Shown piece by piece: positions 1 through 64,000 of a stretch of DNA of 64,000 bases. The notes beneath the pieces were generated by a model. The model was not told where the DNA came from. It did no database searches and saw nothing but the letters and a program-made list of their open reading frames with translations. The DNA comes from an uncultured Nitrospiraceae bacterium (lineage in GTDB: Bacteria; Nitrospirota; Nitrospiria; Nitrospirales; Nitrospiraceae): NCBI GenBank assembly GCA_963706325.1, contig CAVPLT010000001.1, forward strand, positions 832,001 to 896,000, read 5' to 3'. Position 1 is the stretch's first letter; every line of letters starts with the position of its first letter. Both the position numbers and the translations under genes were made by a program.

Positions 1-46
1 CGTCAGTTACGAAGGTATCGAAGACATTGAAGAGGAAGATGAATAA
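1..46 (+). CDS. 3' end of an upstream gene with an acidic C-terminus (VSYEGIEDIEEEDE*), partial
   Basis: Open frame from the window edge to TAA 44-46. Confidence 0.5.
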   Translation, partial: VSYEGIEDIEEEDE

Positions 47-171
47 TGATGCGTCTGGTTGTTGCCGCATCGGCCCCATCCACCATCCGGCCTCGTTGTG
101 CGTCGGGAATGGGCTGCTGCTGGGACGATGGCGCGGTTGAGACGCCTCGGGCAAGGGGCCGGGCGGCATAA
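46..171 (+). CDS. Possible 41-aa small protein
   Basis: ATG46..TAA171 with TAATG overlaps to both neighbouring genes. Confidence 0.3.
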   Translation: MMRLVVAASAPSTIRPRCASGMGCCWDDGAVETPRARGRAA

Positions 172-1559
172 TGGATTCTGCCCCTCCCACAGGAACTGAT
201 GGCCGTCTATCTGGTTTTCTGAACCGGATTCATCAGTCGACCAAGCAATACCTTCCCCAGTGGTTAGGGGTCCCGGCGCACATTCACCATGTGGCTTACC
301 GGATGGCCAATCCTCCGGTGGAGCGACCCAATAGCCGCCGGGAGTTTCAGCACCTGCTCCAGGCCCTCGAAATTTCAGAAGGCGCCATCGACGAGAAATT
401 CGGCTACGGATTCAAGGTCGCCGCCAATGGTGATCGGCTGATCGTCGTGTGGGAAGCGCACACGGAATATTATAGTTATCAGGTGTGGCACGTAGTGAGC
501 GATGCTGCGAGTCCGCTCGATTTCGGACCCATCACATTTCCCGGCTATATGATGCCGTTCACCCCGCTCGGGTTGCGCGTCAATGCTCTCGACCTGCTGT
601 TCTTGCCGCAAGCGCTGCCCCTTGAGCACGAGCTGCCTGCCCGGCTTCCCGGCGCAATGGTCTATGGCAGTTATATTTTGGGGGACGATATCGTCGCAGT
701 GACAAGTTTTACTCCCGATGAATATGATCGGGAGCGATATCTGATCTGCTCGACCTCGGAGCAATCGCTTCGGCAGCAGGTGGCAAAAATCGCCGATACG
801 ATTGTCGCGATTGAAAACTACTACCACCTGGTCATGTTGCCGATGAAGGCGTTTTCCAGGGCGGTGGACCAAATCCATGACTATGAACAGCGACATCTGT
901 ACCAGAGGGCTGTCTTGATCGAACAGATCGGCGGGACCACGCCCCAGACTATGCAGAAGTGGCTGACCGTGTTGACGCAAGACCTGCTGCAAGTGAGTCG
1001 GTTGGCCGAATCGATGCGGTATCGACTGTCCGCCTCGGTGCCTTATGATCGCATCGTCCAAGGCAACCTGTTAGCACTCCAGGAGCGGACGTATGCTCAG
1101 CTGCGGCGACTCTCCGAGTATGTGAATTGGAAAATTACGGGTGTGACGGACGGCTATCAGCAGCTGCTTCGGCGAATCGATGCGATGGAAAAAGACTTTG
1201 AGGCCACGGTGGCCGTGCTCCGGACCCATATCGAGTTGAAGCTCCAGGAGCAGAATATCGGGCTGCAGGATCAGAACATGAAACTGCTGATCAGCGTGGA
1301 TTCCACTACTCGCGCGCAGGCCATTTTGCAACGCACCGTCGAAAGCCTCTCCGTAATCGTGATCACCTATTACCTGACGGGGTTGGGAAGTTATGTGATC
1401 AAAGCCTGTTACGAGGTGGGGTGGCTGAAGAATGCCAACGTAGCGACGGCGATCTTCGTCCCAATCGCTTTCGGCATTTCCTTTACCCTGATGACCGTGG
1501 GACGGAAAATCATCATGAAGCGCATGGCGAGCCAGGCGAAGGAGGGTGGTGAGGCATAA
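171..1559 (+). CDS. DUF3422-like membrane-anchored protein
   Basis: 462 aa; WEAHTEY motif, coiled coil, C-terminal LQRTVESLSVIVITYY followed by two TM helices. Confidence 0.75.
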   Translation: MDSAPPTGTDGRLSGFLNRIHQSTKQYLPQWLGVPAHIHHVAYRMANPPVERPNSRREFQHLLQALEISEGAIDEKFGYGFKVAANGDRLIVVWEAHTEYYSYQVWHVVSDAASPLDFGPITFPGYMMPFTPLGLRVNALDLLFLPQALPLEHELPARLPGAMVYGSYILGDDIVAVTSFTPDEYDRERYLICSTSEQSLRQQVAKIADTIVAIENYYHLVMLPMKAFSRAVDQIHDYEQRHLYQRAVLIEQIGGTTPQTMQKWLTVLTQDLLQVSRLAESMRYRLSASVPYDRIVQGNLLALQERTYAQLRRLSEYVNWKITGVTDGYQQLLRRIDAMEKDFEATVAVLRTHIELKLQEQNIGLQDQNMKLLISVDSTTRAQAILQRTVESLSVIVITYYLTGLGSYVIKACYEVGWLKNANVATAIFVPIAFGISFTLMTVGRKIIMKRMASQAKEGGEA

Positions 1560-1666
1560 CTCTCCGGCGCCTAAGCCTGTGGTTTCGGTGAGCCATCGCC
1601 ATTGGATTGTGCGGCTGTGAATGGGTGACAGGAATTCGAAACTTGGACCGATCGCGATGGGTCTGG

Positions 1667-2029
1667 TTATGCGGCGGTCAATTCTGGCAGGGCGGTTCGA
1701 GCGTTCTCGGTCGACTCTTCGAGCGATTGGGTGATCAGGCTTCGAATTCGGCTTTGATCATCTCGGCGCACCCGAATGAATTCAATTCCGACCTTCTCAT
1801 TCGTCGTCCATCGCACCTTTGCAAGCCCTACGGTGAGGGGCCGCGCCTGATCCGGCGCCATTACCAGCAATTCGAGATATTCCCCAGGCTGAACGGGTAA
1901 GTCCGTCTTAATCGCACAGCCTGGCACCGAAAGATTGATCACGGTCCCCTCGCCGGTCATCGAGTCGCTAGAAAGCCGGACGGGGTAGGTGACGGCGGCT
2001 CTTGTCGAAGTACGATGCTCCGTATCCAT
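1667..2029 (-). CDS. Stand-alone PilZ-domain (c-di-GMP receptor) protein
   Basis: RxxxR (RTSTR), NLSVPG (D/NxSxxG), VRW..GIEF; AGGAGG RBS. Confidence 0.85.
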   Translation of the reverse strand: MDTEHRTSTRAAVTYPVRLSSDSMTGEGTVINLSVPGCAIKTDLPVQPGEYLELLVMAPDQARPLTVGLAKVRWTTNEKVGIEFIRVRRDDQSRIRSLITQSLEESTENARTALPELTAA

Positions 2030-2075
2030 TGAAAAGGCCTCCTTGCCTTGATCCCATTCCTGAGAGCTTAAGGCT

Positions 2076-2102
2076 CTTTCGGTAGGGGTTCTCCCGAACT
2101 TA
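2076..2102 (-). promoter_or_regulatory. Putative sigma28 (FliA) promoter of the PilZ gene
   Basis: Minus strand TAAG-N15-ACCGAAAG versus consensus TAAA-N15-GCCGATAA. Confidence 0.5.
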
Positions 2103-2389
2103 AGGTGAATGTCGCCAAAATTCTTCGTTTCACCAAGGACCGTTCGCGAGTCGGAGGTTATGGCTTCGACGGAATGCTCGGGGGCGACGGCCGGCCATTA
2201 TCCCGATCCCCTTGTCGACTCCACCACCAGGCTAACGGAATACTCACCGGGAAAGGCAGGAGAATGATGGCTAGGACCATGATACCTTTGCCCGCCGACA
2301 TTCGGTGAATGTGAAGCCACAGGGTGGAAAACATGGGATGGAAACCTCGTATCTCGAATCATATTTTGGTTACGAATTGCCCAGTGGAT

Positions 2390-2512
2390 TCAGCGATGCC
2401 GGCGTCGCGTGGTCAAGTCTTGCCGGGTGCTTTGCCGCAGCTCGATCAACCAGCGCCCGATCAATGCCGCGAAAGCGCCCATCGTGATCAGTAGTCCCAA
2501 CGTATTCTCCAT
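2390..2512 (-). CDS. 40-aa single-TM small protein
   Basis: AGAGGAG RBS before ATG; hydrophobic N-terminus and basic tail (MENTLGLLITMGAFAALIGRWLIELRQSTRQDLTTRRRHR). Confidence 0.55.
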   Translation of the reverse strand: MENTLGLLITMGAFAALIGRWLIELRQSTRQDLTTRRRHR

Positions 2513-2751
2513 GGATCTCTCCTCTGCGATGAGTTCGATACAGCGCGTCCATATCACCTTCCATGAGCAATCCCTATGCCGAGTCATGGCCGAGTTCATG
2601 TGGCAGGCTGAGCCGCCCCCGTTGATTTGAAGACCGGTGAGTTTAGAATTGAAGCGAGTGAAATAGAGAAACAGATACGGGTGCGTATCCATACCGATAC
2701 TCCGCGGGCAGCCGCCTGAAGTGATAGGGACCGGCGGACTCGGCTTGCCTG

Positions 2752-3177
2752 GTGAGTGACCGATGGGGATGGCGGTTGATTTCGGCGTCTGAACAGCGTA
2801 TCCATCTTCCAACCGTCCTGGGCCGAATCCGGCGGATTACTCAGCAAAAGGCACTCGTGGAGCGTCGCGACAGCCCCCGTTACGAAATTCAAGTGCCACT
2901 CACGTTCTCCGGCAGTGATATTGCCGGAAGCGGATTGATCACGAGTCTCTCCCAGGAGGGGTGCCATGTAGTGAGCGAGGAATCTTTGCCTGCCCGTGCG
3001 TGCCTGTCCCTCCATGTCGAATTCCCTGCCCCCTACGAGCCACTCACGGTCGAAGTGGCCGAGGTTCGGTGGACCAATGCCGTCGGCTTTGGCCTCGTAT
3101 TCGTGCATGTTCACACCGAGGAACATGCACGGCTCCAGCGGTTCATAGACTGGCTGAAGCAAACGCAGAACAATTAG
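2752..3177 (+). CDS. PilZ-domain protein (start uncertain)
   Basis: ERRDSPR, SLSQEG, VRW..GFGLVF. Confidence 0.8.
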   Translation: MSDRWGWRLISASEQRIHLPTVLGRIRRITQQKALVERRDSPRYEIQVPLTFSGSDIAGSGLITSLSQEGCHVVSEESLPARACLSLHVEFPAPYEPLTVEVAEVRWTNAVGFGLVFVHVHTEEHARLQRFIDWLKQTQNN

Positions 3178-3379
3178 CACCTTTCAGTGCCCCTACTGTC
3201 GCGATAGCCTCTAGTCTCCTGTCAGGCTCTCCTCATCAACCAGGTTGTCCAGCGGTACCTTGGTATGAGAGGCGTTATCCGTGCGCGGGGAGGGATCAGT
3301 CACAGTGCTCGAGCAGGGAAGTTGCGATCAAGGATGGGATCAGGCAGGATGCTTTTATGATTGGCGAAAGGTATAGGAC

Positions 3380-4915
3380 ATGACCACAGAGCATCTCATA
3401 TCATCAGACCTCACTCAACTGCGAACCTCATGTATCATGGTTATTTTTGGTGTGGACGGCGACCTCGCGAGGCGGAAACTGTTTCCAGCGTTGTACAACC
3501 TCATGGCCGGACGATTTCTTCCTGAGCGCTTTGCGATCGTGGGGTTAGATCGTGCGGAGATGACGACGGAAGAATTTCGAGACAAGTTGAATCGTGGAGT
3601 TGGTGATTTTTTGCCGGCCGATGTCGATCGATCGATCTGGCAAGCCCTCTCGGAGCGCGTCCATTATCTGGCGGGCAACTTTCAAGAAGGAGTTATCTAT
3701 CGGCAGCTCAATGAACGGCTCCAGAAAGTCGACGCTGAGGCCGGCACCGGCGGTAACTACATTTTTTATCTGGCGACGATTCCGGGGTTGTTTGGTCAAA
3801 TCGTGACGCACTTAGGGGAATATGGCCTGACGGTCGAACGTAATGGCGCGTGGCGCCGCGTCATCATCGAAAAACCGTTCGGTCATGATTTGGAATCGGC
3901 TAAGGCCCTCAACCACGAACTACAGCGGGCGCTGAAAGAACACCAGATCTACCGAATTGATCACTATTTAGGCAAAGAGACAGTCCAGAATATTATGGTG
4001 CTGCGATTTGCGAATGGCATTTTTGAGCCGATATGGAACCGCCGGTATATCGACCACGTGCAGATCACCGTGGCCGAGAGTCTGGGGGTGGAGCACCGGG
4101 GTCGCTACTATGAAGACGCAGGTGCGCTGCGAGATATGGTGCCGAACCATCTGCTGCAACTCTTGTGTTTTCTGGCCATGGAGCCGCCGAATTCCTTCGC
4201 AGCCGATGCGGTGCGTGATGAGAAATCCAAGGTGTTGCGAGGGGTGGTGCCGCTGACTTCTCTCGATGTTCTGCGGTATGTCGTCTTCGGCCAATATGGC
4301 GGCGGAACGGCAGATGGAAAGCCGGTGGGCGGCTATCGCGCGGAGCCCCATGTCTCTCCCACGTCGTTGACCGAGACCTATGTGGGGATGAAGTTGTTTA
4401 TCGACAATTGGCGTTGGGCCGATGTTCCGTTTTACCTCCGCACTGGAAAGCGCATGGCCCGACGATTGACCGAGATTGTGGTGCAGTTCAAGTGCGCGCC
4501 GTTCATGTTGTTTCGAAAGACCCACGTCGATCGATTGGCTCCCAACGTGCTCGTCATCCGCATTCAGCCGGACGAAGGCATCTCGCTGCGCTTCGGGGCC
4601 AAGGTACCGGGACCGGCAGTCCGACTCGGTACGGTCGATATGGATTTTCAGTATGCCGACTATTTCGGCAATGCCCCCAATACCGGTTATGAGACGCTGC
4701 TGCACGATGCGATGGCGGGAGATGCCACACTGTTTCAACGGGCGGACACCATCGAGCTGGGATGGGCTGTCGTGCAAATGATTTTGGATGTTTGGAAATC
4801 TCTCCCTGGAGCGGCCGCCTTTCCGAACTATTCCAGTGGAAGTTGGGGGCCTGCCGAGGCGGATGCCTTATTGCGTCGTGAGGGAAGGGAATGGTGGAAT
4901 GGTGGCCATGCATAG
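3380..4915 (+). CDS. zwf: Glucose-6-phosphate 1-dehydrogenase
   Basis: [34 protein letters not shown]. Confidence 0.95.
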
Positions 4916-5038
4916 CGTGGGATGCAGTGCGGGTGTCTGCCGGCGCATGGTGGTCTCAAAGTAGCCGGCAATGGTAAGCGATGATAGGTTCGGCGGAATC
5001 CCTGACGACACGGTTCAGCGGACAAGACGAGGTGGGTC

Positions 5039-5584
5039 ATGACGGAAGTGAAGACAGAGCAGGCAACCCTGGCAGGCGGGTGCTTTTGGTGTCTCGAAGC
5101 GGTGTACGACCAGGTCAAAGGTGTTCAGTCGGTCGAGTCCGGGTATATTGGCGGTCAGGCCGGTGCTCCCACCTACGAGCAGGTGTGCGGCGGGCGAACC
5201 GGACATGCGGAGGCGGTGCGGATCACCTTCGACCCGGAGATGGTCACCTACCGTGATCTTTTAAATATATTCTTCGTGATCCATGATCCAACGACGCTCA
5301 ATCGGCAGGGCAACGACAGCGGAACGCAGTATCGATCGGGGATCTTCTATCATTCCCCGGAGCAGCAACAGACAGCCCAGGAAGTGATGGAGGCGCTCAC
5401 TCAGGAGCGCCTGTATTCAAATTCAATCGTCACCGAAGTGGTGCCGGCGAGTCAGTGGTTCGAGGCCGAGTCTTACCACCAGGAATATTTTGCGCGCAAC
5501 CCTACGCAGGGCTACTGCACCTATGTCGTGGAACCCAAAGTGGCAAAATTTCGCCAGCACTTTGCGCCGCTCCTCAAAGCGTAG
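5039..5584 (+). CDS. msrA: Peptide-methionine (S)-S-oxide reductase
   Basis: GGCFWC, HDPT, GTQYRSGI, AESYHQEY. Confidence 0.95.
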   Translation: MTEVKTEQATLAGGCFWCLEAVYDQVKGVQSVESGYIGGQAGAPTYEQVCGGRTGHAEAVRITFDPEMVTYRDLLNIFFVIHDPTTLNRQGNDSGTQYRSGIFYHSPEQQQTAQEVMEALTQERLYSNSIVTEVVPASQWFEAESYHQEYFARNPTQGYCTYVVEPKVAKFRQHFAPLLKA

Positions 5585-5605
5585 CCATGGGCGGCGAGAA
5601 TTTTT

Positions 5606-6040
5606 TTACGACGCCTTGAAAAGTCGCCGGATCCCATCGCCCAGGTCTTGAAGCAGGTTAAGTTGTTGGGTGATGTGGTGCCGCTTCACAAGGAGTTCTG
5701 CTTGGGGCGGGCAGAACGGCCATTCGATGGTGCTCTTCCCTTGCACCTGGGCAATGAGATCGTCCTCCGGCCCTTCTGCCTGAGAGTGGGTCACAATCAA
5801 GGGGTCCTTCGGGTCGAGTAGACAGGTCGAATCGAACCCGAGTGGGTGGTACCGATCGGGCTGGAAGAGTGGAACCTTGTGGGCGCCGTTGGAGAAAACT
5901 GTGTCCCCTTCACGAATGGGTCCGTCCGGCGCAATGGAATACAGCACCATGGGAGTCAACACAATCACGGCCGCCGCAAGAGCGATTGACCAGAGCGGAG
6001 GTTCCGCTCCCTGCCGCTGAAATGGTTCAGGCCGATCCAT
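5606..6040 (-). CDS. Hypothetical membrane-anchored protein
   Basis: 144 aa with one N-terminal TM segment. Confidence 0.6.
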   Translation of the reverse strand: MDRPEPFQRQGAEPPLWSIALAAAVIVLTPMVLYSIAPDGPIREGDTVFSNGAHKVPLFQPDRYHPLGFDSTCLLDPKDPLIVTHSQAEGPEDDLIAQVQGKSTIEWPFCPPQAELLVKRHHITQQLNLLQDLGDGIRRLFKAS

Positions 6041-6164
6041 GTCGCCGGTCGGTTTCCTTTCAAAGGGACTTGCGTCCTAGCCGAAACTTCTTCACACTCA
6101 CGCCCCCGTGCGGCCTGGTGATTGTACCTCAAGCGGCGGAGAAAGGCCCGTGGCGGCAGTCGCA

Positions 6165-6308
6165 ATGGTCTATTGTCCGATGTGTTCAGGAGCGGCTAAA
6201 CGGGTGAGCCGTCATGGCTGGCGAGATTTCGTCATGCAAGTGATCGGATTTTATCCGTTTCGGTGCACTATTTGCCTGTACCGCTTCCGACTTCGCCGTC
6301 GTACCTAG
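6165..6308 (+). CDS. 47-aa Zn-ribbon microprotein
   Basis: CPMC...FRCTIC; resembles the N-terminus of 32700..33209. Confidence 0.55.
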   Translation: MVYCPMCSGAAKRVSRHGWRDFVMQVIGFYPFRCTICLYRFRLRRRT

Positions 6309-6699
6309 CCGCGGTCAAGATTTCTGAAACCTCCATACATAGCCCGCTTCCCAGCAATGCCAACCGTCGTTCAAACGAGACTTGAAACCAACCAGGGAAT
6401 TTCCGTAGGATACTTTTCCCAGCACACGTGTCATGTCTTCTGATGACGTCTGCGATGAAGAGTGAGTGGCAATATGTCGTTTTGTGGTAAGTGTTCCGGT
6501 TATACGAAGCGCTCTCGCCGCCAGGGATTGTTCGACTTTCTCTGCTTCCTGATCGGGCTCTATCCCTATCGCTGCTTGCGATGTGGTCGCAGAGCTCATC
6601 TCCGTCAGCGCACCTGACTCCACACGTTCGCCCGACTTCTATTGCCTGTTACGTCCGATGACACTCAGCCATGCGCCGCTTCTGCGCAAGCCAGTCGGT

Positions 6700-7605
6700 T
6701 CACAGTAAATCGTCTGCCGCATCATCCGTCTGGAGGTCTGCCGGTATGGCGTCGGTCCGAAGGGCGGAGAAGTCGAACAAATCGCGATCCAATAACAGCG
6801 GAGGGGCAACATTGGAAAGCGCTGCGAACATGCTGTCGTTGGAGCCTGGGAAACGCTGGTTCCACTCCTGCAGCATCATCTTGACCTGTTTTCGTTTGAG
6901 ATCTTCTTGTGAGCCACACAGGTCGCAGGGAATGATCGGGAATTGGAGCAGGGCCGCATACCGTTCCAGGTCCGCCTCCTTCACATAGGCTAACGGCCTG
7001 ATTATGAGATGACGACCGCTCTTAGAGAGCAGCTTTGGGGGCATCGTCTTGAGCTTGCCGGTAAAAAACAAATTCAGCAGGAGTGTCTCCAGGATGTCGT
7101 CACGATGATGGCCTAGCGCGATTTTGGTCGCTCCCAACTCCGTGGCGAGGCGGTAGAGATGTCCGCGCCGAAGACGAGAGCAGAGTGAGCAGGTGGTCTG
7201 ACCTTCCGGGATCAGCCGCTTGACGATTGAATAGGTATCGCGTGTTTCGACATGAAAGGGCACGCCGCGGCGAGTGAGATACTCTGGAAGCACATGGGCG
7301 GGAAAGCCCGGTTGTTTCTGATCCAGATTCACGGCGATGAGGTCGAAATGAATCGGGGCTCGACTGCGTAGCGAGAGCAAAGCCTCCAACAGACCGTAAC
7401 TGTCTTTTCCTCCGGAGAGGCACACCATAACCTTGTCGCCATCCTCGATCATGCGGTAATCGGCGATGGCTTGCCCCACCAGACGGCAGAGGCGGGTCTG
7501 AAGCTTGTCAATGTCGTCTTGGCGTGTGGCTCGTTGTATGGGGATTATGGGTGGCGGTGTCATGGGGCTCGGCATGGCGGGCATTGTATCGCAAGAAGGA
7601 ATCAA
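6700..7605 (-). CDS. ttcA: tRNA 2-thiocytidine(32) synthetase (start uncertain)
   Basis: PP-loop [30 protein letters not shown]. Confidence 0.95.
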
Positions 7606-7980
7606 ATGGGATGCTCTTCTTCAAGCCGTAGGCCGCATCGTCGAGGATTTGGGCCAGGTGAAAAGGGAGGCGTCCATCTTCCCGTTCTGAGCGAATGAAT
7701 CAGCAGGGGACGCAACCCGCTCGTACAGGTCCTTCCAGGGCGAAGTCTCTTGCGAGCCCGCGCCACATAGCCGGTCATACCTCGAAGTGACCTCTCATTT
7801 TTTGTTGCCAATCTTCACGGGCCGAAGCTCAACTCAATAGAGCCTGCACTCTTCTGTCCGATTTATGGTTTTCCCTGACAGGGAAGTCCGAAGGTCAGGA
7901 CAGGTTCCCGGCATAATTTCAACGGAATGCTATAGTTGATACAGACAAAATGGCGTCGAACGGGGCTTTTTGGTGGTCGA

Positions 7981-9045
7981 ATGATGGCTCGGACACACAT
8001 CCAGCGGCGAGATCGGTCACGTAGGGTCGCCTCGGTCCCGGATTGGGCAAATTGGAGTGATGACCAGCTCCTCGATCTGCGCATGTGTGATCTGCATGTG
8101 CGATTGGAAGGCAGCTTTTACGAGAGGCCTATTGCCCAGCTTCAGCGTGAATTGACCGCCAGGAGACTGCTATTCCAGCCGTACGTCTGGATCTCGGACG
8201 AATGGTTCACTCCGGACGGCGTGCCTGGCATTGCCGTGCCCTTCTATCTTGCACATCCCCGATTGGCGAAATTGGAAGCGAGCCAAATGTTGGAGGTTGA
8301 GGGCGGCACCATGGACTGGTGCATGCGCATCTTGCGACACGAGGCCGGCCATGCCATTGAAAATGCGTACCTATTGCGTCGTCGGCGCCGCCGACAGAAA
8401 CTTTTTGGGCGATCTTCGCAGCCGTATCCAACGTATTACACCCCGCGCCCCTATAGCCGGAGCTTTGTGCGTCATTTGGATGTCTGGTATGCCCAGAGCC
8501 ATCCCGATGAAGACTTCGCGGAGACATTCGCCGTGTGGCTCGATCCACATTCACTCTGGAAGGAGCGCTACCGCGAATGGCCGGTGATGAAAAAACTGGA
8601 GTTTATGGAGCGGCTCATGGGTGAACTGGCCGGAGCAACACCGATTGTGACGGGGCGACAGCAACTGGACCCATTGCCGGGCATTTACAAAACGCTGCGT
8701 GACCATTATGAGGAAAAGCGGAAGCACTATGGGATCGGTCGGGCGCCGTCGTACGACGCAGATTTGAAGAAGTTGTTCTCCGACGCGCCGGGCCATGTCA
8801 AAAACCAGACGGCCGCGGAATTTCTTCGTCGAACCAGAAAAGAAATACGCCGGCGAGTTGCGGAGTGGACGGGTGAATATCACTACACGATCGATCAGGT
8901 TTTAGAAGGTATGATCGACCGATGTCAGGCGTTGAAACTGCACCTGACTGTCCAGAAAGACCAAGCCAAGTTGGATTTTGCGATTCTTCTGACGGTGCAG
9001 ACCATGAACTATCTTCACACCGGCCGACATAAGGTGGCGTTATGA
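7981..9045 (+). CDS. Putative zinc-binding metallopeptidase (zincin)
   Basis: HEAGH (HExxH) plus downstream HPDEDFAETFA. Confidence 0.8.
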   Translation: MMARTHIQRRDRSRRVASVPDWANWSDDQLLDLRMCDLHVRLEGSFYERPIAQLQRELTARRLLFQPYVWISDEWFTPDGVPGIAVPFYLAHPRLAKLEASQMLEVEGGTMDWCMRILRHEAGHAIENAYLLRRRRRRQKLFGRSSQPYPTYYTPRPYSRSFVRHLDVWYAQSHPDEDFAETFAVWLDPHSLWKERYREWPVMKKLEFMERLMGELAGATPIVTGRQQLDPLPGIYKTLRDHYEEKRKHYGIGRAPSYDADLKKLFSDAPGHVKNQTAAEFLRRTRKEIRRRVAEWTGEYHYTIDQVLEGMIDRCQALKLHLTVQKDQAKLDFAILLTVQTMNYLHTGRHKVAL

Positions 9046-10064
9046 GACGACTGCGTATTCTCGTGTTGATGCACAAAGACCTCGTCCCGCCGGAGCAGTT
9101 GACCGGGCAGGATCTCGAAGTGGCGGCCTGGAAGACGGAGTACGACGTGGTTTCTACGTTGCGCAAGCTGGGCCACGACGTGCAGGCCCTCGGCGTGAAG
9201 AGCGATTTGGAAGTGATCCGCGCGGCCGTGGAGGAGTGGAAGCCGCAGATTGCCTTCAATCTACTGGAAGAGTTCGATGGCATGGCGGTCTACGATCAGA
9301 ACGTGGTGTCCTATCTCGAATTAATGCGCATTCCCTACACCGGGTGCAACCCGCGCGGCCTCATGCTGGCGCGGGACAAGGCGCTGGCCAAGCAGGTCAT
9401 GTCGTACCATCGCATTCCCTATCCGGAATTTATGGTGGTACCGCTGCACCGCATGGTTCGCCGGCCTAAATATTTGCCCTTTCCATTAATTGTGAAGTCG
9501 ATCAGCGAAGAGGCGTCCCTGGGGATTTCACAAGCCTCCATCGTGGAGGATGATGAAAAGCTGCGGGAGCGAGTCAAATTTATCCATGACAATGTCGGCA
9601 CAGGAGCCTTGATCGAGCGGTACATCGAAGGACGAGAGCTCTATGTCGGCGTCATGGGGAATGCGCATCTGCAAGTCTTTCCGGTGTGGGAATTGGTGAT
9701 GGATAAGATGCCTGACGAGGCGAAGCGGATCGCGACCGAGCGCGTCAAATGGAGTCGCAAATATCAAGAGAAATATGGCATCCGCTCCTGTGAAGCGAGA
9801 AATTTGCCGGAGGGGGTCGTTGACCATATTCAACACCTGGCCAAGCGCGTTTACCGCGCGTTGGGGCTCAGCGGGTATGCCCGGATCGACATGCGGATGG
9901 ATAAAGACGGCGTCGTATATGTCTTGGAGGCCAATCCCAATCCCCAAATCGCCACCGGGGAAGATTTTGCCGACTCCGCTGAAAAGGCGAATCTCGCCTA
10001 CAAAGATCTGCTGCAGGAATTGCTGCATGTCGGGTTGCGGTGGCGCCCGGCCCAAGCCGCCTAG
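9042..10064 (+). CDS. D-Ala-D-Ala-ligase-like ATP-grasp enzyme (non-canonical)
   Basis: IPYTG, DKALAK, ASLGI, ERYIEGRE, GYARIDMR, EANPNP; ATGA overlap with the peptidase. Confidence 0.85.
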   Translation: MRRLRILVLMHKDLVPPEQLTGQDLEVAAWKTEYDVVSTLRKLGHDVQALGVKSDLEVIRAAVEEWKPQIAFNLLEEFDGMAVYDQNVVSYLELMRIPYTGCNPRGLMLARDKALAKQVMSYHRIPYPEFMVVPLHRMVRRPKYLPFPLIVKSISEEASLGISQASIVEDDEKLRERVKFIHDNVGTGALIERYIEGRELYVGVMGNAHLQVFPVWELVMDKMPDEAKRIATERVKWSRKYQEKYGIRSCEARNLPEGVVDHIQHLAKRVYRALGLSGYARIDMRMDKDGVVYVLEANPNPQIATGEDFADSAEKANLAYKDLLQELLHVGLRWRPAQAA

Positions 10065-10190
10065 GCAGGCGCTGAAACGAGCCTCCAACTTCGTTATCGC
10101 TTCTCTCAAGACTTCGACGTACTTGGCGCAGTACGCTCAGTCTTTCGTGCGCTGCGGTCTTGATGAAAGCCCGTTTGAACTCTCTCCCGC
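10065..10190 (+). mobile_element. MITE-like repeat, degenerate short copy
   Basis: GCAGGCGCTGAAAC...ACGTAC...GTACGC...CGCTGCGG...GTTTGAAC; similar to 55662 and 11626. Confidence 0.6.
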
Positions 10191-10433
10191 AGCGATTGCG
10201 GAACACTCTTTGCTCATTTTTGCGATATCCCATCCCCGGTGATAGACGTCACGGTTGTAATGGTCCTCGGCCATGAGACGGCCGTTGAGTTCGTCTGAGA
10301 AGGCAAAGGATTCTGACTCGTTGCGATGGGAGACGATTCGTATGCATGTGTACGACGGAGAGGGAAGACCTGGATGAAGACTTAAACTCAGCGTTCGACA
10401 CTGTGGGTCTGAAAATTACGGCCCCCAACGGAT

Positions 10434-10982
10434 TCAGAACAGAAGCGCGACGCTGGTGTTGTCATCGGGAACCGGGGGCGAGAGCGTGATGTGGCGCAGG
10501 TTCAGCATGAGCGTGGTGGCGAAGGCGATTTTTGGTCCGACCTGATATTCCAGCGACATCCCGAGTGGAATGAAGTGGCTGGTATCGTTGCGATCAATTT
10601 TGGATGGGCCGCTGCCGCGGTTCAGATCGGCATGCAGAAAACCGATCCCGGCGAACGGCACGAGATTGAATCCACTGTTGAGGCGAAGATGATACTTGGC
10701 TACGACGGCAACACCGATCTGTGTCAGGTCGCCGACCGGCGTGAAGAGGGCCATCCCGTCAAAGGAAAAATTCTGGTCCATGTAGTAGTCGAGCCCGAAG
10801 CCGAGCGCGAACGTCGTGTTGTTGGTGGTGCCGGTCCAGAGACCGAGGTCGGTGTTGAAGCCCCAGCGCGCCTCCTGCACGTCGGTCGATTTCACTGGTT
10901 CGGCTTTCGCGGGAGAAGGCCATCTTAAGCCCACGCAGGTGAGGCTTAGCAGAACCAGTGGGAGGCGCTTGTTGATTTTCAC
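10434..10982 (-). CDS. Outer-membrane beta-barrel protein, possibly truncated by a premature TGA
   Basis: Signal peptide, alternating beta strands (FGLDYY, VPFAGIGF, LEYQV); frame continues IRWGP-TAA after the TGA. Confidence 0.7.
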   Translation of the reverse strand: MKINKRLPLVLLSLTCVGLRWPSPAKAEPVKSTDVQEARWGFNTDLGLWTGTTNNTTFALGFGLDYYMDQNFSFDGMALFTPVGDLTQIGVAVVAKYHLRLNSGFNLVPFAGIGFLHADLNRGSGPSKIDRNDTSHFIPLGMSLEYQVGPKIAFATTLMLNLRHITLSPPVPDDNTSVALLF

Positions 10983-11122
10983 GATTCAGTCCTTAGATGC
11001 GGCGCGGACTGTAGCATAAGCCTTCCTAAGCGGACAAGACTTCGGGGGTACGGCGGGAACCCTGCTAGTTGTCAGTGCGCCCGTGCCTGCAGTATTCTTT
11101 TGCCCCTTACGGAAGGAGACTT

Positions 11123-11617
11123 ATGACCAATGAACCGATGACCCCGGCTCAGGCCGCGGAGTCCCTGTACAAACTGATTCCACGCCGGATTTCTGTGGTG
11201 ATGATGGGTGACTACGGCATTGATATGACCGAGGAGCAGTCGAAGGATATGACACGAGAAGTGCTCTCCTTCACACTCTATTGGGTCAATGCAGCCATCA
11301 ATGCGCACATTCCCCGGAAGTACCGCGAGGTGCTGTTTCAGCGCGTGCTGGAGTTGATTCAGGCCGATTGGGCCACTGAGTTCAAGCTTGAGATGGTGAA
11401 GTGGGAGGACTACCTGGTCGAAATGGAAGAACGGCGGGCTTTCTACGCCCACGTTGGAGATTTCGAAGGCGGCGCGATTGCAGCATCCGAGGAAATTTCA
11501 GACCTGCTCGAAGACCAGGGCCTTATTCAGCCTGAGGATCGGCCGAAGTTACTCGTGTTGCTACCCGACTTAGTGCCGCTCGATAAGTATCAGGCTCTGC
11601 TGGGCGAATGTGCGTAA
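11123..11617 (+). CDS. Hypothetical protein
   Basis: GAAGGAG RBS before ATG11123; acidic, helical composition. Confidence 0.7.
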   Translation: MTNEPMTPAQAAESLYKLIPRRISVVMMGDYGIDMTEEQSKDMTREVLSFTLYWVNAAINAHIPRKYREVLFQRVLELIQADWATEFKLEMVKWEDYLVEMEERRAFYAHVGDFEGGAIAASEEISDLLEDQGLIQPEDRPKLLVLLPDLVPLDKYQALLGECA

Positions 11618-11625
11618 ACCGTCGG

Positions 11626-11815
11626 GTGGGATGTTGAAAAAGTCCGCCAGCTTTGTTCTTGCAAGACACTGCCGCCTCACCATCCCGACGGCGTTCACAA
11701 GCGTGACGCTTCTTATTCGTCGCGTCGTGAACCTCAGAGACTTAACGTACGGCAGCTGTACGCTTCGCCTCCTCGTTCACTGCGGCCGCGATGGACGGCC
11801 ATTTTGAACACCCGC
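11626..11815 (+). mobile_element. MITE-like repeat, long variant
   Basis: Imperfect TIRs GGGATGTTGAAAAA / TTTTGAACACCC; core closely matches the reverse complement of 60560-60678. Confidence 0.75.
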
Positions 11816-11851
11816 GAGCAATCCTGTTTGCAGTAGCGAGGCGACGACCTG

Positions 11852-12457
11852 TTACAGATACCGGTGCGACAAGACCTTGCCGGTATTCTCGAGTTCGTAC
11901 AGCAGTGGTGCTCCGGTTGGAATGTTGAGCTCCAGGACCTGCTCTCTGGTCAATTGCTCGAGTTGCATGACTAATGCGCGAAGGCTGTTGCCATGGGCGG
12001 CTATCAGAATGGTTTCTCCCTGAAGGACAAAGGGTTTGATTCGGCTGTCATAATAAGGCAGTACCCGTTCGGCCGTGTCTTTCAAGCTTTCCCCTCCCGG
12101 GGGGCGCACGTCATAACTGCGGCGCCAGATTTTGACCTGCTCATCTCCGAACTTCTTGGCCGTCTCAGCTTTGTTCAGCCCCTGCAATTCTCCGTACATA
12201 CGCTCGTTCAGCGCCTTGTCCTTTTCGATGGGAATGGCTGTCTGTCCGATTGCCTCAAGGATAATCCGCATGGTTTCGTTGGCGCGGGCCAATATCGAGG
12301 AGAATGCGCGATCGAAGGTAAACCCAGCCAGTTTCTTCCCGGCCGCCTTCGCCTCTTCGATGCCTTTGGGAGAGAGCGGGACATCCACCCAGCCGGTGAA
12401 GCGATTTTCTAAATTCCACTGCGACTCGCCGTGACGAATGAGAACCAATTTGCTCAT
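11852..12457 (-). CDS. gpmA: 2,3-BPG-dependent phosphoglycerate mutase
   Basis: [29 protein letters not shown]. Confidence 0.95.
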
Positions 12458-12641
12458 CGTGCCTTGTCTCCTTCTCCGAGAGGATAGAACTTCGTGACGA
12501 CAGCTTATGCGATTTCCTCTTCACTCTGTCAAGCGTTCTGCACCGCCAGAGAAGGCACTCGCACATGGGAGGGCGCGGTTGCATTCACATGAGGCAGCCA
12601 GTACCATGCCGCCGACTTGACCTTATCCGTGGATCGTCACA

Positions 12642-13472
12642 ATGACTCCTGTTCCGCCATCAGATTGGGGTCCGCTGCAGCACTGGTGGCAGGCGATGGG
12701 CCGGCGCCTGCAGGTTGAAGATCGGGTGGAAGCATTTTTTAGGCGCGCGCTTGGAGTCAGCCAGGCCTTAGTCGGTGTGGCACAGGTCGGCGGCCAGGTC
12801 GAGTATGTCTTGTTCGTGCTCGTGCGCTATTGGATCCCCGTCGAGTTGCCGCCGCCTGGGCGCGAGCGTGCCTCCAAAGGTGATCCCGACTACTGGCTCG
12901 AATCGGAGCAGATTCTCAAAGCTGCGGCGGTGCGACTGCGAGAGCTGAAGCCGTTGATCGAGCTGCTCACGGCAGCCAATCCATTGACCTTGGGTGCGGG
13001 AGACCAGGTTTCGGCTCAGCCGCCGGTCGTGGAGGTCGAACTAGCCAATATGTTGCAGGGCATCGCCGAATCCGCCGGGAGTTATGGAGGCCCGGACTAT
13101 ACCTCGGTGATCAAGACGTTTGATCCGGTTCCGCTGCGGCAAACCCAGCCCTTCAAACACAACAAGAAGAACAGCGCCGAACTCTGGGTAGTGTTTCTGC
13201 TACGCGAGCACTTCCGAAATCTCAGCATCGGTAAGGATCGCTATTGGCCGCTTGTGGCCGGGCTCTGTGCCGCTGCCGGCATCACTAATCCCAATGGACA
13301 GATCTATGGCCCTGATGAACTCAAATCCTGGTGGCAGAAGAACTGGCCGCGAACCTACACGCAGCTTGAGCCAACTCAAACCGGGCCCGACCTAAGCGGC
13401 GCAGCCTACCAGCAGGATTTTGACTGGTTCGTGTCCTGGATCGAATGGCAGCGGAAACGCACGTCGCTCTAG
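12642..13472 (+). CDS. Hypothetical protein
   Basis: 276-aa ORF; no family recognised. Confidence 0.65.
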   Translation: MTPVPPSDWGPLQHWWQAMGRRLQVEDRVEAFFRRALGVSQALVGVAQVGGQVEYVLFVLVRYWIPVELPPPGRERASKGDPDYWLESEQILKAAAVRLRELKPLIELLTAANPLTLGAGDQVSAQPPVVEVELANMLQGIAESAGSYGGPDYTSVIKTFDPVPLRQTQPFKHNKKNSAELWVVFLLREHFRNLSIGKDRYWPLVAGLCAAAGITNPNGQIYGPDELKSWWQKNWPRTYTQLEPTQTGPDLSGAAYQQDFDWFVSWIEWQRKRTSL

Positions 13473-13593
13473 CGAGAGGCTGCGAAGGTTAGCCAAGTAT
13501 CCTCTGGCATACTCGGAACCTCCACGGACCGAACATCGTATGCCTCACCCATTCGCCGTCTGCCTGCTTCTTGAATGGCATATTGAGCATCCC
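13472..13593 (+). mobile_element. MITE-like repeat, highly degenerate copy
   Basis: Starts at the TAG of the upstream gene, ends TTGAGCATCCC, length similar to the short copies. Confidence 0.4.
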
Positions 13594-13674
13594 ATTGAGG
13601 CTGATAGCCAGGGGACTGCAGATCCCTAGCTGTCGAGGGAAAGTTTTCTCAGCTTCTTTGCGGGAAGTGTCCGC

Positions 13675-14328
13675 TTACACGCTGGTCAGGCTGGCAGGGT
13701 GAGGCTTAGCTGGAGTCCCTTTCGGTCCATCCGGCGCACCGTCCTTAAACATGGCGACTACGAGGCCGATCTTAAGCACGAGCAGGCCGACGCCGACCCA
13801 GACCACATACGGTTGCACGCCCCCAAGTTCCCCCAGGAGCTTTTGTCTCGTTTCCCCGCCCGTGGCCCGTTCGCCCTTGATCTTGGCGATCTGCTCCTTC
13901 ACATGCCAAAAGTAGATGTAGTTGGCGCTGGCTCCCGCGATGATTCGCCAGATGATGTCGGCGGAGAGGTCTTGGGTGATGTAGAACGCCATGGCGGGAC
14001 CGATGGCATAGATCGCGGCGTACACATACATCTTTCGGTAGAGAAACCACAGGAATGGCTCAAAAATGAAGGCCGGCCAATGCCATGTCATTGCGAATTG
14101 TGGTCCCGCGGGACCCATAAACTTTTTGAACGTCGTCAGATACCGGTCGGCATTCGGGCCGAGAAAGGTCTTCCAGAGTTCCGCATCCGTCTGGGGCTGC
14201 GGAGGGGGTGACGATGGTTCCGCTTCTACCGCGGCCTCTTGGCTTTCCATGGCGAAGGCGCCACCGCATTGGTGACAAAAACGGGCGTCATCTTGGTTCT
14301 GTTGCTGGCATTGAGAGCAGGGTTTCAT
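13675..14328 (-). CDS. Zinc-ribbon + DUF2628-like membrane protein
   Basis: CSQC..CHQC, WHWPAF..WFLYRKMY. Confidence 0.75.
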   Translation of the reverse strand: MKPCSQCQQQNQDDARFCHQCGGAFAMESQEAAVEAEPSSPPPQPQTDAELWKTFLGPNADRYLTTFKKFMGPAGPQFAMTWHWPAFIFEPFLWFLYRKMYVYAAIYAIGPAMAFYITQDLSADIIWRIIAGASANYIYFWHVKEQIAKIKGERATGGETRQKLLGELGGVQPYVVWVGVGLLVLKIGLVVAMFKDGAPDGPKGTPAKPHPASLTSV

Positions 14329-14502
14329 ACCGCACCTTATCACATCCGCCGTCTGTCCCCGTCAAGGGACGACTAGGATGATTGCTGGCCGTATGGGGAG
14401 CGGCCCGCTCGCCGCGCTGGGAGCCGCGAATGCGCATTGCTTCGGTTGCTTTCACGTTTTCCCTATGGTAGCTTCGCCGACTCATGTGGGGAGAGGTGTG
14501 TC

Positions 14503-15708
14503 ATGCCGACGGGTGAGCTGCGTCTCAACGCCGAACAGTACTTGATGGATACCTATACGCGCCAGCCGATTTCGATCGTGCGCGGTCGGGGCACCAAGGT
14601 CTATGACCTGGAAGGACGCGAGTACGTCGATTTTGTGGCCGGCATTGCCGTGAATTTGCTGGGGCATGGGCATCCTGATTTGGTGTTGGCCATTCAGAAA
14701 CAGGTGCGGCAGCTGATCCACACATCGAATCTGTATTTTACTGAACCACAGGTACAGTTGGCCAAGATGCTGGTCGAGCACTCGTTTGCGCAGAAAGTCT
14801 TTTTTTGCAACAGCGGCGCGGAAGCGAATGAAGCGGCGATCAAACTGGCCCGGAAATATTCCTTCGATAAGTACGGCGCCGATCGGCACGACATCATCAC
14901 GATGAAAAATTCCTTTCACGGGCGCACGATGGCCACGTTGACGGCAACGGGTCAGGAAAAAGTGCAGAAGGGCTTTGCCCCGCTGATGCCGGGATTTTCT
15001 TATGTCGAGTTCAACGATCTCACGGAAGTCGGGCGAGCCATGACGCCAAAAACCGCCGCGGTGATGCTGGAGCCCATTCAGGCGGAGGGGGGAGTCTATG
15101 TCGCGGATCGAGGCTATTTGCAGGGATTGCGGGAGTTGTGTCGGGAGCGCGATGTGCTCCTCATTTTCGACGAGGTGCAGACGGGCATGGGCCGGACCGG
15201 CACGCTCTTCTGCTACGAACAGTTCGGCATGCAGCCGGATATCATGACTTTAGCGAAGGGGCTCGGAGGCGGTGTGCCGATCGGGGCCTGTCTCGCCACA
15301 GACGTTGTGGCACGGACGTTTTCTCCCGGAACTCACGCGTCGACGTTCGGCGGTAATCCTTTGGCCTGCGCCGCAGGCCTCGCCGTGCTACGAGTGCTCT
15401 TGCATGGAAAGATCCTCGAGAAGAGCCGACGGGCCGGTGAAAGTTTAGCGAAGGGGTTGGCGGCTCTCAAAGAGCGGCATCGTCTTGTGAAAGACGTGCG
15501 CGGTTTAGGTTTGTTGCAGGCTATTGAATTGGACATCGACGGGAGAGCTGTGGTTGCCGATTGTCTCGCCCGCGGGATATTGATCAACTGCACCGGCGAT
15601 CATGTCCTGCGTTTTGTTCCGCCGCTGATTATCACGGAGCCGGAGATTGCCTGCTTGATGAACGCGCTCACTCAGATTTTTAGTCAACGAACTACTTCAA
15701 CCCATTAA
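14503..15708 (+). CDS. argD: Acetylornithine aminotransferase
   Basis: NSGAEANE, SFHGRT, DEVQTG, AKGLGGG, HASTFGGN. Confidence 0.93.
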   Translation: MPTGELRLNAEQYLMDTYTRQPISIVRGRGTKVYDLEGREYVDFVAGIAVNLLGHGHPDLVLAIQKQVRQLIHTSNLYFTEPQVQLAKMLVEHSFAQKVFFCNSGAEANEAAIKLARKYSFDKYGADRHDIITMKNSFHGRTMATLTATGQEKVQKGFAPLMPGFSYVEFNDLTEVGRAMTPKTAAVMLEPIQAEGGVYVADRGYLQGLRELCRERDVLLIFDEVQTGMGRTGTLFCYEQFGMQPDIMTLAKGLGGGVPIGACLATDVVARTFSPGTHASTFGGNPLACAAGLAVLRVLLHGKILEKSRRAGESLAKGLAALKERHRLVKDVRGLGLLQAIELDIDGRAVVADCLARGILINCTGDHVLRFVPPLIITEPEIACLMNALTQIFSQRTTSTH

Positions 15709-15723
15709 CCCTTAGGGGCGCAT

Positions 15724-16707
15724 ATGTCGCGGCGTCCTCGTCAAGCCACAACCAAGGCCGGTTTCGGGAAGGATTTCCTGGAACTGCTCTCGATTCCCAG
15801 CGCAGAGCTGACGGCGTTACTCCGTCTAGCCGCACAGCTCAAAGTGAAGCAACGTCGTGGGATGCTGCATCCTCTGTTGCCGGGGCGTATGTTGGGTCTT
15901 CTGTTTCAGAAGCCCTCGACCCGCACGAGGGTGTCCTTCGAGGCTGGGATGAATCAGCTTGGGGGGCAGGCCATGGTGTTGCCCATGGGCGATATTCAGT
16001 TGTCCCGCGGTGAGAGTGTGGCCGATACCGCGCGTGTCTTATCGCGATATCTGGACGCGATCGTGGTGCGTACCTTTGACCATGCCATTGTCGAGGAATG
16101 GGCCCGTGAGGCGACCATTCCGGTGATCAATGGCCTCACGGATCTGAATCACCCGTGCCAGGCGCTCTCCGATCTGTTGACCATTCAGGAAAAAAGAGGG
16201 CGGCTGAAGGGAGTCAAGATTGCCTATGTCGGCGATGGCAACAATGTGACGAATTCGCTGATCGAGGCCGCGGCAAAAATGGGGATGACGATCGCCGTAG
16301 GCTGCCCGCCCGGCTATCAGCCGGACCAACACATCGTGGATCTGGCTCGTGAGGAAGCCCAGCGGACCGGGGCGGTGATTGAGATCGGGGCCGATCCGCT
16401 CGTGGCGGTCAAGGATGCCGATGTGGTCTATACCGATGTGTGGATCAGTATGGGACGCGAGCGAGAGCAGGCCAGGCGGCTCAAAACCTTGGCGCCCTAT
16501 CAACTGAACGAGCGATTGCTGAAACGAGCGAAGCCGGGTGCGCTGGTGATGCATTGTCTGCCGGCCCATCGCGGCGAGGAGATCAGCGCCGAAGTGCTGG
16601 ATGGCCCGCAGTCGGTGGTGCTGGATCAGGCCGAAAATCGACTGCACATGCAGAAGGCCATTCTGGTGAGACTTTTGGCCAAGAAAAAGGCAACCAAGAA
16701 GCCGTAA
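15724..16707 (+). CDS. argF: Ornithine carbamoyltransferase
   Basis: STRTR, HPCQ, SMG, HCLP. Confidence 0.95.
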
Positions 16708-16732
16708 ACAGTTCACGTTGTTGAGGAGTCGC

Positions 16733-17953
16733 ATGAGTCGGTCATCGTATAAAAAAGTGGTGCTGGCCTATTCAGGAGGATTGGATACCTCCGTGATTTT
16801 GAAGTGGTTGGAAGAGGTGTACGACTGCACGGTGATCGCATTTTGCGCGGACCTGGGGCAGGGAGAAGATCTGAAGGCCATCAAAAAGAAGGCGCAGTCC
16901 CTGGGCGTGAAAAAAGTCTATGTGGAGGATCTTCGCGAGGTGTTCGTGAAAGACCATGTGTTCCCCATGTTGCGAGGGAATGCGATCTATGAAGGCAGCT
17001 ACCTGCTGGGCACGTCGATCGCCCGTCCGCTCATTGCGCGGCGCCAAATTGAAATTGCCGCCAACGAAGGCGCTGAGGCGGTATGTCACGGCGCGACCGG
17101 CAAGGGCAACGATCAAGTCCGTTTCGAGCTGACCTACATGGCGCTGCATCCGCAGATCAAGATTATCGCGCCTTGGCGGGAATGGACCATGCGTTCGCGC
17201 CGCGAATTGATCGAGTATGCGGAGCAGCACGGGATTCCAGTGACCGCCACCAAAGCGAAGCCCTACAGCATGGACATGAATTTGTTCCACACGAGTTATG
17301 AGGGCGGCATTCTCGAGGATCCCTGGGCGGCTCCGCCCGAAGAGATTTTTGTGATGTCGGTCTCGCCGGAGCGGGCGCCGAACAAGGCGCGGGAAGTCGA
17401 AATTGAGTATGTCGCGGGCGATCCGGTGGCGGTGGACGGCAAAAAGATGAGCCCGGCGACGTTATTGGCCCGCCTGAACGAGTTGGGCGGCGAGCATGGT
17501 GTCGGGCGGGTTGATCTCGTGGAAAATCGCTATGTCGGCATGAAATCACGCGGGGTGTACGAAACTCCGGGCGGCACGATTCTTCATGCCGCCCATCGAG
17601 GATTGGAGTCCCTGACGATGGATCGGGAAGTCCTGCATCTGCGGGATAGTCTCATTCCGCGGTATGCCGAGCTGATTTACTACGGATACTGGTATGCGCC
17701 TGAACGGGAAATGCTTCAGGTGGCCCTTGATGAAGCTCAGCGGGATGTGACGGGCACGGTTAGAGTGAAGCTCTACAAAGGGAGCTGCACCGTGGTGGGA
17801 CGAAAATCTCCGCGCTCACTCTATCGGCTGGATATGGCCACTTTCGAAGAGGACGATGTCTATCGACAGAAGGATGCGGAAGGCTTTATTCGTTTGAATG
17901 CCCTCCGACTGGCGATTCGAGCGCAGCGAAACAAGAAGCGATCCCGAAAGTGA
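16733..17953 (+). CDS. argG: Argininosuccinate synthase
   Basis: [30 protein letters not shown]. Confidence 0.97.
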
Positions 17954-19407
17954 TGGCTAGGTCGAAAGTCGGCGCCGGACGCGCGCGTAAGTCTTCTCGA
18001 TCCACTCAAGGAACCGCTCGTGCATTGCCCAAAGGGAAGGCCTGGGGCGGCCGGTTTGCTGAGCAAACCGATCGTCTGGTAGAGCAGTTCACCTCCTCGT
18101 TGGCCTACGACCAACGGTTGTATCCCTATGATATCCAGGGCAGCGTCGCACACTGTAAAACGCTCGAACGAGCAGGAGTCTTCACGGCTCGCGAGTCGGC
18201 CGGGTTGGTGCGCGGATTGCAGACTGTGAAGGCAGAGCTGGATGGAGGGCGATTTCATTTCTCGCCGCAAGATGAAGACATACATATGGCGATTGAACGC
18301 CGGCTGACCGAACTAATCGGCCCGCTGGGTGGGAAGTTGCACACCGGGCGAAGCCGCAACGACCAGGTGGCGCTGGACTTGCGTTTGTTTTTGCGAGACG
18401 TGTTATCGACCGTGATGGGGCAGATCCAAGAGTTTCGGCGGGTGTTGGTGGCGCAGGCGCGCGCGCATCTGGATGTCGTCATGCCAGGCTACACGCACTT
18501 GCAGCGCGCTCAGCCGGTCTTGTTGGCCCATCACTTCTTGGCGTATGTTGAAATGTTGGATCGGGATCGGGGACGCCTCCATGATTGCCGGGAACGGCTT
18601 AACGTGATGCCGTTAGGGTCCGGGGCGTTGGCAGGGTCAAACTATCCAGTCGACCGGCGATACACAGCTGCACTGCTGGCGTTTCCCGCGATCACTCAGA
18701 ATAGTCTGGATGCCGTGTCCGATCGCGACGGCGTGGTTGAAGCGCTGAGCGCGTTGTCCTTGATCATGATGCACCTTTCGCGTCTGAGCGAAGAGCTGAT
18801 TCTCTGGGCCTCGCAAGAGTTCCACTACGTGGATTTGCCCGACACCTTCTGTACCGGCAGTAGCATGATGCCGCAAAAAAAGAATCCCGACGTACCGGAG
18901 TTGGTCCGTGGAAAGACGGGGCGGGTGTATGGTCACCTGATGGGCACGTTAACCCTCCTCAAGGGCCTACCCCTGAGTTACAATCGCGATCTGCAGGAAG
19001 ATAAGGAAGCGCTCTTCGACGCTGTGGACACGACGCAGCAATCGCTGGCTCTCTGCACCGAATTGATTCGACGATTGGTCGTCAATCAGGCGGTTCTTGC
19101 TGAGGCTGCCGAGGGCGGTGGCATGCTCGCGACGGAACTCGCGGATTACCTTGTAAAGAAAGGGGTCCCTTTCCGAGAGGCCCATTCCATTACCGGAAAT
19201 ATTGTGCGATCCTCACTTGAGCGCCATCGACCGCTTCAGCAGTTTACGGTGGCGGAGTTGCGAGTCTTTTCGCGGCATTTCGACCAAGATGTGCTGGAGT
19301 GCCTTACCGTGCAGGGGGCGATCGATCGCAAGCGCCAAATCGGAGGCACGGCGCGACGTCTCGTCGAGGCGCGTATCAAGGAGCTTGAGAAAGCGTTGAA
19401 GGGATGA
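17953..19407 (+). CDS. argH: Argininosuccinate lyase
   Basis: WGGRF, HTGRSRNDQ, GSSMMPQKKNPD. Confidence 0.97.
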   Translation: MARSKVGAGRARKSSRSTQGTARALPKGKAWGGRFAEQTDRLVEQFTSSLAYDQRLYPYDIQGSVAHCKTLERAGVFTARESAGLVRGLQTVKAELDGGRFHFSPQDEDIHMAIERRLTELIGPLGGKLHTGRSRNDQVALDLRLFLRDVLSTVMGQIQEFRRVLVAQARAHLDVVMPGYTHLQRAQPVLLAHHFLAYVEMLDRDRGRLHDCRERLNVMPLGSGALAGSNYPVDRRYTAALLAFPAITQNSLDAVSDRDGVVEALSALSLIMMHLSRLSEELILWASQEFHYVDLPDTFCTGSSMMPQKKNPDVPELVRGKTGRVYGHLMGTLTLLKGLPLSYNRDLQEDKEALFDAVDTTQQSLALCTELIRRLVVNQAVLAEAAEGGGMLATELADYLVKKGVPFREAHSITGNIVRSSLERHRPLQQFTVAELRVFSRHFDQDVLECLTVQGAIDRKRQIGGTARRLVEARIKELEKALKG

Positions 19408-19700
19408 TGCCGGTCTGGCGAGCTGGGGTCAGCGTTCGCGCCGCCGGCGTGGCGCTGGTGCTTCTGAACGTGCTTGGATGTGGTGTGCTGGGTGCGCCGA
19501 TTCCTCCGGAAGACGTCGGGGTGGCCCCGGTGATTGAGCGGCAATTGAGACGTGAGGGGCTTCTGCCTCGTGGATCGACCATCTGGGGCACGGCTTCGAG
19601 GCCAAATGCTCCGAGCGGAATCACCATTGAAGAAGTTTTGATCCCCCTGGACCAAGCCCCATTGCCGACTCCGCCGTTGAGGGAGATGGGGACGCGATAA
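19404..19700 (+). CDS. Small lipoprotein preceding lysA
   Basis: Lipobox VLGC followed by GVLGAPIPPE. Confidence 0.6.
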   Translation: MMPVWRAGVSVRAAGVALVLLNVLGCGVLGAPIPPEDVGVAPVIERQLRREGLLPRGSTIWGTASRPNAPSGITIEEVLIPLDQAPLPTPPLREMGTR

Positions 19701-19814
19701 GGGCATGGTAAGAGTGGCAGGGACAGACGTGGTGCCCTCGTTATTGATGAAGAGAATACGAACTTCGATGGGTGCTTGTTGCGGATATGAAATTTTTGAC
19801 CGAGGTACGAGAAG

Positions 19815-21077
19815 ATGAATGATTTCCACTATCGGGAGGGCGAACTCTATTGTGAGGACGTGCCACTCTCGCGCATTGTGAAAGAGGTCGGAACTCCGTG
19901 CTACGTCTATAGCCATCACACGCTCGTTCGGCACTTTCGCGTGTATGACCGAGCGTTCGGGAATATTCCGCATATCGTCGCCTTTGCAATGAAAGCCAAT
20001 TCAAACTTAGCCGTCCTTCGCCTCATGGCCAAGGAAGGTAGCGGAGTGGATATCGTCTCTGGGGGGGAACTTTTTCGTGCCCTCAAGGCCGGAGTGCCTG
20101 CTTCGAAAATCGTATTCGCGGGTGTGGGGAAGAAACCAGACGAAATACGTGATGCGTTAAAGGCGGATATTCTAATGTTCAATGTGGAGTCTTCGGCGGA
20201 GCTGTATGCCATCAACGACGTGGCGGCATCTGTTGGAGTCAAGGCGCGGGTCGCCCTGCGGATCAATCCCGACATTGACCCCAAGACCCATCCATATATC
20301 TCGACCGGTTTAAAAAAGAGCAAGTTCGGGATCGCTGCCGATCGTGGGCTCGAAGAGTTCAAAGTGGCCGCATCATTCAGCCATATCGAGGTGGTCGGCC
20401 TGCATGCGCACATCGGGTCACAATTGACGGATGTCACGCCTTTTGTTGCAGCGCTAAAAAAAGTGCTGGCCATGGTGCAGACCTTGACGGAACAAGGGAT
20501 TCCAATTCGCTACCTCAACATTGGGGGTGGTCTTGGCATCACGTACTCGGATGAAACTCCGCCCGAGCCGAAGGACTTAGCAGACGCAATCTCTCCGCTC
20601 GTGCGCGATTTGAAATGTGTCCTTATCATGGAGCCCGGCCGGGTGATCGTCGGTAATGCCGGTGTGTTGGTCACAAAGGTGCTCTATACGAAAGATGGAG
20701 AGGCCAAGCGCTTCTTGATCGTGGACGCAGCGATGAACGATTTGATTCGCCCTAGCCTGTACGATGCGTACCACGATATTCGACCGCTCTCCGAAACAGT
20801 GACGCATGCAGCGAAGAAGACCGTTGATGTCGTGGGGCCCGTCTGTGAATCGGGAGATTTTTTGGCGAAGGATCGCGTCATGCCGGACATGAATGCAGGT
20901 GATTTGATGGCGGTGATGAGTGCGGGGGCCTACGGGTTTGTGATGTCCTCGAACTACAATTCTCGACCGCGCGTGCCGGAGGTGCTAGTGCACGAGGGGC
21001 AGATCCATGTCATTCGATCGCGTGAAACTTATGAGGATTTGGTACGAGGCGAGCAGATACCGGCGTTTCTTTCCTAG
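19815..21077 (+). CDS. lysA: Diaminopimelate decarboxylase
   Basis: KANSN, HIGSQ, EPGR, GPVCESGD, SNYNSRPR. Confidence 0.96.
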   Translation: MNDFHYREGELYCEDVPLSRIVKEVGTPCYVYSHHTLVRHFRVYDRAFGNIPHIVAFAMKANSNLAVLRLMAKEGSGVDIVSGGELFRALKAGVPASKIVFAGVGKKPDEIRDALKADILMFNVESSAELYAINDVAASVGVKARVALRINPDIDPKTHPYISTGLKKSKFGIAADRGLEEFKVAASFSHIEVVGLHAHIGSQLTDVTPFVAALKKVLAMVQTLTEQGIPIRYLNIGGGLGITYSDETPPEPKDLADAISPLVRDLKCVLIMEPGRVIVGNAGVLVTKVLYTKDGEAKRFLIVDAAMNDLIRPSLYDAYHDIRPLSETVTHAAKKTVDVVGPVCESGDFLAKDRVMPDMNAGDLMAVMSAGAYGFVMSSNYNSRPRVPEVLVHEGQIHVIRSRETYEDLVRGEQIPAFLS

Positions 21078-21113
21078 ACTCGTCCTTTAATTGTCATCCT
21101 GATGGAGTGTCCC

Positions 21114-21986
21114 ATGTTCACAGGTTCGTTGGTTGCCATTGTCACGCCGTTTAAAAACGGAAAACTCGACGAGCGAGCGTTCGGCGACCTTATTGAGTGG
21201 CAGATTGGCAGCGGTACTCATGGGATTGTTCCCTGCGGAACCACTGGGGAATCCGCCACGTTGACTCACGCCGAGCACGATCGTGTCGTGACCTTTGCTG
21301 TGGAGGCCGTCAGAGGCCGTATTCCAGTTGTGGCCGGGACGGGGTCCAATAGTACCGAAGAAGCCATTGCTTTGACCAAACACGCCAAAGCTGCCGGGGT
21401 GGATGGAGCCCTACTGATCACGCCCTATTACAACAAGCCCACGCAAGAAGGTCTGTTTCTTCATTACAAGGCGGTTGCGGAAGCCGTGGATCTGCCTCTC
21501 GTACTTTATAATATTCCAGGACGAACCGGCGTGAATATGTTGCCGAGCACCGTTGCGCGCCTGACAGCATGCCGGACTATTGTCGCTGTCAAGGAAGGAA
21601 GCGGCTCGGTTCAACAGGCATCTGAAATCATTCAGCTCTGTGGCGCGCGCCTGACAGTGCTGGCAGGAGATGATGCCTTGACCTTGCCGATAATGGCTCT
21701 GGGGGGCAAGGGGGTCATCACCGTTACGGCAAATCTGCTTCCTCGGGAAATGGCCGAGTTGGTGAATGCGTTTCTCGCCGGACGCGTGGAGGCTGCACGC
21801 GCGATGCACTATCAACTCTCCCCGCTCTTTACGGCGTTATTCTATGAGACCAATCCCATTCCTGTGAAGGAAGCGCTACACATGATGGGCAAAATCGAGA
21901 GCGAAATGCGTTTGCCGCTCTGTCCAATGAGCCAAGACAACAGAGTGAAACTTCTTCATGTAATGAAAGAAGCCGGACTGGTGTAA
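21114..21986 (+). CDS. dapA: 4-hydroxy-tetrahydrodipicolinate synthase
   Basis: GTTGES, PYYNKP, YNIPGRT. Confidence 0.96.
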   Translation: MFTGSLVAIVTPFKNGKLDERAFGDLIEWQIGSGTHGIVPCGTTGESATLTHAEHDRVVTFAVEAVRGRIPVVAGTGSNSTEEAIALTKHAKAAGVDGALLITPYYNKPTQEGLFLHYKAVAEAVDLPLVLYNIPGRTGVNMLPSTVARLTACRTIVAVKEGSGSVQQASEIIQLCGARLTVLAGDDALTLPIMALGGKGVITVTANLLPREMAELVNAFLAGRVEAARAMHYQLSPLFTALFYETNPIPVKEALHMMGKIESEMRLPLCPMSQDNRVKLLHVMKEAGLV

Positions 21987-22016
21987 CCAGGTCTGTTGCT
22001 GCCAAAGGCTGTTGTA

Positions 22017-22820
22017 ATGATTAAAGTTGTGGTGACCGGGGCCGCTGGGCGCATGGGATCTCGCCTTGTGGCGTTGGTAAAAGATTCGGCGTTTCTGACA
22101 CTTGCGGGTGCAGTGGAGAGCCAGGGGCACCATGCCGTGGGTGAGGATGCCGGTGAAGTCGCTGGCTGTGGGCGAACCGGCGTGTTGATTACGGACGATC
22201 TTTCCAGGGCAATGGAGCGTGGTGAGGTGGTAGTCGATTTTACAACGCCTTCGGCGACGCTTGGGCATTTGGGCATCGTGGCTCAGCACAGGCGGGGAAT
22301 TGTGGTTGGAACGACAGGTTTTTCCCCTTTGGAGTTGGACGGACTGCGGCAATTTTCTCAACAAATTCCCTGCGTGTTCTCTCCCAACATGAGCGTAGGT
22401 GTCAATGTGATGTATGAAGTCATTGCGGAAATGGCTAAGACGCTCGGCGAAGACTATGACATTGAAGTGATTGAAGCGCATCATCGTCTCAAGAAGGATG
22501 CCCCGAGCGGCACCGCTTTGAAAATAGCGGAAGTGCTTGCTCGTGCAGTCAGCCGAGATCTTGAGCAGGTTGGTGTATACAGCCGAAAGGGACTTATAGG
22601 TGAGCGGAAAAGGGGAGAGATTGGGATTCAAACTATACGCGCAGGTGACATAGTTGGAGACCACACAGTTATGTTTGCAGCACTCGGCGAACGCATCGAG
22701 GTTACTCACCGCGCCAGTAGCCGTGATACATTTGCTCGCGGAGCCTTACGCGCTGCACGATGGGTTGTCAGGCAACCTGCAGGCCTTTACGATATGGCGG
22801 ATGTCTTGAGCCTCAAGTAA
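22017..22820 (+). CDS. dapB: 4-hydroxy-tetrahydrodipicolinate reductase
   Basis: GAAGRMG, GTTG, EAHHRLKKDAPSGTA. Confidence 0.96.
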   Translation: MIKVVVTGAAGRMGSRLVALVKDSAFLTLAGAVESQGHHAVGEDAGEVAGCGRTGVLITDDLSRAMERGEVVVDFTTPSATLGHLGIVAQHRRGIVVGTTGFSPLELDGLRQFSQQIPCVFSPNMSVGVNVMYEVIAEMAKTLGEDYDIEVIEAHHRLKKDAPSGTALKIAEVLARAVSRDLEQVGVYSRKGLIGERKRGEIGIQTIRAGDIVGDHTVMFAALGERIEVTHRASSRDTFARGALRAARWVVRQPAGLYDMADVLSLK

Positions 22821-23109
22821 TTCCCGCAGGTTGTATCCATGGGCGACTTATGGAGGCGATGGGTAGAGGCCGACCCGAAATGCAAGTGAGTGATGGTCTC
22901 GGCTTATGTTTCAACTCCAGCTTGTGAAATAGTGAACTAATGATGAATCAAGCGTCGAGTCTCTAGGCTGGTCTGTTGGACATCGGGGGAGTAGGGAAGC
23001 GGCAAGGGAATCTGAACTCAGGACTGTATAGCAATCCTGAATTCACATAATAGAGGTTGCCAGCTCATTGCAGACGATCGCACTCTGAAGTTTTGTAATC
23101 GTCGAGGCG

Positions 23110-23262
23110 CTAATGTCGCGAGGTGATCGGTCTCGGTTCTGCATCTGCTGCTTTTCGTCGTCCACAGTTTAGGCAGGCAAGCACTGTGATCGCTAAACCA
23201 GCATTGAGGTCAACCGCCCGCTCAGGCAACATCGTTCCGCGGCATTTGTCACATTTATGCAT
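23110..23262 (-). CDS. 50-aa Zn-finger microprotein
   Basis: CDKCRGTM...CLNCG. Confidence 0.55.
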   Translation of the reverse strand: MHKCDKCRGTMLPERAVDLNAGLAITVLACLNCGRRKAADAEPRPITSRH

Positions 23263-23483
23263 GTAGGGCTTATAACATCGCGTTGTATGAGAAACCATCC
23301 ATCTGAAGTACTGTTTAATACTGGTAAAAAGCCCTTGTGGGCACAAAGGTACCTAGGCCATTTGGTCCTATCGTTGCCCGTTAGTCCCTTGTCTCTTATT
23401 ACAGAAAAAAATGAGCAAGCCTTTTATTATAATGGTTACCTGAAAGACCGCTATAGATTGGGGGGCATCTAAGGTGGGACGCT

Positions 23484-23756
23484 ATGTATAGAGTGATTGT
23501 AATATCGCTGTTGTTGGCGCTCACTTATTATCTTATCCGGAAGGCAGTCCTCAAGCAAAAGGAGACCGGTGGATGGCTTAGTCAGGAAAAGGGTCGTGAC
23601 CGAGGAAATCAGATGGTACAAGATCCCGTTTGTCGAGTTTTTGTTCCTCGTGCGAATGCAGTACAGGAAGATATCGGAGGGCAGACGTACTTTTTTTGTA
23701 GCGCAGGGTGTGCGAAGGCATTCCAGAAACAACTCTCGAATCAACAACCGGAGTAG
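23484..23756 (+). CDS. Membrane-anchored YHS/TRASH-domain protein
   Basis: TM segment plus DPVC...YFFCSAGC. Confidence 0.8.
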   Translation: MYRVIVISLLLALTYYLIRKAVLKQKETGGWLSQEKGRDRGNQMVQDPVCRVFVPRANAVQEDIGGQTYFFCSAGCAKAFQKQLSNQQPE

Positions 23757-24067
23757 TTCGAGTCGGACACAATTTCGTCCCTGTCAAAGAACAGAATCAT
23801 CTGGCATTCGGTCGCTTTAAAGTTAAATAACAGCGGGCCCCCTTTCCCACCTGCAATTCGGTTGTATGTCCACTTTTCCCCACCAAAGAATCGAGCGCTC
23901 CGAGCGTCGGGTGAGCCCAATTCCTTTTCAATCCACGCCTTGTCCTTTCCTTGATAACGAGTCAAAGAGGCATCCAAATAGGGGTTGTGACTGCAAGCGG
24001 ATCCGACGAAGCCTATAGCTAATAGCCAAGGTAATGTACGCATGCCGAGTCTCCTCATGACGCACAA
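23741..24067 (-). CDS. Small lipoprotein (BamE/SmpA-like; start uncertain)
   Basis: Lipobox GSAC, ELGSPD..EKWTY. Confidence 0.6.
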   Translation of the reverse strand: MCVMRRLGMRTLPWLLAIGFVGSACSHNPYLDASLTRYQGKDKAWIEKELGSPDARSARFFGGEKWTYNRIAGGKGGPLLFNFKATECQMILFFDRDEIVSDSNYSGC

Positions 24068-24236
24068 ATCATTGTGTTCGAAAAATCACATGCTCCGTAG
24101 TGGAATTAGTGACAATCGTACTCTGTATCAAACGAATGTACCACGTAAATGGTTGACGGGTTGCCTTGTTATTGAGTACCACCTAGAATATAGATCGTAG
24201 GTTAATGGTGAAAGCGCAATAAGAAAGGATAGCTTC

Positions 24237-24896
24237 ATGAAACTCTATCTTGACACGGCCAATGTAAAGGAAATCCAAGAGGGGGCAAGCCTTGGCCTCA
24301 TCGATGGCGTTACAACCAATCCATCACTCGTGGCCAGAGAAGGCGGCAGTTTTAAAGACATGCTCCTGGAAATTTGCAAAATGGTCGACGGTCCAATCAG
24401 TGCCGAGGTGGTTGGTATCGAATCCGAAGGGATGATTAAAGAAGGCCGCGAACTGGCCAAGATTCACAAAAATATCGTGGTGAAGGTTCCACTTATTCCT
24501 GAGGGGCTTCGCGCAACCAAAAAGCTTTCAGCCGAAGGCATTCGAGTGAATGTGACCTTGTGCTTTTCGCCTACCCAAGCACTCTTGGCGGCCAAGGCGG
24601 GGGCTTGGTGTGTCTCGCCCTTTATTGGTCGCCTGGACGACATCAGTTCGGATGGAATGGAATTGATTCGGCAGATCGTGACGATCTACGACAATTACGA
24701 TTACAAAACCCAGGTTCTAGTAGCAAGTGTGCGGCATCCCCAGCACGTTGTAGAGGCGGCCCTGGCCGGCGGGCATATTTGCACCATGCCCTATTCAGTA
24801 TTTCAGCAACTTGTGAAACATCCGCTAACCGATATTGGTTTGAAGAAGTTTCTTGCTGATTGGGACGCGATGGGGAAAAAAGTCACAGGCTCCTGA
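24237..24896 (+). CDS. fsa: Transaldolase / fructose-6-phosphate aldolase
   Basis: [22 protein letters not shown]. Confidence 0.9.
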
Positions 24897-24909
24897 GAGG
24901 GACTGGACT

Positions 24910-25599
24910 TTACGAAGTGGTCGATAGTCGACATTTTGCCTCGAAGAAAATCCGATGGAACATCGCTCGAGTCAGCTTGCCGGTGAAGGTATTTTGCTGG
25001 CTCGGATGGTAAGACCCGATTAAAGTTACTCCCGAGGGCAATACACACGTCGCCCCATGACCAAATTGGGGGCGTGGATGGGGGAGCTCATCCCCCAATT
25101 CACGAATAGCTTTTTGATACTGATCAAACGCAATCTTGCCCAGTGTCACAACCACCCGTACTCGCCGCAATTCCCGCAGTTCGCCTAAAACGAACGGCCG
25201 ACAAGCCGTGAATTCATCGAGCGTCGGCTTATTGGCCGGAGGTGCACATCGCACGGACGCGCCGATATAGCAATCGGCAAGTGTGAGGCCATCATTCCTG
25301 TGAGTGGAAGTCGCCTGATTCGCGAACCCGAATCGATACAACGCTTCGTAGAGCCAATCCCCACTTCGATCCCCAGTAAAAATGCGTCCGGTTCGATTTC
25401 CGCCGTGCGCAGCTGGGGCGAGCCCCAGGATATATAGTCTGGCATGCGGATCTCCAAAGCCAGGAATTGGCTTGCCCCAATAGGAGCAATCCCGGTATTG
25501 CCGTCGCTTATTCCGAGCAACGGCTTCTCGGTAGGTGACTAGTCGCGGGCAGCGCATACAGCTGATAATTTCCGCGTTGAGCTTCGCGAGCGCGATCAT
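24910..25599 (-). CDS. Uracil-DNA glycosylase family 5
   Basis: CMRCPRL, GLAPAAHGGNRTGR, YHPSQQN. Confidence 0.9.
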   Translation of the reverse strand: MIALAKLNAEIISCMRCPRLVTYREAVARNKRRQYRDCSYWGKPIPGFGDPHARLYILGLAPAAHGGNRTGRIFTGDRSGDWLYEALYRFGFANQATSTHRNDGLTLADCYIGASVRCAPPANKPTLDEFTACRPFVLGELRELRRVRVVVTLGKIAFDQYQKAIRELGDELPHPRPQFGHGATCVLPSGVTLIGSYHPSQQNTFTGKLTRAMFHRIFFEAKCRLSTTS

Positions 25600-25688
25600 G
25601 ATGCGTGAGTGTATCAAACCCACGAGTTGCTTGTCCTGCAGAGACCTTATTGATAGCATGGCCTCTCAGCTGAGACGAAAGGGATGAC

Positions 25689-26768
25689 ATGGGTAGGAAT
25701 GATCGGGTTATGCGGACCGTCGGAATGTGTTTCAGGGGCGCGCTGGGGCTTGCGATGTTGGCTGTTGTATTGCCCTCACAGCCGGATGCCACGGCCTCGG
25801 CTCAGACCAGGTTACATGATGTATCCAGTTTGCCAGAGCCGGACGGAGCTGTGACTCCCCTGGTGGGTGAGTCAGAGGTTGCATCCGAGCTAGAAGATCG
25901 GCTGGTGATACTTCCTGAAATTAAAAGGGATGGGGAGAGATTTTTCTTGAGCTCGTTCAAGTTGCCCGACAAGCTGACCTTCGCCGGTCAATCGGTTCCT
26001 TTGGATAATTGGCAAGTACGGGAGCGTGTCGAATACGAGTTCTATCAATTTCTCGAGGACCAGGGTGAAAGCATTATCCTGGCAAAACGGACTGGCCGTT
26101 GTTTTGCGCCTGCTGAAAAGCAACTGGCCGATGCCGGGTTGCCGGATGACTTGAAATACATGTTGCTTGTCGAGAGTAAATGTATTGCCGCCGCCTATTC
26201 TCGGGCCAAAGCGTCCGGACCCTGGCAATTCATCAATTCCACCGGACGACGATACAAATTGCATAATGAACGGTGGCTGGATGAACGGCGCAACCTCGAA
26301 ATGTCCACCGAAGCAGCCATCAAGTACCTGCGCTATCTACGGGACCTGCAGCAAGGGGACTGGTTCCTTGCAATGGCGTCCTACAATGCTGGGGAGGATC
26401 GCGTTCGGAAGTTGATCAAAGAGCAGAATGTCAGTGACTTCTGGCACATGCATGGTCCGCGAGAGACCATGCGATACGTGGCGCGGATCATTGCGGCGAA
26501 AGAAATCTACTCTCAGCCTGAAAGATATCTGGGTTTGACCAAGAAAGATCTCTACCCTCCCCTTGAAACGGAAACCGTGACGGTAACGATCAAGGAAACG
26601 CAACGGCGTCTCACATTGATCGCTCAGGAGTATGGTACCTACTTTCTTGAATTGAAAATGCTCAATCCCGAATTTACGAAGGACTACTTGCCAAAGGGAA
26701 CCTACCAGGTTAAGGTACCGCGACAGACCTGTCCGAATCGCTGCTTCAAACAAGACAAATTGCCGTAG
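25689..26768 (+). CDS. Lytic transglycosylase (SLT domain, MltD-like)
   Basis: LVES, ASGPWQF, ASYNAG, ETMRYV. Confidence 0.85.
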   Translation: MGRNDRVMRTVGMCFRGALGLAMLAVVLPSQPDATASAQTRLHDVSSLPEPDGAVTPLVGESEVASELEDRLVILPEIKRDGERFFLSSFKLPDKLTFAGQSVPLDNWQVRERVEYEFYQFLEDQGESIILAKRTGRCFAPAEKQLADAGLPDDLKYMLLVESKCIAAAYSRAKASGPWQFINSTGRRYKLHNERWLDERRNLEMSTEAAIKYLRYLRDLQQGDWFLAMASYNAGEDRVRKLIKEQNVSDFWHMHGPRETMRYVARIIAAKEIYSQPERYLGLTKKDLYPPLETETVTVTIKETQRRLTLIAQEYGTYFLELKMLNPEFTKDYLPKGTYQVKVPRQTCPNRCFKQDKLP

Positions 26769-26773
26769 TTCGT

Positions 26774-28114
26774 ATGATCAAAGTCGGCGTCTCGCAGCGT
26801 GGAACACGCGCCCTCCTCACAAGGCTGTTCCAGGCGGCATTGGAGGCCGTCGATCCTTACGAGACCGTATGCCGTCAGGTTCGCTTGCGGCGCGGCCAGC
26901 TCTCCATCGGCGCTCAGCATTATTCGCTTCAGCCAAAAGATCGAATTGTGGTCGTGGGGGCGGGCAAGGCTTCGGCCCGAATGGCACAGGCGTTAGAGCG
27001 TCAAGTGGGGCCGAGGATCGAGACCGGGCTCGTGGTGGTGAAGTACGGTCACGGCGCGCCGACGCAGAGGATTCGTATCGTAGAAGCCGGTCATCCTGTG
27101 CCGGATGCAGCAGGGATCCGGGCCAGTCACATGATGATGGCCCTGATCGGGAGGCTGAAGCCGAACGATCTGTTGATCGTGCTCCTGTCCGGTGGAGCGT
27201 CGAGTCTCCTCCCGTCACCCCCGGCAGGCATCAGCCTCAAGGACAAACAGCAGACCACCAAGTTGTTACTGCGCTCCGGCGCAACTATTCAGGAAATGAA
27301 TGCAGTCCGCAAGCATCTGTCGCGTGTGAAGGGCGGGCAACTTGCCGCCGCTACTCCTGCGCGTGTGGCGAGTGTCATCCTGTCGGACGTGATTGGAAAT
27401 GATCTCGGGACGATCGGGTCCGGTCCAACCGCACCGGATCCCACGACATTTCGTGAGGCCTGGACGATCTTGGAGCGATACGGGGTATCCACACGTGTTC
27501 CGATGCCCGTGCGACGGCGAATGGAGGCGGGCCTCAATAATTCTGTGGCGGAAACACCCAAAGCCGGCGACGCGCTCTTTCGTCGAGTGCAGAATGTGCT
27601 CATCGGCGATAATCAGGCCGCAGTCGATGCCGTTGCGCGGTGTGCGAAGGAGCAGGGGCTCCATACGTTGGTTCTCTCGACCACCGTGACGGGCGAAGCC
27701 CGAGAAATCGCCAAATTATTCGGTGCGATGGCACGGGAAATCGTGGCACATGGACGGCCCTCCCGGCGCCCCTGCTGCCTGGTTGCAGGGGGGGAAACCA
27801 CAGTGACGATGCGAGGCCAGGGGCAGGGTGGGCGAGCCCAGGAGTTCGCATTGGCCGCGGCACTGGAAATTGCAGGGTTACCGAAGGTGTGGGTGGCCGG
27901 TTTCGCCACAGACGGCACGGACGGGCCGACCCCCGTCGCAGGGGCGGTCGTGAATGGTGAGACTGTGGCGCGGGCGGAACGCGGTAAGTTGGATCTGATC
28001 GGCGCGCTTCAGGCGAACGATGCCTACCCTGTCTTCAAGAAACTCAACGGCCATATCATGACCGGACCCACCGGGACCAACGTGAACGATCTTTACGTCC
28101 TCCTCGCGCTCTAG
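26774..28114 (+). CDS. Glycerate 2-kinase (MOFRL family)
   Basis: GAGKAS, AGHPVPD, SGGASSL, GGETTV, TGPTGTNVND. Confidence 0.9.
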   Translation: MIKVGVSQRGTRALLTRLFQAALEAVDPYETVCRQVRLRRGQLSIGAQHYSLQPKDRIVVVGAGKASARMAQALERQVGPRIETGLVVVKYGHGAPTQRIRIVEAGHPVPDAAGIRASHMMMALIGRLKPNDLLIVLLSGGASSLLPSPPAGISLKDKQQTTKLLLRSGATIQEMNAVRKHLSRVKGGQLAAATPARVASVILSDVIGNDLGTIGSGPTAPDPTTFREAWTILERYGVSTRVPMPVRRRMEAGLNNSVAETPKAGDALFRRVQNVLIGDNQAAVDAVARCAKEQGLHTLVLSTTVTGEAREIAKLFGAMAREIVAHGRPSRRPCCLVAGGETTVTMRGQGQGGRAQEFALAAALEIAGLPKVWVAGFATDGTDGPTPVAGAVVNGETVARAERGKLDLIGALQANDAYPVFKKLNGHIMTGPTGTNVNDLYVLLAL

Positions 28115-28131
28115 GTATCATCTCTGTTCAT

Positions 28132-30765
28132 ATGCCTGATCCATTGATTCTTTCCCTGGAGGAGAGTCGCGATCGGCGTCTCGTCGGCGGCAAGGCGGCC
28201 GGCTTAGCAAAACTGATTGGTGCCGGCTTTGCGGTGCCGCGAGGATTTTGCGTGACGACGGCCCTGTATCGGCATTGCCTCGAAGCGAGTGGGATTGATG
28301 CGGCGGAGGCGTGGAAAAAGGTACGGCATTCTTCCGAAGCACAGCGAATTCAGGAGCAGGCACGCATTCGAGATGTGTTATTAGCGCAGCCCTGGCCGGC
28401 GGGATTCCAAGCCGATTTGAACCACCAATTGACGAATGTGGCTGACGACCCCTGGACGCGTTGGGCGGTGCGTTCTTCTGCGACCAATGAAGATGCGACC
28501 GAGGCGAGTGCCGCCGGGTTCTATCACACGGGACTCGGCCTGTCTCAGCCAGAGGTGCTCGATGCCATCCGCGACTGCTGGATCTCGTTGTGGTGCGCAC
28601 ACGTAGGTCCCTATCTACTGCGGTCTGGCGCGGACATGGTCTGTCCTGCCATGGCTGTGGTGGTTCAGCCAATGCTCGACGCGAAGGCGGCGGGCGTCGC
28701 CTACTCGATTCACCCAGTGACGGGGCGGACCTCCCAGGTTGCCATCAACGCCGTGCCTGGACTGGCATCCGCTCTTGTGAGCGGAGAAGTCACACCAGAC
28801 CAGTATGTGGTCGAGGTTGAAGGGGTATCTGCCCAGCCGCCGCGTATCCGGCGCCGGCTCGTGACCCGGAAGCTGCAGAAGTTGGTTGCGACTACGCAGG
28901 GCGTACGGCCGGAACCAATTCCGACCGCCGACGAACAGCAATCATCTCTCTCCGACGAACAACTCTTTGAACTTGCCAGGCTGTCGAAACTAATCGAAGC
29001 CGCATTTCAACAACCTGTCGATGTCGAATGGGTGTGGGATACCGAGCGGCTGTGGGTGCTGCAAGCGCGCCCGATCACGGCTGTGCGACCTCTCCGGACG
29101 CTGACGAACGATGAATGTGAGTGGACGCGGGCCAATTTCAAAGAAACTATGCCGGAATTGCCAAGCCCTCTGAGTATTTCCTTTCTTGAGCGCTTTATGG
29201 ACGAATACATACTCGCACCCTATCGGCGACTCGGTTGCACCATTCCCGAAGGACTTTCAGCGGTGCGAGTGTTGCGCGGACGTCCATACGTTAACGTGAC
29301 CCTGTTCTACTCGTTTGTCGTTCAGCTATACGGAAACCCGGCGTTTTTAACCGAGCAGATGGGTGGCGACCGCCTTACCGTGACTCCTCCTGTGCGGCCG
29401 CTCGGGCCGTTCGCTCTCCTCCGAGCGGGGTTTATCATGCTGCGGGAATGGCGCAGGGTAGCAAGGCAAGCGCCACTCAATTTCGCCATCATGAAACAGA
29501 TGTCGGAGAGGTACCGTTCCGATCACATCCAGCACCTGTCAGTACGGGACCTAACGGAGACACTCAACAATTTAGGCCAATGGCTTGACGACCATGAAGT
29601 CACCTTCGGGATCGTCGGTGGCGTGGCGCAGAGTCTCCAGGCCTTAGGAACGTTCCTGCCAGGGTGGCTTGGGCCGGACTGGCGGGAGTTACTCAATGCC
29701 TCCGTGCAAGGGCAGGGGAACGTGATTAGCGCACAGCAACTTGTGCGACTCGCCGAACTCGTAGAGGTTGCGCGGAGAGAGCCGGTAGTTCAACGATGGT
29801 TCTTAACGGAGGCCTGGTCGGCGCATCGTTTTCGAGAAACACTCGCGGGAACGGAGTTTCTGCGGTTGTTTGAACGCTACCTGCTGGATTATGGGCATAG
29901 GGCAGTCGGAGAATCTGATGTGATGTCTGTACGAATTGCGGAGCAGCCCGAAGCTATTTTGGCCGTGCTTCAGACACAAGTCCGGTCACATGAAACCGCC
30001 GCTCCCGCCGAGATTGTGGCGCGCCAGACGAAGCGGCGAGACGCAGCGATCGCAGAGATCACTCAGCGATTTGGCCGGTGCCGCTATCGGGGGATGATAT
30101 TTCGTTGGTGGTACAGGCGGCTTTGCCGATTTTGTGCCTTGCGAGAGGCCAACCGTCATCATCTTATGTACTATTCGACAGCCATGCGACATTTATTGCT
30201 CCGGCTGGGAGAGCGAATGGTGGACCAGGGCGCCATGGCCCACCGGGAGGATATATTTTTTCTCACGCTGGACGAACGCACGGCATTGGGACAGAGTTCA
30301 CAGTGCGACTGGCGTCAGTTGGTCCGGGATCGTCGCGAGGAACGGGCTCGTAACGAGGCCGTGCAGGTTCCCGACACGATTCGGGATTGGGATGAGACCG
30401 CCGACACTCAAAGCGGTCAGTTGATAGGCGTCGAAATAGACGGAGACTTGCGCGGCATTGCCATTAGCGCCGGGATAGCACGTGGTCCAGTACGGATCGT
30501 GCGGTTGGCTGCAGATTGGAAACGCGTGCAGGCGGGCGACATTCTGGTCGTGCCCGTGATCGATCCCGGCATGGCGCCACTCTTCGGCGTCGCGGCCGGT
30601 TTGGTCGCTGAGATGGGAGGCACGCTTTCGCACGGCGCCATCATCGCACGGGAGTATGGCCTTCCGGTCCTGGTCAATGTGCCCTATGCAACCAGCCTTT
30701 TGCGCGATGAGGAACGGGTCCAAATCACCAGTTCGACAGGCATAATCAAGCGGTTGGTCTCTTGA
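28132..30765 (+). CDS. PEP-utiliser/pyruvate-phosphate-dikinase-like phosphotransferase (rifampin phosphotransferase architecture)
   Basis: N-terminal GGKA/VRSSA/LQARPIT ATP-binding domain, large middle domain, C-terminal SHGAIIAREYGLP phospho-His domain. Confidence 0.85.
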   Translation: MPDPLILSLEESRDRRLVGGKAAGLAKLIGAGFAVPRGFCVTTALYRHCLEASGIDAAEAWKKVRHSSEAQRIQEQARIRDVLLAQPWPAGFQADLNHQLTNVADDPWTRWAVRSSATNEDATEASAAGFYHTGLGLSQPEVLDAIRDCWISLWCAHVGPYLLRSGADMVCPAMAVVVQPMLDAKAAGVAYSIHPVTGRTSQVAINAVPGLASALVSGEVTPDQYVVEVEGVSAQPPRIRRRLVTRKLQKLVATTQGVRPEPIPTADEQQSSLSDEQLFELARLSKLIEAAFQQPVDVEWVWDTERLWVLQARPITAVRPLRTLTNDECEWTRANFKETMPELPSPLSISFLERFMDEYILAPYRRLGCTIPEGLSAVRVLRGRPYVNVTLFYSFVVQLYGNPAFLTEQMGGDRLTVTPPVRPLGPFALLRAGFIMLREWRRVARQAPLNFAIMKQMSERYRSDHIQHLSVRDLTETLNNLGQWLDDHEVTFGIVGGVAQSLQALGTFLPGWLGPDWRELLNASVQGQGNVISAQQLVRLAELVEVARREPVVQRWFLTEAWSAHRFRETLAGTEFLRLFERYLLDYGHRAVGESDVMSVRIAEQPEAILAVLQTQVRSHETAAPAEIVARQTKRRDAAIAEITQRFGRCRYRGMIFRWWYRRLCRFCALREANRHHLMYYSTAMRHLLLRLGERMVDQGAMAHREDIFFLTLDERTALGQSSQCDWRQLVRDRREERARNEAVQVPDTIRDWDETADTQSGQLIGVEIDGDLRGIAISAGIARGPVRIVRLAADWKRVQAGDILVVPVIDPGMAPLFGVAAGLVAEMGGTLSHGAIIAREYGLPVLVNVPYATSLLRDEERVQITSSTGIIKRLVS

Positions 30766-30857
30766 CGTTTGTTTTCTTTTCTCGTAGCATCTACGCGATT
30801 TCCCTACAGAAAGCGTCGAGAAATATCCAGCCGTTCTGCATGTGGTAGGGAAGCGTC

Positions 30858-32273
30858 ATGATCGATCTAGGTTCATCAACATTCCTGATCGGGATCGCAA
30901 TCGGCTTGGTGGCGGGATTTTCGTTTGCCGGTTGGTGGGTGTCCTCCCGCGTTCAAGCGCGTTTACAAGCCCACATCATGGCGGTGACGGAACGGGCGCT
31001 GCACGCCGATGCCATAGGTGCTGCATTGGAGCAGCGTCGGGCGGAACAAGCTGCAGAAGTGGAACGGTTACAGCAAGCTTTGACTGAATCCCGAGAAGGT
31101 CGAACGAAGGCCGAAACGCGCATGGAAGAGGTCACTCGCAACCTGGAGGATCAAAAAGTCATGCTGGCGCAGGCGAGACAGGAACTGCATGCATCCTTCG
31201 ACGTGTTATCGGGACAAGCCTTAAAGCAGAATAACGAAGCATTCTTGGACCTCGCACGAACGTCCTTTGCAACATTGCAGGCGGAGGCCAAGGGGGACTT
31301 ATCCCAGAGACAGCAAGCGATTGATGAGCTGGTCAAGCCGTTAGAAGAATCGCTGCGCCGCTACGAAGACCAACTGCGGCAGGCCGAACAGGTCCGACAG
31401 CGAGAGTATGGCGGACTGGATCAGCAGCTCAGATTCATGGCTGAATCGCACCAGCGGCTTCAGCAAGAAACCGGCAATCTGGTGAAAGCCTTACGATCTC
31501 CGTCCGTGCGCGGGCGCTGGGGTGAGATGACATTGCGTCGCGTGGCCGAACTCGCGGGCATGGTCGCCCATTGCGACTTTCTCGAGCAGGATACGGTATC
31601 ATCAGCAGAGGGGCTCTTACGTCCGGATATGGTGGTGTGTTTGCCGGGCGGCCGGCAGATCGTGGTCGATGCGAAAACGGTCTTGGCGGCCTATCTTGAT
31701 GCCTATGAGGCTCAAGACGAGCCTCAGCGACAGGCACATTTGCTTCGCCATGCCGGCCAAGTGCGAACCAGAATGGATGCGCTCAGCTTGAAAGCCTACT
31801 GGACGCAGTTCGATCAAACACCAGAATTTGTCGTCCTCTTTCTACCCGGCGAGCAATTTCTCGGTGCCGCGTTGGAGCAGGACCCGACACTGATCGAAGA
31901 TGGCTTTGCCCAGGGTGTCGTAGTGGCGACACCCACGACGCTGATGGCGCTCTTGCGAGCGGTAGCGTATGGGTGGCGTCAGGAACAGTTGACCGAGCAT
32001 GCCGAACAGGCCGGCCGATTAGGGAAAGAGCTTTACGAACGAATGGCAGTTCTGACCGACCACCTCAATGAAATCGGTCAGGCTCTCGGCAAGAGTGTGG
32101 GCGCTTATAATAAGGCGGTGGGATCGTTGGAGAGCCGGGTGCTGCCGGCTACCAGAAAGTTCAAGGAACTCGGGATTTCATCAGGCAAAGACATTGCGCT
32201 GCTGGAAGCGTGCGACAGCGAACCGAGGGCCGGCCTCTCATTCACCACCGAAGACATGAGGACAAGAGGATGA
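30858..32273 (+). CDS. rmuC: DNA recombination protein RmuC
   Basis: TM + coiled coil, RGRWGE, RPD..VVDAK, FVVLFLPGE. Confidence 0.92.
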   Translation: MIDLGSSTFLIGIAIGLVAGFSFAGWWVSSRVQARLQAHIMAVTERALHADAIGAALEQRRAEQAAEVERLQQALTESREGRTKAETRMEEVTRNLEDQKVMLAQARQELHASFDVLSGQALKQNNEAFLDLARTSFATLQAEAKGDLSQRQQAIDELVKPLEESLRRYEDQLRQAEQVRQREYGGLDQQLRFMAESHQRLQQETGNLVKALRSPSVRGRWGEMTLRRVAELAGMVAHCDFLEQDTVSSAEGLLRPDMVVCLPGGRQIVVDAKTVLAAYLDAYEAQDEPQRQAHLLRHAGQVRTRMDALSLKAYWTQFDQTPEFVVLFLPGEQFLGAALEQDPTLIEDGFAQGVVVATPTTLMALLRAVAYGWRQEQLTEHAEQAGRLGKELYERMAVLTDHLNEIGQALGKSVGAYNKAVGSLESRVLPATRKFKELGISSGKDIALLEACDSEPRAGLSFTTEDMRTRG

Positions 32274-32698
32274 TGGATCCCCAGGCGATGGTGGAGGAAT
32301 TTCACCGGAAATTTGACATTGCCGTTGCAGATGGCCCGACCCTACCTGAGGAGGGAACCCGCCAGTTGCGAATGCGGCTGATTCAGGAAGAGTTTGAGGA
32401 ACTTAAGGAAGCGATAGCTGCCCAGGACCTCCCGGGCGTGGCAAAGGAATTGGCGGATTTGCTGTACGTGGTCTATGGAACAGCCGTGTCCTATGGGGTG
32501 GATATGGATCCCGTGTTTCGAGAAGTCCATCGCTCGAACTTGAGCAAGGTCGGCGGCTATAAACGCGCCGACGGCAAGTGGGTAAAACCGTCCAGTTATT
32601 CTCCAGCGCAAGTGGAGGCCCTTCTTGCCGCGCAGTCGGCAAAAAGCGATTCGTCAGCCCAATTTGTCGCAACAGAAATGACGGAGTCAGAATCATAG
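32270..32698 (+). CDS. MazG/PRA-PH-like nucleotide pyrophosphohydrolase
   Basis: EEFEEL, KELADLLYV, EVHRSNLSK, DGKWVKP. Confidence 0.85.
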   Translation: MMDPQAMVEEFHRKFDIAVADGPTLPEEGTRQLRMRLIQEEFEELKEAIAAQDLPGVAKELADLLYVVYGTAVSYGVDMDPVFREVHRSNLSKVGGYKRADGKWVKPSSYSPAQVEALLAAQSAKSDSSAQFVATEMTESES

Positions 32699-32699
32699 G

Positions 32700-33209
32700 A
32701 TGAAAGAGCTTCATTGTCCGGCGTGCGGCACGCCGTGTGTCAGAGTCTCATCAAGGTCCGGCTTCATTGAAAAGCTGTTGAATCAGTTGCACATCTTTCA
32801 ATTTCGTTGCCAGCTTTGCACCACCCGTTTCCAAGCTCGCAGGCCTGGAAATAGACAGACTTCACAGGAGTTCGATCGACGCGAATATCGGCGACTACGA
32901 ACGAATTTGGCTGCATCGTTGATCTTGGATCCTCCCTCCTTGGACGGCCTGGTGTCCGACATTTCGATGGGGGGGTGCACGTTGCAAGTTACCACGGCAC
33001 TTCCGCGGGGTACATTCGTGAAAGTGGTATTGCATGCTCCCGGCGGACAGCCTGACATCAAGATCGATGCGGCTATGATTTCTTCGATTCAGCCACTCTC
33101 GATCGGTGTAAAGTTTCTAGAATTTCAGCCAGAAGATAAACAGCGGATGGGTCAATTAGTTCTCGAACTCCTCGCCTATCAAAACACCGCTCCCCGTGTC
33201 AGCGCCTAG
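32700..33209 (+). CDS. Zn-ribbon + PilZ-domain protein
   Basis: CPAC..CQLC, then RREYRR, DISMGG, GVKF. Confidence 0.85.
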   Translation: MKELHCPACGTPCVRVSSRSGFIEKLLNQLHIFQFRCQLCTTRFQARRPGNRQTSQEFDRREYRRLRTNLAASLILDPPSLDGLVSDISMGGCTLQVTTALPRGTFVKVVLHAPGGQPDIKIDAAMISSIQPLSIGVKFLEFQPEDKQRMGQLVLELLAYQNTAPRVSA

Positions 33210-33317
33210 CCTCGTCTCTTTCTGAATGCTGCCTCCGTTGTGCTTGAAAACGGCACCGATAGTCGAGCTGCGATCGACGGGTTGCCGTCCGCTTCAGAAG
33301 CATTGCCGACAAAAACA

Positions 33318-34172
33318 TTAGGCCCTACGAACTAAAACCAGTCTATTGTCGAGTAAGCGCACGTCCCCAATCCGGAGCGCGCCGAGAAGCACGGTCTTGC
33401 GGTGGACTGTCGTGAGGGGTTCCAGGGTGAGGGGATCACAAACCGCCAAGTATTCCGTTGTCGCGAGGGGTTCCTGCGCGACCACCCGAGCCATGCGACG
33501 TTGAATTTGTGGGCCACGCCTTTCTCCGGCACGAATAGCCGCCGCCCCGGCTTGGAGTGCGCGGTACAGCACAGGAGCAACCTGACGAGAAGAGGCGGAT
33601 AGGTAGATATTGCGCGAGCTCATGGCGAGCCCATCTGGCTCACGCACCGTGGGATGGACGATCAGTCGGCCGGGAAGGTTGAGATCCGTTACCAGCTGTC
33701 GGACTAAGGCCGCTTGCTGATAGTCTTTCTGTCCAAACCAAGTATTGTCGGGTTGGACCAGGCACAGTAGCTTGGTGACGACGGTCGCCACACCTTGAAA
33801 ATGATGCGGTCGAGCCTCGCCCTCCCAACGTCTGGCAATGGTCGGCACCGTCACGACGGTTTGAGCGCCCGGAGAGTACATCGCCTGTCGCTCCGGTGCG
33901 AAGATCACATCGACACCTTCTGCCAGGCAGAGCGCCCGATCGAGTCGGAGCTGGCGCGGATATTTAGAGAGGTCTTCCGTCGGACCGAACTGCGTCGGGT
34001 TCACGAAGATACTCACGACTACCGCATCGCAGGCCAATCGAGCGGCACGGATCAAGGCGCGATGGCCCCCATGCAACGCTCCCATCGTTGGGACGAACCC
34101 GATCGTCACCCCTTCACGACGGAGCCGTCGGCTCCACGCAGCCATCGTCCTCGGTGTGCGGATGGTCCTCAT
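33318..34172 (-). CDS. panC: Pantoate--beta-alanine ligase
   Basis: PTMGALHGGH, FVNPTQF, FGQKD, GLAMSSRN. Confidence 0.96.
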   Translation of the reverse strand: MRTIRTPRTMAAWSRRLRREGVTIGFVPTMGALHGGHRALIRAARLACDAVVVSIFVNPTQFGPTEDLSKYPRQLRLDRALCLAEGVDVIFAPERQAMYSPGAQTVVTVPTIARRWEGEARPHHFQGVATVVTKLLCLVQPDNTWFGQKDYQQAALVRQLVTDLNLPGRLIVHPTVREPDGLAMSSRNIYLSASSRQVAPVLYRALQAGAAAIRAGERRGPQIQRRMARVVAQEPLATTEYLAVCDPLTLEPLTTVHRKTVLLGALRIGDVRLLDNRLVLVRRA

Positions 34173-34174
34173 TG

Positions 34175-34732
34175 TCAGGGTTCTGGCGTGATAGAGGAAC
34201 TGCAGGCGGGCCGTGATCCGTACCGAGAATTCGGCTGAGGGTCGAGGCGTCGCACGACCGACTGATCGACCAGCGTCCGCAAGAGCTCACGCAGGCTCTG
34301 TGCGAAGACCGGATGTTGCCGGTTGGGAGCCAGTTCGACGAGCGGGGCGAGGACAAATCGGCGCTGATGCAATCGCGGATGGGGAATTGTGAGTGCAGGG
34401 TCGTTGATCACGCAGTCATCGTACAATAAGAGGTCGAGATCGAGTGTCCTAGGGCCCTTGCGATTTTGGGGATCGCGCCCGAGAGCCCGTTCGATTTCGC
34501 GGCAAATCTCCAGCAGGCTGTTCGGCGCGATGTTAGTTTCGATTTGTGCGACGCCGTTCAGGAACCATTCCGGGCCTGGTGCCGCTCCATCGTTGACTGG
34601 TTCGGTCTCATAGAGAGAGGACACCGCATCGAGCCGTGAGTGCGGCAGGAGGCTGAGCAACGTCACCGCTCGGTCGCAAAAATCGATTCGGTTGCCGATG
34701 TTGGAACCAAAGCCAATAAACGCTGTCGCCAT
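34175..34732 (-). CDS. folK: HPPK (2-amino-4-hydroxy-6-hydroxymethyldihydropteridine diphosphokinase)
   Basis: GSNIG, YETEP, GPRTLDLDLL, PHP. Confidence 0.95.
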   Translation of the reverse strand: MATAFIGFGSNIGNRIDFCDRAVTLLSLLPHSRLDAVSSLYETEPVNDGAAPGPEWFLNGVAQIETNIAPNSLLEICREIERALGRDPQNRKGPRTLDLDLLLYDDCVINDPALTIPHPRLHQRRFVLAPLVELAPNRQHPVFAQSLRELLRTLVDQSVVRRLDPQPNSRYGSRPACSSSITPEP

Positions 34733-34801
34733 AAGTTTGCCAGTCAGGCGTTCGGCGTAAGGCGGGTAGGGAGAAACTTGGTCAGCTCACCCCGCACGAC
34801 C

Positions 34802-35977
34802 TTAGAACCCCGCCTTCTTGATGCGCTCGACCGCTTCTGCGAGCCGCTCCTTCGTGGTGCATACGGTCATTCGAATGTAGCCTTCGCCTGGCGCGCCGAA
34901 ACCGTTCCCCGGTGTGGTGACGATGCCGGCCTTCTCCAGGAGGTGTGCGGTGAACGAGGCAGAGGAGTAGCCCTTCGGCACGGTCACCCAGATGTAAAAC
35001 GCGGCAGGGGGAGGATCGACTTCCAAGCCCAGTTTCCTCAAACCTGGCACCAGCGTATCCCGGCGTTCTTGATACACCTTTCGGAGGCCGTCGGTGACTG
35101 CATCGTCGAGGCCTAGCGCCGTGATGCCGGCGGCTTGCACCGCCTCGAATACACCGGAGTCCAATTGGCTCTTCACCTTGCCGAGCCCAGTCAAGACATT
35201 TTTGTTGCCGACCACGAACCCGATGCGCCAGCCTGTCATGTTGTATGTTTTGGAGAGCGAGTGGAACTCAACGCCGACCTCTTTAGCCCCATCTACTTCG
35301 AGAAAGCTCGTCGGGCGCTTGCCGTCGTAATAGATTTCAGAGTATGCCGCGTCATGACAGACGATGACGTGATGTTCTTGCGCAAACTCCACGACGCGCT
35401 TGAAGTACTCTTTGGTCATGATGACCGAGGTGGGATTGTTCGGTGAATTGAGCCACATCAGCTTGGCCTTCTTGGCCACGTCTTTTGGAATCGCGTTCAA
35501 ATCAGGAAGAAAGCCATTCGCCTTCGTGAGCGGCATGATGTGCGAGACGCCACCGGAAAAGCTCGTCCCGACCGGATAGACCGGATAACCGGGACTGGGT
35601 ACCAAGACAATATCACCCGGATCGACGAACGCGAGGTGGACGTGGCCGATCCCTTCTTTCGAGCCGATCAACGTCAGTACTTCGTTGGACGGATCGAGTG
35701 TGACGTCGAATCGGCGCTTGTACCAGTCTGCCACCGCTTTGCGAAACGACAGCATGCCTTCGTACGAAGGATATTGATGGTGTTTTGGATTCTTAGCCGC
35801 TTGGGCCAGGCTGTCGATGATAGGCGCCGGCGTCGGCAGATCAGGATCGCCGATGCCAAGATTAATGATATCGACGCCGCGTGCGACAGCTTCTTGCTTC
35901 ATCTTATCGATGGCGGCGAATAGATAGGGCGGCAGTGTTTTGATGCGGGTGGCGTATTCGATCGAGAAACCGGACAT
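34802..35977 (-). CDS. dapL: Class I aminotransferase, likely LL-diaminopimelate aminotransferase
   Basis: LPPYLFA, LIGSKEG, SLSKTYNMTGWRIG. Confidence 0.75.
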   Translation of the reverse strand: MSGFSIEYATRIKTLPPYLFAAIDKMKQEAVARGVDIINLGIGDPDLPTPAPIIDSLAQAAKNPKHHQYPSYEGMLSFRKAVADWYKRRFDVTLDPSNEVLTLIGSKEGIGHVHLAFVDPGDIVLVPSPGYPVYPVGTSFSGGVSHIMPLTKANGFLPDLNAIPKDVAKKAKLMWLNSPNNPTSVIMTKEYFKRVVEFAQEHHVIVCHDAAYSEIYYDGKRPTSFLEVDGAKEVGVEFHSLSKTYNMTGWRIGFVVGNKNVLTGLGKVKSQLDSGVFEAVQAAGITALGLDDAVTDGLRKVYQERRDTLVPGLRKLGLEVDPPPAAFYIWVTVPKGYSSASFTAHLLEKAGIVTTPGNGFGAPGEGYIRMTVCTTKERLAEAVERIKKAGF

Positions 35978-36289
35978 GCGTGAGGGCTCCTTTGTTGGCT
36001 TGAGCGGCGGTGCTCAGCAATGTGTGATGCGTGAGCGGTTGCCCGCCAGTGCGTATATCAGTGAAGGTAGGGTACCGCAGGACCGGTTCTGCAATCAACG
36101 GAAAGGAAGTGAGCGAGCGGTGCCACGAGTGGGTGCCTGCTCGCTTCGATGATGTCTCAGGGTCTGCCGAATCGGTGGGTGCGACCCTTTGGGTTAGGTT
36201 GACAGGATAGGAAATTCGAACTAGGGTTGCTGATCTCCAGCCACCCATGCCATGAGACATGGAGGCTGTTTTGTGAGAGAGATTGACCC

Positions 36290-36736
36290 ATGTCAGTGCT
36301 CTCCCATGTCCACGCCCTCTGTGAGACAATTCGCCATCGGGTGACCATTCCAGTGCTGCTGGGACGACCCGATTTGGCGGTTCCTGGCCTGTATGTCTGG
36401 CCGTGGCGTATGGAGATCAGCGCCGAACGGTCAAATGATCGCCCTGGACCACCGATGGGTGAGGGAAGATCGTTGGTCGACCAGCCGACATGCCGCACCC
36501 ATATTCTCCTCCTTCCAATGCCTGCACTGTCCGTTGAAGGTTGGACGAGTCTGGAGAAGGCGCAGCTCGCATTCCATGATCACCCCGTGCTCACGGTTGA
36601 TGGAAACATCTTGCGCATCATCCCTGAGGCGAGCTTCTCGGTCGAAGAATTGGCCGCGCTGTTCATCGCGGCGCAGATGCCGCTGTCCGTCTGCGCGGCG
36701 TGTGTCCTCTCGGGACCACTGCTGCCGATGGCCTAG
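36290..36736 (+). CDS. Hypothetical protein resembling DUF4255/Pvc16 N-terminal domain
   Basis: GLYVW, HILLL, AFHDHPVL, SVEELAALF pattern. Confidence 0.5.
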   Translation: MSVLSHVHALCETIRHRVTIPVLLGRPDLAVPGLYVWPWRMEISAERSNDRPGPPMGEGRSLVDQPTCRTHILLLPMPALSVEGWTSLEKAQLAFHDHPVLTVDGNILRIIPEASFSVEELAALFIAAQMPLSVCAACVLSGPLLPMA

Positions 36737-37075
36737 CACTGACACAACCATAAGAACGGAAGGCCATGCAGCCGGAGGTATGGCTCCCGGTGGCGAGGGG
36801 GGATCTCATGCAATTTCGGCCGGCGCCCAAGGGAGTGGACCGTTTCGACGGCGACACTCGTTTGAAGGCCTCTCCCAAGACATCATTCCTCTGTGTCTCC
36901 GTAGCTGAACCTCAGGCAGTCTGTGTCCCTGGCCGATATGAGTGGCCCTCAAGGCTAGCGGCTTGGTACGGCCTACGATGTGGCGTTTCGTGACGATACA
37001 TCTTCCCTGTGGCCTACTGATATACAGAGGTCGCGACTTGGTAAGCATCGGAATGAAACTCATGGAGAGAATACG

Positions 37076-37432
37076 ATGAAGCAATTGTCTCCCTGTCCAT
37101 CAAGTCCCAACTGCGTGTCAACCCAGGCAGAAGATCAGAAGCACTCGATCGCGCCCTTTCGCTATCAGAAAAAGTTGCCCGAAGCGATAGGCGCCCTAAA
37201 GACTATTGTGCTCTCGCTCCCTCGCGCGGTACTCGTTGAAGAAGAGGGGGCCTATCTGCGTGTGGAGGTCACGAGTTTCTTGCTGCGATTCGTCGACGAT
37301 GTGGAATTCGTGTTCGACGATAACAGCAAAACCGTGCAGTTTCGTTCCGCTTCCCGAACCGGCTACAGTGATCTTGGGGTGAACCGCAAGCGGATGGAAG
37401 CGATCCGTGTTCTGGCTGAAGGAAAACTATAG
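37076..37432 (+). CDS. DUF1499 family protein
   Basis: CPSSPNCVS, FVDDVEF, RSASRTGYSDLGVNRKR. Confidence 0.88.
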   Translation: MKQLSPCPSSPNCVSTQAEDQKHSIAPFRYQKKLPEAIGALKTIVLSLPRAVLVEEEGAYLRVEVTSFLLRFVDDVEFVFDDNSKTVQFRSASRTGYSDLGVNRKRMEAIRVLAEGKL

Positions 37433-37599
37433 CCCGGACTTGATAAAACGTGCTGGGAACCATGCGTTCGGACGTTCGGAAGTGTCTGGATATCTACGCA
37501 GCCATTCATTTATAGTTGAATTGGGTGCCCTAACGAGTCAAGATGCCTATAAGATAGAGCAAGCTGAGCGGTTACTGTGACACTCGAAAGAGTTTTCTC

Positions 37600-38121
37600 A
37601 TGACACCACTATTCCGCCTCTTCGTGATATCCATGTTGGCGCTGTTCACTGGCTGTGTATCGGTACAGGTCGATCCCTTGACCGGTAAGGCTTTTGAGCC
37701 TCGCGTGGGGGGAGATGACGTAAAGATTTTGCAGCGTGAGCCCAATCGCGGATATGTACAGATCGCCCGCATTGTGGCGACGAGTGAACATGCCACAGAA
37801 GAGACGCTGCGGGATCGTATTCTCTCTCGAGCGAAGGAGTTGGGGGCTGATGCCGTGGTGCTTGGAGAGGCGGATGTGCGTCGTCTCGCCGATCGCGGCC
37901 CTACGTTTCAGTCGACCATGGGTTCTGGCATTCAGGGCGCCACGTCGGCTACCAACTATCGCAGCGGGTATTGGAACCCATTCCGGATGGATGCCTGGAG
38001 TTTCGCTCAAGGAGCCGGCGGCGGACAAGGCTGGATGCTTCACATGTCTGGCTTGGCCATTCGTTATGTGTCTGATGAAGAGCTGCGTGCCGCTCCCTCG
38101 CAAGTGCCAGCCGTGCCCTAA
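37600..38121 (+). CDS. Lipoprotein (YbjQ-like)
   Basis: Lipobox FTGC, AKELGADAVV, GLAIRY. Confidence 0.7.
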   Translation: MTPLFRLFVISMLALFTGCVSVQVDPLTGKAFEPRVGGDDVKILQREPNRGYVQIARIVATSEHATEETLRDRILSRAKELGADAVVLGEADVRRLADRGPTFQSTMGSGIQGATSATNYRSGYWNPFRMDAWSFAQGAGGGQGWMLHMSGLAIRYVSDEELRAAPSQVPAVP

Positions 38122-38592
38122 CCCATCCTTATCATCGACTCATGTACGCATAAAAGTCCTAGCCGCCGGGCCTAGATCCTTTTGCCTCAGGCAGGTTCTT
38201 GCTGAGCATTATACAAGTCGCTCCATTGCATCTGCTCGGCGATGCATCGGAGGGTCCAGACGTCGGCCTATCAGTCACCTGGTTACGCGGGGAATCGTCT
38301 GTTCACCCCACTTTGACGCCTTGCCTGGTAGGCGGCGAACCTACGAGGTGGGAAGTAATGGGAGAAGAACATGAATTCCTTGACCCTCCAGAATAACTTT
38401 GACATAAAAGTTGAAGGGCCGTCGGAGTGAGTGTTAAAGACCTCTGCTTCTTGAGGATATCCGATCGTCATTTCAGGCAGGCTGGACGGTCGGTCGGCAA
38501 GATACATGAATCTGCATACGGCTCGCCGGTGGTGTATCAGCATCACAGGTGGTTGATGTTTGTACCCTGGAAGGCATTGTAGGAAGGGATAT

Positions 38593-39456
38593 ATGGCAAT
38601 GTCGGGGCTGAATGTCGACCAGCAGCATCCGGTTGCGTTGACCCACGTTCAAATTAGGCCTGCCAAAGGCCTGTTGGATTTGGATTTGTCGAGCTTATGG
38701 CATTATCGGGAGTTGATTTACATTTTAGTCTGGCGCGATGTGACTGTGCGGTACAAGCAAACTGTACTGGGCGTCGCCTGGGCCATGTTCCAGCCAGTCG
38801 CGACCATGCTTATTTTTACGGCTGTATTCAGTGTAATGGGAAAGATCCCTTCGGATGGTGCTCCCTATCCCGTATTCCTGTACGCAGGCTTGCTGCCATG
38901 GTTTTATCTGTCGCAAGCCTTGAATCGGGGAGGGACCAGTTTGGTCGGAGAGGCCCCGCTTATCAGTAAGGTCTATTTCCCTCGACTCATTCTGCCCCTC
39001 TCGGCAACACTTGCGCCATTGGTCGATCTTCTGCTCGCATTCCTCGCATTCGTTGGCTTGATGGCATGGTTCCATGTCATGCCGACCTGGCGCGTCCTGC
39101 TGTTGCCTCTATTCGCCGGCCTGGCTGCAACCGTGACTTTCGCGGGGGGACTTTGGATCTCTGCGCTCTACGTCAAGTATCGCGATGTGGGGCATATCCT
39201 ACCCATGTTTATCCAGCTGGGAATGTTTGTGTCGCCCATCCTGTACCCCGTCAGCAAGGTGCCTGAGTCTTGGAGAGGGATCTATGCATTGAATCCGGTC
39301 GTGAGTGTGGTTGAGGGATTTCGATGGGCGCTCATTCCAGGATTCCAGGTGGATTTTTCAATGATCCTGCCGAGTCTGGGCATTGTCGGCCTCGTCCTCG
39401 TCGGTGGGTTGATCTATTTTCGTTCTATGGAACGCACCTTCGCGGATGTGATTTAA
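38593..39456 (+). CDS. Polysaccharide ABC exporter permease (Wzm)
   Basis: RYKQTVLGVAW, KVYFPR, YRDV, PILYP. Confidence 0.88.
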   Translation: MAMSGLNVDQQHPVALTHVQIRPAKGLLDLDLSSLWHYRELIYILVWRDVTVRYKQTVLGVAWAMFQPVATMLIFTAVFSVMGKIPSDGAPYPVFLYAGLLPWFYLSQALNRGGTSLVGEAPLISKVYFPRLILPLSATLAPLVDLLLAFLAFVGLMAWFHVMPTWRVLLLPLFAGLAATVTFAGGLWISALYVKYRDVGHILPMFIQLGMFVSPILYPVSKVPESWRGIYALNPVVSVVEGFRWALIPGFQVDFSMILPSLGIVGLVLVGGLIYFRSMERTFADVI

Positions 39457-40758
39457 ATGGGTAATATCGCGATTCGAGCGGAGCAGCTGTCAAAACAGTA
39501 TCAGTTGGGCGCGGGAAGCGTCCAACACAATACTCTGCGCGATCACCTGATGCACGGCCTAAGAATTCTCACGCGACGGACAACCCCTGCATCCGATTCA
39601 GACCCGCTGTTCTGGGCGTTGAGGGATGTTTCATTTGAGGTCAAGCGGGGTGAGGTGCTGGGGATCATCGGTCATAACGGTGCAGGCAAGAGTACCTTGC
39701 TCAAAATTTTATCCCGGATCACTCAGCCGACCACGGGGACGGCAGATATTTATGGACGTGTGAGCTCCTTGCTTGAGGTTGGAACGGGTTTCCATTCTGA
39801 GCTCACAGGGCGAGAGAACATTTTCCTGAACGCGGCCATGCTGGGTATGCGCCGCCATGAAGTGTTGCGAAAATTCGATGAGATTGTCGCCTTTTCAGGC
39901 GTCGAGGACTTCATCAATACGCCAGTGAAACGTTATTCCAGTGGCATGTATGTGCGACTTGCGTTCGCCGTGGCGGCACACCTCGAACCCGAAATTTTGA
40001 TCGTGGACGAGGTTCTCGCCGTCGGGGACGCCACCTTCCAGCAAAAGTGCTTGGGCAAGATGGAAGAGGTCAGTCGAAGTGGAAGGACGGTCCTCATCGT
40101 CAGTCATAACATGACGGTGATCGAGGGGCTCTGCGAGCGGGCGATTCTTCTCGAGAAAGGGCAAGTGGCGAAAGTCGGTCAGACTCACACGGTGGTTGAA
40201 GAATATGCCGATGGGATTCGGACGATGGCCGGAACGGCAATCGAGGCTCGCCGAGATCGGGAAGGACTTGGCGAAATCCTGCTGACTCGTATCGAGGTGT
40301 TGGATAGTGACCGACAGGCTGTCGCCGCCGCGATTACCGGACGTGATACGGTGATTCGCCTGTATTATCGATGCACCTCGGGGAAAGAGTTTGCGAATTG
40401 CCGGGTCAGCATTTCCGTGAATGGCCGCAAGGGACAGGATTTGTTTGTACTATCAACGGATATTGTAGATCCCACGCCGTTGACCTTGCGCGGAGAGGGG
40501 CATGTCGATTTCATCGTCCCTCAGTTGCCGTTAACAGGTGGCGCGTATTTTTTTCAATCCTACATCGAATCGAATGGACACGCCCAAGATTGGGTCAAAA
40601 ACGTCGCGCCATTTTCCGTGCTCGACGGTGACTACTACGGAACGGGCAAGCTTTGCCCGCCGGGTTGGGAAGCCAACGGCGTGCTGATTCCGTATCGCTG
40701 GGAGTGCAGCAAAGACCTCCGAGCCAATGCATTGCCATCCCCCGCCGGCCTGAACTAA
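39457..40758 (+). CDS. Polysaccharide ABC exporter ATPase with Wzt C-terminal domain
   Basis: GHNGAGKST, YSSGMYVRLAF, DEVLAVGD. Confidence 0.9.
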   Translation: MGNIAIRAEQLSKQYQLGAGSVQHNTLRDHLMHGLRILTRRTTPASDSDPLFWALRDVSFEVKRGEVLGIIGHNGAGKSTLLKILSRITQPTTGTADIYGRVSSLLEVGTGFHSELTGRENIFLNAAMLGMRRHEVLRKFDEIVAFSGVEDFINTPVKRYSSGMYVRLAFAVAAHLEPEILIVDEVLAVGDATFQQKCLGKMEEVSRSGRTVLIVSHNMTVIEGLCERAILLEKGQVAKVGQTHTVVEEYADGIRTMAGTAIEARRDREGLGEILLTRIEVLDSDRQAVAAAITGRDTVIRLYYRCTSGKEFANCRVSISVNGRKGQDLFVLSTDIVDPTPLTLRGEGHVDFIVPQLPLTGGAYFFQSYIESNGHAQDWVKNVAPFSVLDGDYYGTGKLCPPGWEANGVLIPYRWECSKDLRANALPSPAGLN

Positions 40759-40910
40759 TCCCCACGCAGCCTATTCGCCCCACGGAATCGATGGATCCCG
40801 CCGTCTTCTGCACCCCTCTGTCGATTATTTACTTATCACTCCGCAACGAACCGCGAGTGGGGTACGATTCTGCCTAACAGTGGCGGCTGAGGATCGACTG
40901 AGGCGTACAC

Positions 40911-41114
40911 ATGGGTTTCGGGTTCGATGACGGACGACAGGCACAGCTGGAGCTGGCTGGGTTAAAGCGCACGCTTGATTGGACCAACATCCAACGCGAA
41001 CAGTTGTTGGATCGCCTCGATCTTCTGCGTCTGGACAATCAGCGGCTGCAGGAACGTGTGGACGATCTGGAACGCCGACTGGCTGAACTCAAGCAGCAAG
41101 AGCCGCTGTTCTAA
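40911..41114 (+). CDS. Small coiled-coil protein
   Basis: Leucine heptads; GAGG RBS. Confidence 0.6.
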   Translation: MGFGFDDGRQAQLELAGLKRTLDWTNIQREQLLDRLDLLRLDNQRLQERVDDLERRLAELKQQEPLF

Positions 41115-41246
41115 CACCAGCACCGCATTACCTCAGATTCTCTTCTCTCCGCCTCTCGTCGTCCTGTCTCCGGCTCCATCGGCGTGATAAGGTATCCTAT
41201 TCGCGATGTCGGTCGATAGCCGCACGAACAAAGGGCTCGAGCAACG

Positions 41247-42065
41247 ATGACCCATACGATCAAAACGATGGACGATCTCCGTTGGTTTCTCTCGCACACC
41301 CAAGGATTTCGTGGCGGGCAGGTAACAGATGTGCACGTGGCCAAGCGCCGGATCTTCGATGAAGAGAGCGGGCGCGAGATCCTGGCAGGGAACACGGTGA
41401 CAGTGGTAGTCCGCTACCCGGCGGAGGGCATTTTACGGATCGCCAAGTTGACGATGCAGGGGGTTTCAGACCTGTCCATCTTTGAGCAGGAGGGTGCTGA
41501 TCCTTCACGCCTAGGCGTGATCCAGGTGGAGTTCAACGCAGGGAGGTTCCGTTTCTGGTTCGATCCGCATGGTGAACTCTACGTGGTTTGCGAGGAAGCC
41601 CTGCTCGAAGAGGTCTCGCTGCCCCAGAGCGATGCGGACATGGGCGGTGCGGTGGCGCAATGGACGTTTCAGGCTGATTGCGGCGAGGCCCCCACCGTAG
41701 CCTGGTTACTGGATCAGCTGGATCAGGCGGGAGCGCCCTGCATCTGGAAAGCGGCAAGATCTCGGCCGACGCAGGATCGAGTGATGTGCTGGGAAGGCGA
41801 ACTCGTGGCCGCAGTAGATGTGAACGCGGGACCTGCCGCGGCAGTCGAAGTGCAGATCTACGGACCGATCGACGGTGCGGGGTTTGGAATGCGCATGCGC
41901 CTCCATCACCTTGCCGCTCGGTCAGGCGGCCGTTTACTAAACTTGGTGACCGATCTGGTCACGCAATCCTTTGCCGGAACCTGCCTTGTGGGCCAGATGT
42001 TCCTTTCGCACGACGACTGGGCTAGCTGGAAATCGCTGGGCCGCGCGTATCAGGCGCGCTCGTGA
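41247..42065 (+). CDS. Hypothetical protein; N-terminal domain weakly Imm50-like
   Basis: 272-aa ORF. Confidence 0.6.
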   Translation: MTHTIKTMDDLRWFLSHTQGFRGGQVTDVHVAKRRIFDEESGREILAGNTVTVVVRYPAEGILRIAKLTMQGVSDLSIFEQEGADPSRLGVIQVEFNAGRFRFWFDPHGELYVVCEEALLEEVSLPQSDADMGGAVAQWTFQADCGEAPTVAWLLDQLDQAGAPCIWKAARSRPTQDRVMCWEGELVAAVDVNAGPAAAVEVQIYGPIDGAGFGMRMRLHHLAARSGGRLLNLVTDLVTQSFAGTCLVGQMFLSHDDWASWKSLGRAYQARS

Positions 42066-42084
42066 TGGTCAAGCGGCATACACA

Positions 42085-42759
42085 TTAGCTGTGGTGACTA
42101 TTTCTTCCGTTCCCGTTTCCATTCATGCTGACATGCTTACCCGCCTTATGGTTGACACACTCCACCAAATGCCAAAATTTCATCGGGTTCACTTTTTCCT
42201 TGCGGGCGACATGCAGGTCGGTACCTTCAAGCACCGTGGTCAAGGAGAGATCGGTGCGGAAGCCGATATGTTTACAGAGAGGAGAGATTACCTTTTCTAC
42301 GGCGGCGATTAACTTATTGCCGTTGCTGAAGTGGTTCAGCATGATGATGCGGCCACCGGGTTTGCATACTCGAATCATTTCATTCACGACTTTGCGATAG
42401 TCGGGCACGGCGGTCACGACATACGCCGCCATCACCGTGTCGAAGCTATCGTCGGCAAAATCCATTTTTCCTGCGTCCATCAGCATGAGACGCACATGGT
42501 CCAGGTGATAGTGAGATTGGCGTTGCCGGGCCTTCGCCAGCATGCCTGAGGAGAGGTCGATGCCGATGATGTCGCAGTTCTTCGGGTAGTACTCCAGGGC
42601 AATACCTGTGCCGACTCCGACTTCCAGAATTTTTTCTTCGGGGCGGATTCTGAGGTTACGGACTGCGGACTCGCGCGACTGGTGGAAGATTTTTCCAAAA
42701 ATATGATCATAAACGCCGGAATAATTGGTATACACTCGCTCGACTTTGGCGATATCCAT
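42085..42759 (-). CDS. Class I SAM methyltransferase, phospholipid N-methyltransferase (PmtA-like)
   Basis: YDHIFG, LEVGVGTG, GIDLS, AVPD, LNHF. Confidence 0.75.
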   Translation of the reverse strand: MDIAKVERVYTNYSGVYDHIFGKIFHQSRESAVRNLRIRPEEKILEVGVGTGIALEYYPKNCDIIGIDLSSGMLAKARQRQSHYHLDHVRLMLMDAGKMDFADDSFDTVMAAYVVTAVPDYRKVVNEMIRVCKPGGRIIMLNHFSNGNKLIAAVEKVISPLCKHIGFRTDLSLTTVLEGTDLHVARKEKVNPMKFWHLVECVNHKAGKHVSMNGNGNGRNSHHS

Positions 42760-42785
42760 CGTCCCTCCGCAAAATCACGCCTCTC

Positions 42786-42934
42786 CGTCCGGCACACTCC
42801 GCAGTGCGGAAGTGCCGACGATAAGAACTATAGCGTGGAAAAATCTATGAAGGCGGGACTGTGAACTGGAAGATTCGTCCTCACCCGCCGGATAAGAACA
42901 TCTTAATGTAGCCAAAGCACTCATGGGGAGTCAA
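42786..42934 (-). promoter_or_regulatory. Sigma70 promoter and structured 5' leader
   Basis: TTGACT-N18-TACATT (42934-42905); two hairpins, each preceded by GTTCTTATC. Confidence 0.45.
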
Positions 42935-43014
42935 CAAATTCCTCTAGGTAGGGGGCCTGGCCGCATGGTATCCGGGCTTGCTTCTCCGCAAGGCCCTATG
43001 GGAAGTTTGGCCGT

Positions 43015-43635
43015 ATGGTACTAGCCGGGGCGTTTGCCATCGTATTGTTCGTGGGGTTGATTATCGGAGATTGGGTGTACTTTAGCCGTCTTTCCTCCGA
43101 CGCCGCCCGTTATGGGTACGGGCTCGGTCGGGTGCAAGACCAGGTTGCGTCCTTGGGCGTCCAGAAGCTGATGCGGCGCTTCGATACGAACGGCTTTCTC
43201 GCTTTGCCTCATGGGGTTGCGCGGATCTTTCCGGGGGCGAATCGGCTGGTCATCCGTCCGAGTTATCGGCTGTTCTCCATGCGGTTCCGCACGGCTTGGC
43301 CGCTGAAGGGCTCTATTCAATGGTCATCTGACGTGGATGGTCTTACATTGGTCTGCACGAAGCGGATGCCTTGGTCGTCCTCCATCCTCACCCTCTTGTG
43401 GTTCAGTCTCGTAGGGGTTGGCACACTCGGATTTCTGCTGACGTATTTGTTTGAGGGAGGATTCGAGTCGTTGGGAGGGTTGCTGTTGGGAGTCGGTGTC
43501 ACTGCGGTGGGATTGATCGTAGTCGCCTTCGGCCTCTTGACTGTGACAGTAGCGTACCGAATCGAAAACACAAGGTTGATGCAGGTATACACGGAACTCC
43601 GAGCCCTGGCATTGGACGAGGCCAGCAAGGCCTAA
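43015..43635 (+). CDS. Hypothetical membrane protein
   Basis: Three hydrophobic segments. Confidence 0.7.
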   Translation: MVLAGAFAIVLFVGLIIGDWVYFSRLSSDAARYGYGLGRVQDQVASLGVQKLMRRFDTNGFLALPHGVARIFPGANRLVIRPSYRLFSMRFRTAWPLKGSIQWSSDVDGLTLVCTKRMPWSSSILTLLWFSLVGVGTLGFLLTYLFEGGFESLGGLLLGVGVTAVGLIVVAFGLLTVTVAYRIENTRLMQVYTELRALALDEASKA

Positions 43636-43988
43636 CGCGGGGAGATGTACAGATCGAGCAGATGATCGAATTCCGGCGGTAGATCGAGTGATTGTCGGGA
43701 GCGTGCCAAGCCGGCGATGATCCCGCGATGTTTCAAGCTCAGGCCGGATTCGATGAATGCCTGTCGAAAGTGCGCCCATCGTTGCGATCCGTCCGTGGAG
43801 AGCATTGCAAGCTCCTCTGGCGACAGGGCGTTGAGCGTCGTAACAAGGCTGCCCAAAGCCTTTTCGACCGAGTCATAGGGGGCGGCCAGTTTGAGTCGGC
43901 CGTAAAACACCTCGAGATGTTCCCGGAACTCGTTCCGAAGGGATTCCACTGGACCAGTCCCGCGATTGTGCCCCATATGGCTGCCCAT
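43632..43988 (-). CDS. Hypothetical protein
   Basis: AGGAG RBS before ATG43988. Confidence 0.6.
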   Translation of the reverse strand: MGSHMGHNRGTGPVESLRNEFREHLEVFYGRLKLAAPYDSVEKALGSLVTTLNALSPEELAMLSTDGSQRWAHFRQAFIESGLSLKHRGIIAGLARSRQSLDLPPEFDHLLDLYISPR

Positions 43989-44100
43989 GCCGATGCTCCT
44001 CAGCCGTGCGATGACTGGGGAGAAGCTTACGGCAGGCACGGCATGACACGCAACGCGATTTTACTCGGACGAGGATTTTTTATTTTGTTTGGAGGTCGAG

Positions 44101-44589
44101 ATGAGCCGTCGGTACCTGATGCTTCTCAGCGGAATACTTCTGGTTCTGTTCACTGGTTGTTCGTCCCATCATCACGGGAATTATAGCCGCGCACAGGGCG
44201 ACTATTGGAACAAGGCCGGCCAGGATGCGAGCGGGCTGGTCGAGAAACATGTTCATGACCCCGAAAAAGTAAAACGAGTGAATGTGGTGATGGGGGAGAT
44301 TATCACGGAGATCAAGTCGGCGCGAGAACAACATCGCCAGTACCATCGCGCCCTCTACGAATTGAATGCGAACTACGCGGCGTCGCCGGACGAGTTCACA
44401 CACATTCTGGATGAGTTGAACAATAGCCGCATGCGTTCTTCTGCCAAGATCTTGGGCCTTCGCTTCAAGTTGAAGGGGCTCTTGACGGCCCAAGAATGGG
44501 CTGGGCTCTCCGAGGAGCTGCAGAACTACGGCAGTCGCTATTACGGAAAGAAGACAGATTCGGTAGCCCCGGCAGTGTCCCAACCCTAA
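44101..44589 (+). CDS. Helical lipoprotein (Spy/CpxP-like)
   Basis: GGAGG RBS, lipobox FTGC, LTAQEW motif. Confidence 0.7.
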   Translation: MSRRYLMLLSGILLVLFTGCSSHHHGNYSRAQGDYWNKAGQDASGLVEKHVHDPEKVKRVNVVMGEIITEIKSAREQHRQYHRALYELNANYAASPDEFTHILDELNNSRMRSSAKILGLRFKLKGLLTAQEWAGLSEELQNYGSRYYGKKTDSVAPAVSQP

Positions 44590-44605
44590 GCGGCCTGTGC
44601 GGTTC

Positions 44606-45214
44606 TCATAGAAGCCGGTCAATGCCTGGCCTATGATTGAGGAACAGCAGTTGCGCGGAGTGGTCCGTCAGTTCCAGCCCACTGACGGAGACATGATCGA
44701 TGGTGGCATGGCGGATCATGGCCAAATCGAGGTGCAGATAATGGGCGAGAACCGCCCGAATGACGTCGCCGTGAGAGACGAAGACGTAAGGCCTCTCTTG
44801 TGGGGCCTCAATGACTCGTTCCACCGCCAAGACCGCACGGCGTTGCACCTCACGCAACGTTTCCCCGCCGGAGGGACGCGCCACGTCGGGTTGAGTGTAC
44901 CAATCCCGCTTCGCTGGGTCATCGGCGAAGTCTCGCCAGTACCGATTCAGCCAATCGCCGACTCCTATCTCACGTAGCTCTGATACAAGTTGCAGCGGCA
45001 TCTCGTGTCCCTGACGCAAAATCTCGGCCGTTTGCACGGCGCGTAGGACAGGGCTTGTGAAGATCCCGGTGATCGGAGTGCGGGACAAGACTTCGGCGCA
45101 GGCCTGAGCCTGGCGTTCGCCGGCTTGGTTCAACGGAATCGATTGATCCCCCATGACGCGGCCGGATCGGTTCCAGTCAGTTTCTCCATGGCGAATGAGT
45201 AGCAGAATCGGCAT
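44606..45214 (-). CDS. Histidine phosphatase family protein
   Basis: RHGETDWN, SPVLRAVQTA, VSHG. Confidence 0.9.
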   Translation of the reverse strand: MPILLLIRHGETDWNRSGRVMGDQSIPLNQAGERQAQACAEVLSRTPITGIFTSPVLRAVQTAEILRQGHEMPLQLVSELREIGVGDWLNRYWRDFADDPAKRDWYTQPDVARPSGGETLREVQRRAVLAVERVIEAPQERPYVFVSHGDVIRAVLAHYLHLDLAMIRHATIDHVSVSGLELTDHSAQLLFLNHRPGIDRLL

Positions 45215-45232
45215 CGGTGACGCTCGTCGGGC

Positions 45233-46276
45233 CTATGGAGTGGTCAGGAGGGAGGCGGTGAGCGGAATTGCTGACCAATGCTCCCCGCCGTCGGTCGAAC
45301 GATACAGCCCGCTTCCATTCGTCCCGACATAGAGGAGCTGAGGATCGGTTGCGCTGATGGCGATCGTGCGCACGTTCAAGGTGGCGAGCCCCTGATTGTG
45401 AGGCTGCCAACTTTTTCCGCTATCGATCGTCTTGAGGACGCCGGCCGGCCCGCCGATATAGAGAACGCCGGGGTTTGTCGGATGCACGACCACGCTACTG
45501 ATAAATTGAGCAGACAGTCCCTGTCCGATCTGTTCCCAATACTCCCCCCGGTTGGTCGTTCGAAAGAGTCCCTTCGTGGTGGCGGCGTACACGATACCGG
45601 AATTCAGCGGATCGACTGCCAAGACATTCACTCCCAGCGCCATGGCGGCATTCAGGACCTCATCGGGGATGAGCCCGCTATTCTTTTTTTGCCAGCTCCC
45701 GCCGCCATCCTCGCTGCGGTAAGTGCCGCCGGTCGTTCCGGCGTAGAGCACGCGCGGGTGCTTAGGGTCCATGGTGATGCAGGTGACGATGTGCACTTCC
45801 TTCATGCCCGCCATCCGTTCCTCCCACTCCCGGCCACCGTTTTTCGTGACGAACGCGCCGACCGTGGTGGCGAGGTAGATGATCTCGGTATTGTCGGGGT
45901 GGAAAATGATCTCGTTGACGAATGAGACGTGTTCTTTCAGACCGACGTTGTGCGATAGCCAATGCTGGCCGCCGTCCGGACTTTTGTAGATGGCATCCCC
46001 CATGGTGCCGGCGTAGACGGTGGCAGGGAGCTTGGGATCGATGGCCAAAGTGGTCACGCGACGGGCGGTGAAGCTGGAAAACTGCTCCCAGGTTGCGCCG
46101 CCGTCCCTGGTCTTATGCACCGCTTCGTTCGTGGCGACGTAGACGATATTGGGATTGGAGGGATGGAGCGCGATTGAGACGACGGCTGCTTCCCGCGTTC
46201 CACAGGCCAATAAGAACAGGCCGAGCAGAAAAATGAACGGTCCGACGATGGCACGAGTGGGATTGCCTGACGACAT
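45233..46276 (-). CDS. BNR/Asp-box beta-propeller lipoprotein
   Basis: Lipobox LLAC; repeated (S/T)xDGGxxW. Confidence 0.85.
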   Translation of the reverse strand: MSSGNPTRAIVGPFIFLLGLFLLACGTREAAVVSIALHPSNPNIVYVATNEAVHKTRDGGATWEQFSSFTARRVTTLAIDPKLPATVYAGTMGDAIYKSPDGGQHWLSHNVGLKEHVSFVNEIIFHPDNTEIIYLATTVGAFVTKNGGREWEERMAGMKEVHIVTCITMDPKHPRVLYAGTTGGTYRSEDGGGSWQKKNSGLIPDEVLNAAMALGVNVLAVDPLNSGIVYAATTKGLFRTTNRGEYWEQIGQGLSAQFISSVVVHPTNPGVLYIGGPAGVLKTIDSGKSWQPHNQGLATLNVRTIAISATDPQLLYVGTNGSGLYRSTDGGEHWSAIPLTASLLTTP

Positions 46277-46349
46277 CACGATGGCCGCAGACCTAACCAC
46301 AGCGGGGTGAGCGAGTCAAGGTCACGCATTCTGAAGTTACGAGGAGCGG

Positions 46350-47489
46350 TTATAACCGTGGGGTGAATCGTTCAGCGTATCCTGTCAGTTCGACATAACC
46401 TCGTCCTGTGACAGGCCTGTCCCCCGCCTGACCGGTGGCGGACACCGCTCCTTCCCAATATATGACATGGGTGCTGTGGGCCGTGTCCAATTCTTGGTCC
46501 GGGAGCAACGACACGACATCCAGGTTCAGACCGAACGTAGGAGCGGAAAGCCGCCAGCGTTGCGGGTAGCGCGCGTGAGAGCGCGGACTGGTCCAATAGG
46601 AGACCGGCTCAATGGTGAGATCCTGCGCGTTGAGAGCCCGCGTGTGTCCATCGGCGAAGACGAACGTCCCGCTCGACACCGGATCGGCCGAGCCATCAGC
46701 TCGTCGCAAGGAATACCACATCAGCTCGGTGGAGTCGCTTAAATGCAGGCTGAACCAGTCCCATCCCACCACGTCCCGGCCGAGGTCGGCGGATCCGAAC
46801 TCGTGATCCATCCAGCTCAGACCGGTGACGGTCAAGGTGTCCGTCCCGATCCGGATCTTCCCATCGGTCGCGAGATGCGTGAGCGAGTAATAGTGCGAAG
46901 CCTGCTCCGGCGCGGCGCCTTTGCGGCTGATTCCCCCCTGACCATGCAGCACGGGAGGCTTCCGCGGGAGCATCTGTAGGTCGATCGCAAAGTCGTCGGT
47001 CGCGGCTTGAAGCCTCTGCCGATTTGGGGTGTGAGGCTCCATCGAGACCGACCAGCGATTGATCCACACATGCAATTGGTCCCTCTCGGCTCCCGCTTTG
47101 CCCAGCCCGGCGCGGCTGACGGTGTCGGCATAGAGAAATCGTTCGTGCTCAAGGTCCGTGACGGCGAAGTGGGCAAGATAGAGTTGATGAATCGACCATT
47201 TCGACGGCTCCGTTTTGACCTGATCAGGCGGAATGCCGCGGCGAAAGAATGTGAGTTGAAAGCCGAATGTTCTGCCACTGGCCGCCGTGAGATGGCCGGT
47301 GTAATACCACCACTCCGTGCGAAATGGTTCGTGCGCGCCATGGTCTCGAGGGAAGTGGTACTGATAACCAGGCGTGGCGATAGAGAAGGACTGGTCGCCC
47401 TTCTCTGTGGCGATAGCGTGGCTTCCGAGCGGGAACAACATGACCGCCAACGCCCATGACGCGAAGGAGAAAGCGCGAATTTTCGTCAT
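46350..47489 (-). CDS. AttH/CrtC-like lipocalin-fold secreted protein
   Basis: FPRDHGAH, EWWYYTG, WMDHEF, GWDWF, YWEG, GYVELTGY. Confidence 0.85.
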   Translation of the reverse strand: MTKIRAFSFASWALAVMLFPLGSHAIATEKGDQSFSIATPGYQYHFPRDHGAHEPFRTEWWYYTGHLTAASGRTFGFQLTFFRRGIPPDQVKTEPSKWSIHQLYLAHFAVTDLEHERFLYADTVSRAGLGKAGAERDQLHVWINRWSVSMEPHTPNRQRLQAATDDFAIDLQMLPRKPPVLHGQGGISRKGAAPEQASHYYSLTHLATDGKIRIGTDTLTVTGLSWMDHEFGSADLGRDVVGWDWFSLHLSDSTELMWYSLRRADGSADPVSSGTFVFADGHTRALNAQDLTIEPVSYWTSPRSHARYPQRWRLSAPTFGLNLDVVSLLPDQELDTAHSTHVIYWEGAVSATGQAGDRPVTGRGYVELTGYAERFTPRL

Positions 47490-47632
47490 GGCAAACTCAT
47501 TGGTCGACGTATGTGATGGACATGGGAAAACGCCTGAGACGCTCCGGTGTTTGTCTATGCGAAGTGGAAGGAAACTCAATATTCATCATGGTTTTGAGGG
47601 TATTGACGCAGTTGCGAGTCGACATGACGGCG

Positions 47633-47662
47633 TTGACAATTTTGCAAAGCATAAGCTATCGT
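47633..47662 (+). promoter_or_regulatory. Sigma70 promoter, probable leaderless transcript
   Basis: TTGACA-N18-TATCGT, 5 nt before ATG47668. Confidence 0.55.
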
Positions 47663-47667
47663 GAGCC

Positions 47668-48357
47668 ATGTTTCTTGAACCGGAACGTGATCAGCCTCAC
47701 CGTGAGCTGTCGGGAAAAGCCCCATCGTTTCCCATTCCGAAGCGCATTCCGGTGTTTCCACTGCCGAACGTCGTGTTCTTTCCCAAGACCTATCTTCCGC
47801 TCCATATATTCGAGCCGCGTTACCGTCAGATGGTAGCGGATGCGGCGGCAGGAGGGCAATGTATCGGCATGGCTCTCCTGAAGGAAGGGTGGGAAGAGCA
47901 ATATGACGGGAACCCGCCCATCTTCTCGGTGGGCTGTGTCGGGCGTCTGGCCAGTGTCCAGGCATTACCTGATGGCCGCTCGAACATTTTGCTTCAGGGC
48001 CTTGATCGGTATGAAGTGCATGAAGAATTCCATGAAAAAAGTTATCGCGAAGCGCGCGTGAGTCTCAAGCCCCGGCTCCGGGACTTCTCGATGGATCCGC
48101 CGTTACGTCGATATTTGATGGATATCCTCGATGAATATCTCCAGGCGGACGAAGAGGCCTCGCCCCTGCATAGTCTCGCGCGTCCAGACGTCACCGACGA
48201 GGTGTTCGTCAATTCTCTTTCGACCTATCTTGATTGTACTCCGCTTGAAAAACAGTTCTTGTTGGAGGCCGAACATTTACCGCAACAGGCCAGGAGACTG
48301 AGTGATTTGATCCAATTCAAGCTGGCGGAGCGGCGCGGCGCCGGAGGGTGGGGGTAA
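47668..48357 (+). CDS. Stand-alone Lon N-terminal (substrate-binding) domain protein
   Basis: PVFPLPNVVFFP, LHIFEPRY, VGCVG, KQFLLE. Confidence 0.88.
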   Translation: MFLEPERDQPHRELSGKAPSFPIPKRIPVFPLPNVVFFPKTYLPLHIFEPRYRQMVADAAAGGQCIGMALLKEGWEEQYDGNPPIFSVGCVGRLASVQALPDGRSNILLQGLDRYEVHEEFHEKSYREARVSLKPRLRDFSMDPPLRRYLMDILDEYLQADEEASPLHSLARPDVTDEVFVNSLSTYLDCTPLEKQFLLEAEHLPQQARRLSDLIQFKLAERRGAGGWG

Positions 48358-49331
48358 TGTCGCGGGCGGTCGCTATCGAGGTGTCGCATCTCGGAAAAAC
48401 GTACGACAAGATCCAGGCCGTCGATGATCTGTCGTTTCAGGTGTATGCCGGAGAGATATTCGGTTTGCTGGGACCGAACGGCGCCGGCAAAAGTACGACC
48501 CTTCGCATTCTGATCACTCTGCTCCACCCGACCTCGGGGTCCGCCACCATTTTCGGGCTGGATTCTGTGAAAGACGCAGACCTGGTGCGGCAGACGATCG
48601 GGTATGTGCCACAAGAGCGCGCCATCGATCGTTTTCTGACTGGGCGGGAACATCTCGAACTCCTCGCTGATCTGTATCACCTCTCCGCCGAAGAAGCATC
48701 CACCCGCATTCCTCAACTGCTGAAGCTGGTCGAACTGGAGCCACAGGCCGACCGCCCGGCCAAGACCTATTCCGGGGGCATGAAGCGGAAGTTGGATATC
48801 GCCTGTGGGTTACTGCCGGATCCCAAGATTCTCTTTCTGGATGAACCGACACTCGGCCTGGATGTGCAAAGCCGATTCCGTATTTGGGACCATGTGCGGG
48901 CCATGCGGGATCGAGGCATCACCGTGGTCATGACGACCAACTATCTGGACGAGGCCGATCAGCTCTGTGATCGCATTGCGATTATCGACGGTGGCCGGAT
49001 TAAGGCTTTGGGGTCGCCGACGGAATTGAAAGTTGGATTGGGTGGCAATTTGGTGTCGCTGACGGTGCGCGAACACGATCGCATCGACGCATTGGCGGCG
49101 GCAGTGAAAAATTTACCGGCTATCCGCGCAGTGATGATCAAGCCGAACGGGTTGGATATTCGAGTCGATTCTCCCGAGAAGGCCTTGCCGGCCATCCTCG
49201 ACGCAGCCAGCCGCCTGACCTGCCAGCTCGAATTCATCGACTATCACCGGCCTCGGTTGGATGACGTGTTTATTGCCCATACCGGTCGGTCGATCAAGGA
49301 TGATCAGCCGAAAGAAGACGATCAATCATAA
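48357..49331 (+). CDS. ABC-2 exporter ATPase (DrrA-like)
   Basis: GPNGAGKST, YSGGMKRKL, LDEPTLGLD. Confidence 0.9.
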   Translation: MSRAVAIEVSHLGKTYDKIQAVDDLSFQVYAGEIFGLLGPNGAGKSTTLRILITLLHPTSGSATIFGLDSVKDADLVRQTIGYVPQERAIDRFLTGREHLELLADLYHLSAEEASTRIPQLLKLVELEPQADRPAKTYSGGMKRKLDIACGLLPDPKILFLDEPTLGLDVQSRFRIWDHVRAMRDRGITVVMTTNYLDEADQLCDRIAIIDGGRIKALGSPTELKVGLGGNLVSLTVREHDRIDALAAAVKNLPAIRAVMIKPNGLDIRVDSPEKALPAILDAASRLTCQLEFIDYHRPRLDDVFIAHTGRSIKDDQPKEDDQS

Positions 49332-49354
49332 CCGCCGGAAGCCGACGGAATGTC

Positions 49355-50134
49355 ATGAAAGAATATTGGCAGGAAATTCGAGCGTTGACGATGCGATGGG
49401 TGCGGCGGTTGAGCCGTGAAAAGTTCAGCATGCTCTTTACCCTGGTGCAGCCAATGTTGTTTTGGCTGATCTTTTTCGGCAACTTGTTTCAACGCGCCGC
49501 CGACATGCAGGTGACCCAAGCGTCGAGCTATATCAGTTTCCTCACCGCCGGCGTGGTGGTGATGACCGTACTCAATAACGGGTTGGCGGGAGGTGTCGAC
49601 CTGCTCTTCGATAAGGAGAACGGGTTCCTCGAGCGGCTGATGTCCACGCCCATTCACCGAAGCTCCGTCATTCTGAGCCGGTTTATTTTTGTGATGACCA
49701 TCACGTCGATGCAGGTGTTAGCCATCCTGGGTGTGGCTTGGTTGTTCGGTGTGCAGCCCGTGACCGGATTGCTGGGAGTGGCGGCGATTCTATTCATCGG
49801 TATGATGTTCGGTGTCGGGCTGACGGCGATTTCCATGGCGATGGCCTTTTCCGTGAAAAGCCACGGCGACTTCTTTTCCGTCCTCGGGTTCCTGTCCTTG
49901 CCGATGATTTTCTTGAGTTCCGCCCTCGTGCCACTAGCCGCCATGCCGGGCTGGATGGGATTCTTGGCGCAGTTTAATCCCATGACCTGGGCCATCGATG
50001 CGGTGCGTCCATTGATTCTCCAGGGATGGGCGGAAGCGTTGCCCCACGTCGGAATGGTGATCGTGGTGATGGTCGTATTTGATGCATTGTGCCTCTATGG
50101 GGGAGCGCGCGCATTCCGTCGGGCAATCGGGTGA
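49355..50134 (+). CDS. ABC-2 exporter permease
   Basis: About six TM segments, NPMTWAIDA. Confidence 0.88.
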   Translation: MKEYWQEIRALTMRWVRRLSREKFSMLFTLVQPMLFWLIFFGNLFQRAADMQVTQASSYISFLTAGVVVMTVLNNGLAGGVDLLFDKENGFLERLMSTPIHRSSVILSRFIFVMTITSMQVLAILGVAWLFGVQPVTGLLGVAAILFIGMMFGVGLTAISMAMAFSVKSHGDFFSVLGFLSLPMIFLSSALVPLAAMPGWMGFLAQFNPMTWAIDAVRPLILQGWAEALPHVGMVIVVMVVFDALCLYGGARAFRRAIG

Positions 50135-50160
50135 TTCTACTTTCGCATCAAGGACCGTAC

Positions 50161-51021
50161 ATGTTCGTGAATGAAAGCCAAATCCGCGCATTGATCCGGC
50201 TCCTCGGCGATGAGGATGAACGAATCGTCAGAACCATCAGCGGAAAACTCATCGATTTCGGCGACTCGGCCGTACCGTTGCTGCAAGAGGCTGAGATCGA
50301 ACGGCCGGACATGGCCGACCGCATCGTCACCGTATTGGAAGAAATTCGCGGGACGAAGCTGGAGGAAGAGCTTCGCGACCTCATCGCGTCACCAGAAGAC
50401 CAAGTCGATCTTGAAGCGGGAGCCTTTCTCCTGGCGCGCTATGCCTATCCCCTGCTCGATGTGCAGGCCTACCGGCATCAGTTAGATCGCATGGCGCAGG
50501 ATGTGCGCGAGCAGATTGGGTCTCGGGTCTCGGGCGAAGAAACCGTGAAGGCGCTCAACCGCTACCTGTTCACGGAAGCCGGTTTTAAAGGGAACACCAA
50601 GAACTACTATGAGATCGAAAACAGCTATCTCAATTGTGTGATCGACCGCCGGACAGGCATCCCTATCAGTCTGTCGACTGTGTACCTCCTCATCGGGCGG
50701 CGGTTGCAGCTGCCGGTTCAGGGGATCGGCATGCCGGGCCATTTCCTCGTCAAGTTCGACTCGGAGAAGTACAAGATTTTTATCGATTGTTTCAACGGGG
50801 GTGCGCTGCTCACGGAAAAAAACTGCGCGCGTTTTCTTACGGAAGCCGGTTATGGGTTCGAGGACCGATTTCTGCAGAAGAGCCCCACGCGCGCAATTTT
50901 GGCCCGGATGATCAAAAATTTGTTGGCCATCTACAGCAAGCTGGATGAGCCGTTGAAAAAAACACGCCTGCCACGGTTCCTTGAGATTTTAGGCTGCGAG
51001 CAGCGAGAAGAGGGACTCTAG
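50161..51021 (+). CDS. SirB1/transglutaminase-like domain protein
   Basis: GFKGN..YY..NSYL, GIPISLS, PGHFLV, IDCFNGG. Confidence 0.85.
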   Translation: MFVNESQIRALIRLLGDEDERIVRTISGKLIDFGDSAVPLLQEAEIERPDMADRIVTVLEEIRGTKLEEELRDLIASPEDQVDLEAGAFLLARYAYPLLDVQAYRHQLDRMAQDVREQIGSRVSGEETVKALNRYLFTEAGFKGNTKNYYEIENSYLNCVIDRRTGIPISLSTVYLLIGRRLQLPVQGIGMPGHFLVKFDSEKYKIFIDCFNGGALLTEKNCARFLTEAGYGFEDRFLQKSPTRAILARMIKNLLAIYSKLDEPLKKTRLPRFLEILGCEQREEGL

Positions 51022-51022
51022 C

Positions 51023-51781
51023 TCAACCACGTAGCTTGAGCAGGTCCCGAGCCTTCCGAATCTTCCCCGCGAAGTAGTTCGCCGCCTGTGCGCACACATC
51101 ATACTGTTCAGCAATCGGATAAAAATGCGAAAGCACGAGCTGGTTGACCCCCGCTTCCTGCGCTACCCGACCACAGAGTCCGGCATGCAAATGCCCGGCT
51201 CCCGGGCGGTTTTCTGGAAAGGAACAGTCCAGGATTGCCAGATTGGCTTCGCTGCAGAGACGAACCAGACTGTCGCAATAGAGCGAATCGCCGGAATAGG
51301 AGACGACGTGGTCCTGATATTCAATCCGGTAGCCTACGCAGTGGAGACGGGGCGCGTGAGTGACAGTCGCGGGCCGAATGCGGGTGTCACCCAAGCGGAA
51401 GCTGCGATCGGAGACTTCGCGAATCGTCACGCGAAACGGCGCTGCGTTGAAACTTGGGAACGTGGTTAGCATGGCTCGCATCAGGCGTGTGGTTCCCCGT
51501 GGTCCGATAAGAGTCAGTGGCGGTCTCGTGCCGCCCTGATATTTGCAAAAAATGACGGCATCGAAAAAAAATGGGATAAAGTCGGCGAAATGGTCGGCAT
51601 GGAAATGGGAAAACAGAATGTGTGTGATGCGGTGGCGATCGACACCGGTCTGAATCAAGTTGGAGAGGGTGCGGGGCCCGAAGTCGAGGAGGAACGTGTG
51701 ATCGGTTTCAACCAGATATCCGGCAGCGGCCCTAGTGGGATGCACATTTGTTCCTGAGCCCAGGACGGTGACTCGAATCAT
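51023..51781 (-). CDS. MBL-fold hydrolase (RNase Z-like)
   Basis: LGSG, SHFHADH, YSGD, SHFYP. Confidence 0.85.
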   Translation of the reverse strand: MIRVTVLGSGTNVHPTRAAAGYLVETDHTFLLDFGPRTLSNLIQTGVDRHRITHILFSHFHADHFADFIPFFFDAVIFCKYQGGTRPPLTLIGPRGTTRLMRAMLTTFPSFNAAPFRVTIREVSDRSFRLGDTRIRPATVTHAPRLHCVGYRIEYQDHVVSYSGDSLYCDSLVRLCSEANLAILDCSFPENRPGAGHLHAGLCGRVAQEAGVNQLVLSHFYPIAEQYDVCAQAANYFAGKIRKARDLLKLRG

Positions 51782-52236
51782 GACACCGGCGCCTCCTGGA
51801 AACTCTGCCGCAAACGAATGAGCAGCCGGCGTAGCTGATCGGCCTCCGCAGGGCTGAACGCGCGTTCGAAGAATGGGCGAATGAAGGCGATATGTGCTGT
51901 GAAAGTCTTTCGAAACAACCGATCGCCTTTGTCGGTCAGACAGATAAGCGTGCTTCGTCGGTCGGCAGCCACTGGGATTCGGCGAATCAACCTCTTGGCC
52001 TCCAGACGATCCAGTACGCCGGTCAAGGTTCCCTTCGTGACCAGCGTGGCAGATGACAGTTCGGCGCAGGTCAGGCCGTCTGTATCGCCCAAGGTCGCAA
52101 TCACGTCGAACTGCGAAGGGGTGAGGCGCAAGGAACGCACATGCCGGCTGTCTGTGCGCCAGAACGCAAGATAGGCCTCAACCAGCGGGCGTAAAACTTT
52201 GAGATGGGAATCGTCTTTGAGATGGGGACTGTCCAC
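51778..52236 (-). CDS. MarR family regulator
   Basis: LTPSQFDV, DRLE, DRRS..LT. Confidence 0.88.
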   Translation of the reverse strand: MDSPHLKDDSHLKVLRPLVEAYLAFWRTDSRHVRSLRLTPSQFDVIATLGDTDGLTCAELSSATLVTKGTLTGVLDRLEAKRLIRRIPVAADRRSTLICLTDKGDRLFRKTFTAHIAFIRPFFERAFSPAEADQLRRLLIRLRQSFQEAPVS

Positions 52237-52245
52237 AGCGCAGGC

Positions 52246-52325
52246 AGCGTAGTCACCGCATCAGGCGCCTGTCAAGAGTTGCTGAGGATGTCGCGTTGAC
52301 GCCGTGAGGACCGGCCCCCTATCAT
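52246..52325. promoter_or_regulatory. Divergent sigma70 promoters
   Basis: Minus: TTGACA(52275)-N18-TACGCT; plus: TTGACG(52296)-N18-TATCAT. Confidence 0.5.
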
Positions 52326-52968
52326 GTCGCCTGCCATGTACCGTCATCCAGAATCCGGCCAAGCCAATCTGACTGCCATTTTGCTCCTGTTGGGCCTCGT
52401 CGTCTCGGGCGTATGGGTATGGAAGCGTCTGACACTAGACGTACAGGACTTCATCATCGATCAAGCCGTTCCTTTGGCCGCCCTATCGCTGATGGCGCTG
52501 ACAGCGATAGGGATCATCATAGGAAAGGTCAGGAAACGGCTTGATAGGCGCAAGGAACGCGCGCGCTTGATTGCGTTGCTGGAGAAGCAGACCTCATCAC
52601 CGAAACGACTTGAATTGGCTTTCACGATGATCGAAGTGAACGAATATCGCCGCGCTGGCCTGGAGGTCATCGCGCCGCAGCTCCAGGAATTATTTGTAAC
52701 GACCTTGCAGCGGGCCTTGGGAGAGAAGCAACATCGGGTGCGGGGAATGGCGGCCAGCCACTTGGGAGTAATCGGCGATGATCAAGCAGTGACTCATCTG
52801 CTGGCGGCGTTGGAGGATGACCATGCTTACGTGCGTTCCAGCGCAGCGCTCGGTCTCGGGCGATTGCGCGCACCCGCCGCGAAGGACAAGTTGGCCTATG
52901 TCAGCAAGGAAGACTGGGACCAAACCGTGCGGAGCCGAGCTCGCGAGGCGTTAGAGCGCATCCGATGA
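52324..52968 (+). CDS. Membrane-anchored HEAT-repeat protein (start possibly 52336)
   Basis: Two TM segments, VRGMAASHLG / VRSSAALGLG repeats. Confidence 0.8.
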   Translation: MSPAMYRHPESGQANLTAILLLLGLVVSGVWVWKRLTLDVQDFIIDQAVPLAALSLMALTAIGIIIGKVRKRLDRRKERARLIALLEKQTSSPKRLELAFTMIEVNEYRRAGLEVIAPQLQELFVTTLQRALGEKQHRVRGMAASHLGVIGDDQAVTHLLAALEDDHAYVRSSAALGLGRLRAPAAKDKLAYVSKEDWDQTVRSRAREALERIR

Positions 52969-53005
52969 CTGTGAGGGACGGAGATGGAGAGCAGCGACAG
53001 ACGGG

Positions 53006-53839
53006 TCAGCCAGTCCACTCGAGCACGACGATTTCAGGCGTGCAATTCACACGAATGGGAATGACCGACCAGCCTAGGCCGCGGTTGACGTACAGGCGGT
53101 GGTTGTCCTTGCTGTAGAGTCCATTGGTCCGGCCGTGACAGCCTGGCGGCAGCCAGAATGTCGGGACGTAGGGAATGCGCCATTGACCGGCATGGCTGTG
53201 CCCGCAGAGGGTGAGATCGACATGGTGGCGAGCCGTCAGCTGATCCAGGATGTTGGGTGCATGGGCCAGCACCAGCGTGAACCGCCCAGGTTGCGGCGAA
53301 GGAATACACCGGAGATCGGCGCGGTGAAGTGAAGGGTCGTCGAGCCCCACGATTGCCAACTCGCCCGTCTTCATGGGAAGAAACGTGACTTGATTGACCA
53401 GGAGTACCACCTTGCGGCGGTCGAAGTGTTCGGCGAATTCATCGATCCGCACCCCACTGTAGTGGTCGTGGTTGCCGAGGGTGACGAACACCGGAGCCAG
53501 ACGTCGCAACTCTGTCAAAAAACGAAGGGTGTGCGGGAGGCCGCTCCGAACGTTCAGCAGATCGCCCGTAATAAAGATCCAATCAGGCGCCAGTTCGGCC
53601 ACTTGGCGAACGATGGCGCGATGTCGTGGTCGATAGCGATCCAAATGCAGGTCGCTCAGATGCACGGCGCGACGTCCGGCCAGCGGGGCATGGACGAGAG
53701 GAACGCGCGTAATGCTTGGGGTGGATAGCCCGAGTTCAATGCCGGGCATGAGATTGAACAGATGGTGGAAGGGGCGACTCAACCAGTGGCCGACCCAAAC
53801 CCGCGCCAGTTCCTGCCACCGAATCAGCGTGGCGATCAT
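53006..53839 (-). CDS. Calcineurin-like metallophosphoesterase
   Basis: SDLH, TGD, GNHD, GHSH. Confidence 0.9.
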   Translation of the reverse strand: MIATLIRWQELARVWVGHWLSRPFHHLFNLMPGIELGLSTPSITRVPLVHAPLAGRRAVHLSDLHLDRYRPRHRAIVRQVAELAPDWIFITGDLLNVRSGLPHTLRFLTELRRLAPVFVTLGNHDHYSGVRIDEFAEHFDRRKVVLLVNQVTFLPMKTGELAIVGLDDPSLHRADLRCIPSPQPGRFTLVLAHAPNILDQLTARHHVDLTLCGHSHAGQWRIPYVPTFWLPPGCHGRTNGLYSKDNHRLYVNRGLGWSVIPIRVNCTPEIVVLEWTG

Positions 53840-54501
53840 TCCATGACCCGATTCAAGCGGGCTCTGTCGGCGGTGGTTGCGCGATACCCTTGATCGTACA
53901 GCTTGCCCATGCCGGTCATCAGCGATTCCATGCCTTTGGCATTATGCAGCGTATCGAATTTCGAAATGAGCGCGAGGAGATGGGCAGTGGATCCCAACGA
54001 GGGTTCAGACGACAGATCGAGGGCGATGAGGATGTCTCGAAGTTCACGGTTGTTATATACGGCATTGTCATCGCCATCACCCACCAGGGCGAACTCATAA
54101 AAGGTCAGGCTGAGAGACAACAGCGATTGGGTGCGCTGAAAATCAGTTCGGACGGCATCAATTCCTTCGGGATACCGTGAGCGGCAGTCCGATGCCTGTT
54201 GCTCCGATGATTCTGCCACACCCCAGGGTGATTCGGCCTGCCCAGTCCAGGCGATGCGCTGCACTGCAGGAGGAGCCGGCTTTTGCCGTTGTTGTTTGTA
54301 AAACCAGTTCATGCACTGGCTCGCGATGGCAAAGGCCCGTTTGTCCGTCTCGGCCTGTCGCTGGATATGTTGGGTGAAGCGACTGAAGATATCGATGGCG
54401 GTCAGTTGGGGGGCAGCCATCGGTGAAGGGGCCAAGGTAGCGGTGACCGAACAAAATACTACCCCGGCAGCAAGATACCTATGGATGGATTTCATTCGCA
54501 T
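53836..54501 (-). CDS. Exported hypothetical protein with EF-hand-like loop
   Basis: Signal peptide; DGDDNAVYNNRE. Confidence 0.65.
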   Translation of the reverse strand: MRMKSIHRYLAAGVVFCSVTATLAPSPMAAPQLTAIDIFSRFTQHIQRQAETDKRAFAIASQCMNWFYKQQRQKPAPPAVQRIAWTGQAESPWGVAESSEQQASDCRSRYPEGIDAVRTDFQRTQSLLSLSLTFYEFALVGDGDDNAVYNNRELRDILIALDLSSEPSLGSTAHLLALISKFDTLHNAKGMESLMTGMGKLYDQGYRATTADRARLNRVME

Positions 54502-54603
54502 CGGTTTAGTTCTGGACTCCGCTGAGGTACCGTAGAGCCTCTATCGAGTATAACACGACTGGTGTCCCACTGTCGGCAATGTCACCCTCACCCATGATAA
54601 GGA

Positions 54604-55662
54604 ATGCGCATGCCAACCCCGCCCTGGCTCGATGACACCTCCCCCTACCTGACTGCGGCAGTTCCCGCGATCGGCGGCCGGATTCGCAGTTCACCGGAAG
54701 ATTTTCGTGTTGAGGAACGACCGCTCTACTTGCCCTGTGGCGAAGGCGAACACCTGTATATTCGGGTGACCAAGCGCGGTCTGTCCACTCCCGATCTGCT
54801 TCTCCGACTCTCTTCGCAGCTCCATGTCAGAGCGCAATCTATCGGCGTGGCCGGGCTGAAGGACGCCCAAGCCGTCACGACGCAGATGATTTCCTTGCAG
54901 GGGGTGAAGGCAGAGGCGGTAGCGGCCTTGTCTACCGACGAGCGTTTGCTGGCTCTGGACATATTGGGACGTCATCGCAACCGCCTCCGGAAGGGACACC
55001 ATGCCGGCAATCATTTCCGGCTGGTGATACGGGATGTCAGAGAGGGTGCGGAGGCGCACGTGAGACAGGTGTTCGATGAGTTACTGCGCCGGGGCGTGCC
55101 GAACTATTTCGGGCCTCAGCGACAAGGGAGGTCGGGAACGAATTTTCAATTGGGCGCCGAGTTGTTGCAGGATGCCGCGCGCCGCAACAAGATGAGCCGT
55201 GCCAAGCGTATCTGGTTCATGAACGCCTATCAATCTCACGTGTTCAATCAGATCGTGGCCAAACGGATCGCGAGCCTGGATCGCGTGTTGCTGGGTGACT
55301 GGGCCATGAAGATGGACAATGGGGCCTGTTTTCCCGTGGAACAACCCGAGGTGGAACAGCCGCGCGCGGACCGGTTTGAGATCAGCCCCACTGGGCCCCT
55401 CTTTGGTTCACGTGCACCGTGGGCCACGGGGTTCGCGGGGGAGATTGAACGGGCGGTGGTGGCTGACCTCGGAAGCACCCCGGAGTTATTGTCCCAGGCG
55501 GGGACCGAATGCGGATTCAGGGGTGAACGACGGGCGCTTAGAATCCGTCTCAATGAGCTCACCTGGTCGCTTGAAGGCTCTGTGTTGACTCTGGCCTTTT
55601 GGCTGCCCCCTGGGTCCTACGCTACCAGTGTGCTCCGGGAAGTGGTGAAGGCAAATTCCTAG
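54604..55662 (+). CDS. truD: tRNA pseudouridine(13) synthase
   Basis: PEDFRVEE, GLKDAQAVTTQ, PNYFGPQR, GSYATSVLRE. Confidence 0.95.
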   Translation: MRMPTPPWLDDTSPYLTAAVPAIGGRIRSSPEDFRVEERPLYLPCGEGEHLYIRVTKRGLSTPDLLLRLSSQLHVRAQSIGVAGLKDAQAVTTQMISLQGVKAEAVAALSTDERLLALDILGRHRNRLRKGHHAGNHFRLVIRDVREGAEAHVRQVFDELLRRGVPNYFGPQRQGRSGTNFQLGAELLQDAARRNKMSRAKRIWFMNAYQSHVFNQIVAKRIASLDRVLLGDWAMKMDNGACFPVEQPEVEQPRADRFEISPTGPLFGSRAPWATGFAGEIERAVVADLGSTPELLSQAGTECGFRGERRALRIRLNELTWSLEGSVLTLAFWLPPGSYATSVLREVVKANS

Positions 55663-55787
55663 CAGGATGCTGAAAAAGTCAGCCATCTGCGGGCTCGCCT
55701 CGTTCAGACCCTCAACGTAAAGCCAGAGTATACTCTTCAGGTCTTCACTCGCTGCGACCTAGCTGAACGGCCTTAGTAATCATCTGC
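55662..55787 (+). mobile_element. MITE-like repeat, short copy
   Basis: GCAGGATGCTGAAAAAGTC...TCAACGTA...CTCGCTGCG...CATCTGC. Confidence 0.7.
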
Positions 55788-55965
55788 GTGGCCACTCATG
55801 TGAAATTTTGAATCTTCTGACGATTACTTGAACCGCAAAACGCCTTTTCTCCACCAGGTGGGCTCTACGGATCATTTTTTCTTCCAAATGGTAGAATCTA
55901 CATAGTGCAACTCATCGCTTCCGGGCGCGTTTCTTTCCGAGGGGAAATTCACTTGAGGTTTATTT

Positions 55966-57210
55966 ATGACAGGATCGCAGGAAACGGTCTTTCTGCAGGG
56001 CCACATCATTGATTCGTTGATCCTGGCCAAAGTTCTGGACACCATCTTGATGATGGGCGGTAGTTTTGACCTGCAGGATGTGAACATCGGCGCGACCAGA
56101 GAGGCCGCCTCCAAGGCGCGGATCGTCGTGCAGGCGCCTTCCAGCCGTGTGCTGGGAGAGATTCTACGGGCCATCCAGCCCCATGGCGCTACCATCGAGC
56201 GCGAAGCCGATTGCCGATTTGAGCCCGCCCCGTCGCGGGGGGTGTTTCCTGAAGAGTTCTATGCCACGACGCATCTCCCGACTCAAATTCGTCTCGATGG
56301 CGAGTGGGTGAACGTGGAGAACATGGAAATGGACCTTGGCATCTGTGTGGATCCGGCCAAGGCCCGCGCTCGAACCGTTCCGATGGGTGCCGTGACCGCG
56401 GGAGATCTGATCGTGATTGGTCGAGACGGTATCAGGGTGACGCCACTTGTTCGTCCGGCCGAGCGCGATGTGTTTGGGTTCATGGAATCCGTGGTGTCCT
56501 CGGAGCGTCCGCATCAGCCGGTGATTGCCGATATCGCGAAGCGGATGCAGAAGTTACGCGAGTGGCATCGGGAGGGCCGCGCCGGGGCAAAGGTGCTGTT
56601 GGCAGGAGGTCCGGCAATCGTGCATGCGGGCGGCCGAGACGCATTGGCCTGGTTGATCGAAGCTGGCTACATTCAACTATTGTTTTGCGGTAATGCCCTC
56701 GCCGCGCATGACATGGAGGCGGGGCTGTATGGCACCTCGCTCGGTTACGGCTTGGCCGCCGGGCGCTCAGTGCCGCATGGGCATGAACATCATCTCAGGA
56801 CCATCAACCGGATTCGTGCCATCGGGAGCATTCAAGCGGCCGTGCGGTCGGGGTTCATAACCGATGGAATCATGGCGGCGTGCGTGCGGCGCGGGGTGAC
56901 AATGGTCATGGCGGGTACCATTCGCGACGACGGTCCGCTGCCCGGTGTGGTGACGGACTCGATGCAGGCCCAGCAGGCGATGCGGGCGGAAATCTACGGA
57001 GTCGGCCTCGCGCTGCTGGTGGCGTCCACGCTCCATGCGATTGCCACGGGTAATTTGCTACCGGCCGCCATCCCCACCGTCTGCGTTGATGTGAATCCGG
57101 CCGTTCCGACGAAACTGGCCGATCGTGGCAGCTTTCAAGCGGTTGGTCTCGTGATGGATGCCGCCTCGTTTCTCACGGAGCTCGCGCGTGAACTTGGGTG
57201 GCGCCCATGA
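55966..57210 (+). CDS. LOR/SDH-domain protein (TIGR00300-like), ornithine cyclodeaminase
   Basis: GHIIDS, FYATT, FGFM..VSSE, GPAIVH, GNALAAHD, IRDDGPLP, KLADRGS. Confidence 0.85.
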   Translation: MTGSQETVFLQGHIIDSLILAKVLDTILMMGGSFDLQDVNIGATREAASKARIVVQAPSSRVLGEILRAIQPHGATIEREADCRFEPAPSRGVFPEEFYATTHLPTQIRLDGEWVNVENMEMDLGICVDPAKARARTVPMGAVTAGDLIVIGRDGIRVTPLVRPAERDVFGFMESVVSSERPHQPVIADIAKRMQKLREWHREGRAGAKVLLAGGPAIVHAGGRDALAWLIEAGYIQLLFCGNALAAHDMEAGLYGTSLGYGLAAGRSVPHGHEHHLRTINRIRAIGSIQAAVRSGFITDGIMAACVRRGVTMVMAGTIRDDGPLPGVVTDSMQAQQAMRAEIYGVGLALLVASTLHAIATGNLLPAAIPTVCVDVNPAVPTKLADRGSFQAVGLVMDAASFLTELARELGWRP

Positions 57211-58007
57211 GTCGGCTCTTGGTCTGTCCGCCAGACTATTTTCGGATCAATTACGAAATCAATCCATGGATGCGACGCGCGAACGCGGTCGACTCGGCAC
57301 GCGCAATGAGTCAGTGGCACGCGCTGATGGACGTCTTATCTCAGGATGTCGGGGCTGGTATTGAGCAGATGCCGGCTGTCGAAGGTCTCCCTGATATGGT
57401 CTTTACGGCCAATGCGGGCGTGGTGGTCGGGCGTCGCGCCCTGGTAAGCCGGTTTCGTTACCCAGAGCGCCAACGAGAGGAAGTCCACTTCGAACGGTGG
57501 TTTCGCGAACAGAAGTACGAAGTGTTGACGATGGACAAGACCCTCTATTTTGAAGGGGCCGGTGACCTGTTGGGGTTTCAGGATGCGTGGTTCGGGGGAT
57601 ACCGGCAGCGGTCCGACATTCGAGCTTTTCCCAAGGTGGGTGACATGTTCCAGCGGGAAATTATTCCGCTCGAATTAATCGATCCCCGGTTCTATCATCT
57701 CGACACCTGCTTCTGTCCTTTGAGCGGTGGGGAGTTGCTCTACTTTCCGCCGGCGTTCGATGCGTACGGACAAGCGGCCATTGCTCAACGGATTCCAGAC
57801 ACTCGTCGGTTGACCGTGCCCGAGGACGAAGCTCTGCGGTTCGCCTGCAATGCGGTATGCATCGGCAAACACATCGTCATCCCAGCCGGTTGCCCTCGCA
57901 CGACGCAACTGCTGGAGGCGCGCGGTTACCGCACGTACGCCGTTCAGCTGGACGAATTTATGAAGTCCGGCGGCGCAGCCAAGTGTCTCACCCTGGCTCT
58001 TGATTGA
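57207..58007 (+). CDS. Amidinotransferase-family enzyme, arginine dihydrolase (ArgZ N-domain-like)
   Basis: INPWM, PDMVFTANAG, FEGAGD, FYHLDTCF, GGAAKCLTL. Confidence 0.85.
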   Translation: MSRLLVCPPDYFRINYEINPWMRRANAVDSARAMSQWHALMDVLSQDVGAGIEQMPAVEGLPDMVFTANAGVVVGRRALVSRFRYPERQREEVHFERWFREQKYEVLTMDKTLYFEGAGDLLGFQDAWFGGYRQRSDIRAFPKVGDMFQREIIPLELIDPRFYHLDTCFCPLSGGELLYFPPAFDAYGQAAIAQRIPDTRRLTVPEDEALRFACNAVCIGKHIVIPAGCPRTTQLLEARGYRTYAVQLDEFMKSGGAAKCLTLALD

Positions 58008-58026
58008 TCCTGTCAGTGTCTTCTCC

Positions 58027-58383
58027 CTACCGTGAGCGAAAAAGAAACGACAGATAGAGACCCGCGATGGCGGTAGTCGTGAGCTCAATCGTGAGCAGCA
58101 AGCGACTGACGATGGCGTCTGGCTGCGGGGGCGAGAGAATGAAATGGAAGCCCAGGAATGCCGCCGGCTGTGAGGGAGGAGACTCCCACGGTGGCATCAG
58201 GAGAGAGACCACCAGCACCGTCACCATGCCGTAGAGAATGTTCAAGTTCAGTTGCTCGGTCGCCGACCTAATTTTTGTCGGCGCGGCGGCCGCTGGGATG
58301 TGTGATTCGAGCGCGGCGCCGCAATCGGTGCAGTACCGGTTGATCTCAGGAAGGGCACGTCCGCAGGAAGGGCAGGGTTTCAT
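58027..58383 (-). CDS. Zn-ribbon membrane protein
   Basis: CPSC..CTDC plus TM segments. Confidence 0.7.
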   Translation of the reverse strand: MKPCPSCGRALPEINRYCTDCGAALESHIPAAAAPTKIRSATEQLNLNILYGMVTVLVVSLLMPPWESPPSQPAAFLGFHFILSPPQPDAIVSRLLLTIELTTTAIAGLYLSFLFRSR

Positions 58384-58495
58384 ACGAGAGATTCCCGATG
58401 GAGCCTGCAGCCTAGCGCGAGTGCGAAAAGAATTCCAGCGTCAAGATCGAGATGCGTGATGAGTCGACGAAGCTGACAGTCCGCGGATCGATTCG

Positions 58496-58525
58496 TTGAC
58501 AGGTTTCAAAGCCCCTTCCTATAAT
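58496..58525 (+). promoter_or_regulatory. Consensus sigma70 promoter of gpsA-larB, probably leaderless
   Basis: TTGACA-N18-TATAAT, 8 nt before ATG58534. Confidence 0.7.
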
Positions 58526-58533
58526 CCGCGTCC

Positions 58534-59559
58534 ATGACGAGTTCATCCATTCAACGTGTGGCAGTCATCGGCGCCGGCGCCTGGGGAACGGCGTTGGCTC
58601 GGCACTTGGCCGAGAAGCAACTCTCAGTCAGACTGTGGGCCCACGAGCCTGAGGTCGCCCGGGCGATCCAAAGCCGGCGCGAAAACCAGCTGTTTTTACC
58701 CGGAATCTCGCTTCCACCGACCTTGTCTGCGACTAACAGCCTGGCGGAAGCCGTGGCGGGAGCCGATTGCCTGATCTTTGCCGTGCCTTCGCATGTTGCA
58801 AGGCCTGTTCTGGGACAGATCGCCCTGGTCCTTCCGAATCCGATCCCGTTGGTTAGTGCCACAAAAGGAATTGAAGAAGATACCCTTCAACTCGTGACGC
58901 AGGTCATGGAGGATATGCTCCCGGCCCATATGCAGGGGTCCTTACTGGTGTTGTCGGGACCGAGCTTTGCGACTGAGGTGAGTCGGGGGCGGCCGACGGC
59001 GCTTTGTCTCGCCGGGCAGAATGCGCAGCTCGTCAAGACGGTTCAGAGTCTCCTCATGACCCCCAAGTTCCGCGTGTATGCGGATGATGACCTGATCGGC
59101 GTGCAACTCGGCGGCGCGTTGAAAAACGTGATGGCGCTGGCAGCCGGCGTGGTTGACGGACTGGAACTCGGACATAATGCCCGTGCCGCACTCATAACCA
59201 GGGGATTGACCGAGATGGTTCGCCTCGGTGTAGCGATGGGCGCGGATGCGCGCACGTTTTACGGGCTGTCCGGGGTCGGCGATCTCATCCTCACCTGCAC
59301 CGGCCTGTTGAGTCGCAATCACTCGGTGGGGGTGCGATTAGGAAAGGGTGAGCGCCTCCAGACCATTCTTGCCGGCATGCAGGCGGTAGCGGAAGGCGTC
59401 CGGACGGCGAAAGCGGCTCTGGGACTTGCCCTGCGGTGCGGCGTAGACATGCCGATCGTGCGTGAAGTGCATGCAGTGCTCTTTGCCGACAAATCGTGCC
59501 GCCAGGCGGTCGGCGATCTCATGGAGCGAGTAGCCAAAGAGGAGAAAAGCCTGTCGTGA
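58534..59559 (+). CDS. gpsA: NAD(P)H-dependent glycerol-3-phosphate dehydrogenase
   Basis: GAGAWGTA, TKGIE, SGPSFA, GALKN, GDLILTC..SRN. Confidence 0.96.
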   Translation: MTSSSIQRVAVIGAGAWGTALARHLAEKQLSVRLWAHEPEVARAIQSRRENQLFLPGISLPPTLSATNSLAEAVAGADCLIFAVPSHVARPVLGQIALVLPNPIPLVSATKGIEEDTLQLVTQVMEDMLPAHMQGSLLVLSGPSFATEVSRGRPTALCLAGQNAQLVKTVQSLLMTPKFRVYADDDLIGVQLGGALKNVMALAAGVVDGLELGHNARAALITRGLTEMVRLGVAMGADARTFYGLSGVGDLILTCTGLLSRNHSVGVRLGKGERLQTILAGMQAVAEGVRTAKAALGLALRCGVDMPIVREVHAVLFADKSCRQAVGDLMERVAKEEKSLS

Positions 59560-60338
59560 ATCAAGATCAATTGCAGGCGTTACTCACCCAAGTTCAGCGT
59601 GGCGTCCTCGACGTGCCGGATGCGCTGCATCAGCTGCGGACCATGCCGTACGAAAGTTTGGGGTTCGCCTCGCTCGATCACCACCGAGCGCTTCGCCAGG
59701 GATTTCCGGAAGTGATTTTTTGCGAAGGGAAAACGGAACGTCAGGTCGTGGCCATTGCCAAGACGTTGCTCCTGAACACGAACTCGTTATTGGCCACGCG
59801 GGTGGAGCCGTCGGTCGCCCGGGCGCTGCTGCGTATCAGCAAGCGCGCGGTCTATCACGAGGCGGCGCGGGTGGTGGCGATCGCGCCCCCCAAGTTGGTG
59901 CGGCGCGGGTCGGTGTTGATCGTGACGGCCGGGACGGCCGATATCCCGGTGGCGGAAGAGGCGCGCGTGACCGCCGATGCTATGGGGAGCCGAACGGACA
60001 CCTTGTATGACGTGGGGGTGGCCGGCCTCCATCGTTTGCTCGGTCAACAGGATCGTTTGCATGAGGCTCGAGCCTTGGTGGTGGTGGCGGGGATGGATGG
60101 CGTGCTGCCGAGCGTCGTAGGCGGGCTCGTGCGACAGCCGGTGATTGCCGTGCCGACGAGTCGCGGCTATGGGGCGCACTTCGGCGGTTTAGCGGCATTA
60201 TTGACCATGTTGAATTCCTGCGCAGCGGGAGTCGGGGTGATGAATATCGACAACGGCTTCGGGGCCGGTTGCATGGCCCATCGGATCAATATGGTGGGGG
60301 AAGTAGAAGGTGCGGCTCCAACAGGCAAGAAAGATTGA
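59556..60338 (+). CDS. larB: Nickel-pincer cofactor biosynthesis protein LarB
   Basis: GFPEVIFCEGK, AGTAD, DVGVAG, PTSRGYG, NIDNGFG. Confidence 0.9.
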   Translation: MNQDQLQALLTQVQRGVLDVPDALHQLRTMPYESLGFASLDHHRALRQGFPEVIFCEGKTERQVVAIAKTLLLNTNSLLATRVEPSVARALLRISKRAVYHEAARVVAIAPPKLVRRGSVLIVTAGTADIPVAEEARVTADAMGSRTDTLYDVGVAGLHRLLGQQDRLHEARALVVVAGMDGVLPSVVGGLVRQPVIAVPTSRGYGAHFGGLAALLTMLNSCAAGVGVMNIDNGFGAGCMAHRINMVGEVEGAAPTGKKD

Positions 60339-60441
60339 GGCTGCGACGTTTCCTCGGCCGACTAGCGGGCCGTTTGAAAAGGCATTTCGCTGTCCCCGAA
60401 AAAGTGTGATGCGTGAACCTGGGGAGCTATACAGAACGCCC

Positions 60442-60678
60442 GCAGGATGGTCAAAAGGGTCGTTTAGCGCGGCTGCGGCGATGTCAGGGAGCGGAGGCCA
60501 CAGCGTTCTTACCTACCCTGAGTCTTCCGGGACAGGCTCTTTTGCCCCTGTGCGGCACCCTGAGTCTCGGAGGTTCACGACGCGACGAATAAGGAGCGTC
60601 ACGCTTGTGAACGCCGCCGAGATGTGAGGCGGCAGTGTCTTCGCGAGAACAAAGCCGACGGCCTCTTCAATATCCTGC
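60442..60678 (-). mobile_element. MITE-like repeat, long variant with internal duplication
   Basis: TIRs GCAGGATGGTCAAAAG / CTTCAATATCCTGC; ACCCTGAGTCT direct repeat at 60515 and 60557. Confidence 0.75.
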
Positions 60679-61250
60679 TATTCCTTAACCACAAATTTGC
60701 CGCGTTTGGGCCACGACAACATTTGAGTCCGCTGGCCTTTCTCCCCGTTGCTGAGCAATTTCACTCGCACTTCATATTCGTACGATCCGATCGGAACTTG
60801 GAGTTTGTTGTGGTCGAGTCCGTCCCAGGCGAGGTCGATGTGCACGCGTTTTTGTGCGGGGTCCCCGCTGCCATTCGTGTCCGACAGAACGTGTTCATTC
60901 ACCGGTTGACGGATGGAGAGGAAGCGCAAGGACGTCATAGAGGAGGACATGACCAGGGCAGAGACCTCCAGCATCAATTGCTCATTGATGTCTTTAGGCA
61001 ATTGCACCGTGGCGATGAAATGAAACGGTCCATCTTGTGGGCGATAGGGCATCGGCGCAGCGTGCAGGGTGAGGATCTTCAATTCAGGCTCAGGTCGGGG
61101 GACCAACGATTTGCCCTTAGTCTTGGCCAGCACATCCACGCTCTGTCCTGCCAGCATGAAGACAATACTCAACAAGATGAGTAGGCCGAACCGTCTTTTC
61201 TGTGGTGTGCGCAAGTCGGTGGTATTGGTGAGCCGGCTGGAATTGATCAT
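60678..61250 (-). CDS. Exported protein with FlgD-like Ig domain
   Basis: TM/signal segment, WDGLD..VPIGSYEYEV. Confidence 0.65.
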   Translation of the reverse strand: MINSSRLTNTTDLRTPQKRRFGLLILLSIVFMLAGQSVDVLAKTKGKSLVPRPEPELKILTLHAAPMPYRPQDGPFHFIATVQLPKDINEQLMLEVSALVMSSSMTSLRFLSIRQPVNEHVLSDTNGSGDPAQKRVHIDLAWDGLDHNKLQVPIGSYEYEVRVKLLSNGEKGQRTQMLSWPKRGKFVVKE

Positions 61251-61421
61251 CGGTTGTCGACGTCGCACGAAGTGAGTTGACGAACTGATCGGATGTAAGT
61301 GTTTACTGGGGATAACACAGCTTCGCAGGGCTGTCAACGAAGGAGCGGAATGATTGCTGTCTGGATGCGGCTCCGGTAAGATGCCGCTCGATCGCGCACG
61401 AAAGCGCATGGTAGGAGCGAT

Positions 61422-62633
61422 GTGGTGAAGCACCTTCATTTCGACTGTTTCTCGGGCGTCAGCGGCGACATGATTTTGGGTGCGCTGGTGCATGCGGGCT
61501 TGCCGTTCAAGGACTTGGTACGCGGTCTTGCCCGGTTGCAAATCGAAGGGTTTCGTCTCACGCAGAAGTCGGTGGAACGCGGGGCTCTTTCGGCGATGAA
61601 AGTCGATGTGCTGATCGACAAAGGCTTTCGAGCTCCGTTGACGCTGGCGCAAATCAAACGGATTCTTCAGAAAAGCGGATTGCCTGCCGTCGTTAAAGAA
61701 CAAAGCCAGGCGGTGTTCGATCGATTGGCCGATGCCGAGGGAAAGGCCCACGGCGTTGAGCCGTCGAAGGTGCATTTTCACGAGGTAGGCGTCATCGATT
61801 CTTTCGTCGATGTCGTCGGCGGTGTCCTGGGTCTGCACCTGATGGGGATTCAGCGCGTGACGGCCTCCGCAATCAATGTGGGATCCGGTACCCTCACGTC
61901 AGCCCACGGTTCCTTGCCTGTGCCGGGACCGGCGGTCGCCGCGCTCGCTGTCGGACTTCCCATTTATGCTCAAGGCCCAGCACGTGAGCTCGCGACGCCG
62001 ACCGGCGTCGCATTGGTGCGTACCTTGGCTACAGAATTCGGTTCCTTGCCTCGAATGCAGGTGCGTCATGTTGGATATGGAGCCGGCACGGCCGATCCGG
62101 CTCAGTGGCCGAACGTGTTACGAGTCTTTGTCGGCGACGCAGCGGACAGGGAGGTCGGTTCAGTGGAGACGATCGTGGAACTTCAGACGAACATCGACGA
62201 CCTCAACCCGCAAGTCTACGAGACCGTGTTCGAGCGGGTGTTTGCGGCCGGCGCCGTGGATGTCACGCTCGCGCCCGTGATGATGAAAAAGGGTCGACCC
62301 GGCAATGTGTTGTCCGTACTGGCGCCTCGCGAGAAGGCCGAGGCCGTGTTAGCGGTGTTGTTCGCCGATACGACGGCATTGGGCATTCGGACCCAGGAGG
62401 TGCAGCGACGGGTCTTGCCGCGTCGGTTCACCTCGGTCCAAGTGGAGGGGCACGATGTTCGCATCAAATTGGCGGACCAGGAGCCGGGGCGCGTCAAGGC
62501 GTTACCTGAATACGAAGATTGCCGACGCATTGCGGAACAAAGCGGGCGTCCGGTGAAGGATATTCTCGAGACGGCGATGCGGATATATCGTCAGTCGCAA
62601 GACAAACGGCGAAGGGTCAAAGTGAGCAAGTGA
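61422..62633 (+). CDS. larC: Nickel insertion protein LarC
   Basis: DCFSGVSGDM, HFHEVG, AHG..PVP, TPTG, NIDD, MKKGRP, PEYED. Confidence 0.92.
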   Translation: MVKHLHFDCFSGVSGDMILGALVHAGLPFKDLVRGLARLQIEGFRLTQKSVERGALSAMKVDVLIDKGFRAPLTLAQIKRILQKSGLPAVVKEQSQAVFDRLADAEGKAHGVEPSKVHFHEVGVIDSFVDVVGGVLGLHLMGIQRVTASAINVGSGTLTSAHGSLPVPGPAVAALAVGLPIYAQGPARELATPTGVALVRTLATEFGSLPRMQVRHVGYGAGTADPAQWPNVLRVFVGDAADREVGSVETIVELQTNIDDLNPQVYETVFERVFAAGAVDVTLAPVMMKKGRPGNVLSVLAPREKAEAVLAVLFADTTALGIRTQEVQRRVLPRRFTSVQVEGHDVRIKLADQEPGRVKALPEYEDCRRIAEQSGRPVKDILETAMRIYRQSQDKRRRVKVSK

Positions 62634-62691
62634 AAGTCGCGACTGTCGTCGTCTCCGTGTTCCTGCGCCCTTCCCTCTCACGAGGCCTCCG

Positions 62692-63705
62692 GTGACAATC
62701 CTCTTCTATGCGGGATTGTTTCTGGCCTCGGTCATCATCACCCTCGCGGGATGCCATCTCTTCACGAATGGAATCGAATGGCTGGGGAAGCGACTGAACA
62801 TTTCCGAGGGCGCGGTAGGGAGTGTGTTTGCGGCGGTGGGGACGACTCTGCCGGAGACTTCAATACCGATCATCGCGATTTTTTTCGGGGCCGGTCGCGA
62901 GCAGGCGGAAGTCGGGTTAGGAGCGATACTCGGGGCGCCGTTTATGCTCAGCACGCTGGTCTTGCCGATTCTGGCGTTCCTGCTGTTGCTCTATGCCAGA
63001 ATTGGGAAACGGACCGCGACCTTCAAGCTCAACTATGGCGACGTGCGGGTCGATATCATATTTTTTCTCATCGCGTATGTCCTGGCGTTAACCTGTGCTT
63101 TCAGTCCCTCGCGTCTGCTTCATGCAGTCGTTGCGATCGCCCTGATCGGCCTCTACGTGTACTATATGAAACTCAAATTCTCGGCGGAGGATGAGGAATC
63201 CGAGGGGGGTGGTGCACTCGAGCCGTTGCTGTTTGCGCGCAGGTCGCCTCGTCCGACATATGTCGTGATCGCGGCGCAAGGTATAGTCGGACTGTTGGGG
63301 TTGGTCGGAGGAGCGCACCTGTTCGTGACTGCGGCGAATTCCATTTCAACGGAAATGCAAGTCTCGCCGCTGATCCTCGCATTACTGATCGCGCCCTTGG
63401 CTACCGAGTTGCCGGAAATGTCCAATAGCTTTCTCTGGCTCTATCGCAAGAAGGATCGGTTGGCTGTCGGTAATGTCACCGGCGCTATGGTCTTTCAGGG
63501 CATGATTCCCGTGTCGGTCGGATTGCTTGGTACCGAATGGGTGCTGGGAACAACGGCGGTGGCGACCATGGTCCTGGCCGTATTCGCTATGGGGATGAAT
63601 TTGCTGCAAGTGCTATGGTCCGGTCAGTGGCGCCCCTGGTTGCTGAGCGCCAGCGCCATCCTGTACCTTGGGTACACACTGTTTCTGTACACACATGGCT
63701 CATAA
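62692..63705 (+). CDS. Sodium:calcium antiporter (CaCA family)
   Basis: GTTLPE and ATELPE alpha repeats; multiple TM segments. Confidence 0.85.
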   Translation: MTILFYAGLFLASVIITLAGCHLFTNGIEWLGKRLNISEGAVGSVFAAVGTTLPETSIPIIAIFFGAGREQAEVGLGAILGAPFMLSTLVLPILAFLLLLYARIGKRTATFKLNYGDVRVDIIFFLIAYVLALTCAFSPSRLLHAVVAIALIGLYVYYMKLKFSAEDEESEGGGALEPLLFARRSPRPTYVVIAAQGIVGLLGLVGGAHLFVTAANSISTEMQVSPLILALLIAPLATELPEMSNSFLWLYRKKDRLAVGNVTGAMVFQGMIPVSVGLLGTEWVLGTTAVATMVLAVFAMGMNLLQVLWSGQWRPWLLSASAILYLGYTLFLYTHGS

Positions 63706-64000
63706 ACGTCCGACGAGTCCGCAACGCCCCGTTTTGGGTCTCACCATGGGAGATCCCGCCGGAATCGGACCGGAGGTGATTGCCAAGGCATTGGCCGATA
63801 AGGCGTTGGCGCGCATGTGCTGCCCGGTGGTTGTGGGTTCCCGCGCCGTCATGGAACGAACGATCGCATCCATGCAACTGCCGCTGCAAGTGGTGGACTT
63901 CGATCCGGCGAACATCGCCCGACTGAAAGGTGGGCAGGTCGCGGTCGTAGATGCTTTGAAAAGTCCGCTGCCAAGATTTCGCATGGGTGTGGCGGCGGAT
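63695..64000 (+). CDS. pdxA: 4-hydroxythreonine-4-phosphate dehydrogenase, partial
   Basis: LGLTMGDPAGIGPEVIAKAL; runs off the window end. Confidence 0.85.
   Translation, partial: MAHKRPTSPQRPVLGLTMGDPAGIGPEVIAKALADKALARMCCPVVVGSRAVMERTIASMQLPLQVVDFDPANIARLKGGQVAVVDALKSPLPRFRMGVAAD

Follow-up and report, generated by a model that had tools for sequence, protein, structure and literature searches.

An unfused gene pair, near-core in Nitrospiraceae, predicted to convert arginine to proline

Two cyanobacterial proteins, AgrE from Anabaena (Alr4995; PDB 6LRF/6LRG/6LRH) and ArgZ from Synechocystis (Sll1336; PDB 6JUY/6JV0), carry in one polypeptide, with the hydrolase N-terminal, the same catalytic modules as the gene pair ocd-adh described here. 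The route from AgrE to PutA is regarded as the main pathway and the ornithine-ammonia cycle as a side activity (Flores 2021, PMC8262935), and PMC10761123 states that an Asn is required for the dihydrolase activity. A nickel-pincer adenine dinucleotide (NPAD) is reported as the cofactor of a TIGR00300 enzyme of the ocd kind in PMC13524815, which also cites Desguin 2025 for NPAD-dependent ornithine cyclodeaminases. In the Nitrospira genome considered here the two modules are encoded by separate genes with the cyclodeaminase first, as the original prediction had it. Arginine dihydrolases are reportedly widespread in bacteria.

The locus lies in a 64,000-nt window of a genome assigned to Nitrospira, which bears out the earlier surmise of a nitrifying host, and a genome search found it to be amoA-negative. 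The first gene, ocd (55966..57210, + strand, 414 aa), is preceded by a putative Shine-Dalgarno-like GAGGT (55955..55959, +) 6 nt 5′ of its first ATG, and the second, adh (57207..58007, +, 266 aa), overlaps it by ATGA (57207..57210, +; ATG 57207-57209, TGA 57208-57210), which is likely to couple their translation. Both reading frames are intact and each gene occurs once in the genome. The unit is bounded by a gene for a zinc-ribbon membrane protein on the opposite strand (58027..58383, −), followed by gpsA (glycerol-3-phosphate dehydrogenase, a bystander; 58534..59559, +), by larB (59556..60338, +), which gpsA overlaps by GTGA and whose start is likely the GTG at 59556 (the listed reading frame begins at 59496), and by larC (61422..62633, +). 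A perfect sigma-70-type match (TTGACA-18-TATAAT, 12/12 bases; 58496..58525, +) stands ahead of gpsA-larB, in a region where about one looser match is expected by chance, and hence gpsA-larB likely forms its own transcript. The same scan gave no sigma-70 match 5′ of ocd, and a terminator scan gave no credible candidate 3′ of adh. Of the two runs listed, the RNA one, a metatranscriptome holding 0.11 of the words, gave a single 318-nt contig inside ocd, and this speaks neither for transcription nor for an operon. The two genes are likely to be an operon and would be co-transcribed.

The ocd product reaches 459.8 bits against TIGR00300, above the cut-off of 410.8. It contains the full domain set of this family (PF04455, PF21571, and PF21570), with an N-terminal LOR/SDH domain, an ArgZ-like middle domain, and a Rossmann domain, and matches PDB 3C2Q, 6LRF, and 6JUY with E values of 6e-95 to 2e-87, 3C2Q being the best sequence match. 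It is predicted to be an ornithine cyclodeaminase that converts ornithine to proline and, like the NPAD cyclodeaminases of TIGR00300, whose cut-off it exceeds and whose three domains it shares in a genome that has larB, larC, and larE, it would use the nickel-pincer cofactor. It differs from those cyclodeaminases in that its gene is coupled to a hydrolase gene. No hydrolase is near ocd in 21/80 loci, and the relatives among the 80 that have none nearby include 4 archaeal and 12 mostly acidobacterial ones.

All five motifs first noticed in adh are present, namely INPWM (residue 18), PDMVFTANAG (62), FEGAGD (115), FYHLDTCFCPL (162), and GGAAKC (255). Its site residues are N19, D63, N69, R88, E116, R135, H164, D166, and C260. 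The suggested alignment to ArgZ/AgrE bore out the Glu-His-Cys triad and the dihydrolase Asn, as C260, H164, and E116 align with the Cys-His-Glu catalytic set of ArgZ, and N69 and C260 occupy the positions of ArgZ Asn71 and Cys264 that are altered in the PDB mutants 6JUZ (N71S) and 6JV1 (C264S). The alignment matches the named cyanobacterial ArgZ rows at 22/24 chosen site positions, the departures being R84 (Tyr/Phe/Leu in ArgZ) and R133 (Gly in ArgZ), and N19, N69, E116, H164, D166, and C260 are invariant in 57/57 aligned operon copies. The protein is closest to the ArgZ/AgrE N-terminal domain (E 2e-72 to 2e-65, compared to 6e-15 or weaker for DDAHs). The original prediction is supported in both of its enzyme assignments. 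Its predicted structure (pLDDT 95.8) superimposes on ArgZ with a TM of 0.96 (rmsd 1.1 Å, 44% identity) and on the DDAH 1H70 with a TM of 0.85 (2.4 Å, 21% identity), and among guanidino-modifying enzymes the ArgZ/AgrE chains take ranks 1-13, with DDAHs at TM 0.80-0.85. The adh product is thus predicted, from sequence and model, to be a stand-alone ArgZ-type arginine dihydrolase (arginine → ornithine + CO2 + 2 NH3).

Might adh instead act on another guanidino substrate, such as methylated arginines from protein turnover, or stop at citrulline, with the operon salvaging that compound? In public records the name is mostly DDAH or amidinotransferase, and the wider family is called uncharacterized in PMC11659421 (section 6). 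The best NCBIfam model, Arg_dihydro (NF052232), gives adh 284.8 bits, under the cut-off of 450 (other operon copies, 234-291 bits) and just 38 bits over the actinobacterial dimethylargininase model NF045659 (246.7, under its cut-off of 300; true members 387 and 432), and the score on the canonical DDAH model NF045658 is 45.5 against a cut-off of 450. The NF045659 (Rv2323c) type is also stand-alone and has the same Asn, loop, and triad, features thus common to dimethylargininase-annotated actinobacterial proteins in NRPS or other contexts; a clade of adh with these proteins is not rejected (AU p = 0.64), the constrained tree having beaten the free quick tree, and the two arginines R84 and R133 are unlike ArgZ. 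On the other hand, adh shares only 35-42% identity with NF045659 members, whose neighbors are ornithine aminotransferase and permease genes (PMC4569260) or, in the loci examined, NRPS or ligase genes, and that paper reports that growth on arginine and the formation of proline from it require the mycobacterial member Rv2323c, annotated as a DDAH. Canonical DDAHs (P. aeruginosa, PDB 1H70; human DDAH1) resemble adh in their propeller fold and Cys-His-Glu arrangement but have ∼21% identity, an Asp at position 69, and no N19-W21-M22 loop, the P. aeruginosa enzyme also having Lys at 166 where adh has D166. As foreseen, adh does not group with them (clade rejected, AU p = 0.0014), and this, Asn69, and the intact loop led to the rejection of adh as a canonical DDAH. 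Citrulline, moreover, would not feed the partner cyclodeaminase. Given the Asn in place of Asp and the TM of 0.96 to ArgZ, we consider a different substrate or product quite unlikely, and arginine dihydrolase is retained as the predicted function.

The pair had been taken for a split ArgZ, and in this respect the trees speak against descent from the fused protein. The hydrolase tree comprised 84 rows (25 Nitrospirota/Nitrospinota, 20/120 long forms, 24/150 representatives, and 15 others) and the cyclodeaminase tree 57 rows (41 loci, 15 long forms, and the query; P0272 was dropped), both from a quick search under LG+G4 with no mixture model. When ocd is made to form a clade of its own with fused ArgZ, the tree is rejected (AU p = 0.0005), and for adh the corresponding constraint is borderline (p = 0.035), so that neither half stands with the fused forms, which elsewhere make up a branch separate from ocd-adh. 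In addition, 132 of the best 150 hydrolase representatives at 50% identity have no more than 330 aa. A fission of ArgZ was therefore discarded. According to the trees, two stand-alone enzymes became paired independently, and the pair would have been inherited across Nitrospirales.

Order and adjacency of ocd-adh are constant in 25/25 genomes of the genus, its own genome counted, so that the pairing is not due to chance. The pair is near-core in Nitrospiraceae, where 50 of the 61 genomes searched hold both genes, adjoining in 50/50, and it is seen even in genomes of 2.1-2.4 Mb and in 3/3 amoA-positive (comammox) genomes tested. Among 80 ocd loci the order is ocd-then-adh in 59, reversed in none, and fused in none. 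The pair also occurs in Methylomirabilales, Actinomycetota, and Nitrospinota. Labeling errors were first suspected in the last of these, an explanation given up when the G104 phylum search gave 8/81 hits, none of them the earlier genomes, a result that favors a real but patchy presence.

The genome contains larB (NF033503 284.9, cut-off 175), larC, the nickel insertase (TIGR00299 194.5 vs. 90; NF052512 140.1 vs. 50), and larE, all for biosynthesis of the nickel-pincer cofactor. Neither these genes nor putA figured in the original prediction. larB and larC are 1.5-4.6 kb downstream of the pair, but they adjoin it in only 25/35 Nitrospirota loci with 6 kb of downstream sequence. Outside the genus, the presence of larB matches that of ocd or a GSU2086-family gene in 15/16 relatives (kin, not independent), larB is absent from three genomes without any client, and in three relatives that are 99-100% complete (G025, G028, and G037) the sole client found among three candidates is ocd. 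In the present genome, possible alternative clients are of the LarA and GSU2086 families. Comparing the profiles of ocd and the GSU2086-family protein gave a weak match (probability 25%, E 0.0008).

Based on these data, we propose, at a probability of about 0.7, that the ocd-adh operon takes arginine to ornithine and proline, and PutA then to glutamate, mainly for nitrogen salvage, a reading in which we infer the activities, cofactor, co-transcription, arginine uptake, and role. The 266-aa enzyme would hydrolyze arginine twice, yielding ornithine, CO2, and 2 NH3. With nickel-pincer cofactor supplied by larB, larC, and larE, the 414-aa enzyme would cyclize ornithine to proline and release a third NH3. 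PutA, encoded elsewhere in the genome, would oxidize the proline to glutamate, so that four nitrogens and reducing equivalents would be regained from scavenged or turned-over arginine. The released ammonia cannot directly fuel this host because amoA is absent. A PutA domain is found in 36/41 relatives (kin, not independent), and G034, one complete genome of its genus and the only one of six without the pair, also lacks the PutA domain and has kept argG. An arginase route was considered and dropped, as the sole ureohydrolase scores as agmatinase. No dedicated arginine transporter was identified in the genome, where one APC permease is under every curated cut-off and two SBP_bac_3 matches are not clear amino-acid binding proteins. 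Complex prediction for the two products gave a median score of 0.49 (runs 0.57, 0.49, and 0.00; best control 0.01; contact agreement at least 0%, partner pLDDT at least 88). Of the solved pairs, 116/157 reached the mark for this score, as did 2/215 mismatched pairs, and among those that reached it, only 18 solved pairs but both mismatches scored 0.60 or below. The prediction thus hints weakly at binding, and resemblance to the AgrE/ArgZ structures already solved could account for the score.

Alternatively, the pair might serve to make proline from surplus arginine, for protein synthesis or osmoprotection, with ammonia incidental. Its near-core status in chemolithoautotrophs, even those with genomes of 2.1-2.4 Mb, would suit such a role, as would the stand-alone archaeal homologs, which group on ocd's side of the tree, and M. 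jannaschii, which matches the family and has no proB. However, proB is found in 38/41 relatives and in 32/32 near-complete ones, including this genome, which disposes of proline synthesis by necessity; the detour through arginine is far dearer in ATP, and PutA co-occurs. Proline supply as the purpose is very unlikely.

Nitrogen salvage must also be compared with the ornithine-ammonia cycle, the role put forward originally, in which ArgF, ArgG, and ArgH rebuild ornithine to arginine and the cell fills and draws down arginine as a store of nitrogen. These genes are indeed in the window, intact, within an argD-argF-argG-argH biosynthesis cluster (14437..19407, +) ∼37 kb from the pair and outside the unit, and unfused enzymes could release ornithine more readily than a channeled fusion; the hydrolase is also found without ocd in G026, G038, and G102. 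The proximity of the arg genes is nevertheless no evidence of a cycle, because argG is near-universal (40/41 relatives, pair-less ones included) and is 25 kb to 1.1 Mb from the pair in complete genomes of the neighboring family. The storage part of the proposal fares no better, in that no cyanophycin synthetase was found in the genome (best of 17 candidates 133.7 bits, cut-off 850) or in any of 61 family genomes, the latter a search in which no positive control matched. No carbamoyl-phosphate synthase was identified by family. Finally, the hydrolase gene is coupled to an enzyme that would drain ornithine, and PMC8262935 itself calls the cycle a side activity. The cycle as the main role is hence very unlikely.

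In summary, ocd-adh is like ArgZ/AgrE in its hydrolase site and fold, in the predicted sequence from arginine to ornithine to proline, and in the presence of putA, and unlike it in gene arrangement, in descent, in scoring under the NF052231 and NF052232 cut-offs, and in the cyanophycin synthetase that was not found. The chemistry is known from the cyanobacterial fused enzyme, and so what is gained is where it sits. Occurrence outside cyanobacteria, once offered as the novelty, is not new, as Verrucomicrobia records already annotate fused ArgZ; the unfused arrangement and the Nitrospira host are unreported in the open-access literature searched, where the pair in Nitrospira is undescribed, and Zhuang 2020, Lee and Rhee 2020, Zhang 2018, Burnat 2019, and Desguin 2025 may already list two-gene loci. 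Separable halves would be useful for studying ornithine channeling versus release, a matter named as uninvestigated in PMC8262935.

For the family, a near-core operon whose genes usually go by the names of DDAH and of a hypothetical or LOR/SDH protein would equip nitrite oxidizers and comammox bacteria to turn arginine into three ammonia and glutamate, and would place the nickel-pincer cofactor in the nitrogen metabolism of nitrifiers. This raises the question, testable in existing cultures, of whether nitrifiers, with no heterotrophs present, can obtain ammonia from an amino acid and whether comammox bacteria can nitrify arginine. More speculatively, and on present evidence unlikely, Nitrospirales may run this nickel-pincer ammonia release on external arginine, with comammox growing on it for energy and nitrogen, nitrite oxidizers feeding three ammonia to partner ammonia oxidizers, and the operon having passed sideways to some Nitrospinota. 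If true, nitrification would have in arginine a further direct organic fuel, beside urea, cyanate, and guanidine.

Two intact open reading frames on the forward strand, ocd (55966-57210, 414 amino acids) and adh (57207-58007, 266 amino acids), overlap by ATGA in the window sequence, and each occurs once in the 4.2 Mb genome. The 414-residue protein scores above the curated TIGR00300 cut-off (459.8 against 410.8 bits), currently described as nickel-pincer-dependent ornithine cyclodeaminase, and aligns to positions 286-692 of the model for fused ArgZ, the cyanobacterial polypeptide with an N-terminal hydrolase and a C-terminal cyclodeaminase. The 266-residue protein aligns to positions 6-269 of that model, contains all five hydrolase motifs named in the original prediction, and scores highest against arginine dihydrolase (284.8 bits, under the cut-off of 450). 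The pair is a real and conserved two-gene form of a known arginine pathway, with predicted activities that would convert arginine to ornithine and then to proline. A complex of the two proteins was weakly predicted (0.49 against 0.01 for the best control, with one of three runs at 0.00), a score that may stem from likeness to the solved AgrE. Intergenic repeats of ~100-120 bp, possibly REP- or MITE-like elements, lie at gene ends at about 55655-55780 (~9-16 genome matches) and about 60560-60670 (~11).

The hydrolase resembles ArgZ and AgrE in the PDB (E 2e-72 to 2e-65) far more than the dimethylargininases, DDAHs (6e-15 or weaker), and its predicted structure (pLDDT 95.8) is closer to ArgZ (TM 0.96, 1.1 Å) than to Pseudomonas aeruginosa DDAH (0.85, 2.4 Å). 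Alignment with deposited mutant structures places N69 and C260 on the ArgZ N71S and C264S sites, bearing out the expected Asn and Cys, and 22 of 24 chosen site positions are identical to the named cyanobacterial rows, the exceptions being R84 and R133. The Asn at the N71 site is described in part of one report as needed for dihydrolase activity (PMC10761123), whereas canonical DDAHs have Asp at 69 and Lys at 166 and lack the N-W-M loop. An 84-row tree places the protein among Asn-type hydrolases, and a clade with canonical DDAHs, the grouping that the original prediction had set against itself, is rejected (p = 0.0014). A clade with actinobacterial "dimethylargininases", which have the same Asn, is not rejected (p = 0.64); the mycobacterial enzyme is required for growth on arginine and for arginine-derived proline, according to a portion of PMC4569260. 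Three plasmid copies of the actinobacterial gene adjoin NRPS or ligase genes, and the Asn alone thus leaves the substrate unfixed. A DDAH-like second paralogue (26-30% identity) is found in all five of the small pair-bearing genomes of the neighboring family (locus L018 in genome G031, L019 in G037, and G025, G028 and G040); the two copies inspected have Asp at residue 69. ArgZ-type hydrolase domains without cyclodeaminase also occur in two long proteins, P0123 (874 aa) and P0139 (634 aa, with PAS and histidine-kinase-type Pfam domains), which could be genuine fusions or assembly artefacts.

That the genes are separate agrees with the proposal of a split ArgZ/AgrE, but fission of an ArgZ ancestor is rejected. 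A clade with fused forms is rejected for the cyclodeaminase (p = 0.0005) and, at a borderline level, for the hydrolase (p = 0.035), both trees being quick searches on subsets. In the unrooted 57-row cyclodeaminase tree, the 414-residue protein joins other ocd-adh operon copies (SH-aLRT 99) on the same side as four stand-alone enzymes from archaea and away from fused forms. Because 132 of the best 150 hydrolase representatives at 50% identity have at most 330 residues (five exceed 550), the stand-alone hydrolase is the common state. Nor is occurrence outside cyanobacteria new, since fused forms are already annotated in Pedosphaera and Verrucomicrobiae. The two enzymes thus appear, from these trees, to have been coupled twice, once by fusion and once by operon, which supports a common pathway.

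The suspected nitrifying host is supported by near homologs with Nitrospira names and by the position of the query beside N. defluvii in both trees. Two ORFs, each of ~1160 codons, resemble type II DMSO reductases with scores under cut-off, and we infer that they encode nitrite oxidoreductase. No amoA gene was detected in the host genome (96% complete) or in that of N. defluvii; the same search was positive in three of five genomes tested, all three of which carry the pair. The genes are adjacent in 25/25 genomes of the genus and 6/16 other relatives, and of 61 genomes drawn evenly from the family, ocd was found in 53, adh in 52 and both in 50, always as neighbors within ~270 nt. Among the best 80 of 580 ocd loci in the collection, a set skewed towards close relatives, 59 have ocd then adh and 21 have no adh, with no case of fusion or reversed order; the ordered pair is found in 53/55 Nitrospirota (both misses at contig ends), 3/5 Actinomycetota, 1/2 Nitrospinota, one Methylomirabilales and one unclassified locus. 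The adh gene lies in two frames in G023 (C2:31714-32512) and G061 (C200:1885-2701), and ocd of G081 (C379) has one TAG; all three come from draft assemblies and are probably errors.

Of 81 genomes in the phylum of G104, a genome labelled Nitrospinota, ocd was detected in eight, with adh immediately behind in six. Three of these are ~60% identical to the window's protein. Such Nitrospirales-like copies in Nitrospinota-labelled genomes (loci L117, L118 and L120 in the phylum of G104; L096 and L098) have low-GC surroundings and a patchy occurrence, and three other genomes have a more distant ocd-adh pair (41-46%). The two copies placed in trees nest within Nitrospirales, and this nesting suggests lateral transfer, possibly between the two nitrite-oxidizer phyla.

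The cofactor genes larB (59556-60338) and larC (61422-62633) lie 1.5-4.6 kb downstream of the pair, with larE on a different contig; nickel-pincer adenine dinucleotide is reported in ornithine cyclodeaminases (PMC13524815, in part). This proximity is modest evidence, because a gene on the opposite strand and a perfect sigma-70 match lie between the pair and gpsA-larB, only 25 of the 35 Nitrospirota loci with 6 kb of flanking sequence have larB and larC after the pair, and the genome has two other candidate clients, one LarA-family and one GSU2086-family gene. The promoter match (TTGACA-18-TATAAT, 58496-58525) ends 9 nt upstream of gpsA, whose start codon is at 58534; this suggests a leaderless or near-leaderless gpsA-larB transcript, and gpsA and larB overlap by GTGA. 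The phylogenetic profile is the stronger evidence: among 16 relatives outside the genus, kin that are not independent, LarA was not found and larB occurs in 13, with ocd only in three, GSU2086 only in six, both in three and neither in one (73% complete), while the three lacking larB have neither gene. This pattern agrees with ocd being a true nickel-pincer client and suggests that there is another, likely the GSU2086-family protein. Its gene (G000:C1:432895-433809; L125:4743-5837), outside the window, scores 447 bits (cut-off 250), occurs in 32/41 relatives and in six of the seven that retain larB but have neither ocd nor LarA, and encodes a protein that weakly resembles the Rossmann region of ocd; a TIGR02710 CRISPR-associated CARF-family gene is nearby (L125:1429-2682, G000:C1 about 429.4-430.7 kb). 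The LarA-family racemase gene (G000:C1:1079474-1080046) is patchy, in 15/24 of the genus. At two further window loci, a 369-aa ORF without NCBIfam match overlaps a 340-aa D-Ala-D-Ala-ligase-like ATP-grasp gene (7936-10064), and an 877-aa PEP-synthase-like protein shows likeness to rifamycin phosphotransferase and PigC/RedH ligases (28132-30765); the ATP-grasp and PEP-synthase-like proteins score under all cut-offs.

According to Flores 2021 (PMC8262935), AgrE releases three ammonium along with proline and CO2, PutA acts next, and the ornithine-ammonia cycle is a side activity. Storage through that cycle, the role originally proposed, is unlikely here. The presence of argF, argG and argH in the window had been read in its favor, and the distance of argG to the pair (36-40 kb) is kept within the genus, but argG is in 40/41 relatives and lies 25, 83, 143 and about 1090 kb away in four complete next-family genomes; cyanophycin synthetase was not found in this genome (133.7 against a cut-off of 850) or, in a search without positive control, in 61 family genomes. 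The genome has an ORF of PutA size that encodes a proline dehydrogenase domain, found also in 36/41 relatives, and in a single case G034, the sole pair-less genome of six in its genus, also lacks the PutA domain while keeping argG and larB. With proB in 38/41 relatives, the pair is dispensable for proline. The sole ureohydrolase scores as an agmatinase, and no arginine transporter was identified in the genome, which has one APC permease of unassigned substrate.

Neither the enzyme types nor the pathway is new, but the open-access literature searched gave no description of the two-gene form or of how near it is to the core genome of Nitrospiraceae. In the parts available, an overview of how nitrifiers use organic nitrogen mentions arginine only for polyamine synthesis (PMC10753782), and a comammox guanidine study assays it on purified guanidinase only (PMC11410670). 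The significance of the pair would grow if comammox bacteria can nitrify arginine.
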